The notes beneath the pieces were generated by a model that was not told the DNA's origin, did not search any database, and saw only the letters and a list, made by a program, of their open reading frames with translations. From IMG/VR virus record IMGVR_UViG_3300042527_000500, positions 1 through 57,977 of that record: a stretch of DNA of 57,977 nt. The stretch is one strand, 5' to 3'. Source of the DNA: a virus (taxonomy: Duplodnaviria > Caudoviricetes). Made by a program: the position numbers and the translations under genes. Positions within the stretch are counted from its first letter, which is position 1; each line of letters starts with the position of its first letter. Positions 1 to 57,977 of the stretch are shown piece after piece.

Positions 1-534
1 CCTTGCTAGTTTAGCTAGATCATTTACATTGTAAAATGACAAATGTTCTTTAATTGTAAACCTATCATAAAACGGTTGGCTTAAACTGCCTCCGCTTGTT
101 GTCGCCCCAACAACAGTAAATACTGGCAGATCAATAGTCTCTGGCTTTTCTTTATCGTCATCGTCTTTAACTGTCATATTAATCACAAAATCTTCCATCA
201 CAGGATAAAGAAATTCTTCTACAATCTTTGGAAGCCTATGAATCTCATCAATAAATAAGACAGAGCGTGGCGTCATACCCATAATGTACGGCATAATATT
301 TTTAATACTTCTGATAGAAGCCGCGTTTGTGGTATACAGGTTTACGCCCATTTCGTTGGCTATGGCACTGGCTATAGTAGTCTTGCCTAGCCCCGGTGGC
401 CCATCTATTAAAACGTGAGGCATCGTACCACCACCGTTTTTACAGCCCATCACAGATACTCTCAGACGCTTGATAACAGCATCCTGCCCAATAATCTCAT
501 CAAATGTAGACGGTCGTATTCCTCTAGACATCAT
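1..534 (-). CDS. ruvB: Holliday junction branch-migration AAA+ ATPase RuvB (5' part; runs off the window)
   Basis: Manual translation MMSRGIRPSTFDEIIGQ..PHVLIDGPPGLGKTT (Walker A)..VLFIDEIHRL (Walker B)..EEFLYPVMED..FTVVGATT..FYDRF; ATGA overlap with the upstream stop. Confidence 0.95.
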   Translation of the reverse strand, partial: MMSRGIRPSTFDEIIGQDAVIKRLRVSVMGCKNGGGTMPHVLIDGPPGLGKTTIASAIANEMGVNLYTTNAASIRSIKNIMPYIMGMTPRSVLFIDEIHRLPKIVEEFLYPVMEDFVINMTVKDDDDKEKPETIDLPVFTVVGATTSGGSLSQPFYDRFTIKEHLSFYNVNDLAKLAR

Positions 535-944
535 ATTCCTCCAATAAGTGATATTGCTTTTTTCACAAGAACAGCATGATCCTCAATTTTTTCTGCATTA
601 TATACAGACATAATATTTATCTGAGCTTCTTTTTTTGAGTATCCTAAAGATACCATCATTTTGATTGCTCTGATAACACACTGAGGCAAAGTATCTATTT
701 TACCAGACTCTTCTTCGCTGTCCACTGGTTTTTCAACTGACTCTGCCTTAGCGTAGACTACTTCAATTGTTTTTATGCGTTTTGGTTTAAAGATTGTGCC
801 GCACTCACAAACTACTTTAAAGTTTTTTGATTGGGCTTCTCTTAAAAAGAGCCAGTGATCAAATTTACAATTATCATTGGGACAAATATATTTTAATGAT
901 ACATCAATATCAATCGGTTTCTGGATTTTCGTCTTTGTTATCAT
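531..944 (-). CDS. Zn-ribbon protein with C-terminal RuvA domain III-like helical domain
   Basis: CPNDNC..CECG; C-terminus AIKMMVSLGYSKKEAQ..LVKKAISL resembles RuvA-CTD (ALxxLGYxxxEA..LIxxAL); coupled to ruvB. Confidence 0.65.
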   Translation of the reverse strand: MITKTKIQKPIDIDVSLKYICPNDNCKFDHWLFLREAQSKNFKVVCECGTIFKPKRIKTIEVVYAKAESVEKPVDSEEESGKIDTLPQCVIRAIKMMVSLGYSKKEAQINIMSVYNAEKIEDHAVLVKKAISLIGGI

Positions 945-1338
945 TGTTTGGTATCCAAAAAATAAAATCGTTACTATCGCTATCGTAAGCAGTTTCTACT
1001 AAACCTTTATTAACAAGACTATTTAATATATTGCTTACCATTCTATCGTTTAGAGAGGATATAATCTCAGAGAACTTTTGATCATTGACCATATACCTGA
1101 TTTGTTTTGTAATTTTATGAGTTTGTTTTTTCAATAAATTATCTACGATTATCTTTGATTCTTCAAAGGATAGAACAGTATCTATCTCTTTTAAATCATC
1201 TGGATGTATCGTAAAAGATATAATATCTGGCTCTTTACTGTCTTGTTTGCCAAAATTATTGAAAACTAATGCTCTAGTAGCATTAATTAGTTCATCCAGA
1301 TTTGTTACAACAAACCATTCATCATTTATAGAACTCAT
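910..1338 (-). CDS. hypothetical protein, possible C-terminal winged helix
   Basis: 142-aa ORF; ILNSLVNKGLVETAYD..FIFW. Confidence 0.6.
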   Translation of the reverse strand: MSSINDEWFVVTNLDELINATRALVFNNFGKQDSKEPDIISFTIHPDDLKEIDTVLSFEESKIIVDNLLKKQTHKITKQIRYMVNDQKFSEIISSLNDRMVSNILNSLVNKGLVETAYDSDSNDFIFWIPNNDNKDENPETD

Positions 1339-1346
1339 GATATTTC

Positions 1347-1760
1347 CTAGTTAAGTATCTCATACAATCCTTTGTAATATTTAGGCTGAGATAAGAAATA
1401 TCCAGCATTAGATTGTAAATGTTTGACATATTCGTTTTGTAATTTATCTTGTATAAAGTGTTGTTTTTTCCATACTCCTTCGTTCCAATAGTTGTTCCCC
1501 AAGTACAGGGAGTTTTTATCCCCCGCTGTACTGGAGAGCCAACTATTCACAGGTAACGCAATCGGAGAAAATCCATCTGGAAGTAACGGGGTATTATAAT
1601 TGGGTAGGTTCTTTAACGCATCCTCTATAACTTCCTTAGTTATCCATTTATATTCTATCTTATTAAGCAGACTATCCATATATTTCTTGAGCCACTCAGT
1701 ATCTATCTGAAAGAAGAACTTATAAGGATCATTATCTTCTGAATAGTCTTGATTATTCAT
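1347..1760 (-). CDS. hypothetical protein
   Basis: 137-aa ORF within the operon. Confidence 0.6.
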   Translation of the reverse strand: MNNQDYSEDNDPYKFFFQIDTEWLKKYMDSLLNKIEYKWITKEVIEDALKNLPNYNTPLLPDGFSPIALPVNSWLSSTAGDKNSLYLGNNYWNEGVWKKQHFIQDKLQNEYVKHLQSNAGYFLSQPKYYKGLYEILN

Positions 1761-1763
1761 AAT

Positions 1764-2909
1764 TCAACCTACGCAAAACTTATCACTAATCTGGCTTGCC
1801 AAGTCTCTAGCAGCACCAGAAAGGAATCGGTTGTTGCTGAAATACAACGCTGTGGATGCTTGGTTGAGGTACTCGACAACAGTTTTTAAGAGTTTGGCCT
1901 GGGACTCACTCAAATCTAAACCGCTGTCATCAGCATGAGAGGGCAATACTGGCGACGGATCGCCATAAGCCTTCTCGTAATTATTATTAAAAGACTTGTT
2001 GCACTTATATTCGCCATACTGATTAGTGTTGTCGAGTTTCTTATTAAAGTCTCCCCACACACTATCCTTGGTATTCTTTTGACCACAATCTTGATTAGAT
2101 AGTGACCTTAAAATATCAGTAGCGGCATTATGAGACACAGCAACCCCCGTAACATCAGACTGCTTATATTTCTTTCTCCATTGATCAAACCAAGCATCGC
2201 TTGTTGCGTTAGGAACAATAGTGACCGTTGCTGGTTGACCAGTTAATGCCTCAATCAAGTCTTTGACATTAATTGTCTGACCAGACGAACCTTGTAGAAT
2301 AGTAGAGTAATAAGGAGCCTTCTTCTCCCAACACTTACGCCACCAAGTATAAGGAACACGATAAATCTGATTAATCTTGATGGCTCTTGCATCTCCACCA
2401 AAGTAATTTACCAGTTTCTTCTGAATACCGTTCCAGCGAGTCTTATTAAGAGACTGTCGGCTACCAGCATCGAGAATCCAGTAAACTTGATAACCATTAC
2501 GAGTATCAACAACCCAACTAGGTTTAACAGAGAAATTATTGATCTTATCAAGAAACTCTCGTTTCTTAGCCATCACTTCCTTGGAAGGCAGATAATTGCC
2601 ACTAGAGTCTCGACCAGCATCAATATCAACAAAACAGGCTCGTACTTCGTTAATAGCATACTGCTTTCGTCCACCATTAACATAAAAGTAAACGTCTGAA
2701 TCGTTATTCAGATTAGCATGAACTGCTGTTGTTAGATTGTCAGTATGAGCCATGCTACTAATCTTCTTGCGAGGATTACCATTGTAGCAATAAATCTGCT
2801 GACTACCAAAAGACTTAATAAACTGTGCTCTCTTTATACAATGAGCATTGTCAAAAGCATTATTCGTGTTCTTGTCGTAAGGATTAAAACCAAGATTTCC
2901 ATTAAACAT
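1764..2909 (-). CDS. RepB-like (AEP superfamily) DNA primase domain protein
   Basis: Motifs FVDIDAG, PSWVVDTRNGYQVYW, GGD..QIYRVPYT. Confidence 0.75.
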   Translation of the reverse strand: MFNGNLGFNPYDKNTNNAFDNAHCIKRAQFIKSFGSQQIYCYNGNPRKKISSMAHTDNLTTAVHANLNNDSDVYFYVNGGRKQYAINEVRACFVDIDAGRDSSGNYLPSKEVMAKKREFLDKINNFSVKPSWVVDTRNGYQVYWILDAGSRQSLNKTRWNGIQKKLVNYFGGDARAIKINQIYRVPYTWWRKCWEKKAPYYSTILQGSSGQTINVKDLIEALTGQPATVTIVPNATSDAWFDQWRKKYKQSDVTGVAVSHNAATDILRSLSNQDCGQKNTKDSVWGDFNKKLDNTNQYGEYKCNKSFNNNYEKAYGDPSPVLPSHADDSGLDLSESQAKLLKTVVEYLNQASTALYFSNNRFLSGAARDLASQISDKFCVG

Positions 2910-2977
2910 AATCTTTATTCCTGTGATTAATTAACCGTGCCGGGATAGCAAACCCATTACTATCATTATCAGCAAAA

Positions 2978-3064
2978 TAGCGGGAGAGGAATCGAACCTC
3001 TCTCACATAGCGTTTGTTGAGTTTATCAACCAGAGGCTATGATCTTAGTCACCAAACTCCACTT
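2978..3064 (-). ncRNA. tRNA-like structured RNA or degenerate tRNA
   Basis: Perfect T-arm AGAGG-TTCGATT-CCTCT, partial acceptor stem, long central arm CATAGC..GTTGA-TAAAC-TCAAC..GCTATG. Confidence 0.5.
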
Positions 3065-3076
3065 TCTTTTTAAGAA

Positions 3077-3964
3077 TCAGTTGTAATTGTCGTAATCTTC
3101 CTCATCATCGTAATCTTCGGCATACGCACCGTCATCTTCATCATCCTCGTCCTCGTCATTCCATCCCCAATCATAATCGTTATCGTATTCTTCATCATCC
3201 TCGTCAGAGTCATAATCAACTCCAGCATCTAGACTAGCCGAATAAAGTGGCTTGAGAAGTTCGCCTTGATACTCTCCGACTACTTCATATCGGCAAGTGC
3301 GAAGTTTCTCAAAATTACAATCACTAGGAACACTCACAACATCACGGGGATTAATCTTGACGATAACGATCTTATCGCCAGCCTCAAGACTACCATAACC
3401 AGCAACATAATTCAATGCGCCAGCGTGAAGTCCATTAGAACAACCTCGACCACGATCATCATCAACCTTTGATCGTGTCATTTCGCAGACATTTCCAACA
3501 TGGTTGTCGAAAACTCCACGATACTTATCCATAAAGTCATTCCTGACTGCCTTATAGGCAAGAAAATGACCGTCCTCAGTAATAGGCAGATGCTCATGCT
3601 CAAGGAAATCATAAAGTTCCTTCTGACTCTGCATACTAGGATTTTCCATAAGATTATTCAGGAATGTAACAAGGGGCTGGAAAGGTAGACCCTTGCTCAT
3701 AAACTCCAGAATACGCTTACTGATGCTACCATGAACAACCTCACCCTCATAAGTGACCTGTCCATTCTTAATCTCAACAAGACCGTCGCTAAATGCGGCG
3801 ACTGCCTTTTCTACATCCACAATTTCCAGCAATTCATCAGATGTTGCAGTAGGCAGAGCCTCCAGAATCATCTTATAGTTAATATGATCAGGCAAAACCT
3901 GATAACTCTTATTGTTTAGAACAACCGTCAGATTACCATCAACAAACATAAACGGAACAGCCAT
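3077..3964 (-). CDS. rIIB: rIIB-like protein
   Basis: LPITEDGHFLAYKAV, CSNGLH, VKINPRDVVSVPSD..KLRTCRYEVV; acidic tail; follows rIIA. Confidence 0.9.
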   Translation of the reverse strand: MAVPFMFVDGNLTVVLNNKSYQVLPDHINYKMILEALPTATSDELLEIVDVEKAVAAFSDGLVEIKNGQVTYEGEVVHGSISKRILEFMSKGLPFQPLVTFLNNLMENPSMQSQKELYDFLEHEHLPITEDGHFLAYKAVRNDFMDKYRGVFDNHVGNVCEMTRSKVDDDRGRGCSNGLHAGALNYVAGYGSLEAGDKIVIVKINPRDVVSVPSDCNFEKLRTCRYEVVGEYQGELLKPLYSASLDAGVDYDSDEDDEEYDNDYDWGWNDEDEDDEDDGAYAEDYDDEEDYDNYN

Positions 3965-3992
3965 AATTAAAACTCCTTGTTACCTGTGAAAT

Positions 3993-6653
3993 TTACTTAA
4001 TAAGACTACTCAACTGAATCTTGAACAACTCAACCTTGTCACTATCCATACTCTCAACCCATGCAGAATTTCTCTTACCGTAGTAAGAATCAGCAAATTG
4101 AGAGATAGGATTGTTTTTACTGTCCAAATCTCTAAGATTGCCGTTATGCTGGTTGCTTCCCATAATATACTTCAACATCGGGTTCTTGTCAACCTCGACT
4201 TTAAGAATTTTCTTCAAGTCAGCCGCTTTGGTCAACTTATGCTTGGTTGCTTTAGTCTCAGACTTAAACAATTTAACATAAGATTCAGCATCATCATGAT
4301 GGGCGAACATCTCATGTTCAATATTATTTATCAGAGTATTATACTGTACATTTTTCTTCTTGAGTTCCTTACTGTCAAAATTATCAATACCTCGATCCTT
4401 GAGCAAAGAGTTAATATGATCAAAATATTCAGTCTGAGAGAATCGCTTTAGATCAAAAGTTGCTCTGTGCATAGTATCAGCAAAGAATTCCATAACAAGA
4501 AAACTATCAATAACATTGGACAGTTCAGTATTGTTGATATATTTCTTATAGTCAAGACCAAAAATACTCAACATATGACAAGAGAACTGATTAACCAATG
4601 TTCCACGATTGTAATAATAATTAACGTTATCGTCATCCTTACTGATAAATTCCTTTTTGTAGAATTCAACAATAGAGTTGTATTCATTGGCACTGTTAAA
4701 GTAGTCCTTAACATAAGTTGAAAGAATATTCTTTAGCCAAGTATTAAAGTCAGTAAGATTATATCCTTCATTTTGAAGTTTTGATACAAAATTACTCTTG
4801 ATAGCATAAACCTTGACATTACCAAATAGGCTCTTGATATTTTCGTTACTAAACAACCCCACAATGTTGCTAATCTTAGGAAATTCTGGTGTGCTTTGAT
4901 AACGCAAAATAGGAACATAAATAATACTATCTTGGTCGATGAGTTCATCCAGTTCATCGCTCGTAAGAGTTTTCAGATTAAGAGCGTCGTTGTATTCTAC
5001 ACTGAGACTACCAGCATCCTTGGATGCTCCATTAATAAAGAATACATCTTGATCGCTAACACTACCCTTAGAATCCCTAACTCCAGACTTTCGTGGAGAG
5101 TTACTCTTAATCAAGTCCTTATAGTCGCTGACCTTAAGAATATTGTGACTACCAACATCTTCAATAAGTTTATCAAAACCTTCATTAGATTTTGAAATAT
5201 CCTTACTGTCGATCATCAAGTATGCAAAACAATCCTTCTCGTTGCAATAACGAGTCACAATCTTCTTGGCAGTTTCTTCGCTCTTAACGTCACAAACAAA
5301 GAAAGCAAGTGGCCCAGTTTTACGCTGACTACTATAGTAGTATTCACCCTTACCAGTAAGAGTATTGTGGTGAAGATGATTGGTCATATAAACCATGCGG
5401 CGAGAACGATAGCCAGCACTTCTGTAGTTAAAAACATACAGAGCCTTTCCGGCAGGAATCTTATATTCGATATCTTCGCCACTGTTGATATTATGAACCT
5501 TGCCATTACTATCAGTCCATGAAGCACCAACGCCCCATCCACCAGCAAGATCATTCAACTGGTAATATGTGCTAATTGCTTCGATTCTGGTTTTAGCAGC
5601 GGCGATCTTCTTACTGAATTCTTCCTTCATCTCAAGATAAATACCCTGAGTCTTTTCACGAAGGGCTTTAATAACAGCCTTGGTATACTGCAATCCTTCA
5701 CGGGAAACGTCCATCTCAAGTTCCCCGATACCAAAATCCAGTTCAAGATAAAGATTCTGGTTAAGAATTTCGGTTACAAAACTCTTCCAACTATCAATAT
5801 CTGCCTTACCAAATGCTCTATTCCACTTGGCAATATGCTCTGACTGTTCTGCTTTTTGTTCGCCAACAAGTTGAGAGGCAACAACAGGGTACGCAATATT
5901 ACCCATAAGAGCAACAATACCACTATCAATATGATGATATGTGCTAGGATAATGATTATGGTCATTAGAAAGTCGGCAGACTCTCCAACCATCACCACTA
6001 ATAACAATGTTCTTATTACTATAAGCATGATCCTTGAGAGAAGGAATAACGCCACCCTCAATAATTGGCTTCATCTTAAAGTAATGGAAGATACGAATAG
6101 ACTTCTGACTAAATTCAGTAAAGTCATAGTGCTTAACAGCAAAACTAATCTCAAGACCATTAGGTTCATCAGTTTCGCACACATTAAACAGATTAAGAGT
6201 AGGAACACCATTATCATCAATAGCGGCAATATAGGTGTACTTTTGACCATTAAAATAAGAACTGGTCGTGAAACTCTTGGTATAAGCAAAAGGACTCTTA
6301 GACCCTAGACCAAGACAACCAACAAAATCATTACTATCATTCTTGTTAGACGCACCATAGGTGGTATAAAGGTTCTCCATATCCGCCTGACTAAGACCAG
6401 TACCATAGTCACGCACGATAAAATTAGGATTAGCCGCAGTAGGCAACGTCACCTTAAAAGGATTCTTATTGCCAGCACTAACATGACTATCATAAGCATT
6501 AGTAGACAGTTCACGAATAACTGCCATTACCTTATCGGAATAAAGAGAGTCCGAAAGGATTTTAAACATTTTGCTAGTTTGTGCGATGGTAAAACCAGAA
6601 GCACTCTGAACACCAGCACTGTGAGTTTCAATAACGCGATCTGCCAACTTCAT
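3993..6653 (-). CDS. rIIA: rIIA-like protein (N-terminal GHKL ATPase)
   Basis: LYSDKVMAVIRELSTNAYDSH, VRDYGTGLS, GLGSKSPFAYT, VSREGLQY. Confidence 0.9.
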   Translation of the reverse strand: MKLADRVIETHSAGVQSASGFTIAQTSKMFKILSDSLYSDKVMAVIRELSTNAYDSHVSAGNKNPFKVTLPTAANPNFIVRDYGTGLSQADMENLYTTYGASNKNDSNDFVGCLGLGSKSPFAYTKSFTTSSYFNGQKYTYIAAIDDNGVPTLNLFNVCETDEPNGLEISFAVKHYDFTEFSQKSIRIFHYFKMKPIIEGGVIPSLKDHAYSNKNIVISGDGWRVCRLSNDHNHYPSTYHHIDSGIVALMGNIAYPVVASQLVGEQKAEQSEHIAKWNRAFGKADIDSWKSFVTEILNQNLYLELDFGIGELEMDVSREGLQYTKAVIKALREKTQGIYLEMKEEFSKKIAAAKTRIEAISTYYQLNDLAGGWGVGASWTDSNGKVHNINSGEDIEYKIPAGKALYVFNYRSAGYRSRRMVYMTNHLHHNTLTGKGEYYYSSQRKTGPLAFFVCDVKSEETAKKIVTRYCNEKDCFAYLMIDSKDISKSNEGFDKLIEDVGSHNILKVSDYKDLIKSNSPRKSGVRDSKGSVSDQDVFFINGASKDAGSLSVEYNDALNLKTLTSDELDELIDQDSIIYVPILRYQSTPEFPKISNIVGLFSNENIKSLFGNVKVYAIKSNFVSKLQNEGYNLTDFNTWLKNILSTYVKDYFNSANEYNSIVEFYKKEFISKDDDNVNYYYNRGTLVNQFSCHMLSIFGLDYKKYINNTELSNVIDSFLVMEFFADTMHRATFDLKRFSQTEYFDHINSLLKDRGIDNFDSKELKKKNVQYNTLINNIEHEMFAHHDDAESYVKLFKSETKATKHKLTKAADLKKILKVEVDKNPMLKYIMGSNQHNGNLRDLDSKNNPISQFADSYYGKRNSAWVESMDSDKVELFKIQLSSLIK

Positions 6654-6697
6654 TGTTTTTCTCCAAAAATCCTGTGAATCGTTCCTGTGATGCTGTC

Positions 6698-6725
6698 ATC
6701 ATACCATAAGGTTATCGGCTGTCAA
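6698..6725 (-). promoter_or_regulatory. nested sigma70/sigma28-like promoter for rIIA
   Basis: TTGACA-16-TATGAT with TAAA-16-GCCGATAA. Confidence 0.8.
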
Positions 6726-6966
6726 GACCCTTCTCTTTAGAACTTATCGCCAACCATCCTAAATATGCCGTAAGGAGTCCAAAAAATCGTAAAAAATTTA
6801 CTGGTAAGACAAACCAATATAAACCAATTCCTATGCTAAATAAACCCATGAACCATATAAGTTCTCTTGGAATATACTCCGACTTGCTCAATAACCAAGT
6901 TGCTGGACCCAAAAGCATTACAAATAAAAGCATTAAACCAACTAATAATGCTAAACTAGCCATCAA
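6712..6966 (-). CDS. small membrane protein
   Basis: Three hydrophobic segments. Confidence 0.6.
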   Translation of the reverse strand: MMASLALLVGLMLLFVMLLGPATWLLSKSEYIPRELIWFMGLFSIGIGLYWFVLPVNFLRFFGLLTAYLGWLAISSKEKGLDSR

Positions 6967-7322
6967 CTGTCATCCTCATGACTGCTCCAATAATTATCTC
7001 CACCTATATCTTCTTGATCATTATCATCGTCATATGAAAAGTTTCTTTCATCATATGGAGTCCAATCTTCTTCATCATCTAAATCCTCACCATTCGCTAT
7101 ATCTTCTGCTTCATCTATAAAAATAGTAAGATTATTAATCATTTCAAATAATTGAGTTAAAACATTTTCCATTAATACCATTCGATTTTCGATAGTTTTA
7201 ACAGATTTTTTAATATCACTAATATCTTTAACTAGTGCTTTTGATATTTGAACATCAATACTATGAAGGTCTTTATTCTGTTTATTTAGTTCTTTTAATA
7301 TCTGATCGAATTCTTTAGACAT
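6963..7322 (-). CDS. coiled-coil protein with acidic tail
   Basis: 119-aa ORF with AAGGAG SD. Confidence 0.65.
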   Translation of the reverse strand: MSKEFDQILKELNKQNKDLHSIDVQISKALVKDISDIKKSVKTIENRMVLMENVLTQLFEMINNLTIFIDEAEDIANGEDLDDEEDWTPYDERNFSYDDDNDQEDIGGDNYWSSHEDDS

Positions 7323-7373
7323 GGTATTACTCCTTTATTAACAAATACACCATTATTCAGATCAGAAAATATC

Positions 7374-7883
7374 TCAACAGTTGCAGAGATATTCGTTGCA
7401 ATAACCGCATTTTGGCCCAGGATTTTCATTTCCCCAAGCATTACATAGCGGACTAAAACTTTCTTTTCCAGTATCAATACAAACTAATTTAGCCCTATTT
7501 TTTCTTTTGATATACCCAAGATTGTAATAGTGACAATCCCAAAATTTTAATCCAGTTTTTTGCTGAATAGCATCAACCAAATTTTGTATTTTATTTAATT
7601 TTTTACTCCATGAATTTTCATCAGCAATTTTTGCTCGTTCTGTAACAAAACCCCAATTAGTTTTATCTTTATAATAACCTAGATCTATATTTAGTTTACA
7701 AACTTTTCCTATTACTTTGGGGGCAAAACCAATTGATGACAATAATTTTTGCTTTTGATAAGCATAATTTGCTTCTTTTTTAGAAGAGAATTGTTTGAAT
7801 CCTAAGTTTTTATTTTTATAGATAGGATAAAACTCAGCACTACCACCTTCATTAATAAAATCTGACTTAATTATATACTTCAT
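7374..7883 (-). CDS. protein kinase-like fold protein
   Basis: INEGGSAEFY loop, GFKQF lysine, DCHYYNLG catalytic loop, VCIDTG. Confidence 0.7.
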   Translation of the reverse strand: MKYIIKSDFINEGGSAEFYPIYKNKNLGFKQFSSKKEANYAYQKQKLLSSIGFAPKVIGKVCKLNIDLGYYKDKTNWGFVTERAKIADENSWSKKLNKIQNLVDAIQQKTGLKFWDCHYYNLGYIKRKNRAKLVCIDTGKESFSPLCNAWGNENPGPKCGYCNEYLCNC

Positions 7884-8199
7884 CTTCTTTAACTTTATTA
7901 CCTGTCAATTGCTCAACAACATAAACTGCAACTTTCAAGTCTGGAGTTTCAAAGATTTTAATTGGGCCTCTTGGAATATCCATTTTGAATGTTGCGTAAA
8001 CAGCGTAATACGGATCATCTTTTGCTAAAAGATCAGCGTTAAAATACTCTTCAAAACTATTTACTTCTTCTGGAATACTTCCGCCAGCATAGTCAGTAAT
8101 ATCTCGCACAGTATAAATATGATAATGAAGAATATGAGATCGTGGATTACCTTCATTAGAACACCAACCCTTAAAGAGTCGATTTGGATAAGTTACCAT
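7867..8199 (-). CDS. hypothetical protein
   Basis: 110-aa ORF. Confidence 0.55.
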   Translation of the reverse strand: MVTYPNRLFKGWCSNEGNPRSHILHYHIYTVRDITDYAGGSIPEEVNSFEEYFNADLLAKDDPYYAVYATFKMDIPRGPIKIFETPDLKVAVYVVEQLTGNKVKEDEVYN

Positions 8200-8202
8200 A
8201 TT

Positions 8203-8418
8203 TCATGCAAATCCGATTTTAGTTTTTTCGGCTACCGTAACTTCGATTTCATTAGAAGCAAAATTTTCTGTGGAATAAGAACGAGAGTTCCACCAACCAC
8301 ATTCATAAGTAACATGGTTATCTCCAGTGATATGAATACCAACGATAGTTCCGTAAACATCTTCAGCCAACTTAACCTTGCTACCAATCTTGTATAGTTC
8401 CAGAGTATTTTTGCTCAT
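8203..8418 (-). CDS. small beta-barrel protein (YodC/DUF2158-like)
   Basis: YKIGSKVKL..YECGWWN..FASNEI pattern. Confidence 0.5.
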   Translation of the reverse strand: MSKNTLELYKIGSKVKLAEDVYGTIVGIHITGDNHVTYECGWWNSRSYSTENFASNEIEVTVAEKTKIGFA

Positions 8419-8448
8419 TTGGTTTCCTTTTATTAGAGTAAGAATGAG

Positions 8449-8521
8449 TAGGAGTGGTGAGAATCGAACTCACACTGTATGGATTTTAAGTCCACTGTCT
8501 CTGCCTTTGGACTACACTCCC
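8449..8521 (-). tRNA. tRNA-Leu(TAA), short variable loop
   Basis: GGGAGTG..GTGGA-CT-TAA-AA-TCCAT..GTGAG-TTCGATT-CTCAC-CACTCCT-A; no encoded CCA. Confidence 0.9.
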
Positions 8522-8526
8522 ATAAA

Positions 8527-8604
8527 GTGACCGACTACAACAAGTAATGATTTGAGGTTGAATACTTTGTGTGCCTCAACCATTTAAATATTGTAGCCGA
8601 TCAC
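8527..8604 (-). other. long RNA hairpin upstream of tRNA-Leu
   Basis: GTGATCGGCTACAA/TTGTAGTCGGTCAC plus inner TTGAGG/CCTCAA; G.U pairs form only on the minus strand. Confidence 0.6.
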
Positions 8605-8617
8605 CCTTTGGTTTTAA

Positions 8618-8899
8618 TCAACCGTTAGCATGGGCCTTGAGGCGACGAACAACCTCTGCCATAGCCTCAACATTATCAACCGTCTTGGTTGGCTTCGCAC
8701 GTTCCATCTCAGGCAGTTCAATGCCCTTCTTAGCCAGAGCGGCCTTTGTACGAGCGTAACGAGCCGCTGTACTAGCAACCTTCTGACCTGTCTTAGAAGC
8801 AATCTCAGCATAAGTCTTGCTGGAAAAAACTGCCTCAAGGAACTGCTCATCGCTGCAACGAACGCGATTCTGCTTCTCAACCGTAGTAACTTCAGCCAT
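8618..8899 (-). CDS. small basic HTH-like protein
   Basis: Start moved to MAEVTT (GGAGG SD); SDEQFLEAV..TYAEIASKTG. Confidence 0.65.
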   Translation of the reverse strand: MAEVTTVEKQNRVRCSDEQFLEAVFSSKTYAEIASKTGQKVASTAARYARTKAALAKKGIELPEMERAKPTKTVDNVEAMAEVVRRLKAHANG

Positions 8900-8976
8900 A
8901 ATCAACCTCCAAATCATTTCCAATCTTGTTTCAGCGAGTCAACCAACACGATTGAATCCCTCGCGTCAACTCTATC

Positions 8977-9004
8977 ATTCTAACACAGTGTATCGGCTTG
9001 TCAA
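8977..9004 (-). promoter_or_regulatory. nested sigma70/sigma28-like promoter
   Basis: TTGACA-16-TAGAAT; TCAA-17-GCCGATAC. Confidence 0.8.
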
Positions 9005-9555
9005 CTGGGCAGTCTTGAAAATTTCTTTTTCTTGTCAGAGAATAGACACTGAACCTGTTTAAAACTCCAAGGTGTACCAAATTGCATCCCATCCCTTTTA
9101 TTATCCACTCCTACATCAAGCGTATAGCGTCCTAATGACATATCCTCGTTGTGAAGTCTGCCGTGAACATGACCATAAAGCATCCAACTATTTCGATAAC
9201 TTTTGTTCCATGCTCTCATAGGATAATGAAATAAGATTATTCTTTGATTACAGTGAATAATTTCTTTCATCAAACTTATACTGGCAAAATCTTTAGATGA
9301 AAACTTTTTTTCATCATCGTGATTACCAAGAATTATATGAACATTATCACATTCTATTTTTTTACGATATTTTTTAGGATCTCCACCCCTGTGGCAAAAA
9401 TCTCCAAGAAAATATATAGTATCTTTTGGCTTAACAACACTATTTATAGAGTCTAATATTGTGCTATCCATTTCTTTTGTGGATGAAAATGGTCGCTGAC
9501 AATATCCAATAACCCTATTGTGTCCAAAATGGGTATCTGAAAGAAAATATATCAT
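9001..9555 (-). CDS. calcineurin-like metallophosphoesterase
   Basis: SDTHFGH, LGDF, LGNHD, FHYP, YGHVH, DVGVD. Confidence 0.9.
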   Translation of the reverse strand: MIYFLSDTHFGHNRVIGYCQRPFSSTKEMDSTILDSINSVVKPKDTIYFLGDFCHRGGDPKKYRKKIECDNVHIILGNHDDEKKFSSKDFASISLMKEIIHCNQRIILFHYPMRAWNKSYRNSWMLYGHVHGRLHNEDMSLGRYTLDVGVDNKRDGMQFGTPWSFKQVQCLFSDKKKKFSRLPS

Positions 9556-9737
9556 TAGTCTCTAGATGGAAGAATTAATCCTAATACTAAATATATCCAA
9601 AATAAAATAGATCCTGTAAAAATAGTTCCTAAAATAAAGCCTAATCTTATTATTGGAGCATCAATCCCTGTTGACTCTGCTAGACCTCCACAAACTCCTA
9701 AAAATACTCTATTGGATCTTGATTTACTTAAACTCAT
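9555..9737 (-). CDS. pspC: PspC domain membrane protein
   Basis: KSRSNRVFLGVCGGLAE..GIDAPIIRL..YLVLGLILP. Confidence 0.85.
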   Translation of the reverse strand: MSLSKSRSNRVFLGVCGGLAESTGIDAPIIRLGFILGTIFTGSILFWIYLVLGLILPSRD

Positions 9738-10435
9738 ATAACACCAGCATATTCGTGTTCGTTATATTCTACATGATCGCCGCTAATATTTTCCAATAGG
9801 CTTTTAAGATTTTCGTTCTCTTTTTGCAGAGTATTTATGGCGTCTTTTGCAGTATCTAGGGCTTTAGTTAGATGATAAATTTTGTTAACGAGTTCATCGG
9901 TAACTGTATTTTTCATAATCATAATATGACTCCATATTATTTTGTTACGGGGATGATCTTTATTGATGCTGGCCTAGAATCGTCAAAATTTGGAACAAGA
10001 TTGTTATGAATATCAAGGGTAACTATTCTCAAAATATCTGAGACAAACTTTGCTGAAATTGTTTTGTAAAAGTTATCTTGAATATATACATCATATTCCA
10101 TAATATCGCCCTCCAAGTAAATATACACTAACTTAGTCTATTAAAGTTAAAAAATTAGCCATATGTTTAATCTGTTCTTTATTCAAGATTATTTGATCAG
10201 AATATGGCTTACCTTTTATCAAGACTTGATAAATATAGCGTAGTTTCTGCCAAAATGACATCTTATGACTATACGATGATAAATTTTCATATATTGATAG
10301 TTCAATTAGGTCATATTCGCTATCATATTCTAAAACCAAAACTTCACTTCTACAATCGCATAATATGAAAGTGGTTCTATTTTTTTCGAACTTTACCATG
10401 TTTAGTATTTTTACTTTTTCGGAAAATTCTTTCAT
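9734..10435 (-). other. three small hypothetical CDS (9734-9922, 9937-10101, 10133-10435)
   Basis: Tightly packed ORFs; SD motifs visible for the two shorter ones. Confidence 0.55.
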
Positions 10436-10507
10436 AGTTTTTATCCCATGTTTCTTGATCTACTAATCGTGGTCTTTTTTTGGAACCTTTTCCATTTGTA
10501 CTCATAA

Positions 10508-11212
10508 TTAATCCTCAAGAACGAAACTCCAATATCTACTATCGTCCTTCTTTTGCAGGGCGTCCCAGTAAATAGATCGAGCAATATAGGAAGGGATCTT
10601 GTGCTTACCACAATTAACCATCCAGTGACGCTCCATCTTTTTATAAATGGTGGAGCCGCTCTTACTCTTATTATACTTGAGATGTTCCATATCGTAAAGT
10701 CGAAGTTGATGAACGTCACCACACAATACTCTTGCCTCATTCGGATGAATCATTTCAAGAGCAAAACTAATCTTAGCCAACCCAATGCCACTGATCTTGT
10801 TCAGAATACTGTCACGCTTTTTAACATGGCCTTTCTTAGTGGTAAAATAAAAGTCTTTAGGATTGGCCCAAAACTTCTCGCTAAAGTCCCAAATATAATT
10901 GGTTCTATTATTGTGAAGTCCAACACCACTCTTATGGAGTTTCTTCAGCAGAGTTTCCTTGCTGTCGATCCACTCATTAAAATTCTTGATAGCATTGTAT
11001 CCTGCACAATTGCCCTTCCATGTAGTATGGACGCTGCAATAGGCGAACAGATAACGGCGAAAAATATCTTCAACATTTTGAGGACGAACGCTCTCCCAAT
11101 ATTCTTTGTAAGAAACCACTTTATCTCGCGGAAAAGTTTCAAAGAAAATATCTGCCTTAGTCTTATCCATGACAGTATTTTGAACAGGAATTACAGTATT
11201 TTCAACGATCAT
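10508..11212 (-). CDS. HhH DNA N-glycosylase/AP lyase (Ogg-like)
   Basis: HhH ISGIGLAKISF with catalytic Lys, and GDVH Asp; start at MIVENT after GGAG. Confidence 0.65.
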   Translation of the reverse strand: MIVENTVIPVQNTVMDKTKADIFFETFPRDKVVSYKEYWESVRPQNVEDIFRRYLFAYCSVHTTWKGNCAGYNAIKNFNEWIDSKETLLKKLHKSGVGLHNNRTNYIWDFSEKFWANPKDFYFTTKKGHVKKRDSILNKISGIGLAKISFALEMIHPNEARVLCGDVHQLRLYDMEHLKYNKSKSGSTIYKKMERHWMVNCGKHKIPSYIARSIYWDALQKKDDSRYWSFVLED

Positions 11213-11249
11213 AGTTTTCTCCAAAGCGTGTTACGAGTGGTATGCTGCT

Positions 11250-11278
11250 ATTCTACACTACTAACATCGGCTTGTCAA
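11250..11278 (-). promoter_or_regulatory. nested sigma70/sigma28-like promoter
   Basis: TTGACA-17-TAGAAT; TCAA-17-GCCGATGT. Confidence 0.8.
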
Positions 11279-11318
11279 GGGGCGGTTCTTGAATCGTTGT
11301 TGTATCGCTATCAACAAA

Positions 11319-12053
11319 TTAATAAATTATTGACTTATTACTGATTTCCCACATTTTTAGATCATATTTTTGCATAGTTTCTAGCCATTGTTTTTTTCTA
11401 TCATTTGGAGACATAAAATGATCTATATCAGTGGTTTTATTTTTTTTATCAGAGTATTTTTTTTGATAATATCGAGGATTAAATATAACAACTTTATCTG
11501 TTATGGCACAATTATTTTTATTATTAGCATCTAATACATTGAGGAACCACCAGTCATTCCCATAGCCACATAGTTTACCATCATAAATATCCATATATTG
11601 TTTCAGTGCTGTATTTTTAAATACAGGAAAATTCATTTCAATAAAATTAGTTATTCTATATTTATGATCTCCATCATGGAGTCTAGTTACTCTATCAATA
11701 TAAGTACTTATTTTACCATAAGGATGTTGTGCTGGTGAAATTATATCTAAGTTATAGTTATAAATATATTTGACCAAATCTTCTGGTGATCCATCCATGA
11801 ATACTCCATCGTCATCAAAAACAGAGACAGTATTATATTCGCTTAGATATTCTTTATATATTCTACTTAGGGCTATAAATTTAGTAGTTGGATAATAAAA
11901 ACATTTTTTAGCATTTTTTTCTATAAATGGTTTTGCAGAAAAGTCCTCGTAAATATTTACAAAAATATCAAAATTATTTTTATGATATTTTAAACAATAA
12001 GTAGCAAGGTCTTCATTTTTTCCGGCAGATATAAATATAGCATCCTTAATCAT
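11319..12053 (-). CDS. GT-A glycosyltransferase-like protein (DUF707-like)
   Basis: VFDDD, DIISPA, TNFIEMNFPVF, GYGNDWW. Confidence 0.6.
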   Translation of the reverse strand: MIKDAIFISAGKNEDLATYCLKYHKNNFDIFVNIYEDFSAKPFIEKNAKKCFYYPTTKFIALSRIYKEYLSEYNTVSVFDDDGVFMDGSPEDLVKYIYNYNLDIISPAQHPYGKISTYIDRVTRLHDGDHKYRITNFIEMNFPVFKNTALKQYMDIYDGKLCGYGNDWWFLNVLDANNKNNCAITDKVVIFNPRYYQKKYSDKKNKTTDIDHFMSPNDRKKQWLETMQKYDLKMWEISNKSIIY

Positions 12054-12756
12054 TGATATACCTTCTTTTTATTCCACGATATTCGTTACCTATATAAGTT
12101 GTACTATTTGAAGTATTGTCATGCGAAACTAATGGATTATTAGCATAAACCATTGTTTTATCTGGAGTAAAAATATCATTCCAAACTAAATCTGCAGGAT
12201 ATTGCATTTTAATGACAGCATCGTGATATTTTTGAATTCCTTGTCTAGAATTAAAATAGATGAACTGATTACCATATGGTGCTCTTTTTAGAAGAGAAAA
12301 ATATTGTTTACGCTCGTAAAACTTATCATCTGATGGCTCCCATAGCCAATTGCTTAAAGGTTTGTGCATGATAAATGCTTCTGAGTTGGGATACTCCTCA
12401 ATACCTTGATTAAGAATATAAAAAAATTCATCTTTAGATTTAAATAATGGGGAAATATCATCCTCCATTATAATAACTTTATCTATTCCTAGTTTTAATA
12501 TTACTTCTGTCAATAAACCAAATGAAGTTGCACAAGCAATCTCGCCCGTGTTTAATGGTCTTTTAATTTTTAAGATAGCATTTTTAGGATGATACTCGTA
12601 TATAAAATTATTATTCTCGTCTATTTCTTTTCTATCAAATGCTTCAAAAAATAGGATATTAAATCCCAATTTAGCAATCCATTCATCTTCGATTAATTGC
12701 CTACGTTCTTTGGCTCTTCTTAAGTTAATGCAAAATATTGGAATATTTTGATTCAA
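12046..12756 (-). CDS. glycosyltransferase family 25
   Basis: INLRRAKERR, FEAFD, GEIACATS, IMEDD, PAD. Confidence 0.8.
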   Translation of the reverse strand: MNQNIPIFCINLRRAKERRQLIEDEWIAKLGFNILFFEAFDRKEIDENNNFIYEYHPKNAILKIKRPLNTGEIACATSFGLLTEVILKLGIDKVIIMEDDISPLFKSKDEFFYILNQGIEEYPNSEAFIMHKPLSNWLWEPSDDKFYERKQYFSLLKRAPYGNQFIYFNSRQGIQKYHDAVIKMQYPADLVWNDIFTPDKTMVYANNPLVSHDNTSNSTTYIGNEYRGIKRRYIND

Positions 12757-12805
12757 TGGTATTTCCTTTAATAGCTTTAATTTAGTAAGATGGATATCTA
12801 TTTAG

Positions 12806-13261
12806 TTATATAATAAATTTATATAATTTGATGCGCTCGTTAACTTTTTCTAATTTTTTAGCAATATGTGTTTCATTTTTAAGTTTTCTATATGTATTAT
12901 TCATTAATTGATCATATCTAGATTTTTTAGAACAAACTCTATATATTTTATCATTACAAGACATTAGTTCTACTTCAAAATCTATTAAGTTTGTATCTTT
13001 AACTAAAATATCTAGTTTAGTTAGATTAAATAGACACCTATACAATAAGTGACCATCTTTTTTAGATACTAATTTTGCAATTATAATTATACGCTTATCA
13101 TCCAACATACTCTGATTAAAATGTTGAGTTTCTATGATAATGTCTATATCGTCTATGTCTTTATAGTCTATGTGAAAAAAATCAGCACAACTACCAGTTA
13201 TAATACATTGATTATTTAGTAAGTCGCATACATCGGTAAGTTTTTTTAAGATTAATTCCAT
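12806..13261 (-). CDS. nucleotidyltransferase-fold protein
   Basis: ITGSCA..DIDDIDII..KLDIL (GS/DxD/D). Confidence 0.55.
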   Translation of the reverse strand: MELILKKLTDVCDLLNNQCIITGSCADFFHIDYKDIDDIDIIIETQHFNQSMLDDKRIIIIAKLVSKKDGHLLYRCLFNLTKLDILVKDTNLIDFEVELMSCNDKIYRVCSKKSRYDQLMNNTYRKLKNETHIAKKLEKVNERIKLYKFII

Positions 13262-13263
13262 CT

Positions 13264-14577
13264 CTATACTGTTCTTGTAGTTCCATGCAAAAACTTAAAA
13301 GTAGGAAATCTCAGACTAATTCCACCGTCTTGGTTTTTAGTTTCTTCAAAATATTGAACCGTAATAATCTTTCCAAGAATCTTACTAGGGTCTTGATAAA
13401 ACTCTTGACGCTGCTCAATAGTGAAACCACTACCAACTCGTACAATATTATTCTTATGTTGAATCATAACACAACTCAACATTGTTTCTTCCCATTCAGC
13501 ACTATCTTTAACATATCTGAAATCACCCATTTCAGTATCAATTACTTTATATTCGTTATCAAAAAATTTCTTAACCTTTAGCAAGTCTTTGCTTCGTTTG
13601 CCTTTATACGGTTCGTCAGCACGAAGCATGACTCCTTCCCATTTGTAATCAGTAGCATAGTCTGTCCATTGCAGAAAATCATCATCGTTTTCAATTTTAC
13701 ATTGTGCCAATACACTAAGACAAGTACAAGTATTATCTCTCATAACTTCTCGCAGATTATTGTAACGAATAGAATAAGGACGATTCTTTTCGCCCTTCTT
13801 ACTATAAAATTCGTCATGACTAATCATATCAAAAATCTTATATGACGGATTAGGGATGGTATGATCCTTCTTTTTTAGTTGCTTCATAATTCCCTGAAAA
13901 TCCTCATTGCCTTCGTCATCAACCAGACAAAGTTCGCCGTCAAATACTACATCAGCAATGCCAAGAGCCTTAATGCCACCAGCAACAATACCAAGAGTAT
14001 CAAATTCCTTTCCTGTGCGGGAATAGAAGGTAGTATCGCCATTACTATCAACAATAGCAATACATCTAGCGCCGTCAATCTTTCTAGAGACATACCATCC
14101 ATCCTTCCAGTCTACAAGTTTAGGCTCATACTTATCTGCCAGAGCAACACTAAATTCTGGAATATGATTAGGAATAGCCTTATTGATAATCTTGTCTCCA
14201 GCACGGGTTTTCAAGTCCTTATCAATAATACAATGAATGAGTTCTTCGTATTCGGAATAGTGTTCAATAAAACTATTCACAGCAGAGATAGCATCGTGTC
14301 CAGTAATCTTTCGACTCTTTAGAGCATCCAGTAGATCAAAGAAATTTTTGTATTCATTTTTTCTGGCTACAAGATGATTCTTCTTCTTGAGATTATCACT
14401 AGTGATATTATATTGCCACAACGGATGATAGGTATAAAGCAAAATATTCTTGGTGAAAGATGCTGCGGCACTATTGTGTCCACAATAATCCAGAATAATT
14501 CCTTGTTTATCAATAGTGCTGCTAGTAGCACGAAGATCACGAACCATTCCCATAACATAATTAAAATCGTGAATCAT
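13264..14577 (-). CDS. lig: ATP-dependent DNA ligase
   Basis: SRKIDGARC (KxDG), FDGEL, IFD, EGVMLR, LLKVK, VGSGF, LRFP. Confidence 0.95.
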   Translation of the reverse strand: MIHDFNYVMGMVRDLRATSSTIDKQGIILDYCGHNSAAASFTKNILLYTYHPLWQYNITSDNLKKKNHLVARKNEYKNFFDLLDALKSRKITGHDAISAVNSFIEHYSEYEELIHCIIDKDLKTRAGDKIINKAIPNHIPEFSVALADKYEPKLVDWKDGWYVSRKIDGARCIAIVDSNGDTTFYSRTGKEFDTLGIVAGGIKALGIADVVFDGELCLVDDEGNEDFQGIMKQLKKKDHTIPNPSYKIFDMISHDEFYSKKGEKNRPYSIRYNNLREVMRDNTCTCLSVLAQCKIENDDDFLQWTDYATDYKWEGVMLRADEPYKGKRSKDLLKVKKFFDNEYKVIDTEMGDFRYVKDSAEWEETMLSCVMIQHKNNIVRVGSGFTIEQRQEFYQDPSKILGKIITVQYFEETKNQDGGISLRFPTFKFLHGTTRTV

Positions 14578-14601
14578 TCCAATTTCTCCTTGTGTCTTTG
14601 C

Positions 14602-14630
14602 AGTATACCATACTGTATCAGCACTGTCAA
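14602..14630 (-). promoter_or_regulatory. sigma70-type promoter for the ligase gene (variant GCTGATA box)
   Basis: TTGACA-17-TATACT. Confidence 0.75.
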
Positions 14631-15142
14631 GTCTTTTTCTTTAAGATTGCTAGGGACTGACCATGTTTAACGCTGTCAACTATCATATAATCTTCTAAAA
14701 TTGGTAAATAATTTTTTCGATCAAAAAAATCATGAACAAAAATTATAGAGTTTTTATCTATATAACTTAATGCTTTTTTGGCACATGCCACTCTTGATCT
14801 TCCATCTATAAAAATTTTATCATATTTGATATTAGATAAATTATCAATTATATTAATATAGCTAATAAAATCTTTTGGATTACTTTGTTCATGAAATATT
14901 GGTAATTTAATATCGTTATCTGGCGGACAATAGAGATATGTTATATTAGTTAAATTATTTTGATCTATGCAATCTGTTATTTTATTATACCAATTAATAT
15001 CATATTCTATGGACGTATAATGTTTAACGAATTTTGAAAAAAACAATGTAGATCCACCAGAACCCCATTCAAAACATACATCGTTAGTATCTAAATACCC
15101 AGAAATTTTTTGTATTTCATCATCACTCATCCAGGGTTTCAT
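14627..15142 (-). CDS. class I SAM-dependent methyltransferase-like (glycan-associated type)
   Basis: FEWGSGGST, SIEYD, IFIDGRSRVAC, VHD. Confidence 0.75.
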   Translation of the reverse strand: MKPWMSDDEIQKISGYLDTNDVCFEWGSGGSTLFFSKFVKHYTSIEYDINWYNKITDCIDQNNLTNITYLYCPPDNDIKLPIFHEQSNPKDFISYINIIDNLSNIKYDKIFIDGRSRVACAKKALSYIDKNSIIFVHDFFDRKNYLPILEDYMIVDSVKHGQSLAILKKKT

Positions 15143-15146
15143 TTGA

Positions 15147-15485
15147 TTATTTTTTACGACTTAATAAATAATTCATAGCATTTACAATACCTTTCAGATT
15201 GTCTCCTAATTTTCCTAATCCAGTATTACAACGCTCACAAATCCAGCCTCTAAAACTATCATCAGAATGATCGTGATCCAAACACCATTTTAATGGCACT
15301 TTTTTACAACACTCACATACCTCTGGACGAGGCGGGGCTTTTTTATGAAGTTTACCGCGAACTTTACACTGTTTTTTAACACATCTTTTACAGCGACTGT
15401 CTAAATTATCTTTGTACATACTATGCTTAGGAAAACTTCCTTTGTTTTTTCTTTTGCCACAATATGAACAAATTTTTCTGGACAT
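15147..15485 (-). CDS. endonuclease VII-like nuclease
   Basis: CECC..LDHDH..FRGWICERCNTGLG; N-terminal CxxC pairs. Confidence 0.85.
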   Translation of the reverse strand: MSRKICSYCGKRKNKGSFPKHSMYKDNLDSRCKRCVKKQCKVRGKLHKKAPPRPEVCECCKKVPLKWCLDHDHSDDSFRGWICERCNTGLGKLGDNLKGIVNAMNYLLSRKK

Positions 15486-15494
15486 AATATTAAA

Positions 15495-15850
15495 TGGAGG
15501 CGAGGGGAGTCGAACCCCTGTCTTATCATAATCTCAAAAATATCTTCTACAAGTTTATTTCATTCATAAGTTAAATCAGAATATAGAACGAACAAGATTT
15601 TTCTGATCTTACCAACTGCTCTTAACCTACAACCCGTTGGATATTGTAAGTGCAGAGGGATTTAACGACAGACTTTTGATCGCTACCCTCATTCGCAATC
15701 GCAGTCTGTTACTGCCCGTTTTAGTTAGGCAGCAAGGGCTAACTGAGTTTCGCCAGTTAAAGCGTTTTAATCGACTTTTAAAGTGGCCTGTCGATCAACC
15801 ACTACTTGCTAATATAATTTTAATTATGTAATCGAATCCGTTACGCCCCC
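15495..15850 (-). ncRNA. ssrA: tmRNA, tag (A)GETQLALAA
   Basis: 5' GGGGGCG..GGATTCGA, 3' GACAGGGGTTCGACTCCCCTCGCCTCCA with G3.U70; pk1; tag ORF 15754-15725 after TTAACT. Confidence 0.95.
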
Positions 15851-16092
15851 TAACTACTGAATTTCGTTGGTGGAACTATTTGATATCTTTCATTATCAAG
15901 ACGATTAATCTCTTCACGAAAACGATCAAATTGATCCGGTGTAACCCAAGGATTACATCCTGTAATAAAATCTTGAAGAATAAGAATTCTATTATAGAAT
16001 ATAATATTCATTCCGATTGAAAAAAGTAATATTCCAACAAGAAAGGTATATATCGAAAGATGTTTTGAGCGACAAGTCATTTTATTGCTCAT
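15850..16092 (-). CDS. small membrane protein
   Basis: One TM segment. Confidence 0.55.
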   Translation of the reverse strand: MSNKMTCRSKHLSIYTFLVGILLFSIGMNIIFYNRILILQDFITGCNPWVTPDQFDRFREEINRLDNERYQIVPPTKFSS

Positions 16093-16323
16093 TTCTATTG
16101 TAGGAAATTGCTATCATTTTGGAATACATATCACGATCAATTTGATTTATTTTCTCTGCTTTTACTAAGGCGTCATAATGTAAACAATTAAAAGAAAAAG
16201 AACCAAAAAGTAATGACAATAAAAAAACTAGAGTTAGTCTATATTTCATATATTATTCTCTTTTTAAAGGCGGGACTGATTTCTCAGTTAAAAGGTAGGA
16301 GTAATACTATACACCATGTTTAA

Positions 16324-16397
16324 TCCGACTACTAGGACTTGAACCTAGAACCTTGAAATTATGAGTTTCCTGCTCTGACCAATTGAGCTATAGTCGG
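16324..16397 (-). tRNA. tRNA(CAT), probably Ile2 (lysidine substrate)
   Basis: CCGACTA acceptor, CT-CAT-AA loop, A73; 5 nt downstream of the tilS stop. Confidence 0.85.
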
Positions 16398-16402
16398 GTA
16401 TT

Positions 16403-17050
16403 TTAAGTATTCTGTTTTATATCAGTAATAAGTTTGATAATTTTTCTTTGTGCAAATTTTTCTAATGATAGTTTATTCTCTTTCATTTGAGGAATAATAA
16501 AATTCCTGATCCAATTCCTGCGACTGCCCTTTATAATAGAGTTGGTTTCGTCATCAACAACATACCTCACCAAATCGTTTCTGTCAACATACTGTTTAAA
16601 GTCTTTTTTTCTTGTGAGTAAAAAGGGATGTAAAATTGAAAACGAATTAAAATTAGAAATTAGTGAAAAGACATCATTATTTGGCTGACCTCTAAAACAA
16701 TTAAGTAAATAACTTTCTACCCAATCATTAATATGGTGTGCAGTAATAATGCTACCTTTCTTAACAATTTTACTATAGAAATTTAATCTAGCATTTCTGC
16801 AATCTTTTTCTGTATTAAGATTTTTACCAATCCCAACATGACCAGACAAACCAAGGCTTGTGCAGAAGTGCAGAAATTTTTCCATCATAATAAAATTTTG
16901 ATCTCTTAAATTATGATTAAAATGAATAGGGATTAAACTATATCCTTTGCTTTGTAAATAGTGAATAGCGGCAACACTATCTACGCCCATAGAAACAGCA
17001 ACATAATATGTTCTATTTTTGGGTAAAATTTCCTTAATCGTCCTAATCAT
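16403..17050 (-). CDS. tilS: tRNA(Ile)-lysidine synthetase (catalytic domain only)
   Basis: AVSMGVDS PP-loop, HFNHNLR, TAHHINDWVES, DETN..RNWIR. Confidence 0.9.
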   Translation of the reverse strand: MIRTIKEILPKNRTYYVAVSMGVDSVAAIHYLQSKGYSLIPIHFNHNLRDQNFIMMEKFLHFCTSLGLSGHVGIGKNLNTEKDCRNARLNFYSKIVKKGSIITAHHINDWVESYLLNCFRGQPNNDVFSLISNFNSFSILHPFLLTRKKDFKQYVDRNDLVRYVVDDETNSIIKGSRRNWIRNFIIPQMKENKLSLEKFAQRKIIKLITDIKQNT

Positions 17051-17172
17051 TATGATATAATTCTTTTATCGTCCTTATTTCTGCTTCATACTTTTTAATA
17101 TTTTCATACATCTCATTACAACTCACACAAAAATCTGATGAGATATACGCTTTACAATCATGTATCTTATCT

Positions 17173-17595
17173 TCAAGATCCCTGATCTTTCTTCTTATTT
17201 CTTCGTTTGACGGATTCGTCATTGGATTTTCTCTTTTTCTTTACAGTGGTTTGTTTATTAAGTTCGGGATTAGCCCAAAAAATCATCTCATTGGTTTTAT
17301 CATCCCAAGCACATTGAACCAAATCCTTTGCTGCAAGTTTAGCCAGTCCAACATTATGTATCCAAGTCACAGTAGACTCATAAATTTTTTCGTTAGCATC
17401 TTCATTCAAAAGAGGACGATCATTATCATCAAAACCAATACATTCATTCTTAACCAAATTAATCATTTGTTTTAGACTAATATAGTCATCTAGATTATCG
17501 TTGTTTGAGTCTGAACACAGACTATAGGCAGCAGCCTGCCTCATTTCTGAGGCGTATCCTTCGATATTTGTAATAGCGTAAAGATCGTTGTCCAT
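17173..17595 (-). CDS. hypothetical protein
   Basis: Start MDNDLY after GGGAG; C-terminal LAAKDLVQCAWDD..IFW resembles that of 910-1338. Confidence 0.6.
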   Translation of the reverse strand: MDNDLYAITNIEGYASEMRQAAAYSLCSDSNNDNLDDYISLKQMINLVKNECIGFDDNDRPLLNEDANEKIYESTVTWIHNVGLAKLAAKDLVQCAWDDKTNEMIFWANPELNKQTTVKKKRKSNDESVKRRNKKKDQGS

Positions 17596-17610
17596 TTTAT
17601 AGTCTCCCAA

Positions 17611-17880
17611 TTAGATATATTTAGATACACCTTTATCAGATTCAAAAAATAGTTTATCTTCTATTCTACGAAGAGTATAATCCATACTATATTCTCCACG
17701 AGGAAGATATCGAGTATTATCTGTTAGTGCGGTTTTAATTTGGACAATCCAATGTTGTGATGCCACAGCATATTCTTCTGGAAAATTTGCCCCAAGAATG
17801 GCCTGAATTTCGTTCAGATTATTCTCTATTTGCTCTCTATATGAATAGAGTTTAGAAAGTGACTCGCTTTTATTACTCAT
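17611..17880 (-). CDS. hypothetical protein
   Basis: 89-aa ORF, ATGA coupling. Confidence 0.6.
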   Translation of the reverse strand: MSNKSESLSKLYSYREQIENNLNEIQAILGANFPEEYAVASQHWIVQIKTALTDNTRYLPRGEYSMDYTLRRIEDKLFFESDKGVSKYI

Positions 17881-18284
17881 ACAGTATGTTCTTTCTGCTT
17901 AAGTTTAATCAGTTTGTGTTTGGTTTTCCAAACTCCTGTTTCCTTATTCTGAATATCTCCGCCCATATAGATATGAGCAAATCCGGTACTCTTATCAATA
18001 CCCCAAGCAAGAATACCATTCTCATCTATTGATTCAACAACGAATTTGCCTCTATAACCCATAGGAATAAATTCACCCCTGCTAACGAAGTATGGGCCTC
18101 CACCAACCTTGATTCTGTCTCCCTTTACAAGTTCACGCCAGTTAACATTCTGAATAATCTTTGTATTCTTAGCCTCTTTGCTCTTTGGCTTGAAAACAAA
18201 AACATAATTGCATTTGGAGCAGCAATATGCTCGCGGTCCAGTTTCGTGATTGCATTTCGGACAAGTTTTTTTACCTTTGGGCAT
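17877..18284 (-). CDS. Zn-ribbon-containing protein
   Basis: CPKC..CSKC N-terminus; AAGGAG SD; own promoter. Confidence 0.7.
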   Translation of the reverse strand: MPKGKKTCPKCNHETGPRAYCCSKCNYVFVFKPKSKEAKNTKIIQNVNWRELVKGDRIKVGGGPYFVSRGEFIPMGYRGKFVVESIDENGILAWGIDKSTGFAHIYMGGDIQNKETGVWKTKHKLIKLKQKEHTV

Positions 18285-18311
18285 CGTTTATCTCCTTTGA
18301 AGTATGCTCTA

Positions 18312-18339
18312 AGTATACATCAGTTATCGGCGTTGTCAA
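18312..18339 (-). promoter_or_regulatory. nested sigma70/sigma28-like promoter
   Basis: TTGACA-16-TATACT; TAAA-17-GCCGATAA. Confidence 0.8.
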
Positions 18340-18344
18340 GTGGT

Positions 18345-18782
18345 CTACTTTAGAAAAATTCCACTAGGGCCACTCATAATTTCAAGTTTGCCAGGATTAT
18401 AATGACAAAAATAACTGCTGTGGATACGCTTCTTAGTCAGATTATCTTCTTCAATTTCAATATAGACATTAACTCGATAACGATTTTCCCAGACATTAAT
18501 AATCTTAGTCATAAGATGATGCTTAGGTTTTTCAACTTGCTTAAACAAGAGGCTTTCGATTTCTAATTCCATTTAAACAGTCTCCATGTTTGTCTTAGAA
18601 GTATCAATACTCAAAGAAATCTTATTATCTGGCATTTGAATAAAATCAGTGGGATAATATTCTAGTGTTTCAAAATCAAATACCTGTACAGGTTCTTGCC
18701 AAGGGAAACTGCCGGGATTATTAATATCGTTTGCTCTTTCATATAGGAAGTTATACAAGTCTAACCAAGTCATTTTATTCAT
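18345..18782 (-). other. two small hypothetical CDS (18345-18572, 18573-18782)
   Basis: Abutting ORFs. Confidence 0.55.
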
Positions 18783-18997
18783 CTGGCTCTCCTGTTTGCA
18801 CGATCAAGGATACGAATAGTTTGTTTTGCATTACTTGGAACCATAACAAGACTAGGGGCAGTTTTATGTCCCCAATCCATAAATCCTACTGCTTTTGACT
18901 CAACAGAACAACTCAAACAAGTTGCTCGTCTATTAGTTTCAATTAGAAAGTCTGCTCGTCCTTCTGGAATTTCAGTTGTACAATAAATACAGTTCAT
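18779..18997 (-). CDS. TraR/DksA-type C4 zinc-finger protein
   Basis: CIYC..EIPEGR..TCLSCS. Confidence 0.6.
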   Translation of the reverse strand: MNCIYCTTEIPEGRADFLIETNRRATCLSCSVESKAVGFMDWGHKTAPSLVMVPSNAKQTIRILDRANRRAR

Positions 18998-19016
18998 GGT
19001 TTCCTCCGTACAGCGG

Positions 19017-19044
19017 ATTATACCATAATCATCGGCATTGTCAA
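19017..19044 (-). promoter_or_regulatory. nested sigma70/sigma28-like promoter
   Basis: TTGACA-16-TATAAT; TCAAG..GCCGATGA. Confidence 0.8.
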
Positions 19045-19476
19045 GGACTCTACTTGAATGGAATCTCCAAAACTGTCACTAAAACTGCCATCATCGTTGC
19101 TATAATAGACAGTGTTTAATCCAACAGCATTAAGAAGTTTATCACAATTTTCGCATGGCTTACTTCCTAAAACCAATCCCTTTCTGTTGATACGCATAAC
19201 AACAATTGACCAATTAGGATCAATGGTATTATACTTATCCAAAAGTTTAGAAATAAGACGAGATTCAGAATGATAATAAGGAAACTCCTTGTATTTTTCC
19301 AGATTAAAATCTTCTCCAATTCTATAAGCACCAGTATGCGTTTTAATCGGGTTATTTTGGGTGAAACAAATCATTTTCTGACCATCAAATGCGGCAGAAT
19401 AATGATAACACCTAATCAGAGGATTTGGACTCCAATTTTGGTATGCTTTGCGAATTGTTTTGTTTATTATTTTCAT
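19018..19476 (-). CDS. cytidine/dCMP deaminase-fold protein
   Basis: HSE and SKPCENC Zn-binding motifs. Confidence 0.75.
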   Translation of the reverse strand: MKIINKTIRKAYQNWSPNPLIRCYHYSAAFDGQKMICFTQNNPIKTHTGAYRIGEDFNLEKYKEFPYYHSESRLISKLLDKYNTIDPNWSIVVMRINRKGLVLGSKPCENCDKLLNAVGLNTVYYSNDDGSFSDSFGDSIQVESLTMPMIMV

Positions 19477-19759
19477 TGTTTATCCAAACATCATTTTCCA
19501 TCTCAATATCGTACTTATAATCTGATGGTAGCGGTGTTAAATTTACTCTTTTATTTTCAGGATTATCTGTTAGTTTTATTCTTTTTGGTTCTTTCATGAT
19601 TATATCCTCATTTTGATGCTAACATATATAATCCAACATTAGCAAAAGCATATCCAATGTATGTTATTAACATACCAATATTACGATGAACCATATACTG
19701 TTCTAATGCAACATATAAATAACAGCAGCCAGTAAAAGCAATTAACCAAGCACTCATAA

Positions 19760-20206
19760 TTAATGATCCTTATTTTTATGATGATCTAAGACTTCTTCAC
19801 ATAGTAGAATAAATTCATGATAAAGCAAGTTTCCTTTTGCTTGATTAGCATCTTTACAAGCAATATTGCAATTATCTAATGTATTAGAGCCACCTTTATC
19901 TTTAGGAATAATATGGTCTAAATGATATGATTTTCCATCAAGTAAGTCTATTTTTCGACCAGTTAAATAGCATACTGGGTTATCCCCTATTTTTTCTAAC
20001 AAATCTTTTACTTTAAATGTCACTGGTGGATACTTCCATTGTTTTTTATCTCGATGAAATCTTTTAATTTTATTGTTAAGTATTGTATTAATATCTTTTT
20101 CTTTAGATGGAACTGGTATATATTTTGGTTTATTTTTATAATTATCTCTATTACCTCTAAAATTTTCTATCTTTTTAGAGAAAATATGATTTATACTTTT
20201 TGACAT
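19760..20206 (-). CDS. HNH endonuclease
   Basis: CYLTG..HLDHIIPKDKGGSNTLDN..ANQAK. Confidence 0.85.
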   Translation of the reverse strand: MSKSINHIFSKKIENFRGNRDNYKNKPKYIPVPSKEKDINTILNNKIKRFHRDKKQWKYPPVTFKVKDLLEKIGDNPVCYLTGRKIDLLDGKSYHLDHIIPKDKGGSNTLDNCNIACKDANQAKGNLLYHEFILLCEEVLDHHKNKDH

Positions 20207-21102
20207 AATACAATAGATTCAAATTTTTCAATAGCGTAATCTTTGCCTTTGAGTTCCATATCAATATCAAATTCTAGTCCATAGTTATCGAATGGATTTT
20301 CAGCATAGTCGGCATGAGCCCTTGGATTATTACCTTCTCTACTTTCGCTATAATGAAATAGAGGACGAGTTTGCCAAGTATCATAACACATATTGATAGC
20401 CTCAACTTCTGTCAAATTATTAGGATGACACTTATGATGAAGATAGTCGAAACAAATCGGGATACGAGTAATAGGATGAAAAATGTCCACCAACTCGCGT
20501 ACACTCCAGCAATTAAGTTTGTCGTCATTCTCAATAGTGAGTCGTGCCTGACAATTTTCGTCTAGACGCTTAAAATTTTCATAAAAACGGTGACTAATTT
20601 CTTCTCTAGTGCCATTGTTATTATGAACGTGCAAATTCATTGGACTGTTAGTATTTGCTGGCAAGCCGATTCTGTCGAAGAAACTGCTGTAGAAGTTGAG
20701 TTCGGTAATTGTTTTTTCCACAACTTTATTGGTGAGACTTGAGAGTGAATTAAACTCGCTAGGGTGACAAGAAACGCGAACATTACTAGCGGTAATAGTT
20801 TGTGCAATATTATCAAACTCATCTTGAATGTCATCATGGTTTGGTAAATCCTCTAGACTAACATTGGCCTCATCATAAGTAATCAGTGGAAAAATATCAC
20901 TACTAACACGATAAACATAATCGTTCTGTCCACAAAACTCAATAGTTTTACGAGTTGTCACAAGATTATTGAGAATTCTGTCACCAAGAGTTGATAGTGC
21001 TTCCTCTCGCGGCAAAGAATTAAATCTTTTAAAGGTCATGGTTTTATGACCAATTCCTTGTTCTTTAAGTTTCAATGAAATACAACACAAACCGTATCGC
21101 AT
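20191..21102 (-). CDS. uvsE: UV damage endonuclease
   Basis: MRYGLCC (GGAGG SD), YRVSSDIFP, SCHP, TIENDD, FDYLHH, HYSES, AHAD, ELKGKD. Confidence 0.92.
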   Translation of the reverse strand: MRYGLCCISLKLKEQGIGHKTMTFKRFNSLPREEALSTLGDRILNNLVTTRKTIEFCGQNDYVYRVSSDIFPLITYDEANVSLEDLPNHDDIQDEFDNIAQTITASNVRVSCHPSEFNSLSSLTNKVVEKTITELNFYSSFFDRIGLPANTNSPMNLHVHNNNGTREEISHRFYENFKRLDENCQARLTIENDDKLNCWSVRELVDIFHPITRIPICFDYLHHKCHPNNLTEVEAINMCYDTWQTRPLFHYSESREGNNPRAHADYAENPFDNYGLEFDIDMELKGKDYAIEKFESIVLCQKV

Positions 21103-21119
21103 ATTAGCCTCCAAATGGG

Positions 21120-21147
21120 AGTATACCATACTATCGTCTTTTGTCAA
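21120..21147 (-). promoter_or_regulatory. sigma70-type promoter with GACGATA box
   Basis: TTGACA-16-TATACT. Confidence 0.75.
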
Positions 21148-21862
21148 GCGAAACTATACCCTTTTCTCTGTCAGATTTGGAATCTTTAACAGGGTGGTGG
21201 ATAAGGTGGTCGCTTATATCTGATTCTACCATAATAGGATTATATCTAAAGTTTCCTATATATTTATTTAGAATACTACTTTCAATATAATTAATATAAG
21301 ATAAATTATGTTCTAAACATAGTGAAGCAAACAGTACTTCATGAAAATTAAACAGATTGTGTTGCTCTCTATAAGACAATATCTTCTTTATTAGAGTTTT
21401 AGATAATCTACATAAAGGATTAAAAGATTGATGAGGATTATTAAATTGATTAATATAGTCTTCTTTCCAGTGCTGCCATTTTGGATGATTAGATTTTGGT
21501 CGAATTTTTTTAGTTATTAAATCAACCGTAAATATAGACTGTGCATCAGTAATGAATGAAATCAATGTTTCATAATTTTTGCTATAAACATCGTCCTCTA
21601 TAAAATAGAAATAATCATATTGTTCTAGTAAATTATATTGTACAATAGTATAGAAAGATTTATCCCAAGCACTAGGCTTTTTTATGTATGGTGATCTAGT
21701 TAAATTATAAAAACCATCAGATAAGAGTTGTGAATCATCTTCGATAGAACATAAATCGCAAATTATACGATATTCTATATTTTTTTGAGATAAGGCTTTT
21801 GCGTATTCATTACTTTTATGAGAAAAATCTTTACATAAAATAAATACAATAAAATTATTCAT
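21131..21862 (-). CDS. glycosyltransferase-like protein
   Basis: YDYFYFIEDDVY (DxD-like), FHEVLF, HHPVK; AT-rich. Confidence 0.55.
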   Translation of the reverse strand: MNNFIVFILCKDFSHKSNEYAKALSQKNIEYRIICDLCSIEDDSQLLSDGFYNLTRSPYIKKPSAWDKSFYTIVQYNLLEQYDYFYFIEDDVYSKNYETLISFITDAQSIFTVDLITKKIRPKSNHPKWQHWKEDYINQFNNPHQSFNPLCRLSKTLIKKILSYREQHNLFNFHEVLFASLCLEHNLSYINYIESSILNKYIGNFRYNPIMVESDISDHLIHHPVKDSKSDREKGIVSLDKRR

Positions 21863-22023
21863 TAATTATTTCTACAGAATATATTTTGAGTATTTTATAA
21901 TCTAAAATAAAACATTTATTAAAAGAATCAATAGCATCGTCTTTCGATGATGCAGAAACAACGTGGTTCATCAGAAGTGTTTGTTTATAAATATCATACT
22001 TATTATAAACTTGAGCAGTAACA

Positions 22024-22671
22024 TTATACTGTTTCATTTCTCCAACCTAAAGCCTCTCCAATAGTAGGAAATTGTTCGATAAAAATTTGTTTACATTCGT
22101 TAGCAATAGTCATATGCTCTTTTTGAGTACCATGACCAGAACGTAGTTCAATATAATGTATCCATGAACGTGCCGTCCCGCTCATATAAAGTCTTGTAGG
22201 AGTTGCTAGTGGTAATATAAATCTGGCACATTCTTTAGCAATACCATCTTTAATCATATCGTCATATAGTGCTTTAGCCTTACCAAAATGCTCACGAATT
22301 TTTGTATGCCATTTTGCTCGTATTTCATCACCAATATCGTCAATACTATTTTGTCTGTTTTTGTTATCTTGACGGCGAAGTTCAAACAATGGAATTTCTT
22401 CTGCTAAAAGAGTTGTATCAGCATAACGCTGACTGAATTCTTGAAATGTGAAACTTCTGTGACGAAGAATCTGAGCAGCAAGTCCTCTTGTTGTATTAAT
22501 CTCTACAGTCATAAACCCATGCTCAAAAATACTCCAATGCTGATGATCTATACAATATTTAAGTAATTTAGCATAGTTTTCGTTATTTTGATTAGATGGA
22601 TTACTTACTCTGGCACAATAAGCCATTAACTTTTCGGCGTCCGGGGTAACACTAACTAATTTTACGTTCAT
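22024..22671 (-). CDS. thyX: FAD-dependent thymidylate synthase
   Basis: [39 protein letters not shown]. Confidence 0.97.
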
Positions 22672-23798
22672 ATTTGATCCTCTGTGTATAATATCTCAAA
22701 CTCTTCTAGTGGACAAAGTTCTTCATCCCAAAAACCATTTCGTAATCCTCGACCAAGTATGTGTCCTGCTTTAGCCCAAACATTATCATAATCTTCTTTT
22801 GATATCCTCTTTGAAGTTCTTCCCCAATCGCATATTGTAGCGTCAAAAACCTCAGTACCAACATCAAACCATTCGTTTTCTTTTGATATAAATTTAACGT
22901 ATTTCATTTTTATTAGTATTTAATGTTTTGGTTATTTTATCCCATACCGGCTTAAAAAAATAAACAGCAATTACGCTGGATATGCCACTAATTATTCCAT
23001 TAAAAACAGGAGTTGTAACAACAACTGGTACTAAGCATTGGTTTTCAACCTCATTATTCTGCTGTTGAGAATTTTGCATCTTCTTTATTTTCTCTGAAGT
23101 TTTTTTGATGTTCTATCCATTTATTATTAGAAATATTATTATATATTGCTGTAGCTACTTTACTTACGCTTAACTCCACTCCACTCACATTAGGATCATC
23201 ATTTTTCATCCAATAATAACTAGCACCATTGATACTATCATCCTTCTCTTTCAGAATAGAGTAACCCCAAGTTTTTGCCCAACTTTTAACTTCTGTAATT
23301 TTAAACATAATCAGCATCCCATATTATCTGTTCTTTTTGGTTTATTAAGATGATCAGTGAATATTGATTCATCTTTGTCATATCTTTTCCAGGCTACTTT
23401 ATGTTTCATAGCCACAATGGTTTTTGTTTGTTCTGCAATATATTTGCGTTGATAATCAATAAGATTCCATAACTCTTTAATATAATCTAAACACTCATCG
23501 TTTTTATATTTACTTAGTATTGTATTGACAGTTGAACTACTCATAGGCTCATACTTTAGAGTCATATCAAACTCTTGACCCCAATCATCTGGATTATACA
23601 TTGGACTCATTTTTGAAGATACTCCGCAGCAGTGACTTTTTTCTTATAACTAAATCCAGCAGCAAAACCTGCCATATATAACTTTTTCATAACTCCAACG
23701 TGTTGTTTATTATTTTGGATAAAGTCTAAATTTTGAGCCACCCATTCGTGATAACTCTTTTCTTCATCACACAATTCAGTATCTTCTGGATCATACAT
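22668..23798 (-). other. run of small hypothetical CDS (22668-22907, 22894-23079, 23054-23317, 23311-23610, 23607-23798)
   Basis: Overlapping or abutting ORFs. Confidence 0.55.
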
Positions 23799-24418
23799 TA
23801 TTTTTTGACCTTTTCCACATTATATTTGTTAAAGATATTATTTACTCCAGCAATAATTGACGGGCAAGTATTATTAATTAACTGATTGTCATCATTGTCT
23901 GTGATATAAGCCTGAATTTCGTCATATAAAACTTCTTCACAGTATCCTTTGTCTAAAATATATTTAGTGGTTTGTTTAATCTTATTCTTATTTTTATTTA
24001 GAAATTTATTTATTTCATTACGATATTTATCGTTAGAAGCATACAAAGCATGGGACAATTCATGTCTTAATGTGCTACTATTTTGTGCTCCTATAATATA
24101 GAAATTATCACTACGATATTTAAATAAATCTAATAATCTTTGTTCTTCTATTGTTAGTGGATCAAATAAACCTTCTTTAAAAGGAATCAAAGCATTACTT
24201 GGAAGATTAAATCCTACCCAGGTTGTATGATAGTTATTTGCACCATAAGTTTCAGAATACCATCGTTTCAATTGTCCTAGTGTAAAGATTTTTCCTTTAA
24301 ATTCTGGGTTAGCACTTTCATAATATTCTTGAAAACGCATAAAAGTTAAGCCCAATTCTTCCTGAGAATCTGCCCAAACCCAAACACTATTATAGGGTTT
24401 TTTTATGCAATTAATCAT
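23798..24418 (-). CDS. hypothetical protein with HExxH motif
   Basis: LRHELSHALY..DEIQAY. Confidence 0.55.
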   Translation of the reverse strand: MINCIKKPYNSVWVWADSQEELGLTFMRFQEYYESANPEFKGKIFTLGQLKRWYSETYGANNYHTTWVGFNLPSNALIPFKEGLFDPLTIEEQRLLDLFKYRSDNFYIIGAQNSSTLRHELSHALYASNDKYRNEINKFLNKNKNKIKQTTKYILDKGYCEEVLYDEIQAYITDNDDNQLINNTCPSIIAGVNNIFNKYNVEKVKK

Positions 24419-24892
24419 TATTTATCCCACATAAGGAATCGTGACCCTTGTTCATATAAGCATCATAGGCATTTTCAAGATGTTCAGCAAGAGACAATTT
24501 CCAAAGCGGAGAAGTATTATTAGAGTTTATAGAATCATCCACAATCTCTATCAAACATTGTAGAGTTTGTCCAAATCCTATTTTATCTATTTGTTTTTTT
24601 ATTTTGTCATTATTTTTCATGGTAAAATTTTATCTGAATCGTTGAGCGGCGGGTCTTGTTTAATCTGGCCCGAACTGTAGTCCATGTACTTAAAGTTTGC
24701 CCTACACAAGTCAACAGCATCGTATACTGCTTGATTTAGCGGAGTATGACCCTTGATCGCACGTTCTAAATTGGTTCGTATAGTAGCCACAACTTTAATT
24801 AGTTGGGAATTTTTTTCTTCCATACGCTTAATAATATTATCTTTTTCAATCAAAGAACTTTGAATGGTATTAATAGCGTCAACAGTGTTCAT
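24411..24892 (-). other. two small CDS (24411-24620, 24617-24892)
   Basis: Second start moved to MNTVDA, downstream of the promoter. Confidence 0.55.
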
Positions 24893-24916
24893 ATATTGTC
24901 TCCAATGGTTCTCTAT

Positions 24917-24945
24917 AGTATACCATATCGACAATCCGCTGTCAA
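24917..24945 (-). promoter_or_regulatory. nested sigma70/sigma28-like promoter
   Basis: TTGACA-17-TATACT; TAAA-16-GTCGATAT. Confidence 0.75.
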
Positions 24946-24952
24946 GACTTTA

Positions 24953-24983
24953 GGGGGCTACGGATTAATATTCCGCAACCCCC
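24953..24983 (-). terminator. GC-rich hairpin, terminator-like
   Basis: GGGGGTTGCGGA/TCCGTAGCCCCC; weak U-tract. Confidence 0.55.
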
Positions 24984-25021
24984 TTAGTCAAAGTCAATCT
25001 TGATAGATTAGATAATACAAA

Positions 25022-25366
25022 TTACCTAGAATATCGACGGCAACAATACCAGCGACCATCTCTACCCTGTGCATATCCAACATCAACAGTTGTCATACCA
25101 CTATTAGCAAAACAACAATTATTATATGCTTGTTGCTGAGAAAATCCACTACCACATCCTTCATAACCAGAATTTCCACCAAAATGACCCACGGTTCCTC
25201 TTGATGCCATAATTTCGGCAACACCTTGTGCTGTTGAGTTATTTCCAGATGAGTTATTTGTGTAAGAATAAACCTTATTACCATTATTAGAATAGTATCT
25301 TGGTCGTGCCTCACAAACTCCAGCGATCAATCCTGTAAACATTAGTCCTAAAATAAACTTTTTCAT
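25022..25366 (-). CDS. secreted Cys-rich protein, minimal CAP/SCP-like, planctomycete style
   Basis: Signal peptide ..VCEA; MASRGTVGHFGG..YEGCG..NCCF..DVGYAQGRDGRWYCCRRY. Confidence 0.6.
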   Translation of the reverse strand: MKKFILGLMFTGLIAGVCEARPRYYSNNGNKVYSYTNNSSGNNSTAQGVAEIMASRGTVGHFGGNSGYEGCGSGFSQQQAYNNCCFANSGMTTVDVGYAQGRDGRWYCCRRYSR

Positions 25367-25382
25367 ATTTTCCTCCTTGAAA

Positions 25383-28300
25383 TTAGTAAATTTTTTCTTC
25401 TATCCATGTTACTTTATTCGGTCCTTTATCTTGATCTAGAATCATCCTCCTTTCTTCTCTTAGAACAGCGATCTCTTTACGTTGAATACGAATTTCATCT
25501 TTTAAAGATTCAACAAGATTTTTAAGGCTCTCATTTTCCCTTATCAAAGAATTAATATAATCATCAATGTCCACTAGGCCACTCTTTTTCTAATTTGTCC
25601 AATGTAAAACGAACAGTTCCATCATTATAGTAACAATCATAAGTTTGTTCTGTTACTATTTCGTTATATTTAATGGGCCACGCTCCATGTAAAACATTCA
25701 TAATAGTTTGACCATAACGCCAATCAAAACTATGTTCATGATATGTTTTATCAACAAGATCTAAAAATTCTTTAAATGATATCATAGAATTGCTCCACCA
25801 TAAAATAATTCCATACCAATAGAGTGTTCATGTCCTTCATTAATTATAATATGATTGTCATCAATAACTGTTATATTCTCAGTTGTCCATAATATGTGAC
25901 CAACCTTCATATCATTTTCAAAGAAGAAAATATTTTGTCCACTAAATTTCCAGCGATTATAATCATGGGCTTGACCATCATGTATTAATCTAACCACACT
26001 AACGCCGTCAAACTTATTTTTTTCTTTAATCCAGTCAGAGAAAGCAATCATTCTACACTATACCATTCTTCAAATTCTAGTAAATATATTTCGGCAAATG
26101 GCTCAGTAGAACCATTAACACTATTGCCTAAAATCGGTAGTTCTTTGTCTTGTTCCATTTTCTTGCAGGATCACGCCTTTTGGGTTTGCTATGATGAGTA
26201 ACTCTTATTGTCTGCTCAACAGTATAAGGATACATATCATTATACATGACAAACTCTGTTGGAGCAACAGGAGTCATGGTTTTAGGTTCATGTAAATCAG
26301 TAAAGTTATCCCATAATTGTTTAAAAATATTCATTTGATCATCCTAAAATAGTCAACAACCATTCCTGCCGTATCTGGTACATTATTTCCACCCATATAA
26401 TGACGCCCAACTATATCAAAAAGTTTATCAATGTTTTCGTCTTTGAAATATTCTTTATGATATTTTGGTTTGTATTCTAAATGAATATAGTCTCCAACAT
26501 CATTATAAAAATCAGTAATATCGTTATATATTTTTTCATTCATGTCCACAAATCCTTTCGTATATTAATAAGACTAATAAGCATTTTATTATCTTCCTCA
26601 TACCACTTATCTAGGTGTGGATTTTTACGGTTTGGTCTTTTTTCTGTCCACCAAATATACAAACGCTTAATTTCTTTGCAACTTTTAGCGAAAGGAGTTA
26701 GTTTGTTTTTGTATTTGTCTTTGATTCCCCACTCTAAATAATCCAATCCGGCTTGTTTACATGATCCATTCTTGAATTTGTAACGATGTTTAACTTCTTC
26801 TGGTTTTCCATAAATCCAAGCACATTCTGTTTCAACAAAAATTACCAACTCATTAAATAAGCCATGAAGAATCCTATAATCAAGATCATAATATTCTCCC
26901 GGCTTTAATCCAGTGTGCAAATAATGAAGTTTATCAAAATAACGATTTCTAATATAAGTTTTTATTGTATGATAAATATCATATGGATAATAGATTGTAT
27001 TCTGTAATTTTTTCAAACCAGTTTCAGCAATCCAATATCGAACAGGATGTTTCTGTTTTGCAGATTCGTGCCATTGATCCCATTCGTCCCATCCAAGAGC
27101 GTATGGTTTCTTTGTTCCTCTGATAAAATCAGCGAACTTTGAGCAAGTCCAGTGATGAAAACGCGGGTGAATCATATTAGCCTCCAATAACTATTGGTAT
27201 TATTTTCCAACCCATATCAGCAATATCTTTTTCTACTTCGTCAGTAACGTGTCCTTCATTACCAGAAAGATACCAATCAATATAATCACCTTTCTCTAAG
27301 ATATGAGAGATTATACCACCTGCGGTTCTCCAAGTATAGGAACAAATTTTATCTATTTTTGTAAACTCGTTATTGCATAATGCAGCATATAAGTCCTTAC
27401 AATAATTCTCTGAACTTACACATTTATTATGAATATAGTCACTAGTTCGTAGTTCATATTCTAAATCTGGTAAATCTGTTGTTGGAATAACATCCTCGCT
27501 TTTTACTTTTTCCAAAAAAGATTTCCATTCGTCATAATTTTCTTGAGTTATTTTACCTTCCTCAAGATTTTTCTTGTCGCATTGTAAATGAAAAGAATAT
27601 CGTTCTGGACTAGTGCGATATTTCATATATGTATATTACTTTTCTTCAAGAAATATATTACTGTTCGTGCTAGTATAATACCAAGACTAACCTCAAATAT
27701 TTTGGATAGACTCAGGTATAACATAACTCTTTGGCTTTCTTTGGTATCCTAGAAATACTTGGCTAGTTATAACCCCCATACCAACTACGAGGGTTACAAC
27801 TATGCCAACTATAAATATGGCAAAATTGCTCATTTCAGCAAATTCCCCAAACTAAGAATACTGGGAACCCACAGACCCACGAAAATAGCCTGATGCTTAT
27901 TTACGTCTGCATCTCCCAAGAACCATAAAGTAACACTAAAAACAAAACTACCAAAAGCCGCCAGTAGAAAATAATTCTCACTCTTCATAAATCAACCTTT
28001 CTTAATTTAAGTCCTAATTTCTCTGAGTATTTTTCGTGCCAACGCAGCACCACCCACTATTCTTCCTTCTGTATAATCATCCAAACCATACCCAACGGTA
28101 CTTTCTCTTTTCTTCTGTTTCTGTATTGCTTCAAGACACAATTTTTCCACAATAAGTTTAAGTTGATCGTACTGTTTTGTATTCTTCATTCTTGTATCAT
28201 TCTTCCATTACGAACATTATAATAAACCACCTTACCAGATGATCTAATATAGGATCGCCCACCATCAATCATATTTCCACTATCGAAACTCTTATAATCA

Positions 28301-28587
28301 TGGTGGAATTGAGAATACTGTAAATCTCCATCGTTATCCTCAACCATACCAAAAGTTAGTTTTTCTACATCATCAGCATTGCCAATATAAGTTTTGTTAT
28401 TATGGATTCTTATAGAGAAGTATTTGTTGCCAAAATCTGGATGAGGAGTTTCTCTATAAAAAATATCTGCTGGACTGTCATCGCTATTTAGATCAGTTGT
28501 GCAGACATAGGTGATGGGAACATTATCTTTTTGAGAATAATGCTCAATTACTTTATCAATATTAGTAATAGGAAAATGTTTAATCAT
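25383..28587 (-). other. run of hypothetical CDS (25383-25574, 25564-25785, 25782-26051, 26128-26334, 26331-26549, 26540-27175, 27177-27626, 28007-28189, 28186-28587)
   Basis: Dense co-oriented ORFs, many with ATGA overlaps. Confidence 0.55.
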
Positions 28588-29252
28588 ATAAATGTTTTCA
28601 ACTCAATACTTCCGTTAGTTATTTCCAGATAGGTGCATTTCTTTTCTGTCCAGCATCCACTATTAGCATACAACACGGCATGGTTTTTGTCAAGAGTCGC
28701 ATTATGAGTATGACCTACACAAACACCATCTACTCCATTAGAAATAGCATATTCTCTGGACTTTGACATAATATGTTCTGTTGATCTTAAATAGATTTTG
28801 GATCTTTGTTTAATAAATTGTGGCAAAAACCTTTTATCTATCTTTTGTATTAGTCGATAAATAAAATCAGCAACTTTTGTGGTGTTAGGATACTTATAAA
28901 TAAAATCATCAAACTGGTCGCCGTGCAAACAAATAAACTTTTTATCTCCGCTAGTGAGAAGGTATTCATTTTTAAAGTCAAGGCCAATTAGATGAGAAAT
29001 AGTTTCTGCCTCACCATCGTGATTTCCTCGTATCCAAACTATCTCAACATATTTACTCATTCTACGAAGTAAGGACAATATTTTCCAGTGATTTTTTCTT
29101 AGTCTACGAAAATCTAGATTATCAAAAAAATCTCCATTAATAATTAGTCTATTTGTTTTACTGTATGCTCGTTCTAGAAAAGAATACAATTGTTTGCTTT
29201 CACAAACATCGCTTCCTAAATGAGTATCACTTATTATTATTGCGTCCAGCAT
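28584..29252 (-). CDS. LpxH-like metallophosphoesterase
   Basis: ISDTHLG, NGDFFD, GNHD, HGDQFD, GHTH, NSGCW. Confidence 0.85.
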   Translation of the reverse strand: MLDAIIISDTHLGSDVCESKQLYSFLERAYSKTNRLIINGDFFDNLDFRRLRKNHWKILSLLRRMSKYVEIVWIRGNHDGEAETISHLIGLDFKNEYLLTSGDKKFICLHGDQFDDFIYKYPNTTKVADFIYRLIQKIDKRFLPQFIKQRSKIYLRSTEHIMSKSREYAISNGVDGVCVGHTHNATLDKNHAVLYANSGCWTEKKCTYLEITNGSIELKTFI

Positions 29253-29363
29253 TTATTTTGGTACTTCCTTTAATATATCTTGGTATGTATGGACAATTTA
29301 AACATTTTCGTCCACAACATTCTCCTCGACTAATTAAAAACTCTTTAGTTAATGGTTTACTCA

Positions 29364-32300
29364 TTAGCCAGGAAACTCTGCTGGAAAATCTAATTTTTTA
29401 TTAGGATTATACTGATCAAGTTGATGAACCTGAGTAAAAGTATCCATCAACTTTTGAGTATGAAGTTTAAGCATTACCGCTAGACCATCAAGAGCATTAA
29501 CAATTTCATCATTAGTCATACCAACTTCCATGATACCATAACTAATATCGTTAAGAGTATCAATAAAGTTATATGTGTGATTAATCTTTTCTTCTAAGTC
29601 AAAACGGTCCATAGTGTCTCCTTTTAGGTTCAGTATACCATATTATCGGTAATTGTCAAACTAGTTCTTGATCTTTTTCTTAAATCTTTGACTTCTTCAT
29701 AAAGCAAATTAAATTGTTCTTCAGTAATTATTTCTATCTTAATTAGTCTATTAATAGAATCATTCATTACTTTCAGTCGTTCGTTTTGAACATAAACTGT
29801 ACTAAAAAATAATCCTATACTAAAATAGGCTATAAGAATAAGACAAAAATTTATGGTATCATTTTTCATTCAAGTCCACCGTTATTTCTGCTCCATCAAA
29901 AATATTAATATAATTAGAGTCCTGTGGATATTGAGATGGAATTGCTTGTTTTACAATTTTAAAATCAACTTTGAATATACCACTAATACCTTGAGAGTGA
30001 TATAGTTGTTTAATTAGTAAGTCCTTAACATCCTCTGCTGTTAAAGATATGTGTTTTCTATTGTGTATTTGCATATAGATTTTTGTCTTACGAACAAGAC
30101 TTAGCACTCTTTTTTCTTTCAAGATGCTTCAAAATACTCATATACTTTTCAGCATCAGACTGAGTATCAAATTCAGTCACAATAGTTTCGGCCTCGTTCC
30201 TGGGAATAACAATAGGCTGATTATTACGAGCAACAACAAACTTACCATTCTTCTCAATAACACTCAGATCAGAACTCATTTTAAACTCCATAGAAAGTGA
30301 AACGTACACCCTTAGTATATCACAGTATCGTCAATTGTCAACAGCATCCCTTAACTTTTTTATAGCAGAGTCGATAGTTTTAATAACGGTCCCGCTTAAT
30401 GCGTAGTCTTTTTTATAAGAGGCTAGTGCATCTAGTATCTTCCATGCTTCATTTTTAGTAAGATCAATATTCATATCTTATTTCCCATTTTATATTTAAA
30501 CGGAGGTTCAGTATTGGGCCAATATTTTTGCTGAGGATCTAGTTGAGGATAAAGAGACGGGTTTTTTGGTACAGCTTTTTCTGGATGATAATATACTTGC
30601 CTATGCAAACTTTCTACTCTATCTATCAGTTCCTTGACTTTTCGTTCAAGATTAAGTAATGATTCTAATACCACATCAATCTTTTGTTTAGTTGGCTTTT
30701 TCTTTTTAGTAATTTTCTTTTTCATAGTTTTTCTCCAGTATTATAGTCCTAATTCTTCGTCAAGATCAGTTAATTGCTGTAATGCTTCTAGTCTTTTTTG
30801 TTTTAGTGTGGATGATTCTTCAAGCATTTGTAATATCTTTCTCATGCTAGTATCAACAGTATAGCATAATTCTGCAACTTTACTATCGTGGTAATCAAAC
30901 TTAACTACTAACTGTTGAATTGTAGTACAGATATTTTTGATATTGATTATCTCTTTATCAGATAACACTATATTAATCTTTCTATTCTACCTTTTGGCCC
31001 ATCAACTATCTCCATCATCACTTTATTGCAGTCTAAAATTTCTTCGTATATTCCTTGAAAGTCTTGTGGAATTTTGTGATTACTATAAATCAGCGGCTTG
31101 AGTCGTTGTATAATATCATACTGCTCATTTATTACTGAACGTATATCTTTTATATCTTCTTCAGTCATTCTTTAAATCTCACCATGATATATGTTCCAAT
31201 AAATGCTCCAGATGCTAACGGAATTAAATAGTAAATATTTTTACTATATGATACTACTCCGAAAGCCAGCAGACTGTAAATTATAGCGGTAAGGAAAGCC
31301 GCAGTCAATGCTCGTTTCTTGTTCACGCTCATAATATACCAAGCATACAACATATCTATTACAACATAAGTAGCAAAGATACTAGCAGCAGTTAAATATG
31401 AGAAATCATCCATCACAAATACTCTATACCATCTAGAGGATCGTGATCGTAAGGGAAATTAAACGGACCTAAAACTTTTCGTCGTTTCTCTTTGAGAAAA
31501 GTTAACACTTCAAAGAAACAAGTTTCGCAAAGATCAATGTTATATCTGCTTCCATCATTAGACGAACCATATCCCCAGCAACTTTCAAGCGTTGCATAGT
31601 CTGGCCCAACATCATTATAATTTGTTGTACTTTTTCCACAAGCATCACAATGAACATCATCGACTACTTTGGTTGTTTTTTCTTTGAATGTTCTCATAGA
31701 TACTTATAGTCTTTCAGAATATTATACAAATTTTTTAATTCAACTTCATCAAGTCTAAGTTCATGTGGATCACTATTATTATAACTAAATACTCTAACCA
31801 AGTAAGGTTTCTTTTTCAAGTTAACATTATAATGAATTTCGATCAGATCAAACTCCAGAATTATTGTTCGTAGTTTGGTCATAACTTTTATTTCTACATT
31901 CGTCACAAAGCGTACTAATCCATCCACCCTTATTAGGTTGTCCTCTTTCTCCACAAATTTCACAAATCTTATAACTAAAACTCTCAGCCATACCAATTAA
32001 ACCATCAATATAATCATCTCCGCCAGAATGGTAAATTCTTAATCCACCAAACTTTTCTTTAACTTGGTCAAACTTTACAGGAATATAATCACTCTTATAT
32101 TCTGTATCAGTCTTTTGTTTAAATTCTGTTTGCCAAACAATATTTTTCTCATGCTGCTTTATCATGTAGCAGACATTAGCGATAATATCGTACCAACCTA
32201 AACTACACTCTACCCCGAAACTCATGCACGATTCTCGTCGGGACTTGTGGCGATTGCTAAACATTTCGGGATACTTCTCATAAAGAGTATTCCAAGATCG

Positions 32301-33040
32301 TATTTCTGTATCACTCATATTTCACCCGAATTGTGTCCACTTTCGTTCACTAATAATATCCTTAAACTTCTCACCAGCAGGAGTAAGTTGCACCATTCCA
32401 TCTACACAGAAAATACAACCATCCTTATCGCCAGGATTATCATATCTGCCGCCACCATCTTCATCATAACTATCAAAATACAGAGTGAGTCCTGTCTTTT
32501 TATTAAACGTATTTTTTAGAGCAATAACAAGTTTTTCATAGTCTTGAAAAATATCCTCAACAATTTCTTCTGCCATAAGTCCCAGTCTAATAACAGGCTT
32601 AGACTTATCATCAAGCACAGCATCAAACAAAGTATCCTTAATTCGCTCAGGATCATCCCATGCCAACCATTGACCAACAGTTTGCCAACCAACTTCCTTG
32701 AAATATTTAGCCTTTTCAAGAGCCTTGATTTCATCTGGGCAAATCTTTTTCAGATCCTTATATTCGATCACAAAAGACCCAACAGCAAAACTACCCATTC
32801 CCATGATTATTTCTCCAAGTTAATTTATTAAGTGGTAAGTTCTTTAAGATATTCGTCAATATCAGTCTGAAATTCACTATCAACACCCAAAACTATAGCA
32901 GCATGATAAAGAATATGATCGCGTGGATCATTACCGTCCACAATATATTCTTCGTATGAACTATGTTCGCAATCACTGTCCATAATATATCTGGCACATT
33001 CTTCAGCGGCAGACTTATAATCAACTGGTGACATAAACAT
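29364..33040 (-). other. run of small hypothetical CDS, including 31848-32318 (QVKEKFGGLRIY..CEICG), 32322-32804, 31413-31697 (CxxC) and 31165-31416 (membrane)
   Basis: Co-oriented ORFs from the track. Confidence 0.55.
30314..30341 (-). promoter_or_regulatory. nested promoter
   Basis: TTGACA-16-TATACT; GACGATAC box. Confidence 0.75.
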
Positions 33041-33422
33041 TCTCCAAAAGGGTGAGGTTGTTAGTAAAGATTATACCGCGTTTTCCACTAATGTCAAGAG
33101 GCTGGTCAAACTTTTCAACATACGAAACTACCCATCCGTATTTTGGCTTATCATTCCAACTATAAAGACGATCATCTTGTGATACTAGATGTTTATCATA
33201 GTCATTAATCCAAGAGGTCTTATTTGGATATTTAAAACTGCCACTAAAAGTAATAGTGCCAATAACTCTGGCCTTAAATTTTCCAAGTTTGCCCGGAGTC
33301 TCAACCAGATATAATGGATGGTTAACATACTTCATTGGAATGTGATAGGATCGTGTCTCTATGCTTTTCAGCCCATTAATTAAAAGACCGGCCCAAGGGG
33401 CTTGAACATTTAAACCAGTCAA
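33021..33422 (-). CDS. ASCH domain protein
   Basis: GLNVQAPWAGLLINGLKSIETRS..GKRGI. Confidence 0.85.
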   Translation of the reverse strand: MTGLNVQAPWAGLLINGLKSIETRSYHIPMKYVNHPLYLVETPGKLGKFKARVIGTITFSGSFKYPNKTSWINDYDKHLVSQDDRLYSWNDKPKYGWVVSYVEKFDQPLDISGKRGIIFTNNLTLLENVYVTS

Positions 33423-33645
33423 TTACGCACCCTCACGATAAAGTCCAACACTAACATTTCCATCCTTATAATTCTCATTACGATTATAAGCAGGAAAATT
33501 CTTCAGATGAGGATTAATGTGGCTAAGGAAAGAGTCTGTAAACTTAGCCCCTTCCCAAAAATCCTTAAAAATCTTAACCTGTTCAATACTGTTATCACGA
33601 CAAACAATAAAAACCCAATTCATCAGTTCCTCCGTTGTTGAACGT

Positions 33646-33674
33646 AGTATAACACTGTTATCGGCGTTTGTCAA
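33646..33674 (-). promoter_or_regulatory. nested sigma70/sigma28-like promoter
   Basis: TTGACA-17-TATACT; TCAA-16-GCCGATAA. Confidence 0.8.
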
Positions 33675-33939
33675 TGCGGCCTTGACTCATTTTGACTCAT
33701 TTACGACAAAATCAGTCATCTCATTACCATCCTCGTCCTCATACCCATAAGTAAGATTCTCAATAATATCCCTAACTTTTTCCTTATAGGCTTCTTCGTC
33801 AACAGTTTCTAGCCAACTATCTAACAGATCATACGCTATTTCTTCATGAATAGCATTTTTAAATTCTTTCGGCCAATCTTTTTTCGTAAAAATTTGTCGA
33901 AGTTCATACGGATTATATTCATCAAAAATATTATCCATC

Positions 33940-34215
33940 TCAGATATTAACTCCGCTTCGCCCAAGAGCAATTCTCACGCCCATCTTCTTATTATAATTT
34001 TCCTTCTTGCTACACATAGCAAGACCACGAAAATGCTGTCCATCTGGACTGTCAATAATTACCTGGGTAGAACCACCCTTACTATCTGGATCAACAGGAG
34101 CATTTTGTTGAATATATTCGTGAGCCCCTACTTGCCAAGCATGATAGCCATTATAAAGACGATTATGAAGAACCTTTACCTTATAGCCCATATTTCGCAG
34201 TTGTTGAACGGTCAT
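33940..34215 (-). CDS. hypothetical phage protein
   Basis: Start MTVQQ after GGAG; KGGST..GLAMCSKKENYNKKMGVRIALGR. Confidence 0.65.
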   Translation of the reverse strand: MTVQQLRNMGYKVKVLHNRLYNGYHAWQVGAHEYIQQNAPVDPDSKGGSTQVIIDSPDGQHFRGLAMCSKKENYNKKMGVRIALGRSGVNI

Positions 34216-34244
34216 TTTATCTCCAATGTTAGGGTTTTGAGTCG

Positions 34245-34272
34245 AGTATACCATAGTATCGGCAGTTGTCAA
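34245..34272 (-). promoter_or_regulatory. nested sigma70/sigma28-like promoter
   Basis: TTGACA-16-TATACT; TAAA-16-GCCGATAC. Confidence 0.8.
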
Positions 34273-35010
34273 CAATTTCTTTAATCATCGGTAGCATCAT
34301 CAATATACCAAATATGACCATGTTCTTCACTGAACGCTTCCAAATCCATTTCCAGACACTCAATAATATTGTCTGCTTCTTCGCTGTCAGGATCAATGCC
34401 AGGATAATCAATTACTACATAAACTTTCATTGAACATTATCCTCCATCCACGCTCTGCTCTCTCTAAGATAACGAATAACATAGTTAGCAGCATTACTCA
34501 CACTATCATTAAAATGATAATGAGCATCCAGCATATTCTTGATAGTCATTCTTTCATCATCATTAAGATTGGTCATATCAGCACCATCATATTCTGCGTC
34601 GATATAATCAGCAACTTCGTGAGCAAAATCCTTAAAAGAATATTCAGTATTCATGTAGTTACCTCAATGTGCCATTTATTTCCGTGAAGTTCAGCAACAA
34701 CGCCCATATTCAGTTTAACGAGTTCGGCCACAATAGCCGCCAACTTTTCTGTTTCGTTAAGATAAAGATAGATCATTTAACATCCTCCTTGAATGAGTTA
34801 TCAAAACTCTGAAAAAGACCATCAACATCTTCAATGCTATATGCGTAGTTAAAATGACCATTATCTTTAGCGTGTTTCATATCTTCTACAAGATTTTCCA
34901 AAGCATCAAGAATAATTTCCATATCATGCTTTTCAATGTAATAGTTCATATTAACTCTCATTAACCCTTTGTATGAGTATACCATAGTTCGTTTCCTTCG
35001 TTCTGCTGCC

Positions 35011-35039
35011 AGTATACACTACTTATCGGCAGTTGTCAA
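35011..35039 (-). promoter_or_regulatory. nested sigma70/sigma28-like promoter
   Basis: TTGACA-17-TATACT; TCAA-16-GCCGATAA. Confidence 0.8.
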
Positions 35040-35400
35040 CTGCTACTTGACCCATTCATCGAATCCATAACTCATAGCATCCTCAATATTGCTCTCAGGA
35101 TGCTTCTTCATATATTTTAGAGCAAAAAGAACAACCTCTGGTACAAGACCATATTTATGGGCATCTCTAATAAAAACACTCACAATATCAAGTTCAGTAT
35201 TAATATCTCTCATGCTTAACCAATAACCTTGTAGATAAAATCGGCTAACGCCTTTAATTCATCCTTAGATACAGGAGGACTAACAACGTGATTTTTTGTA
35301 GGAGCAAGCATTATGCTATATTCATACTTTAATCCATCAACAGCATCATAACTATTTATGAATAAGTTAAAATAATCTGCTTTAAATGAATGGGAGTTAT

Positions 35401-35574
35401 TCATTTGAATTTAACCACAATTTTTTCTATATTATGTCTTAGTTTTAACAAGTCATCATATCTGATAAATTGTACATTTTGGTTAGTTTGAGACTTAATT
35501 TTATATGCACTCTTATCAAAAGACATATGATAAGTTTGACCATTATCAAGAGTATAAATAGTTGGCTGAATCAT
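35401..35574 (-). CDS. 57-aa hypothetical protein, paralog of 39563-39739
   Basis: MIQPTIYTLDNGQTY..DDLLKLRHNIEKIVVKFK (manual translation). Confidence 0.7.
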   Translation of the reverse strand: MIQPTIYTLDNGQTYHMSFDKSAYKIKSQTNQNVQFIRYDDLLKLRHNIEKIVVKFK

Positions 35575-36275
35575 TTCTTAGCCTTTTTCTTAGATAATCT
35601 TGTTTCAGACTTTCTTGACTGAGGGGCTTTAGGAATCTCTTTCCACATTTTATCCACCAGATTCATTTCTATAATGCGATATGGTCGCCCATCAAAGTCA
35701 GCATTTAAAAAGTGTGACTCTGCGATCTTACGAGTTTTACAAACCATTTCTACGCTCTCATAAATAGACGCAGCACCATATTCACAAACTATAGCATAAA
35801 CTTTCATAGAAAAGCCTTTCCCCACATATATTTACCATTAAGAGTTTTTCCATATCGCTTAATAGTAAAAACTGTCAATTTAAAATCTTCTTCATAAATA
35901 CAATCATGACGCTCAAACCAATCAGCAGCATCAGCCCAGTTATTAAATATCAAACATTCTGGAAATGGGCCAAGATTCCCAAGACTAGCAATCTCAATAG
36001 GATCAAAATATAGTACAAGTTTATTCATTGTTTTTCTCCATTTATCTCATAATTCCAAGTTCCATCATCATGCAAAGTAAGATTAACACGAGAATTGCTA
36101 TCATAAAGACCAAAAACAATAGTAGTATCATTAATAGGATTATCTTCCATAGAATCTTCACAATTGATAACTGTTACATCAATATCTGTTCTAAGAGGAT
36201 AACCTTTTAAAGTCTTAATTTTCTTACCAAGTTCATTTATAGTCATTATTTTTCTCCAAGTAGGGGTTTTAATCA

Positions 36276-36303
36276 AGTATACAGCAGTATCGTCACTTGT
36301 CAA
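36276..36303 (-). promoter_or_regulatory. nested promoter
   Basis: TTGACA-16-TATACT; TAAAG..GACGATAC. Confidence 0.75.
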
Positions 36304-36352
36304 GGTACGTCTTTAAGAAAAGTGTATATCCTTAATATATATGGAGGTACAA

Positions 36353-36478
36353 ATGGTATATATTTTATTTGTAATATTAGCTATATTATTGGCAGATTTG
36401 ATTGCTGGTATATTTCATTGGTGGGAAGATAGGTACGGCAATGATTGTTTCATTTCTTTTTCCTATTCATCCAAATGA
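36353..36478 (+). pseudogene. truncated CarF/TMEM189-like lipid desaturase fragment
   Basis: GGAGG SD; MVYILFVILAILLADLIAGIFHWWEDRYGN, then loss of similarity and a stop at 41 aa. Confidence 0.55.
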
Positions 36479-37694
36479 CACAACAGAATAATTACCGTCC
36501 TCATATACGCATCCATATACTTCATATACTTCATATCCAAATTCATACTTTTCACTCATATCAACAAACATTTTCATTTCGTCTAAGATACTCTTATTAG
36601 ATTGATATTTAGGGAGTGCGAGTTCTTTTTTATTGGCTATATCCTGTAAAATGTCTGAGGATACAATGGTGAGTTTTTTACCTTTGTAAATATATGACTC
36701 ATATGAACCAGATATATTCTTAAAAAGTAAAATTCCGGCCATCATTGGCAATAAAGATTTAATAAGACTTCTTCTATTCATTTCTTTTCTCCAAAATCTA
36801 AAAACTCAGGATTAATAAGATCAATCATATAATCTGTGGCAGCACCTAGCATAGTTTCACTATCACATTTAACTAGAATATCATTAAGATCAAATACTAT
36901 CTTATCAACCAATTCACAAACTGATTCAAAATCATTACGATCCAGAGTCTCTAGTTCTTTTTTGATATTCACTCCATTCATTTCTTTTCCCCATTAGGAT
37001 CAAATCCTGTTAGTTGATAATAAAATTGCATTAATCGTTCAATTCTTAGACGAACTGTATCATAATGCTCCTGTTCTTCTACACAGTCAATAGTATCTAG
37101 ATAATCTTGCACACATGAAATAGCAATGCCAATATCTTCAGCAAGAGTTGGTTTAGTCACTTCTTTTCCCCAATAGTATCATAAAGAAAATCGGCTAATC
37201 CCTTGGCTTCCTCTTTAGTCAACTTCATTTTCATCCATTCCCAAGATATAACATTATTAATAGTAAGATCAATAAGACCCCCATTATGCTCAACATTAAA
37301 GTTAAAAACATCAGCCTTATAACAATCTTTAGTAACAATACTCATTGATTATTCTCCATCTTGAGGAACTATCTTGTAATCATCAACCACACACTGTTGC
37401 AAAAGATTAACAGAGGTTTCCAATAAGAAATTAGTTGTTTTCAAATCATCAGCAAGAGTATGTTCTATATTACCACCATTAAGAAGTCCTAACATAAAAA
37501 GTCTTTCTTCATAGTCAAGCAAGAACTCTTGAACATTTTTTCTGAGTTTATCGTTCATTCTTCATTATCTCCAAAATATTTATATACAATTCAGTGGTTA
37601 ATATATCAATATCTCCAAGAGGAATTTTAGTTACAGTTTTAACCATGCGATAGTTCCAAGACATAATTTAATTCTCCAAAGACAACCTTTTGGT

Positions 37695-38204
37695 TTAGAC
37701 TTTTAGACCCATTTGTTTCATTTGAAGTAATGCTTCAGCATTACCTATAGCATCATTTACCGGATTGTGGTCGTGAATAGTTTTTCTAAGATGTTTCCAA
37801 GATGATCTCATATCCAATTTCATACCACAAAATAAGTCGCCTATTCTTCTGCCAGAATATCCAAAAGGATTTTCTCCAATAAAATAATGAAAATAATAGT
37901 TTATCCACTGCCAATCATAACACGGATTATCGCTTATAAAGATAGGCTTACCCTTACTGTTTTCTTTTATCCAATAACTAAACTTTACCATTACATCATA
38001 TGGATTATCAAAATTTTCATGTTGTTCTCTAGTAAATCCACTTATTTTTAATGTGTCTGGTTGATAGTTTTTAGAAATAGGCTTTGTTTGTCCATAAAAT
38101 GTTTCGTTTAGATTTTCGTCAAAAATTACCGCACCAAAACAAATCATACTATATTCACAGGGAATAGGCCCATCGCTTTCAACATCAACAACAATAAGAG
38201 ACAT
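37695..38204 (-). CDS. DEDDh 3'-5' exonuclease
   Basis: VVDVESDG, YDWQW, HNPVNDA. Confidence 0.85.
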   Translation of the reverse strand: MSLIVVDVESDGPIPCEYSMICFGAVIFDENLNETFYGQTKPISKNYQPDTLKISGFTREQHENFDNPYDVMVKFSYWIKENSKGKPIFISDNPCYDWQWINYYFHYFIGENPFGYSGRRIGDLFCGMKLDMRSSWKHLRKTIHDHNPVNDAIGNAEALLQMKQMGLKV

Positions 38205-39562
38205 TACTCTATCTCCAAAATATTGATATACAATTCTGTAGTTAATATATCAACATCCTGAATCTCATCTTCTGATAAAATATTATCCATATTACTAGCA
38301 TACTCACTAATATCACCACAATGAGATGGCGAATTAATATCGTTGCTCTGTTTCCAGAACCTGAGTTGTTGCTCAAGAAATTCTATCACTTTGATTTGTT
38401 TATCTGAAGGTTTCATTCTTCATTCTCTCTATACAAAGGATAGTCTTGTTCATTCTTTAGTAGTTTTTCGGCCAATCCCAATATCTCCCTCTCACTCCAA
38501 CCACTAAAATATCCCCTCATATAAATTTGGGTCAATTCATTACGAGGAGTATTCTCATAATATTTCTGCACAGATTCTATCCAAGTTTTGGTGGCTTGTT
38601 GTAGACGATTCATTTGTTATACTCAACTATCCTATCTATAAATTTTAGACATTGCATAAATGCAATAAAATAAAGAAGATAATATTCCCAACGAGGTATA
38701 GTTATCATTAGTTATTCTCCAAATATTCACAAATCATACTACTCAAACCTATTGGCACAATTACTACAAAAAACAAAAATCCCAAAATCAATAGTGAGTA
38801 TACTATAATATCCTCTTTAGTTAGTTTCATTTCTTTTCCTCAAAGACTTTCATAAAATTTTCTTTCTGTTCTTTAGTGGGTCTTAAAATCACAGGGTTGT
38901 CTTTAGGATTCGCCCACAATGGAATAATATGTCCATCAGAACAGTTATTTCGATGAGCAACTGCTTGATGATATGATACAAAAACAGAATAAGAATCTGG
39001 TTGCATAACGGCCCATGCCATAGGCTCTCGTTCAATCATCATTTCTTTTCCCTGCAAAAAAAGTTTCGTTCCATACAAATCCTAACAAAAATCCAACAGA
39101 TAGCATATTAATCAAAGGATCGCTCCAAACTAAAAGAGAACATATAAAAATAGCAGTGCTAAAATAGACTATTACTACTTTATGTATTATAGTCCAATCC
39201 ATAATTACTTATTCTCCAAATCAGTTGGTCGATAACAACCGCCATATACTAGCATTGTTTTATCAGCACATTGTTCCCATAACACTTCTCGTTCTTTTAG
39301 TCTACGAATCTCTGCAATTAATTGTCCAACAACTTCATCACCAGGAGGAGGAAGCAAATGTCTACAAATATCCATGCGACCTATTTCATCTTGTTCCATT
39401 AGTTATTCTCCAATAGTTTCTTCTAACAGACTAATAGCCGTTTCTAAAAACAAATCATAATCGGCCAATCCCATAGTCTCATCATCAATAGTATTATCCC
39501 AACTAACAATAAAGTTCTTGATTCTATCCTTGAGTTCGTTAGTCATTATTTTTCTCCAAATT

Positions 39563-39739
39563 TTACTTTTTAAACTTAATAGTAATCTTATCAATATTCT
39601 CTCTTAGTTTCAATAGATCATCCATAGTCAAAAACTTGATCCTTTTAATAGTTTGGAACTTCACATGATCTTTTGTTCGTTCAAAATCTATTTGATAAGT
39701 TTTCCCCTCATCAAGAGTATAAATGGTAGGTTCGATCAT
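39563..39739 (-). CDS. hypothetical protein, paralog of 35401-35574
   Basis: MIEPTIYTLDEGKTY..DDLLKLRENIDKITIKFKK. Confidence 0.7.
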   Translation of the reverse strand: MIEPTIYTLDEGKTYQIDFERTKDHVKFQTIKRIKFLTMDDLLKLRENIDKITIKFKK

Positions 39740-39776
39740 TTTGTGGGTTTCATACAGATTTTGTGGGTTTTGGTGT

Positions 39777-39805
39777 ATTCTACCATAGAACTTATCGGTA
39801 GTCAA
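39777..39805 (-). promoter_or_regulatory. sigma70-type promoter with ACCGATAA box
   Basis: TTGACT-17-TAGAAT. Confidence 0.7.
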
Positions 39806-39816
39806 GAGGCACTAAC

Positions 39817-40437
39817 ATGAGAAAATGTTTAGATTGTGACAAAGAATTAGTTGATGCTAAAGGGCCAAAAAAACGTTGTGATATTTGTAATAAAGAACAC
39901 AGAAAACTATATTTAAGAGCAAGAGAAAATAACCCAAAAAGAAAACAACAAAATATAGGGCGTCAAAAAAGATTTTATTACAATAATAAAGATAAACGTA
40001 AAGAATATAGTAAAAAATATAGAAATGGTAAAAATAGAGATAATTATTTAAAGAAAAAAAGAGAAAGAAATAAAAAATATAATCAAAATAATTTGCAGTA
40101 TAAATTATGCAACGCATTAAGAACTAGGTTATATATTTCTCTTAAAAAACAAGGATTAAAGAAAAATGATTCAACTATGGAGTTAGTCGGATGTTCCAAA
40201 ATACAGTTAATAGAATATTTAGAGTCTCAATTTAAGGATGGAATGTGTTGGCAAAATTGGTCATTAAATGGTTGGCATATTGACCATATTCGCCCTGTAT
40301 CTTCATTTGATTTATCTGATCCTGCTCAAGTTAAAGAATGTTTCCATTTCTCTAATTTGCAACCATTATGGGCTATAGAAAATCTGAAAAAATCAGATTC
40401 GTGGGATGAAGGCCCGCAGGATGATATATTATTTTGA
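39817..40437 (+). CDS. HNH-type (homing) endonuclease, opposite strand
   Basis: Basic N-terminus with CxxC; WHIDHIRPVSSFDL..CFHFSNLQPLWAIENLKK. Confidence 0.85.
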   Translation: MRKCLDCDKELVDAKGPKKRCDICNKEHRKLYLRARENNPKRKQQNIGRQKRFYYNNKDKRKEYSKKYRNGKNRDNYLKKKRERNKKYNQNNLQYKLCNALRTRLYISLKKQGLKKNDSTMELVGCSKIQLIEYLESQFKDGMCWQNWSLNGWHIDHIRPVSSFDLSDPAQVKECFHFSNLQPLWAIENLKKSDSWDEGPQDDILF

Positions 40438-40688
40438 TTTGTTGCCCATTACATCCCTATTTACCATAATTAAAGAATTGATTATTAGAAACAAGAGGCT
40501 TAACACTCCTAAGACGAGAATGAATAATGGTCAAATTTCGTGCTTCTGGAGTGATTTTTTCGTGAAGATAGTCACCAACTACCCTTTTAAGGAGGGCGAT
40601 TTCTTTATCGGTCAGAAGAACATTCCTATACATAAATCTTCATTTTCCCCGTTAAATATTAAGAAAACTACCACTACTACACTGATCC

Positions 40689-40752
40689 AGTATACCAGAG
40701 AAAACACTGGTTGTCAATACCCTTTATCGGCCATTTCCTATACTGGCCTTTA
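40689..40752 (-). promoter_or_regulatory. tandem (not nested) sigma28-like and sigma70 promoters
   Basis: TAAA-17-GCCGATAA lies wholly upstream of TTGACA-17-TATACT. Confidence 0.7.
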
Positions 40753-41347
40753 ACCATTTTCCACCACGGCATAAGATAATAAGTGGAAATTAATTACTTT
40801 AACAGCAAACTGTGTGCTATTAGAGATTATTCACTCGCTTTGGCTTCATTATACGATTTGAAAGATGTAAATTCGGCACTATTTGAATGGTTTGAAAATG
40901 AATTTTGTAGGAAGATGCGAGCAGAAACCATGGAAACTATAGTGACAAATGCAATTAGGAACAAACTTTTGATGAAAGGAATATGAAATTGATCGTTTTT
41001 CATTTTTCGCCCTTTGAGATAAAAATGGTGAGAATAGTACAAAATATGTAAAGGACTCCCATGAAAGTCCAGACTGTTAATTCCTGACTACTCACAAGGA
41101 TACCCATAAGTTTGTTGCAGATAGTGAATAAATAGGCCATATAATATTAATGAACAATATAAAATGACCAAACCATAATCCTGTAAAATTCCTAACTCAT
41201 TATCGGCCATAGTACACCATGATTTTGTATAGGGCGTATATTGAAAGTATGAGAACTAATGATGAGATCATGATAGCCGTATTTTTATCTTGTATTAATA
41301 CTGGCGCCAATGGTTTTCTAATGATAGTTTGAGCCAACAGATTCATG

Positions 41348-41755
41348 TTACATAATCTCTCTTTGAGCACTAATAAAATATTGATTACTCTCTGTCTTAA
41401 GAAAGGTAATATACTTTTCAAAAACCGATTTAGTCACTTCAATAAATTGTTGTTCACCCTTGCAAACTTTGTCAAGAAAAGAACCTTTGTTGTCACTAAT
41501 ACTATATTTGGGAAATGGATCAAATAATTTCTTACCATTATTGCCCCTTACATAATATTTGTATTGAGCAGGATTAGAGTTCTTCATATCTCTGCTTAAT
41601 CCACTCTTAATAACCTTGGCGAAAACTTTGTCACCATCTTTGTTTACTCTGTAGAACTCATCATCATCTGTGAATTCTTGATATTGAAATGTGGTATAGT
41701 ATTTACTGTCCACATTAGTATTCTTAACAATAAAATCTTGAGATGTTATTTTCAT
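41348..41755 (-). CDS. hypothetical protein
   Basis: 135-aa ORF. Confidence 0.6.
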   Translation of the reverse strand: MKITSQDFIVKNTNVDSKYYTTFQYQEFTDDDEFYRVNKDGDKVFAKVIKSGLSRDMKNSNPAQYKYYVRGNNGKKLFDPFPKYSISDNKGSFLDKVCKGEQQFIEVTKSVFEKYITFLKTESNQYFISAQREIM

Positions 41756-42197
41756 AAATTTCCACTGACTGTACCCATAGAAACCAAATCCATTAGTTTA
41801 GGTGGGACTAATGAATCATACATTTATAATAGAGTTTACAACTTTACTCAACAATACAATTTTTTATTACAAATCCTTGTATTCTAATTTGGGCAACGGA
41901 CTATCTCCATTATGATCACTAATAGTTTCTAACTTAATAACTAATACTTTATGAACAAGTTCGCTCTGGGGAAATTTGTTGACTAATTTTTGTATATCAC
42001 CCAAGATCTTATTACCATCAATATTAGTATTAAGAGTATAATAGATCATAATTCTACTGACTGTTTCTATAATTGCGAACAGGAATATTTAGCTGAGACT
42101 AAGAGGCTTATAAAAAGTTCAGACTATTAGTATTCCGCTGACTGTTATCATAAAAATCGACCCGAAAAGATAGGCTGAAACATTTAGCCCACAAAAA

Positions 42198-42270
42198 AGC
42201 AACAAGCGGGATTCGAACCCGCGACAGCCAGATTGGAAATCTAGTACTCTACCAACTGAGTTATTGTTGC
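42198..42270 (-). tRNA. tRNA-Gly(TCC)
   Basis: GCAACAA..CTAGA-TT-TCC-AA-TCTGG..GCGGG-TTCGAAT-CCCGC-TTGTTGC-T. Confidence 0.92.
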
Positions 42271-42276
42271 ATTAAA

Positions 42277-42347
42277 AGCAAGAGACGGGACTCGAACCCG
42301 TATAATCAGGGTTGAAACCTGCCACTCTGCCATTGAGTTACTCTTGC
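42277..42347 (-). tRNA. tRNA with TCA anticodon (opal suppressor, Gly-type body)
   Basis: GCAAGAG-TA-ACTC-AATGGCA-GAGT-G-GCAGG-TT-TCA-AC-CCTGA-TTAT-ACGGG-TTCGAGT-CCCGT-CTCTTGC-T. Confidence 0.8.
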
Positions 42348-42358
42348 TAAAGCATAAC

Positions 42359-42407
42359 CCCCAACTACGCCTCATACTATTTGGAGATAATATGAGACGC
42401 ATTGGGG
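42359..42407 (-). other. long hairpin upstream of the tRNA pair
   Basis: CCCCAA-TGCGTCTCATATTAT/ATAGTATGAGGCGTA-GTTGGGG. Confidence 0.6.
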
Positions 42408-42423
42408 AATACTTTTTAGTTAC

Positions 42424-42765
42424 TCACTGACAGTTACAACCACCAGAAACAACAGTTGTACGATTAACCAGACGACGCCTTACTGGTTGATACTTAACAA
42501 CTTCCTTGGTTGCACTTCCACAACAATCAGTTGCTACAGTTTCAGTGCAACAACGATTAGGAGTAACAATAGCGACCACTGAACGTACAGGGGCAATTGC
42601 TACTACTGCACGAACAGGAGCAACAACAACTTCCTTAGTAATATTAACAACCTTACGAACTGGTCTGACTAGTGGTGCTGAACAAACTCCATTAGCACAT
42701 TCACCAGCATAAACTGAACTAACCATACCGACCACAATCATAAGAGCAATAACAAAATTCTTCAT
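42424..42765 (-). CDS. secreted Cys/Val-rich protein, planctomycete style
   Basis: Signal peptide ..VYA-G; CANGVC, repeated (A/R/Q)PVR motifs, C-terminal GGCNCQ. Confidence 0.7.
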   Translation of the reverse strand: MKNFVIALMIVVGMVSSVYAGECANGVCSAPLVRPVRKVVNITKEVVVAPVRAVVAIAPVRSVVAIVTPNRCCTETVATDCCGSATKEVVKYQPVRRRLVNRTTVVSGGCNCQ

Positions 42766-43449
42766 AGAATCTCCTTTGTTAAAAAAAAGTAAAATTGCCA
42801 AATCCATTTGACACTACATAACCATATGGTATAGTAGATTAATCGGCCTAACCGTCAAGGTGATAATCCATTTTCAAGTATCTCTTTAATGATGGCATTG
42901 TATAATATTTCATTGGGATCAAAAGAATCTTTAGATTTGTTCTTATCGAGATATTCTTGAGCAACATCAGTATAATCTCCATCAAAAACAAACTGTTTAT
43001 CTTTTGGATAATCCACAATACTGCCAGCTAAAGACAAGCTTATCACCAGTGGTTTAAACATAATAATTTCTTAGTGATAATTAATGTCGGATTTAATTTC
43101 TGTTATGCAGAAATCCGATTGAAGACAAGTTTATCACGGGATTAGAATAGTATTATTAGAAACGTCCCAGATTAGGATTAGAAACCAAACCAAGAATCAC
43201 GGCTGAACAGATAAAAAATCCTAGAATAAAACACCTCAGTTTCTAGTTACATACTTGTTACAACCACCACACCACCATTATACCACACTCCACCCTTGAC
43301 GCAAGTGCTTTGTTTATAAGGACTTACATCAAATAGTGAGCGTTGGGTAAAAAAACGTTATCTTGACACACAATCCACAGAGTCATATATATTATGCAGG
43401 GCGCAAGGATATAATACTTATTATACTAATAAACTCTTAGGAGAACTCT

Positions 43450-43590
43450 ATGGACGATCTAATATTTACCACAGTGGGCAAACTATACTTTGAAGTTATG
43501 CGTCTGCAACAAATGATAGAAAATCAACAGAAATTAATAGCAGATTTGGAGAACAAATTACAATCCCCTTTATCGTCAAACCCAAAGTGA
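43450..43590 (+). CDS. 46-aa coiled-coil protein
   Basis: AGGAG SD; MDDLIFTTVGKLYFEVMRLQQMIENQQKLIADLENKL..; TTGACA at 43363. Confidence 0.55.
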   Translation: MDDLIFTTVGKLYFEVMRLQQMIENQQKLIADLENKLQSPLSSNPK

Positions 43591-43693
43591 GACTAGGCAA
43601 GAAAAAGTCTAAAAAGGTCAACTTGCCACAGCAACTAGCAGAGCTATAATAATCCTGCAACATCAGTTACTAGCTATTTTGGGTTCACACGAT

Positions 43694-43891
43694 CTAAATG
43701 TTTCTCAAATCTAAACTCCAATTCCTCTTAGCAAATCTTTTCAGTGGATGAATTGCCCGTTCACCAATATGACATGAATAAAATGGTTTAGTAGTATCAG
43801 GATGATAAATCTTAACAATACTACCATTACCACTATCAATAGAGTATCCCAACTTAGACAGTTCCCGCAGAATTTCTTTAATATTTTTCAT
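43694..43891 (-). CDS. HicA-like small protein
   Basis: ILRELSKLGYSIDSGNGSIVKIYHP..SCH pattern. Confidence 0.4.
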   Translation of the reverse strand: MKNIKEILRELSKLGYSIDSGNGSIVKIYHPDTTKPFYSCHIGERAIHPLKRFAKRNWSLDLRNI

Positions 43892-44100
43892 TTTTCAAAG
43901 GGCTCCGTTAAAGATCAGACTACTCTTAAACTATTAATAAGGGGCCAAAATATTCTAGAATAGATTATGAGACTATTTTATTCCACCATATTACTATTCT
44001 GCACCATGACTCTATTGTACCATACGCTACTATTTGCCGCAAGGTGTTGTATTTCATAGAGTTACGAAAAGATCAACTGTTTACTATTGTTGGATTTTAC

Positions 44101-44138
44101 GCTGACTAACAGCAACGACAGCAAATCCGGTGGATTAG
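44101..44138. repeat. family-B 38-bp element, copy 1
   Basis: GCTGACTAA-N12-CAAATCCGGTGGATTAG. Confidence 0.7.
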
Positions 44139-44295
44139 ATAGGACAAAAGAATAGGAATAAGATATATTGTAATAAGACTCATACTAAAAATATCAAATA
44201 TCATTCTTGTTCTAACTCCTTACAGCCACAGCACTTACATCCATTGTATCGTCATTCCAGCCATTCGTCTATAGGGTGGTTGTGAGATACTTTCG

Positions 44296-44375
44296 CTAAG
44301 TCTAGTGGCCACAAGAGTTTGCGACAAAGTTTCGCGGCCCCGTTCGTCGTAAAGTCTTACGCATCAACGGTTTAG
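44296..44375. repeat. 80-bp four-box dyad element, copy 1
   Basis: CTAAGTCTAG-N7-AAGAGTTTGCGACAAA..TTCGTCGTAAAGTCTT-N7-AACGGTTTAG. Confidence 0.85.
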
Positions 44376-44382
44376 AATGAGC

Positions 44383-44432
44383 GGCGAAAAGCCGCCGTAG
44401 GTTATTCCCTCGTTCCCTACGACGGCTCTCGC
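44383..44432 (-). terminator. intrinsic terminator after the DUF932 gene
   Basis: AGCCGTCGTAGG/CCTACGGCGGCT-TTT. Confidence 0.65.
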
Positions 44433-44455
44433 CCACCCACCACCACGAAGGTATG

Positions 44456-45403
44456 TCAGACGGCGTTAGCGAACTCCAACGCACGATTGAGAGCCTTGAT
44501 ATTGTCGTTACCGTTAGCACCGAACCAGAGACTGTCGAGCCGATTATCGTCGGTGCGACCCTTGGCATAGTTCAGGTATTCATTGAAGCCGTTGTAAGCA
44601 GCCCACCAAGTACCACGAACATTCGTGGCCGATTGCTTCGGGCCTTCGATACGGGCCAGAATATCGTCCATGATATTACGGGTGCGAGTCTTGATGTCAC
44701 CATCGACCGTACCCTCAATACCAAGCATAGTCTTGACATATCGACGAACATCGTTCTGATTGAAATCCTTACTAGCAAGGAATCGGAACTGTTCAGCAGT
44801 AGCCTCAAACTGGACGTTGATATTATCCATAATATCGCGGACATTATCCAGATTAGTCTTGCTGGAACGAGTGTGACGAATACGAATAAGTTTACTATCC
44901 GAATGACCGTGAGCCATAGCCAGCGTGTTGACGCAGACCACTCGAATGGGGGTGTAGCCCACGCGAATAGCCGTCGTTCCATCGTGACTATTACTCAGGA
45001 GAATAAACTTGGACACTTCGTCACCGCGAACAATCTCGCTATTGTCACGGTTGAGTTGAGCCAGTACCCAGACCTTCTGGCCGCTATGGAGCGAACCGGC
45101 GGTATGGATATTGCACTCGCCAGCGTCGAGAAACGGCTGGAACCAATCAAACGCATCCCGATTCTGAAGCGGGGTATAACGCGGCCCGACTACGCCAAGG
45201 ATGCTGCCGTCAGTCTTGCGATACGTCGCACGATGGGACACGGGAACACCGTCAACGGTCTGCAAATCCTTCAAGCCAACTTCCCAATCCAGACCAGCGG
45301 ACACGATAGCATCTTCGACGCCAATATCGGCTTCGACCTGATTGCCCAGACCGTGCCAAGGGGTAGCACCAACGAACATCATGTTTTCAACAGCAGCAGG
45401 CAT
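44456..45403 (-). CDS. DUF932 family phage/plasmid protein
   Basis: TPWHGLG, AGLDWEV, LGVVGPRYTPLQN, LSNSHDGT, TPIRVVCVNTL, GTWWAAYNGFNEY. Confidence 0.9.
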   Translation of the reverse strand: MPAAVENMMFVGATPWHGLGNQVEADIGVEDAIVSAGLDWEVGLKDLQTVDGVPVSHRATYRKTDGSILGVVGPRYTPLQNRDAFDWFQPFLDAGECNIHTAGSLHSGQKVWVLAQLNRDNSEIVRGDEVSKFILLSNSHDGTTAIRVGYTPIRVVCVNTLAMAHGHSDSKLIRIRHTRSSKTNLDNVRDIMDNINVQFEATAEQFRFLASKDFNQNDVRRYVKTMLGIEGTVDGDIKTRTRNIMDDILARIEGPKQSATNVRGTWWAAYNGFNEYLNYAKGRTDDNRLDSLWFGANGNDNIKALNRALEFANAV

Positions 45404-45445
45404 TTGTAATCTCCTCAGTGGTAGGTTTCTAACTTCGATACGCTG

Positions 45446-45473
45446 ATTCTACACTAGATATCGGCACTGTCAA
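45446..45473 (-). promoter_or_regulatory. nested promoter
   Basis: TTGACA-16-TAGAAT; GCCGATAT. Confidence 0.8.
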
Positions 45474-45502
45474 CCGCCAAACTTGCGAAAAAAAATAATC
45501 GT

Positions 45503-45583
45503 CACAAGTCCTTACGCCACAAGACTTTATGGCAGCGGCGGGCGCCGGGATTCGTTCTAAACTCTTGGCGGACAAGGGTTTAG
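45503..45583. repeat. 80-bp dyad element, copy 2
   Basis: CAAGTCCTT-N7-AAGACTTTA..CTAAACTCTT-N7-AAGGGTTTAG; overlaps the PRTase stop. Confidence 0.85.
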
Positions 45584-46057
45584 GAACGGGAATCCAAAAT
45601 CACGCTCAAACAGTTTAGAAGTTTCTGTGTTGTATGCACATTCTTCGGGCAAATACATATAAGCACCAACACACCTTGCTCTTGGGTATTCGTCTTTAAT
45701 CACATTCTTAATATGCTTTATCGTGGTTCCAGAGCAAACAAGATCATCAACAACCACATACCTAAAAGGAGAAGCCCCCTCAGTTCTAAACTCACTGTAT
45801 CGTTTTTCATCTTTCCTTACAATGATAATGTTTTTGTTTAGCAACTCTGCAATCTGGCCTACAACCATTAATCCGCTTACGCCACAGCAGGCAATACTAT
45901 CAAACTGATCCGCTATCTTTCGCAGATCACAAACAGTTTTGATTACAATCTTTGTACGAATCTTATGATTCAGAACATGGCAAGTGTGGCTAGCACCTTG
46001 AATAATGCCGTGTTCAGTTTTTCTAACATCTTCAATAGGAGTATTCATAACATTCAT
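45557..46057 (-). CDS. type I phosphoribosyltransferase
   Basis: YVVVDDLVCSGTT PRPP loop; IIIVRK. Confidence 0.85.
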   Translation of the reverse strand: MNVMNTPIEDVRKTEHGIIQGASHTCHVLNHKIRTKIVIKTVCDLRKIADQFDSIACCGVSGLMVVGQIAELLNKNIIIVRKDEKRYSEFRTEGASPFRYVVVDDLVCSGTTIKHIKNVIKDEYPRARCVGAYMYLPEECAYNTETSKLFERDFGFPFLNPCPPRV

Positions 46058-46060
46058 AAA

Positions 46061-46146
46061 AACGGACGGTACGATTTGAACGTACTAAGAAGAGAAAGAA
46101 AGGATAATCCTTATAAAAGATACTTGTCCCACCAAGTTGCGTCCGT
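46061..46146 (-). ncRNA. tRNA-like RNA with pyrimidine-rich variable region
   Basis: ACGGACG/CGTCCGT acceptor, ACTTG/CAAGT arm, TT-TAT-AA loop, GTACG-TTCAAAT-CGTAC T-arm. Confidence 0.55.
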
Positions 46147-46156
46147 TAGGAGAGAA

Positions 46157-46318
46157 TCACTCATCGATAAGTTCTTCAGTTAGATTATGATAATCGTATT
46201 CCCAAGAAGAAACATAGGTATCTTCTTCAGAATCTTCCTCAAAAATCATGTCATCATCATACAACTCATCAATATCATCGCCGTTGTAGAAATAATCACG
46301 ATCATCATAGTATGGCAT
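46157..46318 (-). CDS. 53-aa hyper-acidic protein
   Basis: MPYYDDRDYFYNGDDIDELYDDDMIFEEDSEEDTYVSSWEYDYHNLTEELIDE; AAGGAG SD; promoter 46340-46368. Confidence 0.7.
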   Translation of the reverse strand: MPYYDDRDYFYNGDDIDELYDDDMIFEEDSEEDTYVSSWEYDYHNLTEELIDE

Positions 46319-46369
46319 AGTCTCTTCTCCTTTGACTCTATTCTACACCAAACAATCAAACTTGTCAAG

Positions 46370-46442
46370 TGGGGCCTGTGGGACTCGAACCCACGACCAA
46401 AGGTTTAAAAGACCCTTGCTCTACCAACTGAGCTAAAGCCCC
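46370..46442 (-). tRNA. tRNA-Lys(TTT)
   Basis: Canonical cloverleaf, CT-TTT-AA loop. Confidence 0.93.
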
Positions 46443-46451
46443 ATTAGCGAC

Positions 46452-46480
46452 ATTATATCTTATCGGTTGTTCGTTGTCAA
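46452..46480 (-). promoter_or_regulatory. nested promoter
   Basis: TTGACA-17-TATAAT; CTAA-17-ACCGATAA. Confidence 0.8.
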
Positions 46481-46494
46481 GACCTTAGTTTTTC

Positions 46495-46532
46495 GCTGAC
46501 TACTGCCATCCTCGCCAAATCGGTAGGATTAG
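46495..46532. repeat. family-B element, copy 2
   Basis: GCTGACTAC-N12-CAAATCGGTAGGATTAG. Confidence 0.8.
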
Positions 46533-46604
46533 GTAATCCACGGGTGTTTTTGTTTGGGCAGAACACCATAAACTGCCAGACCGTCAGCCTCCGAGACTTC
46601 AAAG

Positions 46605-46678
46605 TAGGGCGTGAAGGAGTCGAACCTTCCTTTTGAATACCTTATAAGAGTATTTGCCACTACCGGCGGCAACGCCCC
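46605..46678 (-). tRNA. tRNA-Ile(TAT), atypical D-arm
   Basis: GGGGCGT/ACGCCCT-A; AATACT-CT-TAT-AA-GGTATT; GAAGG-TTCGACT-CCTTC. Confidence 0.75.
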
Positions 46679-46689
46679 ATAGTCAAGCC

Positions 46690-46718
46690 ATTCTATACTA
46701 GATATCGGCACTTGTCAA
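46690..46718 (-). promoter_or_regulatory. nested promoter
   Basis: TTGACA-17-TAGAAT; TCAA-17-GCCGATAT. Confidence 0.8.
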
Positions 46719-46737
46719 TACGATTCTTGAACTTTTC

Positions 46738-46816
46738 CTAAGTCCTTATCGACAAAGAGTTTACGACAAAAACGGCCGCGGGTATTTGACGTAAAGTGTT
46801 ATCTACCAACGACTTA
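46738..46816. repeat. 80-bp dyad element, copy 3
   Basis: CTAAGTCCTT-N7-AAGAGTTTACGACAAA..TTTGACGTAAAGTGTT-N7-AACGACTTA. Confidence 0.9.
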
Positions 46817-46818
46817 AA

Positions 46819-46903
46819 CGGAATCTACAGGATTCGAACCTGTGGAAGATTTCTCTTCGGCGGTTTAGTAAACCGCTGCCTTAAACCACTCGGCCAAGAT
46901 TCC
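46819..46903 (-). tRNA. tRNA-Ser(ACT)
   Basis: Long variable arm, G73, GCGGT-TT-ACT-AA-ACCGC. Confidence 0.85.
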
Positions 46904-46907
46904 TAAA

Positions 46908-46979
46908 CTCTGTGAGTAGGACTCGAACCTACAACCGGGCGGTTAACAGCCGCCAGCTCTACCATTGAGCTATCACAGA
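46908..46979 (-). tRNA. tRNA-Asn(GTT)
   Basis: Canonical cloverleaf. Confidence 0.93.
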
Positions 46980-46983
46980 ATAG

Positions 46984-47054
46984 TTCCGGGGCTAGGATTC
47001 GAACCCAGACAAAGAGAACCAAAATCTCTAGTGCTACCGTTACACTACCCCGGA
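46984..47054 (-). tRNA. tRNA-Gln(TTG)
   Basis: Canonical cloverleaf. Confidence 0.92.
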
Positions 47055-47060
47055 ATATAA

Positions 47061-47132
47061 AGCCGAAAGAGGGAATCGAACCCCCGACAGGTTGTTTACA
47101 AAACAACTACTCTACCACTGAGTTACTTCGGC
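47061..47132 (-). tRNA. tRNA-Thr(TGT)
   Basis: Canonical cloverleaf. Confidence 0.92.
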
Positions 47133-47148
47133 AATACCACTATTATAT

Positions 47149-47349
47149 TCAATAGTCATAATCCTCGCAAGCCCTACGCTTTTGAGCAGAACGAGTACGT
47201 TGACGCTTGGGACGGTTATCGAACACGGTATCCCGATGTTCCTGATGACCCTGACGCATTTCCCAGGGCATAACCTTCTTGATTTTGATAATGTTGCGTC
47301 GAGGACGCATATCGTCGTTGTTGTGGAGGGTAATCATACCATTGACCAT
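47149..47349 (-). CDS. small basic hypothetical protein
   Basis: GHQEHRDTVFDNRPKRQRTRSAQKRRA. Confidence 0.5.
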   Translation of the reverse strand: MVNGMITLHNNDDMRPRRNIIKIKKVMPWEMRQGHQEHRDTVFDNRPKRQRTRSAQKRRACEDYDY

Positions 47350-47578
47350 TTTCGTGTTGATAAAAAACTTTGTTTACGTTAGGATCATACGCCATTAAAC
47401 AGTATTGTACCGGATAAACTACCTTTGTCAACTCTTTTTGTTGAGCCAACTCTGGGATTTTTATATTCCCACTTTGATAATCTTTTACACCATTATAGGC
47501 CAACCCTAACAGTGCTATGATTACTCCTACCCATTGTAGCATATTTCCATTCCTTGTCAAGACCCGTTTCTCATCCAT
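47216..47578 (-). CDS. membrane-anchored hypothetical protein
   Basis: N-terminal TM segment; overlaps the previous ORF by 134 nt. Confidence 0.5.
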   Translation of the reverse strand: MDEKRVLTRNGNMLQWVGVIIALLGLAYNGVKDYQSGNIKIPELAQQKELTKVVYPVQYCLMAYDPNVNKVFYQHENGQWYDYPPQQRRYASSTQHYQNQEGYALGNASGSSGTSGYRVR

Positions 47579-47585
47579 AGAGTAT

Positions 47586-47614
47586 TTATCGGCAAAACGA
47601 TAGATCGGACTTGA
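47586..47614 (-). promoter_or_regulatory. stand-alone sigma28-like promoter
   Basis: TCAA-17-GCCGATAA with no nested TTGACA. Confidence 0.65.
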
Positions 47615-47621
47615 GAAAATC

Positions 47622-47701
47622 CTAAGTCCTTATAGATGAAGACTTTAGAGTAAATCTGGCCGCGGCCATTCGACGTAAAGTCTTATACCTCAATACTTTA
47701 C
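47622..47701. repeat. 80-bp dyad element, copy 4
   Basis: CTAAGTCCTT-N7-AAGACTTTAG..GGCCGCGGCC..GTAAAGTCTT-N7-AATACTTTAC. Confidence 0.9.
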
Positions 47702-47704
47702 AAA

Positions 47705-47776
47705 TAGCCCCAAGAGGAATCGAACCTCTATTAGATGCTTAGAAGGCAACTGTTCTATCCATTGAACTATGGGGCC
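47705..47776 (-). tRNA. tRNA-Arg(TCT)
   Basis: CT-TCT-AA loop, canonical T-arm. Confidence 0.9.
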
Positions 47777-47813
47777 GTGTTTCTATTATAGCATACCGAT
47801 TCAACGCCGCAAG

Positions 47814-48044
47814 CCCGCATGGCGTCCCATGCAGGCTATACGGTTTGATAGTTGGTTCGTATACTATCGGTAAGTTATATATTATAGTAGCCGAACCTAT
47901 TCCCGGAAGCCACTCCGGTTATCTAGTCTGGCTTGACCGCTACTATGTTGCACCCAAGGTCTGCAACGAACCCATTACGCGGGACGAATCCCGCCGCACT
48001 ATGCCTAAAATCTATTTATACTGGCATAGTCCAGTTGGTCAAGG
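47814..48044 (-). ncRNA. multi-hairpin structured RNA candidate
   Basis: About seven stems, including GCGGGA-TTCG-TCCCGC and a possible H-type pseudoknot. Confidence 0.55.
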
Positions 48045-48296
48045 TCAAGCCTCGACCGTTTCCTTCTTGGTCTTAGGGTTGGCCGCGTCACCCGCAGCCT
48101 CGGCAGTCACGCCAGTAACCCTGGCTCGCCACACCTTGTAACCCTGCTCCGAAAAACTCTTGACTTCGCCAGCCTTGACCGACGCATGAACGTCGCCCGG
48201 CAGACAACCCTCAAGACACTCACGAATGGACTCGGCAACCGCATCACGATCAAGTTCCGTAGCCACAACATCGACACTGAAAGCAAACTTCTGCAT
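48045..48296 (-). CDS. hypothetical protein
   Basis: Start MQKFAF after GGAGG; promoters at 48338-48366 and 48426-48453. Confidence 0.7.
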   Translation of the reverse strand: MQKFAFSVDVVATELDRDAVAESIRECLEGCLPGDVHASVKAGEVKSFSEQGYKVWRARVTGVTAEAAGDAANPKTKKETVEA

Positions 48297-48425
48297 GATA
48301 AAAACCTCCAAAGTAGTAAGTGAAACCAACTAAAACCATTATACCAACCAGTCATCACAGTGTCAAGTGCTAGGTCGAACTTTTTTGTGTTGCGATCAAC
48401 CAGCGTCTTGTCGTGTGATGCTGTC

Positions 48426-48453
48426 AGTATACCACTGTTATCGGCATTGTCAA
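48426..48453 (-). promoter_or_regulatory. nested promoter
   Basis: TTGACA-16-TATACT; GCCGATAA. Confidence 0.8.
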
Positions 48454-48485
48454 CCACGCTCCATGAATGTTTCTCACGATTTTCT

Positions 48486-48565
48486 CTAAGTCGTTGCGTA
48501 TCAAGAGTTTACGTCAAACCCGGGCGGCCCGCCTTGATGCAAAGTCTTATGCACCAAGGACTTAT
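48486..48565. repeat. 80-bp dyad element, copy 5
   Basis: Contains TATCAAGAGTTTA, a perfect WATCAANNNNTTR match. Confidence 0.9.
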
Positions 48566-48571
48566 GGTTAT

Positions 48572-49047
48572 TCAGTCATCATCTCGTGAAAGTTCCCACC
48601 CGGCTCCTCTTACGATACTTTTTGTAGCGATTACGTTAGTCTTCGGATCTGCACTAACATAGTCTCGATACCCTCTTTCATCAACATAAAAGTGTTCGTC
48701 GATAGTATCAAACTTATTTGTCAGTAACAAACCACTAATAGCAGCCTCAAAAGCATTTTTCTTAGAAACAATAACTTCTAGTGTGCCGCTCTTTACATAG
48801 TATTTACCCATTGTCAACTCCCTAAAGAAATAACTACGGTATTATCGTACTTAGCAAAATCTAACTCAACACCAAAATCATTATCGTCAAGAATAGATTG
48901 TAATGTTTCTTGGCTAATCAGGGTGTCAGTATTCGTACCAAAACTAACATCACTATTGCTAATAGCATCTATCACACTACCATAGTCTAACTTATTATAG
49001 TCGCAAACTTCTCGTAGGTCGAGATATGTCCAAGCATAACTTTTCAT
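48572..49047 (-). other. two small hypothetical CDS (48572-48811, 48814-49047)
   Basis: ORF track; GGAG SD motifs. Confidence 0.6.
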
Positions 49048-49204
49048 TATTCTATCTCCACAAGTTCGCCATTATCATTCTCAACTAGATTAGTATAAAT
49101 CACAATCTGTCCATCATCGTCTGTTTCAATCTCTACCCATGTAGGCATAAAGTTATTTATACTAATACGCAAATCTTCTAGTGTCATATTTTCCATTGTT
49201 ATCC

Positions 49205-49909
49205 TCAGTGTGATGGAAACAAAACGTTAGCCAAACCCTTGACGCACAGTTCGCATGATACACTACCCTTGGTCGGTGTGCAAGTGACAACGCCACGACC
49301 ACGACGGATTTCGGGGCAAGTGACAAACTTTGTCCCGTTCAGCACGACGAGTTTCGGCAGAGATTTACGCCAAGCCTCGGCCTTAGCCTTGCTACGCGGA
49401 CGCTTCGGGGCAATCTTCTCGTCGCTATCACACCATGCGAACAACTTGAAACCCTGTGCCAGTGCTTCTCCCATATCGTTATCATCGTGAACGCTGGCGT
49501 ATACATTCATATACTTTTCCAGACTCACAAGTCTATTATCATAAATATGGGTATAAAACCACATATCGGGCAGAGTCTTACCTTCGGCAAGAATACTCTC
49601 ACAAGCCCACGTTACATTAGCAAGATAGTCAAGGTCGAGACTACCATTGAGAAACCAATCGCCACGCTCATGCCAACGAATACTTTTCTTGCGACGGTCG
49701 GCATCAAGAATCATAGCCCTAATGCGATTCTTCTCAGTCACAAGATTCTGCATACCGGCCGGACGAACGCCAGGATACATTTTTTCGCTTTGCTCGGCAT
49801 AGCAGCCATTATCCAAATAGTCGCAATCGGGAGGACAAGTATCTCCAACCGGACGCGAAACAACAACGCAACCCTTGCCCAACTTTTCGTTACCGTCAGC
49901 CACTTTCAT
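49205..49909 (-). CDS. Gp88-like Cys-rich phage protein
   Basis: TCPPDC..GCYA, IRWHERGDW, FYTH, TCPE..CELC. Confidence 0.65.
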   Translation of the reverse strand: MKVADGNEKLGKGCVVVSRPVGDTCPPDCDYLDNGCYAEQSEKMYPGVRPAGMQNLVTEKNRIRAMILDADRRKKSIRWHERGDWFLNGSLDLDYLANVTWACESILAEGKTLPDMWFYTHIYDNRLVSLEKYMNVYASVHDDNDMGEALAQGFKLFAWCDSDEKIAPKRPRSKAKAEAWRKSLPKLVVLNGTKFVTCPEIRRGRGVVTCTPTKGSVSCELCVKGLANVLFPSH

Positions 49910-49933
49910 GGTTTCTTCTCCGTGTGTGCTGCT

Positions 49934-49962
49934 ATTCTACACTCATTATCGGCCAGCGTCAA
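49934..49962 (-). promoter_or_regulatory. nested promoter
   Basis: TTGACG-17-TAGAAT; CAAAGTTT..GCCGATAA. Confidence 0.8.
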
Positions 49963-49991
49963 GCAGAAACTTTGAGAAAAATCTTTTTGAT

Positions 49992-50071
49992 GCAAGTCCT
50001 TATGGATAAAGAGTTTACGTCAAATCGGGCCGCGGTGCCTTGCCGTAAAGTCTTACGGTTCAAGGCTTTGC
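49992..50071. repeat. 80-bp dyad element, copy 6
   Basis: GCAAGTCCTT-N7-AAGAGTTTACGTCAAA..GTAAAGTCTT-N7-AAGGCTTTGC; 1 nt from the upstream stop. Confidence 0.9.
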
Positions 50072-50072
50072 G

Positions 50073-50450
50073 TCATGAGAGATGTCCCTCACAACCCAAC
50101 GCTACCAGATCACGCAGCAGATTTTGAGCCGCTTCCGGCGTTTTGAGAGTGATGCTCTGCTTGGTTCCAGCCGGAGCCGGATGCCACTTGTCGTACTTCC
50201 AACCCCCAACTATGCCATCGCTCCAATCTTTGGCTTCCTTCAGCCCCCATCCGGTGTGGAGTCGAATAGCCTTGATGCAAGAAATACGATTATCCGTATT
50301 CATTCCACCAGTGATGGTCACGGTGCGATTCTGGTTCACACCCAATGCCACTTCAAAAGCGGTTACAATCTTATCGTACATATCTCCGCTCAGGCTGCTA
50401 TCGGTAGCAAGCGTCAGAGCCTCACGAACAGTCAGTTGCAGATTAATCAT
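50073..50450 (-). CDS. ribosomal protein bL12 (L7/L12) C-terminal-domain-like protein
   Basis: RISCIKAIRLHTGWGLKEAKD..TPEAAQNLLRDLVALG. Confidence 0.7.
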   Translation of the reverse strand: MINLQLTVREALTLATDSSLSGDMYDKIVTAFEVALGVNQNRTVTITGGMNTDNRISCIKAIRLHTGWGLKEAKDWSDGIVGGWKYDKWHPAPAGTKQSITLKTPEAAQNLLRDLVALGCEGHLS

Positions 50451-50941
50451 ATTCCAAAACTTTCTGTATACTTAGGGGTTATTTCGTGGATGCCGTCAAA
50501 ACTACCGTTACGCTCTTCTAGAATATAAACTTGCTTACCGTCAGTAATCAAGGTGTCATATTCTGTGCCATCCCAAATGAACTCACTATTGTCGCTTTCT
50601 CGTCGCCAGTGTGGGTCACGGATTGGATTATAAAACAACTTTTCGAGATTGTCAATAGGTAGAGATGGATAAAAATCCTTCCTCAGCATAACTTCTTCAC
50701 ATCGCACCCACCCACTAACATCATGCACACCATTCTCAAATACTTGTTTAGCCTTATTCGGCCTATTCCACAATATACAGCCCCGCATTTCTAACTGATA
50801 TTTTTTGGGGTCAACATAGTATACATCAACTGTTTCTCCACCCTGTTTAACTTTTATTTGCCAGTGCATATAATGAGCCCCGTTGCTCAAATGAAATCGA
50901 ACTTCTCCATGTAGTTTATTCTGTTTCATTTTATTCTTCAA
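50447..50941 (-). CDS. hypothetical protein
   Basis: 164-aa ORF with FYNPIRDPHW. Confidence 0.6.
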   Translation of the reverse strand: MKNKMKQNKLHGEVRFHLSNGAHYMHWQIKVKQGGETVDVYYVDPKKYQLEMRGCILWNRPNKAKQVFENGVHDVSGWVRCEEVMLRKDFYPSLPIDNLEKLFYNPIRDPHWRRESDNSEFIWDGTEYDTLITDGKQVYILEERNGSFDGIHEITPKYTESFGI

Positions 50942-51098
50942 TAATAGTATAACCAGTAGCCACAGTGTCGGCGTCAGTACCCATATTTCCCATGCTTAAC
51001 TCGTCATTAAGCCAATCAATAAACTGGTCAGCATCAAAGATATTACTAGATTCAATCACAATATTAATCTTCATTTTTGTTCTCGTAAGTGTGCTATC

Positions 51099-51127
51099 AT
51101 TATACCTTATCGGCTAAACCTTGTCAA
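51099..51127 (-). promoter_or_regulatory. nested promoter
   Basis: TTGACA-17-TATAAT; TAAA-17-GCCGATAA. Confidence 0.8.
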
Positions 51128-51142
51128 GACCTTTAAACTTTC

Positions 51143-51180
51143 GCTGACTACAGCCACCCCAGCCAAATCCGTAGGATTAG
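51143..51180. repeat. family-B element, copy 3
   Basis: GCTGACTAC-N12-CAAATCCGTAGGATTAG. Confidence 0.8.
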
Positions 51181-51275
51181 GAAAGACAAGCGTTGGGTTG
51201 AGCCATACTCGACCGCCATTTAACCGTGGCTTCTTTGATATCATTCTGCCAACGGCCCACCCACTTGTTTCCCTA

Positions 51276-51304
51276 AGTATACTTCTATTATCGGTCAGTG
51301 TCAA
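51276..51304 (-). promoter_or_regulatory. nested promoter
   Basis: TTGACA-17-TATACT; TAAA-17-ACCGATAA. Confidence 0.8.
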
Positions 51305-51322
51305 GGGTTTTCTTTAAAAATC

Positions 51323-51402
51323 CTAAGTTGTTGTGCGGCAAGAGTTTACGCCAAAAGTGTGCGGCCAGCCAAGCCGCAAAGTGTTGTGCGGCAAGGCTTT
51401 GC
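51323..51402. repeat. 80-bp dyad element, copy 7
   Basis: CTAAGTTGTT-N7-AAGAGTTTAC..GCAAAGTGTT-N7-AAGGCTTTGC. Confidence 0.9.
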
Positions 51403-51403
51403 G

Positions 51404-51619
51404 TCAAACCACCAGATCGGCGGCCTTTTCGATCACCACTTGCTCCTTCAACGTTCCGATGTTGCGGATGGTCACCTTTCGCTGGTAGCCCTCAAACACG
51501 ATTGACCCATCGGTATCCAGCGTTACATGGGCGACTCCGCTGTGGTTGCGGTGAAAGAAGTAGGTAGTCTCTCCCGGCTCGTTGAAGTCGCTCTCGATCC
51601 ACTGCTTGCTTGTTGCCAT
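51404..51619 (-). CDS. hypothetical protein
   Basis: Start MATSKQ after GGGAG. Confidence 0.6.
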   Translation of the reverse strand: MATSKQWIESDFNEPGETTYFFHRNHSGVAHVTLDTDGSIVFEGYQRKVTIRNIGTLKEQVVIEKAADLVV

Positions 51620-51782
51620 CTGTTTTCTCCCTATGCCACTTGGTAAGTTCGCCCGTTGATGGTAATCGTACCACCAAACATATCCCACGTCAACTCTTCC
51701 TTTAGAGCCTTTTTGTGAGCCGCTAGCAGAGCCTTATAGTCCTGCTTGAGTTGCTTTTCGGTCGCATTTGTCCAGATGATTT

Positions 51783-52046
51783 TCATATCAGATTTACTCC
51801 GTAGTTGCTAGACTGAAACCTATCGTCACTCATCTCCGGTTCGTCACAAGGTTCGATCATGATCGAGATTCCGTTGTGTGCAGTGAATACGTTGCGGTAG
51901 TCGCCGTCTTCCCAATCGGGCATATCGTTGCTCACTCCGTCCTGGCTCATCACCAGATTATCCGCATGGAACGTAGCCAGATCGAAGTTGCGAAAAGCCT
52001 TAACGCTAATCACCCGGTCGTGCTGAACCATCAGTACCAGATACAT
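51783..52046 (-). CDS. hypothetical protein
   Basis: 87 aa; AGGAG SD; promoter 52071-52099. Confidence 0.65.
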   Translation of the reverse strand: MYLVLMVQHDRVISVKAFRNFDLATFHADNLVMSQDGVSNDMPDWEDGDYRNVFTAHNGISIMIEPCDEPEMSDDRFQSSNYGVNLI

Positions 52047-52070
52047 AACCTCTCTCCTGTTGCTGCTTTG

Positions 52071-52099
52071 ATTCTACAGTACATTATCGGCAGTGTCAA
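52071..52099 (-). promoter_or_regulatory. nested promoter
   Basis: TTGACA-17-TAGAAT; TAAA-17-GCCGATAA. Confidence 0.8.
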
Positions 52100-52119
52100 G
52101 AGGGTTTCTTTAAAAAATC

Positions 52120-52199
52120 CTAAGTGGTTGATAGATAAGAGTTTACGTCAAATCCGGCCGCCCCGGTTCTCTCTAAAGTCTTACGCTTCAATACTTTAG
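52120..52199. repeat. 80-bp dyad element, copy 8
   Basis: TAAGTGGTTGATA is a perfect IHF-like site on the minus strand. Confidence 0.9.
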
Positions 52200-52296
52200 A
52201 TACCACCAGTAGCAATCGGCACAAAAACTCCAAAAAACCTCGTGCTTATCTAGCATATAGCACATTTCATTACAGTTACCACAATAGCAAACGTTA

Positions 52297-52832
52297 TCAA
52301 GAGTTTTCATAAACTAACTCCACATACTTGTTAACCAGTTCGCTGGTACCAATCTCATGTAGTCCAATCAACTCTTTGGCCTTATCTACATGTTTTTGGC
52401 TCGTTGTCATCATACGAGAGTTAAAAAAGTTGATAACATAAATCATAGCCTGTTCCCTAGTCATAGTCTTAGGGTCAGCACTAATCAAATCTTTGAAGTT
52501 TTTAGCCATCATTATTCCTCGTAAAATCCAACACGCCCCTCAGTTGTCCAGATTTCCCTGCCATCCTTAGATACCATTAGTCGTGGATAATCGTCAGGAT
52601 AATCCTTTGCTGGTCGTTGCGGTTTTGGCTGTCCCTCATATGGCATCCACCACGGAGCATCCATACGATCTACTATACCGGGAGTTTCTTCACAAATCAA
52701 GATATGTTCACTTACTGGATCGTCCTTATGAATCTCATATCTTCCCTGCCACACCCCAATATACTCGCCAAAGTAATAAACCTTCTGTCCGTTGATAGGG
52801 CGACGAGGCCCGAAAAAACTAATCCATTCCAT
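52297..52832 (-). other. two small CDS (52297-52512; 52512-52832, DUF551-like MEWIS..P..GQKV)
   Basis: ORF track. Confidence 0.55.
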
Positions 52833-53090
52833 ACCTATTCCTTTTGCAGATAATACTCTGGCATAATAGAACCATTTTTAGGACACACTACCAGTTTTGG
52901 CATTTGAAGGCCAAACGGCTCATGCATCACTTCGTTTGCCGCCTCATGCCACCCTATATGGGTTTCAGCAAAGTTTGGCAAAGAATACTTCTGTAGAAAA
53001 TCCCCAAACTCAAAATACGTTTCATCCTGCCAGTAGGCGAAGATAGCCTTTCATTTGATCATCGTTCATCATGGTTCTCCTTATGCTGCT

Positions 53091-53118
53091 ATTCTACCAC
53101 TATTATCGGTATTGTCAA
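53091..53118 (-). promoter_or_regulatory. nested promoter
   Basis: TTGACA-16-TAGAAT; TCAA-17-ACCGATAA. Confidence 0.8.
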
Positions 53119-53147
53119 GCGATATTCTTGAAAAAATCTTTTGTGTT

Positions 53148-53227
53148 ACAAGTCTTTATGACGTAAGAGTTTACGTCAAACGCTGGCGGCGGGCCTTGGC
53201 GTAAAGTGTTACGCTTCAAGGCTTTAC
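53148..53227. repeat. 80-bp dyad element, copy 9
   Basis: CAAGTCTTT-N7-AAGAGTTTACGTCAAA..GTAAAGTGTT-N7-AAGGCTTTAC; contains the upstream stop. Confidence 0.9.
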
Positions 53228-54392
53228 GTTTTATGACCAAAAGCCATATCGTATGCTTCCTCAATCTTTTCCAAAACCCTGTTTTGCATCTTTACAAACT
53301 GAGCATGATTGCCCCATGAAACACCAGAGTCAATATGTTCATGAACAATACTAAGCAGATAATCAAGTTCAACCTTAGTTAGTTCAAGAGTTTCAGTTTT
53401 CATCACCAACCCTCCGGCATAGGAATCTCATCAAAACCAATATAGCATATAACTTGTTCTTCATCAAGAGGAACCCATGTCTTCTCTCTGCCTGTATGCC
53501 ATTTACCCCATGCTCCATCATGCCAATCGGTAACGACAGGATATCGATAGCCAATCACACAACAAAGATATTGTCCTTCCCCAATAGGATTACCATAATG
53601 CCAGTTCATTTTGCCCTCGTAATAATCAAACACATTGTACCAGTATCACTATCGGTAAATCTCACAGTCTCATGAGGCCCATAATACCAAGCATCATTCT
53701 TTGAGAAGTTGAATACAACCTCATCAGTTGTGAGTTGAGTATCATTATACCCACCCTCATACCCAAGAGTCAATACCCGCATATCACCCGGATAGTTCTT
53801 CAACTGCTCAATCAGTTCGGAAACGGTCATTGTTCCTCTCCCTCCCATCTCTGCTCTTCCCTCTCCATCATCTTCTCAAAAATAGTTTGCCAAATCTCAA
53901 ATGGCACTATTTCTTTGAGAGGGACAGTCTTTTCTTCTTTCATTTCATTTTCCATAATCTATCTCCCATCATCCCTATAAAGCATCCACCAAGACGCAGG
54001 CATATAGCCTTCGTTAGCAAGTCGTGTGCTATGTTCTCTGGTTTCACCACACGCTCTCCAACATAAATAACGAATCTCCCAAGTATTATTCTCAGGAAAC
54101 TGCGGAAATGTCCAATATGGATCACTCATTCTTCATCCTCCGGCGGAAACAGTGTATTCCAATGATTAGGGCTAATACCAGACAACAGAATCTCACGATC
54201 ATCCGCACTAAGATGCGGAAAACAGTTTTGGATACTCTCACCGTTAATCCAGCGATTAGCATCGCTCAGTTTGGTAGTGATACTGAACGGATGATTATCG
54301 AACAGACACTCTCCAGAGAAAGTAACATCTTGTCCGTCAGCACTAACGCTACGAGTAACCCTGTCAGAAAACGCAAATCGTGTTCCAAGCAT
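53224..54392 (-). other. cassette of small CDS (53224-53409, 53403-53633, 53606-53830, 53959-54129, 54126-54392)
   Basis: Coupled ORFs; 54126-54392 has WINGESIQNCFPHLSADDREILLSG. Confidence 0.6.
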
Positions 54393-54414
54393 CTTCGTCT
54401 CTCCTTGTGCTACC

Positions 54415-54443
54415 ATTCTACACTCCTATTATCGGTTTGTCAA
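54415..54443 (-). promoter_or_regulatory. nested promoter
   Basis: TTGACA-17-TAGAAT; TAAA-17-ACCGATAA. Confidence 0.8.
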
Positions 54444-54463
54444 TAGGCTTTTCTTTAAGAATC

Positions 54464-54543
54464 CTAAGTTGGTGCAGTATAAGACTTTACGACAAATCCG
54501 GCCGCGGCAGTTTGCCCTAAACTCTTACAGCGTAAGCATTTAG
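54464..54543. repeat. 80-bp dyad element, copy 10
   Basis: CTAAGTTGGT-N7-AAGACTTTAC..GGCCGCGG..CTAAACTCTT-N7-AAGCATTTAG. Confidence 0.9.
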
Positions 54544-54767
54544 AGCGAACCCCTTATATTGTACCAGCGGAATCTTTTACGCCCCGATTCCTATAACCCA
54601 CACGGCTACCCATTGTCTGGACCGGATGGAAACCGCCCACGGAAACCTTCCTAAGATTGGTCATGAATCAATCTATCTGGCTCTTGGTGACGATTACTGA
54701 TTGTATTTTAGATAGGCCGGGACACACATACGATGGAGCGCCCAGTTACTCCGCCTATCATTTGTAT

Positions 54768-54911
54768 TGGAGAGGTTATCGGGATTCAAACCCGCCGTTA
54801 CATTATTAGCATACTAAAACCATGGTTCATATGCTAATAGGTTCACGTATCTGTTCGGTATATTTATCAAAAAGTTTGATCAGAACCCTTTGGGAACTAC
54901 CTTATAACCCC
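54768..54911 (-). ncRNA. 144-nt tRNA-like RNA (array unit)
   Basis: GGGGTTA/TAACCTC acceptor, U8A9, CGGG-TTTGAAT-CCCG, U73-CCA; inner TATTAGCATA/TATGCTAATA. Confidence 0.65.
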
Positions 54912-54920
54912 GTATTGTAT

Positions 54921-55058
54921 TGGAACGTATGTCGGGAATCCAACCCGATAGAGAGCAGCATAAGCCTTCCCATAGTCTAGGTCGGCAACCCCGTACACCT
55001 CTTAGATGCAGACGCTGTTTGCTGGACTATCTCTCTAGTAGCGGCAACTACCATACGC
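54921..55058 (-). ncRNA. 138-nt tRNA-like RNA (array unit)
   Basis: GCGTATG/CATACGT acceptor, GTAG/CTAC arm, TAGAGAG/CTCTCTA long arm, TCGGG-TTGGATT-CCCGA, U73-CCA. Confidence 0.65.
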
Positions 55059-55692
55059 AAGTTTGTATTGTCAATGCGGTGGGATTTTACCCACACTGCC
55101 CTATGGCGGTCTAACGGACGGTTGTGGTAGTACTCCCGCCAACCGCTGGCTGCTTAACGCTTAACCTACGCATTATGTTTATGACTAGACAGGCTCCTTC
55201 CTGCAACTTTCCCAGTGTGGCGATTCTTTTACACCTCTTGGCGAGTTCTCTCGTCTAGTCTTTGTATTGAAGCGGGAGTCACGCCTATCCCGCATCCCCT
55301 TTATATTATAAGTCAACCATGGCCTTATTATGTCCAATGATTGAACTGTCTACGAACTAGAGCATTTCTCTCTAGCAAGGGTTTCGCCGCCAGCGTCCCG
55401 GCGGGTTGTATTGTTAGGGACGGATGGATTCGTTTTGGGTTGTCAACAGTGTGCTATCACCTCGACCCACCACTTGACCATCTACTTCACTGCCCGCCTC
55501 CCCATCATAGCAGACGGTTTGGCATTGAGGAGTTGCTCACGCAACCTAGCAGTCCCTTTTGTTTTGTCAATGATCGTTATTTCCGTTTACTCTTAGCCAA
55601 GGCTTTGTGTCGCGTCGCGGCTAGACCGATTTTTATAGTTACCTGCCGCACGGAACAACACGGCTGAGTAAGCAACTGTAATCAACTCTTGT

Positions 55693-55721
55693 ATTCTACA
55701 CTCCTATTATCGTCCTGTCAA
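55693..55721 (-). promoter_or_regulatory. nested promoter driving the RNA array
   Basis: TTGACA-17-TAGAAT; TCAA-17-GACGATAA. Confidence 0.8.
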
Positions 55722-55751
55722 GCACTGTTCCTTGAAAAAATCTTTTTTGAT

Positions 55752-55831
55752 GCAAGTCCTTATGGATCAAGAGTTTGCGCCGAACCCGGCCGCGGCGGTT
55801 TGCCCTAAACTCTTGGTAGTCAAGAACTTAG
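55752..55831. repeat. 80-bp dyad element, copy 11
   Basis: GCAAGTCCTT-N7-AAGAGTTTGC..CTAAACTCTT-N7-AAGAACTTAG. Confidence 0.9.
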
Positions 55832-55846
55832 AGCGAACCTTTCCGT

Positions 55847-56329
55847 TTAGGCTTCTATCTCATCATCCTCAAAGAACTCTTCTAGATTATAGTCTTCCCA
55901 AATCCTTACAGGAATACTACCTTTATCAGCATACTCAGTATAAAGATCGTCGCCATCATGCCAGATACCACAAAAACACATACCCGGCTCAAAATAGGTA
56001 GCATCCACACTAAAACCCAACTTATCCAACTCCTCATACAATCCAACAGGAGGAGCCCAAGCACTATCAAACGAACAAGTCACTTGATTTCCAACTCTAG
56101 TAGCCTTCAGCCCATGCCATTCTTCTTTTTCTGTACCAACATCAGCACCAATATCCCACTTAGTTCCCCAGTTATTTATGCACCAATCATACCATCCATC
56201 ACCAATACCTTCGGGCATAGGCAGAAACTCATTACAAGCCTTACCAGCATTGTAAGCGTTCACAAATCGGTCAACCATAGCACCATCTTCATGCTCAACG
56301 GTCAACTTGTTCAAACACCAGTTTGGCAT
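55847..56329 (-). CDS. DUF1281/YubB ferredoxin-like domain protein
   Basis: MPNWCLNKL, WYDWCINNWGTKWD, FDSAWAPP, YFEPGMCFCG. Confidence 0.85.
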   Translation of the reverse strand: MPNWCLNKLTVEHEDGAMVDRFVNAYNAGKACNEFLPMPEGIGDGWYDWCINNWGTKWDIGADVGTEKEEWHGLKATRVGNQVTCSFDSAWAPPVGLYEELDKLGFSVDATYFEPGMCFCGIWHDGDDLYTEYADKGSIPVRIWEDYNLEEFFEDDEIEA

Positions 56330-56336
56330 ATTTTCC

Positions 56337-56743
56337 TCAGTTATTGCAGGGAATAGACTTTTCCACACACTTTTCCAACATCTTTTTCATAATCAACCCA
56401 TGAAAGATTCTCTCGGCCATCATAATAGTCTCAGCCCGCACAGTAGCAGGCACAGACCGCATTTCGGCCACACCCACAATCGTTTGGGTAAATACCATGA
56501 TTTCGGCCATCATCTTATCATGTTCGGTCGCACAAGCAATCATTTTTCTTTCCTTATGATTTCAATATCCACCACCGGAAACCAACCACTCCAACCATCT
56601 TGAATGTTTCTCAAAAGAATAGCCGCTTCTCCCTGCCAGCACGGTGCTTCCTTTTCTTCCTGCTCAACTTCCCACAAGCCAGGATGTCGTTTCAAACGCT
56701 CTTTTGTCCACTTGCGAGCGTTCTGTTTTGCTTTCACTTCCAT
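56337..56743 (-). other. two small CDS (56337-56543, 56540-56743)
   Basis: ATGA-coupled ORFs. Confidence 0.55.
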
Positions 56744-56749
56744 AATGCG

Positions 56750-56778
56750 ATTCTACTACTTCTATTATCGGTTGTCAA
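56750..56778 (-). promoter_or_regulatory. nested promoter
   Basis: TTGACA-17-TAGAAT; CAAAGTTT..ACCGATAA. Confidence 0.8.
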
Positions 56779-56792
56779 GACCACAAACTTTG

Positions 56793-56830
56793 GCTGACTA
56801 CGCCCACGCCGCCCAAATCCGAAGGATTAC
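56793..56830. repeat. family-B element, copy 4
   Basis: GCTGACTAC-N12-CAAATCCGAAGGATTAC. Confidence 0.8.
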
Positions 56831-56919
56831 GAGAGACAGGGCAGCCATAGTCACAAATCCTTTGGTTGGAATCATTAGATTTTTATTGTGACGGGTTTGC
56901 TTATTCCTATTCTCTCGAA

Positions 56920-56994
56920 TGACCCTATGGGGATTTGAACCCCAGTTTCAGCCGTGAAAGGGCCGCGTCCTAGGCCAGACTAGACGATAGGGCC
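56920..56994 (-). tRNA. tRNA-Glu(TTC)
   Basis: GGCCCTA..CT-TTC-AC..TGGGG-TTCAAAT-CCCCA-TAGGGTC-A. Confidence 0.92.
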
Positions 56995-57158
56995 ATCTAA
57001 CCGATTACTTTTTCTAACCAGATATAATCGCCATACTTATCACGAGCCTTATTATAAGCGTCATACTGGCTAAACGCAACAACATAACCAACAAAACGAT
57101 TATTTTGAAAAACACGCCATGAAAAGGCAGCATAGCAATATGAAGTATTCATCTCATC

Positions 57159-57187
57159 ATTCTACTAGATGATATCGGCATTGTCAA
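57159..57187 (-). promoter_or_regulatory. nested promoter
   Basis: TTGACA-17-TAGAAT; TAAAGTTT..GCCGATAT. Confidence 0.8.
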
Positions 57188-57195
57188 GCATAAAC

Positions 57196-57275
57196 TTTAG
57201 TCCTTATGCCATAAGACTTTATATCAAATCGGGCCGCCCACCATTGTCCTAAACTCTTATCCACAAACACTTTAG
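57196..57275. repeat. 80-bp dyad element, copy 12
   Basis: TTAGTCCTT-N7-AAGACTTTA..GGGCCGCCC..CTAAACTCTT-N7-AACACTTTAG. Confidence 0.85.
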
Positions 57276-57426
57276 GTCAACACAATATCATCCCCCGATA
57301 CATAATACTGATCGTCAGCATGATTCAATACAAGATACATAGGAGGATTAGTTTTATCCGATACGTCAATAATAATCACATCCTCATCCTGCATAATATC
57401 ATGAACAATATTGCCAATCTTATACA

Positions 57427-57894
57427 TCATACCCTCTTATAAACTGTAGTGATAATATCTTGATTATTCTTATAGAACGTCCGCACCTTCACAGACGATT
57501 TAATCTGATCTTTCGGATACTTCTGAATATATTCCCAAGCATCCTTAATATGTTCGCTTGTCCAAATCCGGTCAACAAACTCACCAACCCGCACAGTAAA
57601 CGCAATATCAACAGTTCCGTTCTTGCTAATCACCAGAAACAAGAACACAATATGCTTCTGTTCATCAGTTATATCATGATACTTACTAGGGTCAATCCAT
57701 TGCAAGTCCTGTTGCTTTTTACATTCGACCAAACATCCCAACAAATCATTGGAATAATCATACAGAATATGGCTATCTCTTTTCCAGCCACTATTCCGTG
57801 TGAGAATATCATGAAGCATCTGCTCTTTTCCTCCCCTGCCTTTTAGGTTGATGGAAGAAATAGCCTCTACGTTGATACTGCTAATAGGACACAT
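57427..57894 (-). CDS. PD-(D/E)xK nuclease-like protein
   Basis: LYDY..LVECKKQ motif. Confidence 0.5.
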   Translation of the reverse strand: MCPISSINVEAISSINLKGRGGKEQMLHDILTRNSGWKRDSHILYDYSNDLLGCLVECKKQQDLQWIDPSKYHDITDEQKHIVFLFLVISKNGTVDIAFTVRVGEFVDRIWTSEHIKDAWEYIQKYPKDQIKSSVKVRTFYKNNQDIITTVYKRV

Positions 57895-57927
57895 GATTTC
57901 ACCAAGTGTGATTGGTTAGCAGTCGCC

Positions 57928-57956
57928 AATATACTGTCAGTATCGGGTTTTGTCAA
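57928..57956 (-). promoter_or_regulatory. nested promoter
   Basis: TTGACA-17-TATATT; TCAAG..CCCGATAC. Confidence 0.7.
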
Positions 57957-57977
57957 TAGAATGCTTGAGATTTTTCT

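Follow-up and report, generated by a model that had tools for sequence, protein, structure and literature searches.

The tandem tRNA genes and their surroundings

The window, that is the whole stretch of DNA analysed here (57,977 nucleotides), is a complete IMG/VR record (IMGVR_UViG_3300042527_000500) and represents 42% of a complete genome according to the CheckV estimate. It encodes rIIA, rIIB, an ATP-dependent DNA ligase, an endonuclease and a RuvB-like ATPase, and it also contains a thymidylate synthase gene and a Pistol ribozyme. ARAGORN detected a set of 12 tRNAs and a tmRNA, all of them on the minus strand. Two of these tRNA genes are arranged in tandem. The upstream one (42277-42347, minus strand, 71 nt), recognised by ARAGORN, by Rfam RF00005, by its fold and by comparison with relatives, is an opal-reading tRNA with the anticodon UCA and of glycine descent, hereafter tRNA(UCA). 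The downstream one is a resident tRNA-Gly(UCC) (42198-42270, minus strand), called by ARAGORN and scoring 70.3 bits against Rfam, with the acceptor stem GCAACAA/UUGUUGC, a U73 and a run of T after the gene. Between both tRNAs the sequence displays a spacer of only 6 nt, UUUAAU (42271-42276, minus strand), and the pair is likely co-transcribed. On the other side, the alignment delimits a spacer with an inverted repeat (42348-42423, minus strand) which separates tRNA(UCA) from the upstream ORF. The latter (42424-42807, minus strand) is taken from the ORF list and encodes a small Cys-rich protein with a signal-peptide-like N-terminus; it ends in TGA and no Pfam family was found for it.

For comparison, 80 related loci were retrieved from IMG/VR with the protein encoded at 44456-45403, near the tRNA cluster. 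The records of these loci include five complete genomes of 159-244 kb, two of which have terminal repeats, and in one of the five (G001) 6 out of 10 large proteins have no PHROG family. The source of the window is a large freshwater phage belonging to a well-populated, uncultured group.

Fold and identity elements of tRNA(UCA)

ARAGORN places a tRNA with anticodon tca at 42276-42348 on the minus strand, and the segment 42277-42347 matches Rfam RF00005 with 63.6 bits (gathering score 29) over model positions 1-71, that is over the full length. The minimum-free-energy fold is a cloverleaf. The acceptor stem GCAAGAG/CTCTTGC provides the pairs G1-C72, C2-G71 and A3-U70 and is accompanied by the discriminator U73. 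It is followed by U8 and A9, by the D arm ACTC-AATGGCA-GAGT (D stem ACUC/GAGU) and by G26, then by the anticodon arm GCAGG-TTTCAAC-CCTGA, whose 7-nt loop UUUCAAC includes U33, by a 4-nt variable loop, UUAU, and by the T arm ACGGG-UUCGAGU-CCCGU. U8, A14, G18G19, A21, U33, G53, U54U55C56 and A58 are all found, while the CCA end is absent from the gene sequence. Thus, the 71-nt cloverleaf with a UCA anticodon described in an earlier note, which had been made from the letters alone, is confirmed by ARAGORN, Rfam, the fold and the sequence, and the G1-C72 and C2-G71 pairs, U73 and 4-nt variable loop reported there are seen in the sequence as well. The anticodon itself (positions 34-36) lies at 42313-42315 on the minus strand, with A36 at 42313 as the departure from the UCC of the family. 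Two other derived changes are located in the anticodon arm (42306-42322, minus strand), namely G27 (42322), which stands opposite A43 (42306), and C38 (42311). The G27·A43 mismatch, a feature absent from the earlier note, leaves four Watson-Crick pairs in the anticodon stem.

The identity set of glycyl-tRNA synthetase (GlyRS) comprises U73, G1-C72, C2-G71, G3-C70 and the anticodon bases C35 and C36. In tRNA(UCA), as in the tRNA-Gly(UCC) of the family, U73, G1-C72 and C2-G71 are present. The third pair is A3-U70 and not G3-C70, as is also the case in most Gly(UCC) tRNAs of the family (acceptors GCAAGAG and GCAACAA). C35 is kept but position 36 is an A, and for this reason the tRNA reads UGA. 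C36 is a major glycine identity element, and charging of tRNA(UCA) may be very poor given A36. Moreover, the motif A36-A37-A38 is needed for the i6A37 modification, and A38C may weaken decoding through loss of this motif.

The label given by ARAGORN is tRNA-SeC. Bacterial tRNA-Sec is characterised by a long variable arm, a 6-bp D stem and an 8/5 arrangement of acceptor and T stems, whereas tRNA(UCA) has a variable loop of 4 nt and a D stem of 4 bp, and the selenocysteine type was rejected on these grounds. The eighth acceptor pair (A:U) drawn by ARAGORN is formed by flanking bases, which are found likewise around the ordinary Gly tRNAs of the family. The tRNA-Trp(UCA) of genetic code 4 displays a G73 discriminator on a Trp-type body; here U73 and the low similarity to tryptophan tRNAs led to the rejection of that type too. 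The earlier view that the tRNA is of neither type is therefore borne out by the short variable loop, by U73 and by the Trp comparison given below.

Relationship to the tRNA-Gly(UCC) of the phage family

tRNA(UCA) was compared with the 677 tRNAs of the window and the 80 related loci, each distinct sequence being aligned once. Excluding the query itself, the 13 top matches are tRNA-Gly(UCC) throughout, the best being the one at 12755-12827 of locus L071, with 62 of 71 bases equal and a score of 49. By isotype, the maximum score is 49 for Gly, followed by 24 for Thr (the best non-Gly isotype), 22 for Asp and 20 for Trp, the last one among the 15 distinct Trp(CCA) tRNAs of the family. The acceptor stem, U73 and the D arm are identical between tRNA(UCA) and the L071-type Gly tRNAs. 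Compared with L071, the changes in the anticodon arm are U27G, C36A, which creates UCA, and A38C; the T-stem pair 50-64 is A-U in L071 and C-G in tRNA(UCA), so that pairing is kept.

Furthermore, the 18 distinct Gly tRNAs of the family were aligned with both UCA copies, the one of the window and the one of a second contig described below (L081). The anticodon loop is YUUCCAA in 18/18 and all of them read UCC; according to our own reading of the alignment, positions 27 and 43 are pairable and position 38 is an A in every one of the 18. The loop UUUCAAC, the G27·A43 mismatch and C38 are common to both UCA copies. The earlier note had stressed a resemblance to the adjoining tRNA-Gly. This likeness is real but modest, with 52 identical positions in a global alignment, and other Gly tRNAs of the family are closer, as seen for L071. 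Indeed, the adjoining Gly(UCC) gene, whose acceptor GCAACAA is shared with L001 and L008, is part of a different sub-lineage and resembles tRNA(UCA) less closely. The assignment to the glycine type is thus upheld by descent, beyond the identity elements on which it had been based and, as judged from these alignments, tRNA(UCA) clearly derives from the tRNA-Gly(UCC) of its own phage family.

The anticodon UCA would nevertheless offer C35 and A36 to tryptophanyl-tRNA synthetase (TrpRS), and the amino acid inserted could then be tryptophan; in that case the tRNA would also read UGG and replace a missing tRNA-Trp(CCA). Indeed, no tRNA-Trp(CCA) is found in the window while one is present in 26 of the 80 related loci, and Borges and colleagues report tryptophanylation of TGA suppressor tRNAs in E. 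coli as well as TGA-to-Trp recoding in phages of standard-code hosts (10.1101/2021.08.26.457843). However, the discriminator is U73 and not G73, the Gly tRNAs of the family have the same acceptor stem, and the best Trp score stays at 20 against 49 for Gly. In addition, L001 and L004-L006, which do not have tRNA(UCA), are also devoid of tRNA-Trp in the stretch fetched, which speaks against a specific replacement. Insertion of tryptophan is consequently considered very unlikely.

Arrangement of the locus in relatives

Homologues of the Cys-rich ORF are found upstream of tRNA-Gly in many relatives. In close relatives this ORF is followed by ~ 85 nt with a hairpin and a T run, and then by tRNA-Gly(UCC). 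This Cys-rich ORF is also present in the window and in L081, where it is followed by a different hairpin, by tRNA(UCA) and by the resident Gly gene. Thus, the relatives display at the equivalent of 42348-42423 another hairpin with its T run, without a second tRNA. The resident tRNA-Gly is itself syntenic with the tRNA-Gly of relatives and shows no mismatch to L081 and one to L001. The latter comes closest among the relatives, its proteins on both sides being 96-100% identical to those of the window, but displays unrelated sequence upstream of its Gly gene. From this comparison of gene order, an additional Gly-type gene is seen as having been inserted beside the resident one. Given that tRNA(UCA) is nearer to the Gly gene of another sub-lineage than to its neighbour, an origin by recombination between related phages appears more likely than a recent local duplication.

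Recurrence of the UCA anticodon in independent contigs

Lake-water or freshwater runs containing the 2-kb stretch around the tRNA pair number 20 and come from 19 studies. Five of these runs may be the source of the record itself; none of the runs listed with this stretch provides RNA data. A contig of run X6 covering 42243-42602 shows no difference from the window, and a 6878-nt contig of run X10 differs at 42192 and 42385 with no difference in between. X6 and X10 are lake-water runs from different studies. The contig of run X8 shows 17 differences from the window; their positions are partly listed and this contig was left out of the anticodon support. Run X14 does not cover the gene and contributes nothing on tRNA(UCA).

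A pattern scan of metagenomes returned a single match, L081 (1328 bp), which displays a tRNA(tca), a 5-nt gap by ARAGORN coordinates and a tRNA-Gly(tcc), that is the same tandem pair. Between the window and L081, tRNA(UCA) shows one difference in 71 positions, A49G, which changes an A-U pair into G·U and keeps the pairing, and the tRNA-Gly shows none in 73, whereas 44 of 280 aligned flanking positions differ (5/99 upstream and 39/181 downstream). The conservation of tRNA(UCA) is significant against all flanks (Fisher p = 5e-4) but not against the upstream flank alone (P about 0.13). The upstream flank of this comparison consists of the end of the ORF and the hairpin. The gene that comes next on the downstream side has been exchanged, and past it the two sequences are homologous again, at 77%.

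That a true tRNA-Gly(UCC) had been misassembled was among the doubts raised in the earlier note; the fact that the homologues read UCC could be taken in favour of such an assembly error, or of a sequencing error, as the tRNA-SeC label could for a selenocysteine tRNA. Error was rejected in view of the identical contigs in X6 and X10, two runs of different studies, and of the same loop in the independent contig L081, so that the check on the anticodon base supports UCA. Moreover, tRNA(UCA) differs from the nearest Gly tRNA at nine positions and not at a single one and, as seen above, neither its variable arm nor its D stem has the length found in tRNA-Sec. An artefact or a selenocysteine tRNA is hence hardly conceivable. 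The same note had regarded homologues with variable anticodons as evidence against a suppressor. The anticodon does differ between family members, as the 18 distinct homologues read UCC, yet UCA is unchanged in the diverged L081. At least two genotypes have retained tRNA(UCA) intact, and the recurrence of UCA in a second, diverged one argues against error or decay.

Use of TGA in the window and in relatives

No in-frame TGA occurs in long genes such as rIIA (901 codons) and the ligase (459 codons). Crude gene calls on the coding strand (n = 119) end in TGA in 63 cases, in TAA in 45 and in TAG in 11. The TGA share of 53% is within the range observed for 73 related loci (18-68%, median 44%). The context is ATGA for 35 of the 63 TGA stops, and in 16 of these instances the ATG is the start of a called gene, which agrees with the earlier description of many TGA-ended genes with ATGA overlaps. 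The nearest in-frame TAA or TAG lies at a median of 16 codons after the stop in TGA-ending genes compared to 19 in TAA-ending ones; genes that end in TGA have no nearer back-up stops. Since TGA is the commonest stop and has no nearer back-up stops, efficient suppression would lengthen about half of the phage proteins.

For a read-through screen, each stop-to-stop frame with a TGA in it was compared to 160 related loci and to G001; a match had to be stop-free and at least 20 residues long on either side. In no coding frame of the window did a TGA align to a sense codon, as the screen returned off-frame or antisense frames of known genes alone; a first tblastn screen had been dominated by conserved off-frame ORFs. 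Two apparent cases, at 55850-56752 and 42672-43070, were rejected, since in most relatives the alignment begins only shortly before the 'MPNWCLN' motif of the window protein or meets a stop after a few codons. A comparison of codes by ORF cover over the window gives a similar rise when any of the stops is deleted. A phage-encoded release factor or GlyRS, for which a search had been proposed, was not found in the window, nor were GlyRS alpha, class-II core or TrpRS/TyrRS domains. Hence, the window, about 42% of the genome, follows the standard code, and the earlier conclusion that recoding is not genome-wide holds there, with no in-frame TGA and with TGA as the commonest stop.

Two junctions reading TGA-AAT-ATG, at 8205-8197 and 32324-32316, had been put forward as possible read-through fusions. 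Both were located as described, and a third one of this type, TGA-ATT-ATG, was found at 1766-1758. At 32324-32316 a fusion is contradicted by relatives without tRNA(UCA), in which the upstream protein ends at a conserved '...RKWTQFG-stop'; the downstream gene differs or sits elsewhere in relatives. No homologue of the junction at 8205-8197 was found among relatives. For 1766-1758, matches spanning the junction in 30 relatives show TGA in 14, TAA in 13 and GAT in 3, and when the two genes are matched separately they are in different frames in 32 relatives and in the same frame in 12. A read-through fusion was rejected there since the stop codon varies and the frames mostly differ. As far as the relatives allow a test, the junctions separate independent genes.

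The remaining 58% of the genome, with the late and structural genes, could however use in-frame UGA as glycine, tRNA(UCA) being then the dedicated decoder of a second code late in infection. This would be consistent with recoded phages that carry suppressor tRNAs and in which the standard code is kept for replication genes, structural and lysis genes being recoded (10.1101/2021.08.26.457843). The functions represented in the window are indeed early and middle ones (rIIA, rIIB, ligase, thymidylate synthase, RuvB-like ATPase), the genome being estimated as 42% complete, and tRNA(UCA) is conserved in two genotypes. Against this, in the late regions of relatives ORF cover under code 11 is 0.83 or higher in 79/79 loci with a length of 8 kb or more (median 0.97), and G001, which is collinear with the window over 22-58 kb, has a coding density of 0.91 under the same code. 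No TGA-recoded late gene was found in these 79 loci, a result that is assignable to the relatives and not to the UCA-bearing genotype; late modules diverge fast between relatives, from 100% identity to 74% and below. Furthermore, stop depletion is described as preceding recoding, while here TGA is the commonest stop, and in the part of the same source concerned with phages that differ in code from their host, only TGA-to-Trp and TAG-to-Gln changes are described (10.1101/2021.08.26.457843). No release factor or synthetase gene accompanies the tRNA in the window. Altogether, a dedicated late decoder seems unlikely.

Distribution of stop-reading tRNAs

None of the 80 related loci contains a tRNA with a stop anticodon. 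No stop-reading tRNA was found in the five complete relatives either, where Ser(act), Leu(taa) and Ile(tat) are the sole matches to the tRNA model beyond the loci already scanned. A link between tmRNA and the suppressor was rejected, the tmRNA being present in 5/5 complete relatives without a suppressor. In IMG/VR, exact-pattern scans gave no match, whether the 3' half or the anticodon arm, with an open anticodon, served as the pattern. In a BLAST search against cultured phages, tRNA(UCA) gave weak partial matches (E of 0.004 or worse) and no homologue; among those annotated, several are tRNA-Gly, one is tRNA-Leu and one tRNA-Glu. With a wider query, matches were obtained solely via the adjoining Gly tRNA. 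Considering its absence from the 80 related loci and the five complete relatives, tRNA(UCA) is a rare and possibly short-lived state.

Such rarity would also be expected if a Gly copy had merely drifted to UCA, being too poorly used to matter and persisting harmlessly beside a selected tRNA gene. With a canonical tRNA-Gly(UCC) 6 nt away, glycine decoding does not depend on the copy; charging and modification may suffer from A36 and C38; no target is present in the window, where stop-codon use is not adapted; and the conservation of the gene does not reach significance against the upstream flank alone. On the other hand, the fold is intact with all tertiary nucleotides present, the gene differs at 1 of 71 positions between genotypes compared to 44 of 280 in the flanks, and that single change preserves pairing. 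The three derived changes all fall within the anticodon arm and do not differ between the two genotypes, and the genotype is found in contigs of lake runs from several studies. In addition, the G27·A43 mismatch is of a kind reported to enhance suppression: a G27-A43 mismatch raises nonsense suppression by a suppressor derived from E. coli tRNA-Thr2 (Komine and Inokuchi 1990, cited in PMC13092985). A near-silent, redundant paralogue is for these reasons regarded as rather unlikely, though somewhat more probable than a dedicated late decoder.

Discussion

We propose as the most likely reading, with a probability of roughly 0.55, that tRNA(UCA) is a genuine, probably weak opal suppressor of glycine origin with putative glycine insertion; its expression, the amino acid inserted, its efficiency and its benefit are what we infer in the following scheme. 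An extra Gly(UCC) copy would have been gained, by duplication or by recombination with a relative, beside the resident Gly gene and its anticodon would then have changed to UCA. tRNA(UCA) would probably be transcribed together with tRNA-Gly and then processed, its CCA end being added by the CCA-adding enzyme, which would be needed because the gene does not encode it. The host GlyRS would most likely charge the tRNA, since G1-C72, C2-G71, U73 and C35 are retained, though poorly since C36 is lost. Once charged, tRNA(UCA) would compete with release factor 2 at UGA and lead to low to moderate glycine insertion. As a benefit, tRNA(UCA) may allow one UGA, or a few, located beyond the window to be read through or, alternatively, provide a general low-level read-through tolerated by the phage.

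A UCA anticodon on a glycine-type body is reportedly also found in the tRNA-Gly(UCA) of Absconditabacteria and Gracilibacteria, which use genetic code 25 (a finding attributed to Campbell et al. 2013). The body of this bacterial tRNA is of the glycine type, with U73, G1-C72 and C2-G71. That tRNA is however encoded by a cellular gene and UGA is a sense codon throughout the genome, whereas the gene described here is carried by a phage in a standard-code setting and has A3-U70. The route by which UCA may have arisen is the same as that of the glyT-class UGA suppressors of E. coli, laboratory mutants which Murgola and co-workers are said to have obtained from glycine tRNA, that is a single anticodon change from UCC to UCA. 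The glyT class is laboratory-selected, in contrast to the natural allele of a wild phage with two extra changes (G27 and C38) found here.

Among phages, the cultured Agrobacterium jumbo phage Atu_ph07 carries a tRNA(UCA) suppressor while using the standard code with 267 UGA stops (PMC6102473). In both cases the phage is large, is rich in tRNAs, one of which has the anticodon UCA, and ends many of its genes in UGA; here, the origin is traced base by base to the tRNA-Gly(UCC) of the family, and the habitat is a freshwater lake. A phage-encoded glycine-type UGA reader is also found in RSA-ATP1, a patescibacterial phage whose tRNA-Gly-sup(TCA) is called the first for such a phage (PMC13059738). 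In the sources consulted, glycine-type UGA readers belong to bacteria using code 25 and to one of their phages, and UGA-to-glycine reassignment is described solely for Patescibacteria with this code and for their phages. RSA-ATP1 shares code 25 with its host and has internal UGA in 39 of 65 ORFs (PMC13059738), unlike the present phage, in which TGA is the commonest stop and no in-frame TGA is found in the window. The two tRNAs are likely of independent origin, because the one described here derives from the tRNA-Gly(UCC) of a standard-code phage family.

According to Borges and colleagues, suppressor tRNAs are frequent in recoded phages, a standard-code relative of such phages gained a TGA suppressor, 'potentially preceding code change', and stop codons are depleted before recoding, 4 of 146 genes ending in TGA in the relative cited (10.1101/2021.08.26.457843). 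The recoded gut phages and the present one have in common that a large phage of a standard-code host bears a suppressor tRNA. As far as that account goes, however, suppressors on standard-code hosts are of the Trp (UGA) or Gln (UAG) types and the stop is depleted (10.1101/2021.08.26.457843), whereas here the suppressor is derived from a glycine tRNA and TGA ends 53% of the crude gene calls. Phages with stop-reading tRNAs have been described before, but it is unusual for such a tRNA to derive from a glycine tRNA in a phage with a normal code, and our literature searches gave no report of a glycine-derived UGA suppressor in a standard-code phage.

A more far-reaching scenario, doubtful at this stage, would place this phage lineage at the first step of a code change from UGA stop to glycine in a standard-code host. 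The suppressor would have been made from the tRNA-Gly of the phage itself by the three anticodon-arm changes, among them the 27-43 mismatch that may increase suppression, and would already serve at least one in-frame UGA in unseen late genes. If this were true, the suppressor arose before TGA stops were depleted, which is the reverse of the order proposed for gut phages.

Phage suppressor tRNAs have been proposed as tools of stop-codon recoding. Whether or not tRNA(UCA) is active, the locus offers a datable natural case of the making of a suppressor, since one can recognise the gene family of origin, the three bases that changed and the point of insertion, and the same habitat harbours relatives that have tRNA(UCA) as well as relatives that lack it. 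If inactive, it would neatly illustrate how tRNA genes turn over in phage tRNA arrays. If tRNA(UCA) is active, as favoured here, a phage can bear an opal suppressor while ending half of its genes in UGA, which would bear on the tolerance of read-through and on the question of whether the acquisition of a suppressor can precede stop depletion.

tmRNA, tRNAs and a ribozyme match in the window

The window encodes a tmRNA at 15492-15850 on the minus strand (Rfam, 123.8 bits), the tag peptide of which reads GETQLALAA. Since a tmRNA is found in all five complete relatives (genomes of 159-244 kb), it is a trait of the phage family, unconnected to the suppressor, the glycine-derived tRNA with anticodon UCA.

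A tRNA-Ser with anticodon ACU, hence with A at position 34, lies at 46819-46903 on the minus strand. In bacterial systems A34, whether unmodified or modified to inosine, is unusual in a serine tRNA. Within this phage group tRNA-Ser(ACU) is the usual serine tRNA of the AGY type, being present in 60 of the 80 related loci from IMG/VR, while Ser(gct) is rarer and occurs in only 20 of them. The AUA reader tRNA-Ile(UAU), at 46604-46678 on the minus strand of the window, was found in 29/80 of these loci. Between tRNA-Arg and the next ORFs, at 47973-48035 on the minus strand, there is a match to the Pistol ribozyme (RF02679) with a score of 55.7 bits, where the cut-off is 34.5.

The G+C content is 31-38% over positions 1-44000 and 44-45% over 44001-56000, and this step at ~ 44 kb coincides with the start of the conserved tRNA-cluster region.

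Small ORFs of the window and proteins of a complete relative

Upstream of tRNA-Gly(UCC), a small minus-strand ORF (42424-42807) that belongs to no Pfam family has an N-terminus resembling a signal peptide and contains PVR-rich repeats as well as cysteines in clusters; many relatives have the ORF conserved at this position. Elsewhere on the minus strand, two abutting small ORFs meet at an in-frame TGA (54126-54128), which is kept in all three relatives aligning across the junction, L024 and L028 among them; the pair are probably ordinary coupled genes.

In G001, a complete relative collinear with the window from 22 to 58 kb, the family-B DNA polymerase is carried by two minus-strand ORFs (75780-77381 and 78014-79639) about 630 nt apart; the gene could be a split one, or an intervening element could separate its two parts. 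Among ten large G001 proteins scanned, six matched no PHROG family at an E-value of 1e-5 or better, and five of these six are encoded in a block of large plus-strand genes (G001 1-63000). The virion module of the group appears very divergent from those of described phages.

What the first reader, a model, noticed from the sequence alone, without database searches (positions are those of the whole stretch)
54768..55174. Oversized tRNA-mimic RNAs with intact acceptor stem and T-arm inside the array
Seen: units 54768-54911 (144 nt) and 54921-55058 (138 nt) each have a 7-bp acceptor stem, a T-arm with a 7-nt loop (TTTGAAT, TTGGATT) stacked on it, discriminator U and then CCA. The anticodon region is replaced by a large unrelated multi-stem insert. 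Unit 55073-55174 has the same plan (TAATGCG/CGCATTG, U8A9, GTGGG-TAAAAT-CCCAC). None of the ordinary tRNA genes in the window encodes CCA. Caveat: the CCA overlaps the linker. Established: tmRNA and bacterial YrlA Y RNAs use tRNA-like domains. Inference: a tRNA scaffold is used to process or stabilise cargo RNAs, or to decoy tRNA-sensing or tRNA-cleaving defences.
Basis: partly seen in the sequence, partly recalled or inferred. Interest (0 to 1): 0.75.

Follow-up and report, generated by a model that had tools for sequence, protein, structure and literature searches.

The report
tRNA-ended RNA cassettes in lake phage
An uncultured lake phage carries a gene-free operon of small folded RNAs, three of which end like the top half of a tRNA; they belong to uncatalogued RNA families that related phages share and reshuffle, and their job is still unknown.

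Summary
On the minus strand, units 54911-54768 (U6), 55058-54921 (U5) and 55174-55073 (U4b) each close with a 7-8 bp stem stacked on a 4-5 bp hairpin, about 12 stacked pairs. U5 and U6 carry a T-loop-like 7-nt loop. ARAGORN and Rfam call none of them.

They are three of about eight cassettes in a promoter-driven, ORF-free operon (about 55721 to 54500). (C)AAUACAA spacers separate the cassettes, and a conserved RNA, U8, ends the operon.

U5 belongs to a large family: 60 matches in 71 sources. Its fold is cloverleaf-like with a pseudoknot, and 31 of 44 pairs show compensatory changes. Most members have a triloop hairpin where the T-loop would sit.

The encoded CCA is not conserved in U5 (3 of 7 close relatives; 22 of 33 main-type members). 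It is absent in U4b and present in all 6 U6 sequences.

Related phages and lake populations carry different cassette combinations.

Best reading (about 0.5): the tRNA-like end is a handle for host tRNA-end enzymes, which cut out and stabilise the cargo RNAs. What the cargo does is unknown.

The closest known RNAs are T4 RNAC/RNAD and T5 RNA1/RNA2. This scan has already reported the same arrays on other phage DNA.

The parts
55693..55721 (-). Promoter of the RNA operon: TTGACA (55721-55716), 17-nt spacer, TAGAAT (55698-55693)
   Evidence: Read from the sequence. The same TTGACA-N17-TAGAAT layout heads the arrays of related phages.
55572..55690 (-). U1: leader segment that ends in a variant spacer (TTGACAAAACAAAA)
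   Evidence: Sequence and fold. No relative was found among the loci.
55411..55565 (-). U2 cassette (closing stem AGGGAC/GTCCCT)
   Evidence: Fold. 88-98% identical copies lie in L014, L035, L042, L072 and L081.
55267..55405 (-). U3 cassette (no closing stem predicted)
   Evidence: Fold. Only partial matches, in L072 and L081.
55180..55261 (-). U4a cassette (long hairpin domain)
   Evidence: Fold. A 95% identical copy lies in L087.
55073..55174 (-). It has a 7-bp closing stem and the hairpin GTGGG-UAAAAU-CCCAC. An apical loop holds the palindrome AGUACU. There is no CCA.
   Evidence: Copies lie in L042 (89%), L048 and L051 (98-99%) and L077 (96%). Compensatory changes occur in both stems.
54916..55066 (-). 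It is a divergent member of the pseudoknotted cloverleaf-like family modelled as R1.
   Evidence: The match to R1 is full length, 38.7 bits, E about 1e-9, and the model was built without this subtype.
54768..54911 (-). It has an 8+4 (or 7+5) bp acceptor/T-like stack, the T-like loop UUUGAAU, a hairpin with the loop CUGAUCA, a long hairpin with a palindromic apex, and U-CCA at the 3' end.
   Evidence: 96-98% identical copies lie in L042, L048, L051, L058 and L085, and a divergent copy lies in L004. The consensus fold has 10 pairs changed on both sides.
54706..54761 (-). U7 cassette (56 nt, 7-bp closing stem)
   Evidence: Fold. Copies lie in L042, L048, L051, L058, L060, L074 and L075.
54555..54712 (-). 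U8: the conserved last RNA of the array, present in nearly all related arrays
   Evidence: Two exact motifs of U8 found 28 and 50 viral contigs. nhmmer gave 63 hits, 54 of them distinct and full length.
54762..54769 (-). Spacer CAAUACAA. Further copies lie at 54915-54922, 55063-55070, 55262-55269 and 55406-55413. AAUACAA also occurs at 54701-54707 and 55689-55695.
   Evidence: 5 of the 7 minus-strand CAATACAA of the whole window lie in 54762-55413. The AATACAA copies outside the array lie in AT-rich sequence well outside it.
54500..54551 (-). Repeated dyad element after the array, likely a terminator or boundary. It is followed by the next promoter.
   Evidence: The same element lies at 55788-55839, 81% identical. 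Copies also lie in relatives.

Best explanation
The three units are separate cassettes of one promoter-driven, RNA-only operon of a lake phage.

Each cassette folds on its own. Its 5' and 3' ends pair, and this closing stem stacks on a short hairpin to give about 12 stacked pairs. That stack copies the acceptor/T-arm half of a tRNA. The rest of each cassette is a structured cargo. In U5 the cargo is a conserved pseudoknotted core.

Most likely, host tRNA-end enzymes read the tRNA-like end. RNase P would cut at the base of the stem. 3' trimming, and perhaps CCA repair, would finish the other end. In this way the A/C-rich AAUACAA spacers are removed and unit-length, nuclease-resistant RNAs are released from the precursor.

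**Shown here:** the anatomy, the conservation, the covariation, the cassette exchange and the operon layout.

**Inferred:** processing by RNase P and partners, and stabilisation.

**Unknown:** what the cargos do.
For: 1. **Anatomy.** The units lie at the stated coordinates. The strict scan recovers U5 and U6 together with all 12 of 12 true tRNAs, while shuffles give a mean of 1.1 hits.
2. **The 12-bp stack recurs.** U6 has 8+4 bp, U5 has 7+5 and U4b has 7+5. Main-type U5 relatives have 6+6.
4. **Leader of U5.** U at -1 occurs in 29 of 33 main-type sequences. The ACAAAC leader is kept whether a spacer or a promoter lies upstream.
5. **CCA.** It lies within 0-1 nt after the stem in 22 of 33 main-type U5 and in all 6 aligned U6 sequences. 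None of the phage's 12 true tRNA genes encodes CCA.
6. **One promoter, no ORF signal.** There are about eight closed domains with five CAAUACAA spacers.
7. **Cassettes are autonomous.**
   - The same units occur at 89-99% identity in other combinations in related contigs.
   - DNA contigs of lake metagenomes join across missing cassettes at or next to the unit boundaries.
8. **Real structured RNA.** Model R1 was built without the window subtype, yet it finds U5 full length.
   - On alignment A4, 95.8% of cells are paired and 20 of 44 pairs are compensatory. The slid controls give 32-39%.
   - On alignment A5, 94.7% of cells are paired and 31 of 44 pairs are compensatory.
9. **Precedent.** T4 RNAC (139 nt), T5 RNA1 (144 nt) and T5 RNA2 (125 nt) are stable RNAs in phage tRNA clusters. 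They fold with the same end plan.
Against: - **No RNA ends were seen.** The only contig from RNA-labelled libraries is 228 nt at depth 3.6. X23 and X24 look like one data set. The contig runs across both junctions of a U6 copy, so it is either an unprocessed precursor or contaminating DNA.
- **Most of the U5 family lacks a T-loop.** Those members have a 6-bp hairpin with an NGC triloop at that place.
- **CCA is often missing.** It is absent in 11 of 33 main-type and 4 of 7 window-type U5, and in U4b.
- **Other cassettes have no tRNA-like end.** U2, U3, U4a, U7 and U8 would need another route if they are released at all.
- **The strict unit is a minority feature.** Only 11 of 55 distinct arrays hold an oversized unit that passes the strict rule.
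- **Host and partner enzymes are unknown.**
  - The host, and so its RNase P type, is not known.
  - Five complete related genomes encode no CCA-adding enzyme (0 of 5), and 1 of 5 encodes RtcB. No phage partner enzyme therefore points to the mechanism.
Confidence: 0.5

Rival explanations
1. The whole transcript of about 1.1 kb works as one large multi-domain 'ornate' RNA, as GOLLD and ROOL do. The tRNA-like ends are only compact structural modules and the spacers are flexible linkers. Palindromic apical loops let copies associate.
For: - There is a single promoter and a universally conserved 3' RNA (U8), with a variable 5' part. [quoted passage not shown] It also reports GOLLD lying near tRNA islands of phages, sometimes with tRNAs inside.
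- The RNA-library contig spans two junctions.
- Palindromes in loops:
  - U8 hairpin 1 has a palindrome of 6 nt or more in 10 of 14 sequence clusters. The shuffle mean is 5.3, and 23 of 2000 shuffles reach 10.
  - It has a palindrome of 8 nt or more in 6 of 14 clusters. The shuffle mean is 1.6, and 8 of 2000 shuffles reach 6.
  - U6 carries CUGAUCA and U4b carries AGUACU.
Against: - Cassettes are freely added, lost and reordered between close relatives. That is hard to reconcile with one integrated fold.
- Every cassette closes on itself.
- No GOLLD or ROOL match appears at E up to 10.
Confidence: 0.17
2. The units are decoys or sponges for host proteins that recognise tRNA, such as tRNA-cleaving defence nucleases, modification enzymes or sensors. 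The tRNA-like half would be the active part.
For: - The acceptor/T mimicry includes a G-C loop-closing pair with U, U, R and A at loop positions 1, 2, 4 and 5 in U5 and U6.
- The U6 hairpin has a 7-nt loop, CUGAUCA, that looks like an anticodon loop.
- The locus lies among small genes behind sigma-70-type promoters. That these are early genes is my inference.
- Cassette content turns over fast, as accessory arms-race loci do.
Against: - Most U5-family members lack the T-loop yet keep the cargo. Selection therefore acts on the cargo.
- None of the three has a 5-bp anticodon stem or a D-arm.
- The CUGAUCA loop recurs in a hairpin of a U8 variant in a non-tRNA context.
- No defence or nuclease link was found.
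Confidence: 0.13
3. The units are chargeable tRNA-like molecules. They would act in translation or in amino-acid transfer, as the tRNA-like domain of tmRNA does.
For: - U5 and U6 in the window have a 7-8 bp acceptor-like stem, a single unpaired U and then CCA.
- CCA is kept in all 6 aligned U6 sequences even where the linker changes.
Against: - There is no G3.U70 pair and no other clear identity set.
- CCA is not conserved in U5 and is absent in U4b.
- There is no tmRNA or tRNA model match at E up to 10.
- The phage already has its own tmRNA at 15492-15850.
Confidence: 0.05
4. The units are decaying pseudo-tRNAs, tRNAs interrupted by introns, or chance hairpins.
For: They lie in a phage with many tRNA genes. 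Lak megaphages are reported to carry tRNAs with 'enigmatic introns' (PMC6784885, passages read).
Against: - The inserts are conserved and covary, including a pseudoknot.
- No anticodon arm flanks the insert.
- ARAGORN and Rfam find no tRNA there.
- The same units are kept at 89-99% identity in several contigs.
Confidence: 0.03

Closest known systems
Phage T4 RNAC (species 1, 139 nt) and RNAD (species 2, 119 nt)
   Same: - They are small stable RNAs encoded in a phage tRNA cluster.
- RNAC folds with a canonical T-arm next to a terminal stem and a large interior.
- Their roles are unknown (PMC3014915 and PMC9697503, passages read).
   Different: - There is no sequence or structure match to model R1 at E up to 10.
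- T4 has two fixed genes beside its tRNAs, not a reshuffled multi-cassette operon with AAUACAA spacers.
- The terminal stem of RNAC is imperfect.
Phage T5 RNA1 (144 nt) and RNA2 (125 nt), annotated 'tRNA-like stable RNA with unknown functions'
   Same: - They have an acceptor-like stem stacked on a T-arm, with an oversized interior.
- They lie among tRNA genes together with other small stable RNAs.
   Different: - There is no R1 match.
- They are interspersed with true tRNAs and ORFs rather than forming an RNA-only operon.
tRNA-like domain of tmRNA and of bacterial Y RNA (YrlA)
   Same: - They mimic the acceptor/T half of a tRNA, with another domain in place of the anticodon arm.
- M. smegmatis YrlA is cut by RNase P and gains CCA (PMC4201824, passages read).
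   Different: - There is no model match.
- There is no tag reading frame and no G3.U70 pair.
- There is no Ro/TROVE gene in the window or in 5 complete relatives.
- In YrlA the tRNA-like part is internal, and the RNA ends form the Ro-binding stem.
tRNA-like processing signals (plant mitochondrial t-elements) and the engineered 'tRNA scaffold' for recombinant RNA
   Same: A tRNA-like fold is used to define transcript ends, or to let a foreign RNA placed in the anticodon position accumulate. I saw only the search listing and abstract for PMC1920247 and PMC3753655.
   Different: Those are mRNA punctuation marks or laboratory constructs that keep D and T arms. Here the D-arm is missing or replaced, and the system is natural and phage-borne. 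No processing was shown here.
GOLLD and ROOL large ornate phage RNAs
   Same: - They are phage-borne and lie near tRNA genes.
- They have complex pseudoknotted folds.
- Palindromic loops mediate symmetric kissing contacts (PMC12286853, passages read).
   Different: - There is no match to their Rfam models.
- They are single RNAs of 500-800 nt, not strings of exchangeable units of 50-160 nt.

Membership tests
tRNA (Rfam RF00005; ARAGORN) | Cloverleaf with a D-arm and a 5-bp anticodon stem with a 7-nt loop, detected by tRNA models | tested here: not met
   ARAGORN tRNAs and one tmRNA in the window, none in 54420-55846. Rfam finds no tRNA match there at the gathering score or at E up to 10.
tRNA (Rfam RF00005; ARAGORN) | 7-bp acceptor stem coaxial with a 5-bp T-stem (12 bp) and a T-loop with a G53-C61 closing pair, U54, U55, R57 and A58 | tested here: met
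   U5 and U6 pass the strict scan that recovers all 12 of 12 true tRNAs. U4b has the 7+5 stack but a 6-nt loop. C56 is replaced by U in U6 and by G in U5.
tRNA (Rfam RF00005; ARAGORN) | A functional 3' CCA end, and aminoacylation | not testable with these tools
   CCA is encoded in U5 and U6 of the window. It is not conserved in U5 and is absent in U4b. Charging cannot be tested here.
tmRNA (RF00023) | tRNA-like domain with G3.U70, a tag reading frame and pseudoknots; a model match | tested here: not met
   There is no match at E up to 10 and no G3.U70 pair. The phage's real tmRNA lies at 15492-15850.
Bacterial Y RNA / YrlA | A model match, and a neighbouring Ro60/Rsr (TROVE) gene | tested here: not met
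   There is no Rfam match at E up to 10. TROVE is found in 0 of 1 (window record) and 0 of 5 complete related genomes.
GOLLD / ROOL | A match to the Rfam covariance models | tested here: not met
   No match in the window, in the array at E up to 10, or in the L042 array.
   U5 scores 38.7 bits, E about 1e-9, over model positions 1-154 of 154, although its subtype was left out of the model. The pseudoknot is kept as AUAGUC/GACUAU in the window and AUAGCC/GGCUAU in close relatives.
T4 RNAC/RNAD and T5 RNA1/RNA2 (phage tRNA-cluster stable RNAs) | Homology to those RNAs | tested here: not met
   R1 finds nothing in the T4 and T5 loci at E up to 10. blastn of the array against 50,697 phage records finds nothing. 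The resemblance is one of plan only.

The most novel reading that the evidence does not exclude
Lake phages keep a swappable library of small RNA cassettes with two shared features. A tRNA top-half end lets the host's tRNA machinery cut them out and protect them. Self-complementary apical loops (UGAUCA, AGUACU, UCAUGA, GCUAGC and others) make the released units pair with copies of themselves.

The result would be RNA-only dimers or larger assemblies: a small, modular counterpart of the ROOL and GOLLD cages. Phages would exchange these cassettes like accessory genes, possibly as an RNA-level toolkit against the host.
Probability: 0.15. Interest if true: 0.85.

Novelty: new variant of a known kind. 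Interest (0 to 1): 0.62.

Why it matters
Small stable, tRNA-like RNAs are annotated in the tRNA regions of phages T4 and T5, and their roles are still described as unknown.

The families described here are much larger and more diverse. That gives real comparative power:
- a pseudoknotted core with dozens of covarying pairs;
- subtypes with and without a T-loop;
- natural cassette swaps.

If the tRNA-like end is indeed a maturation handle, these phages would hold a natural version of the laboratory 'tRNA scaffold'. They would also hold a set of compact, self-folding and possibly self-associating RNAs of unknown function, ready for biochemical and structural study.

None of the modules is in Rfam 15. 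My literature searches found no description of them.

Tried and rejected
**Searches that found nothing or only chance matches**
- Rfam at E up to 10 on the array gave only two weak matches, which I read as chance (mir-8521 and a CRISPR repeat). On the L042 array it gave only mir-155.
- blastn of the array against GenBank phages found no match.
- The U8 17-mer in bacterial and archaeal genomes returned 120 or more stretches. blastn showed at most 29 matching bases around the seed, so these are chance and give no host clue.
- The U6 gapped pattern found 16 stretches in metagenomes. Only 3 are U6; 13 are unrelated, and most look like coding sequence.
- RNAalifold on the raw MAFFT alignment of all 47 U5-family sequences found only 14 pairs because the middle is misaligned. 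I replaced it with a hand-drawn structure on 33 main-type sequences, then re-aligned with the model.

**Sequencing runs**
- 24 runs were listed, mostly lake water. The two RNA-labelled runs hold 7% of the sampled words. Laid, they gave one 228-nt contig and no end information.
- Parts without cover are not evidence.
- I draw no conclusion on expression level or habitat from these runs.

**Palindrome test**
- The first version assumed the palindrome sits at the exact centre of the hairpin. It was mis-designed: 6 of 37 segments passed, because the palindromes are offset within the loops.
- I replaced it. The enrichment is moderate, not overwhelming.

**Partner enzymes**
- Five complete relatives were searched. 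PolyA_pol was found in 0 of 5, RtcB in 1 of 5 and TROVE in 0 of 5.
- Pfam on 20 of the 53 ORFs of 120 aa or more in the window found no RNA-processing enzyme, apart from a PP-loop (TilS-like) protein.

**Readings rejected**
- AAUACAA as part of internal promoters: no usable -10 box follows it.
- U5 as a mini RNase P RNA or an HDV-like ribozyme: the resemblance is only superficial and there is no model match.

**Not done**
- No structure prediction or protein searches, because the finding is RNA.
- No covariance model for U6, U4b or U8.
- Supplementary tables of the cited papers were not opened. The YrlA phage list and the Lak tRNA intron table could bear on the comparison.
Full report
**Setting**

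The window is an IMG/VR virus record of 57,977 bases, estimated 42% complete. The tRNA genes, the tmRNA and the ORFs I examined lie on the minus strand.

The window holds 12 tRNA genes, a tmRNA and a Pistol ribozyme. The stretch 54420-55846 has no credible minus-strand ORF. On the minus strand it begins with a TTGACA-N17-TAGAAT promoter at 55721-55693. It ends in a dyad element that is repeated elsewhere in the window.

Between these ends lie about eight separately folding domains, which I call U1 to U8. The spacer (C)AAUACAA separates them. Five of the seven minus-strand CAATACAA of the whole window lie within 54762-55413. The AATACAA copies outside the array lie in AT-rich sequence well outside it.

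**Check of the observation**

The three units of the finding are U6 (54911-54768), U5 (55058-54921) and U4b (55174-55073), all on the minus strand.

Closing stem and neighbouring hairpin add up to about 12 stacked pairs:
- U6: 8+4, or 7+5 with one G.A;
- U5: 7+5;
- U4b: 7+5.

The hairpin loops of U5 and U6 have a G-C closing pair and U, U, R and A at the T-loop positions 54, 55, 57 and 58. They lack C56. U4b has a 6-nt loop.

A strict scan for this plan gave 18 hit rows. They cover all 12 of 12 annotated tRNAs, U5, and U6 (two rows). They also include one uncalled 85-nt unit at 46062-46146 and two hits that are probably chance. Shuffled windows give 1.1 hits on average.

None of the 12 true tRNA genes is followed by CCA. 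ARAGORN and Rfam see no tRNA, tmRNA or Y RNA in the array, even at E up to 10.

**Relatives**

- A flanking protein led to three close loci.
- Two exact motifs of U8 led to 28 and 50 viral contigs.
- A U6 motif led to one more viral contig and three metagenome contigs.
- blastn shows that the cassettes recur in different combinations:
  - U4b in L042, L048, L051 and L077;
  - window-type U5 in eight loci;
  - U6 in five loci, plus a divergent copy in L004;
  - U7 in seven loci;
  - U2 in five loci.
- The common plan of the arrays is: promoter, optional cassettes, a U5-family RNA, a spacer, then U8.
- In five complete related genomes of 180-233 kb, the U5 family occupies one locus per genome. 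Four have one copy and one has two tandem copies.
- DNA contigs from lake metagenomes join across missing cassettes at or next to unit boundaries. The joints run 55176 to 55414, 55407 to 55684, and 54915 to inside U8.

**U5 is a member of a large structured family**

nhmmer found 59 hits, of which 47 are distinct and full length. I aligned 33 main-type sequences, leaving out the window subtype, and drew the structure by hand:
- P1, a closing stem of 6-7 bp;
- P2, a short hairpin in the D-arm position;
- P3, a long arm;
- a bulge that pairs with the loop of hairpin P6 to form a pseudoknot;
- P4;
- a variable P5;
- P7, a hairpin in the T-arm position.

| Alignment | Cells paired | Pairs changed on both sides | Control |
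|---|---|---|---|
| A4, 33 sequences | 95.8% | 20 of 44 | 32-39% paired when partners are slid |
| A5, 60 matches, 47 distinct | 94.7% | 31 of 44 | 35-38% paired when partners are slid |

In A4 one pseudoknot pair is G-C in 17 sequences and C-G in 16.

The covariance model R1 then found the window's U5 full length at 38.7 bits. It found 60 matches in 71 sources. The A5 alignment is fitted to the model, which favours the structure, but A4 is not. The window subtype keeps the pseudoknot with other letters, and these covary within the subtype.

**What this does to the tRNA reading**

In the main type, P7 is a 6-bp hairpin with an NGC triloop, not a T-loop. Two subtypes, the window's and the L016/L026/L040 type, have 7-nt T-loop-like loops. 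The stack of about 12 bp is kept throughout.

CCA occurrence:
- U5 window subtype: CCA follows the stem in 3 of 7 distinct sequences.
- U5 main type: CCA lies within 0-1 nt in 22 of 33.
- U4b: none.
- U6: present in all 6 aligned sequences, including one where the linker itself differs.

U at -1 is found in 29 of 33 main-type U5.

The U6 fold is supported by the comparison of its two lineages: 10 of 43 pairs changed on both sides. That is only two independent lineages. The two end helices of U4b show compensatory changes among four sequences.

**Mechanism**

I favour, at about 0.5, that the acceptor/T-like stack is a handle for host tRNA-end enzymes. These would release and protect the cassettes. 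The reasons:
- the polycistronic layout;
- the 12-bp stack;
- the conserved leader with U at -1;
- the frequent CCA;
- the published case of a tRNA-like Y RNA that RNase P cuts and that gains CCA, where a 7-bp stem was called a major determinant (PMC4201824, passages read).

Nothing here shows processing. The single contig from RNA-labelled libraries spans both junctions of a U6 copy, and it may be DNA. Other cassettes lack such an end. Only 11 of 55 distinct arrays hold a strictly tRNA-ended oversized unit. The related phages encode no CCA-adding enzyme and no Ro protein, and one of five has RtcB.

**A second recurring feature**

Apical loops often hold self-complementary words:
- CUGAUCA in both U6 lineages, and again in a hairpin of a U8 variant;
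- AGUACU in U4b;
- in hairpin 1 of U8, UCAUGA, GCUAGC, UGCGCA, UUCCGGAA, GGUACC or UGAUCA, depending on the lineage.

For U8 hairpin 1:
- 10 of 14 sequence clusters hold a palindrome of 6 nt or more. The shuffle mean is 5.3, and 23 of 2000 shuffles reach 10.
- 6 of 14 hold one of 8 nt or more. The shuffle mean is 1.6, and 8 of 2000 shuffles reach 6.

Switching between different palindromes in a loop is the argument used for symmetric kissing contacts in OLE and GOLLD (PMC12286853, passages read). This is suggestive of self-association, not proof.

**Comparison with known RNAs**

- T4 RNAC and RNAD, and T5 RNA1 and RNA2, are annotated stable RNAs in phage tRNA clusters. T5's are labelled tRNA-like with unknown functions.
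- RNAC, RNA1 and RNA2 fold with a T-arm next to a terminal stem and a large interior. They are not homologues by model R1 or by blastn.
- The roles of RNAC and RNAD are still called unknown (PMC3014915 and PMC9697503, passages read).

The units therefore work like these RNAs in plan, but they belong to other, uncatalogued families.

**Earlier notes of this scan**

Several earlier notes describe the same kind of array on other lake-phage DNA and name the same T4 comparison. I re-derived the family, the fold and the cassette exchange independently here.

- the CCA test;
- the 12-bp count;
- the finding that the T-loop is dispensable within the U5 family;
- the joints in lake populations;
- the palindromic-loop test.

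I could not test that.

**Verdict**

This is a real set of RNA genes, apparently undescribed in print. It is a new variant of the old and still unexplained class of phage tRNA-like stable RNAs.

Noticed in passing
window 54555-54712 (-) and U8 copies in L004-L089: Hairpin 1 of U8 switches between different self-complementary loop words in different lineages: UCAUGA, GCUAGC, UGCGCA, UUCCGGAA, GGUACC and UGAUCA. U6 (CUGAUCA) and U4b (AGUACU) also carry palindromic apical loops. This may mark symmetric kissing contacts.
   Followed up: partly
window 46062-46146 (-): An 85-nt unit has a 7-bp terminal stem and a GTACG-TTCAAAT-CGTAC hairpin, followed by TTTT. ARAGORN and Rfam do not call it. It may be another tRNA-ended RNA, or a terminator.
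   Followed up: no
window 47973-48035 (-); L005 9551-9614: A Pistol self-cleaving ribozyme (55.7 bits, gathering score 34.5) lies beside the tRNA-Arg gene. The relative L005 also carries a Pistol match (9551-9614) close to a tRNA-Arg gene (9773-9844).
   Followed up: no
window 16403-17050 (-) with tRNA 16324-16397 (-): A PP-loop ATPase (ATP_bind_3; I recall this as the TilS family) is encoded directly upstream of a tRNA with anticodon CAU. The pair may be a phage lysidine synthase with its tRNA-Ile2.
   Followed up: no
window 42276-42348 (-): A tRNA with anticodon UCA, which ARAGORN labels SeC, lies in tandem with tRNA-Gly(UCC). It is a possible opal suppressor.
   Followed up: no
window 54500-54551 and 55788-55839 (-); copies in L004, L005, L014: A conserved dyad element of about 50-80 nt follows genes and the RNA array and precedes the next promoter. 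Two overlapping hairpins can be drawn in it. It may be a terminator or a boundary element.
   Followed up: partly
L004 6715-6810; also L014, L016, L024, L041 arrays: Relatives carry cassettes with a tRNA-like acceptor stem, D-arm and canonical T-arm, but an odd 30-50 nt region in place of the anticodon arm. Some have their own promoter. ARAGORN did not call the one in L004.
   Followed up: partly
L015, L017, L019, L036, L039 (3' end of U8): In some relatives U8 is followed directly by AAUACAA, a Shine-Dalgarno sequence and an ATG, with no promoter between. There the RNA array would be the 5' part of an mRNA.
   Followed up: no
window 54762-54922, runs X23 and X24: A 228-nt contig from libraries labelled as metatranscriptomic joins the 3' end of a main-type U5, a U6 copy and the start of a U8. 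This cassette order is not the window's. It may be a precursor RNA or DNA carry-over.
   Followed up: partly
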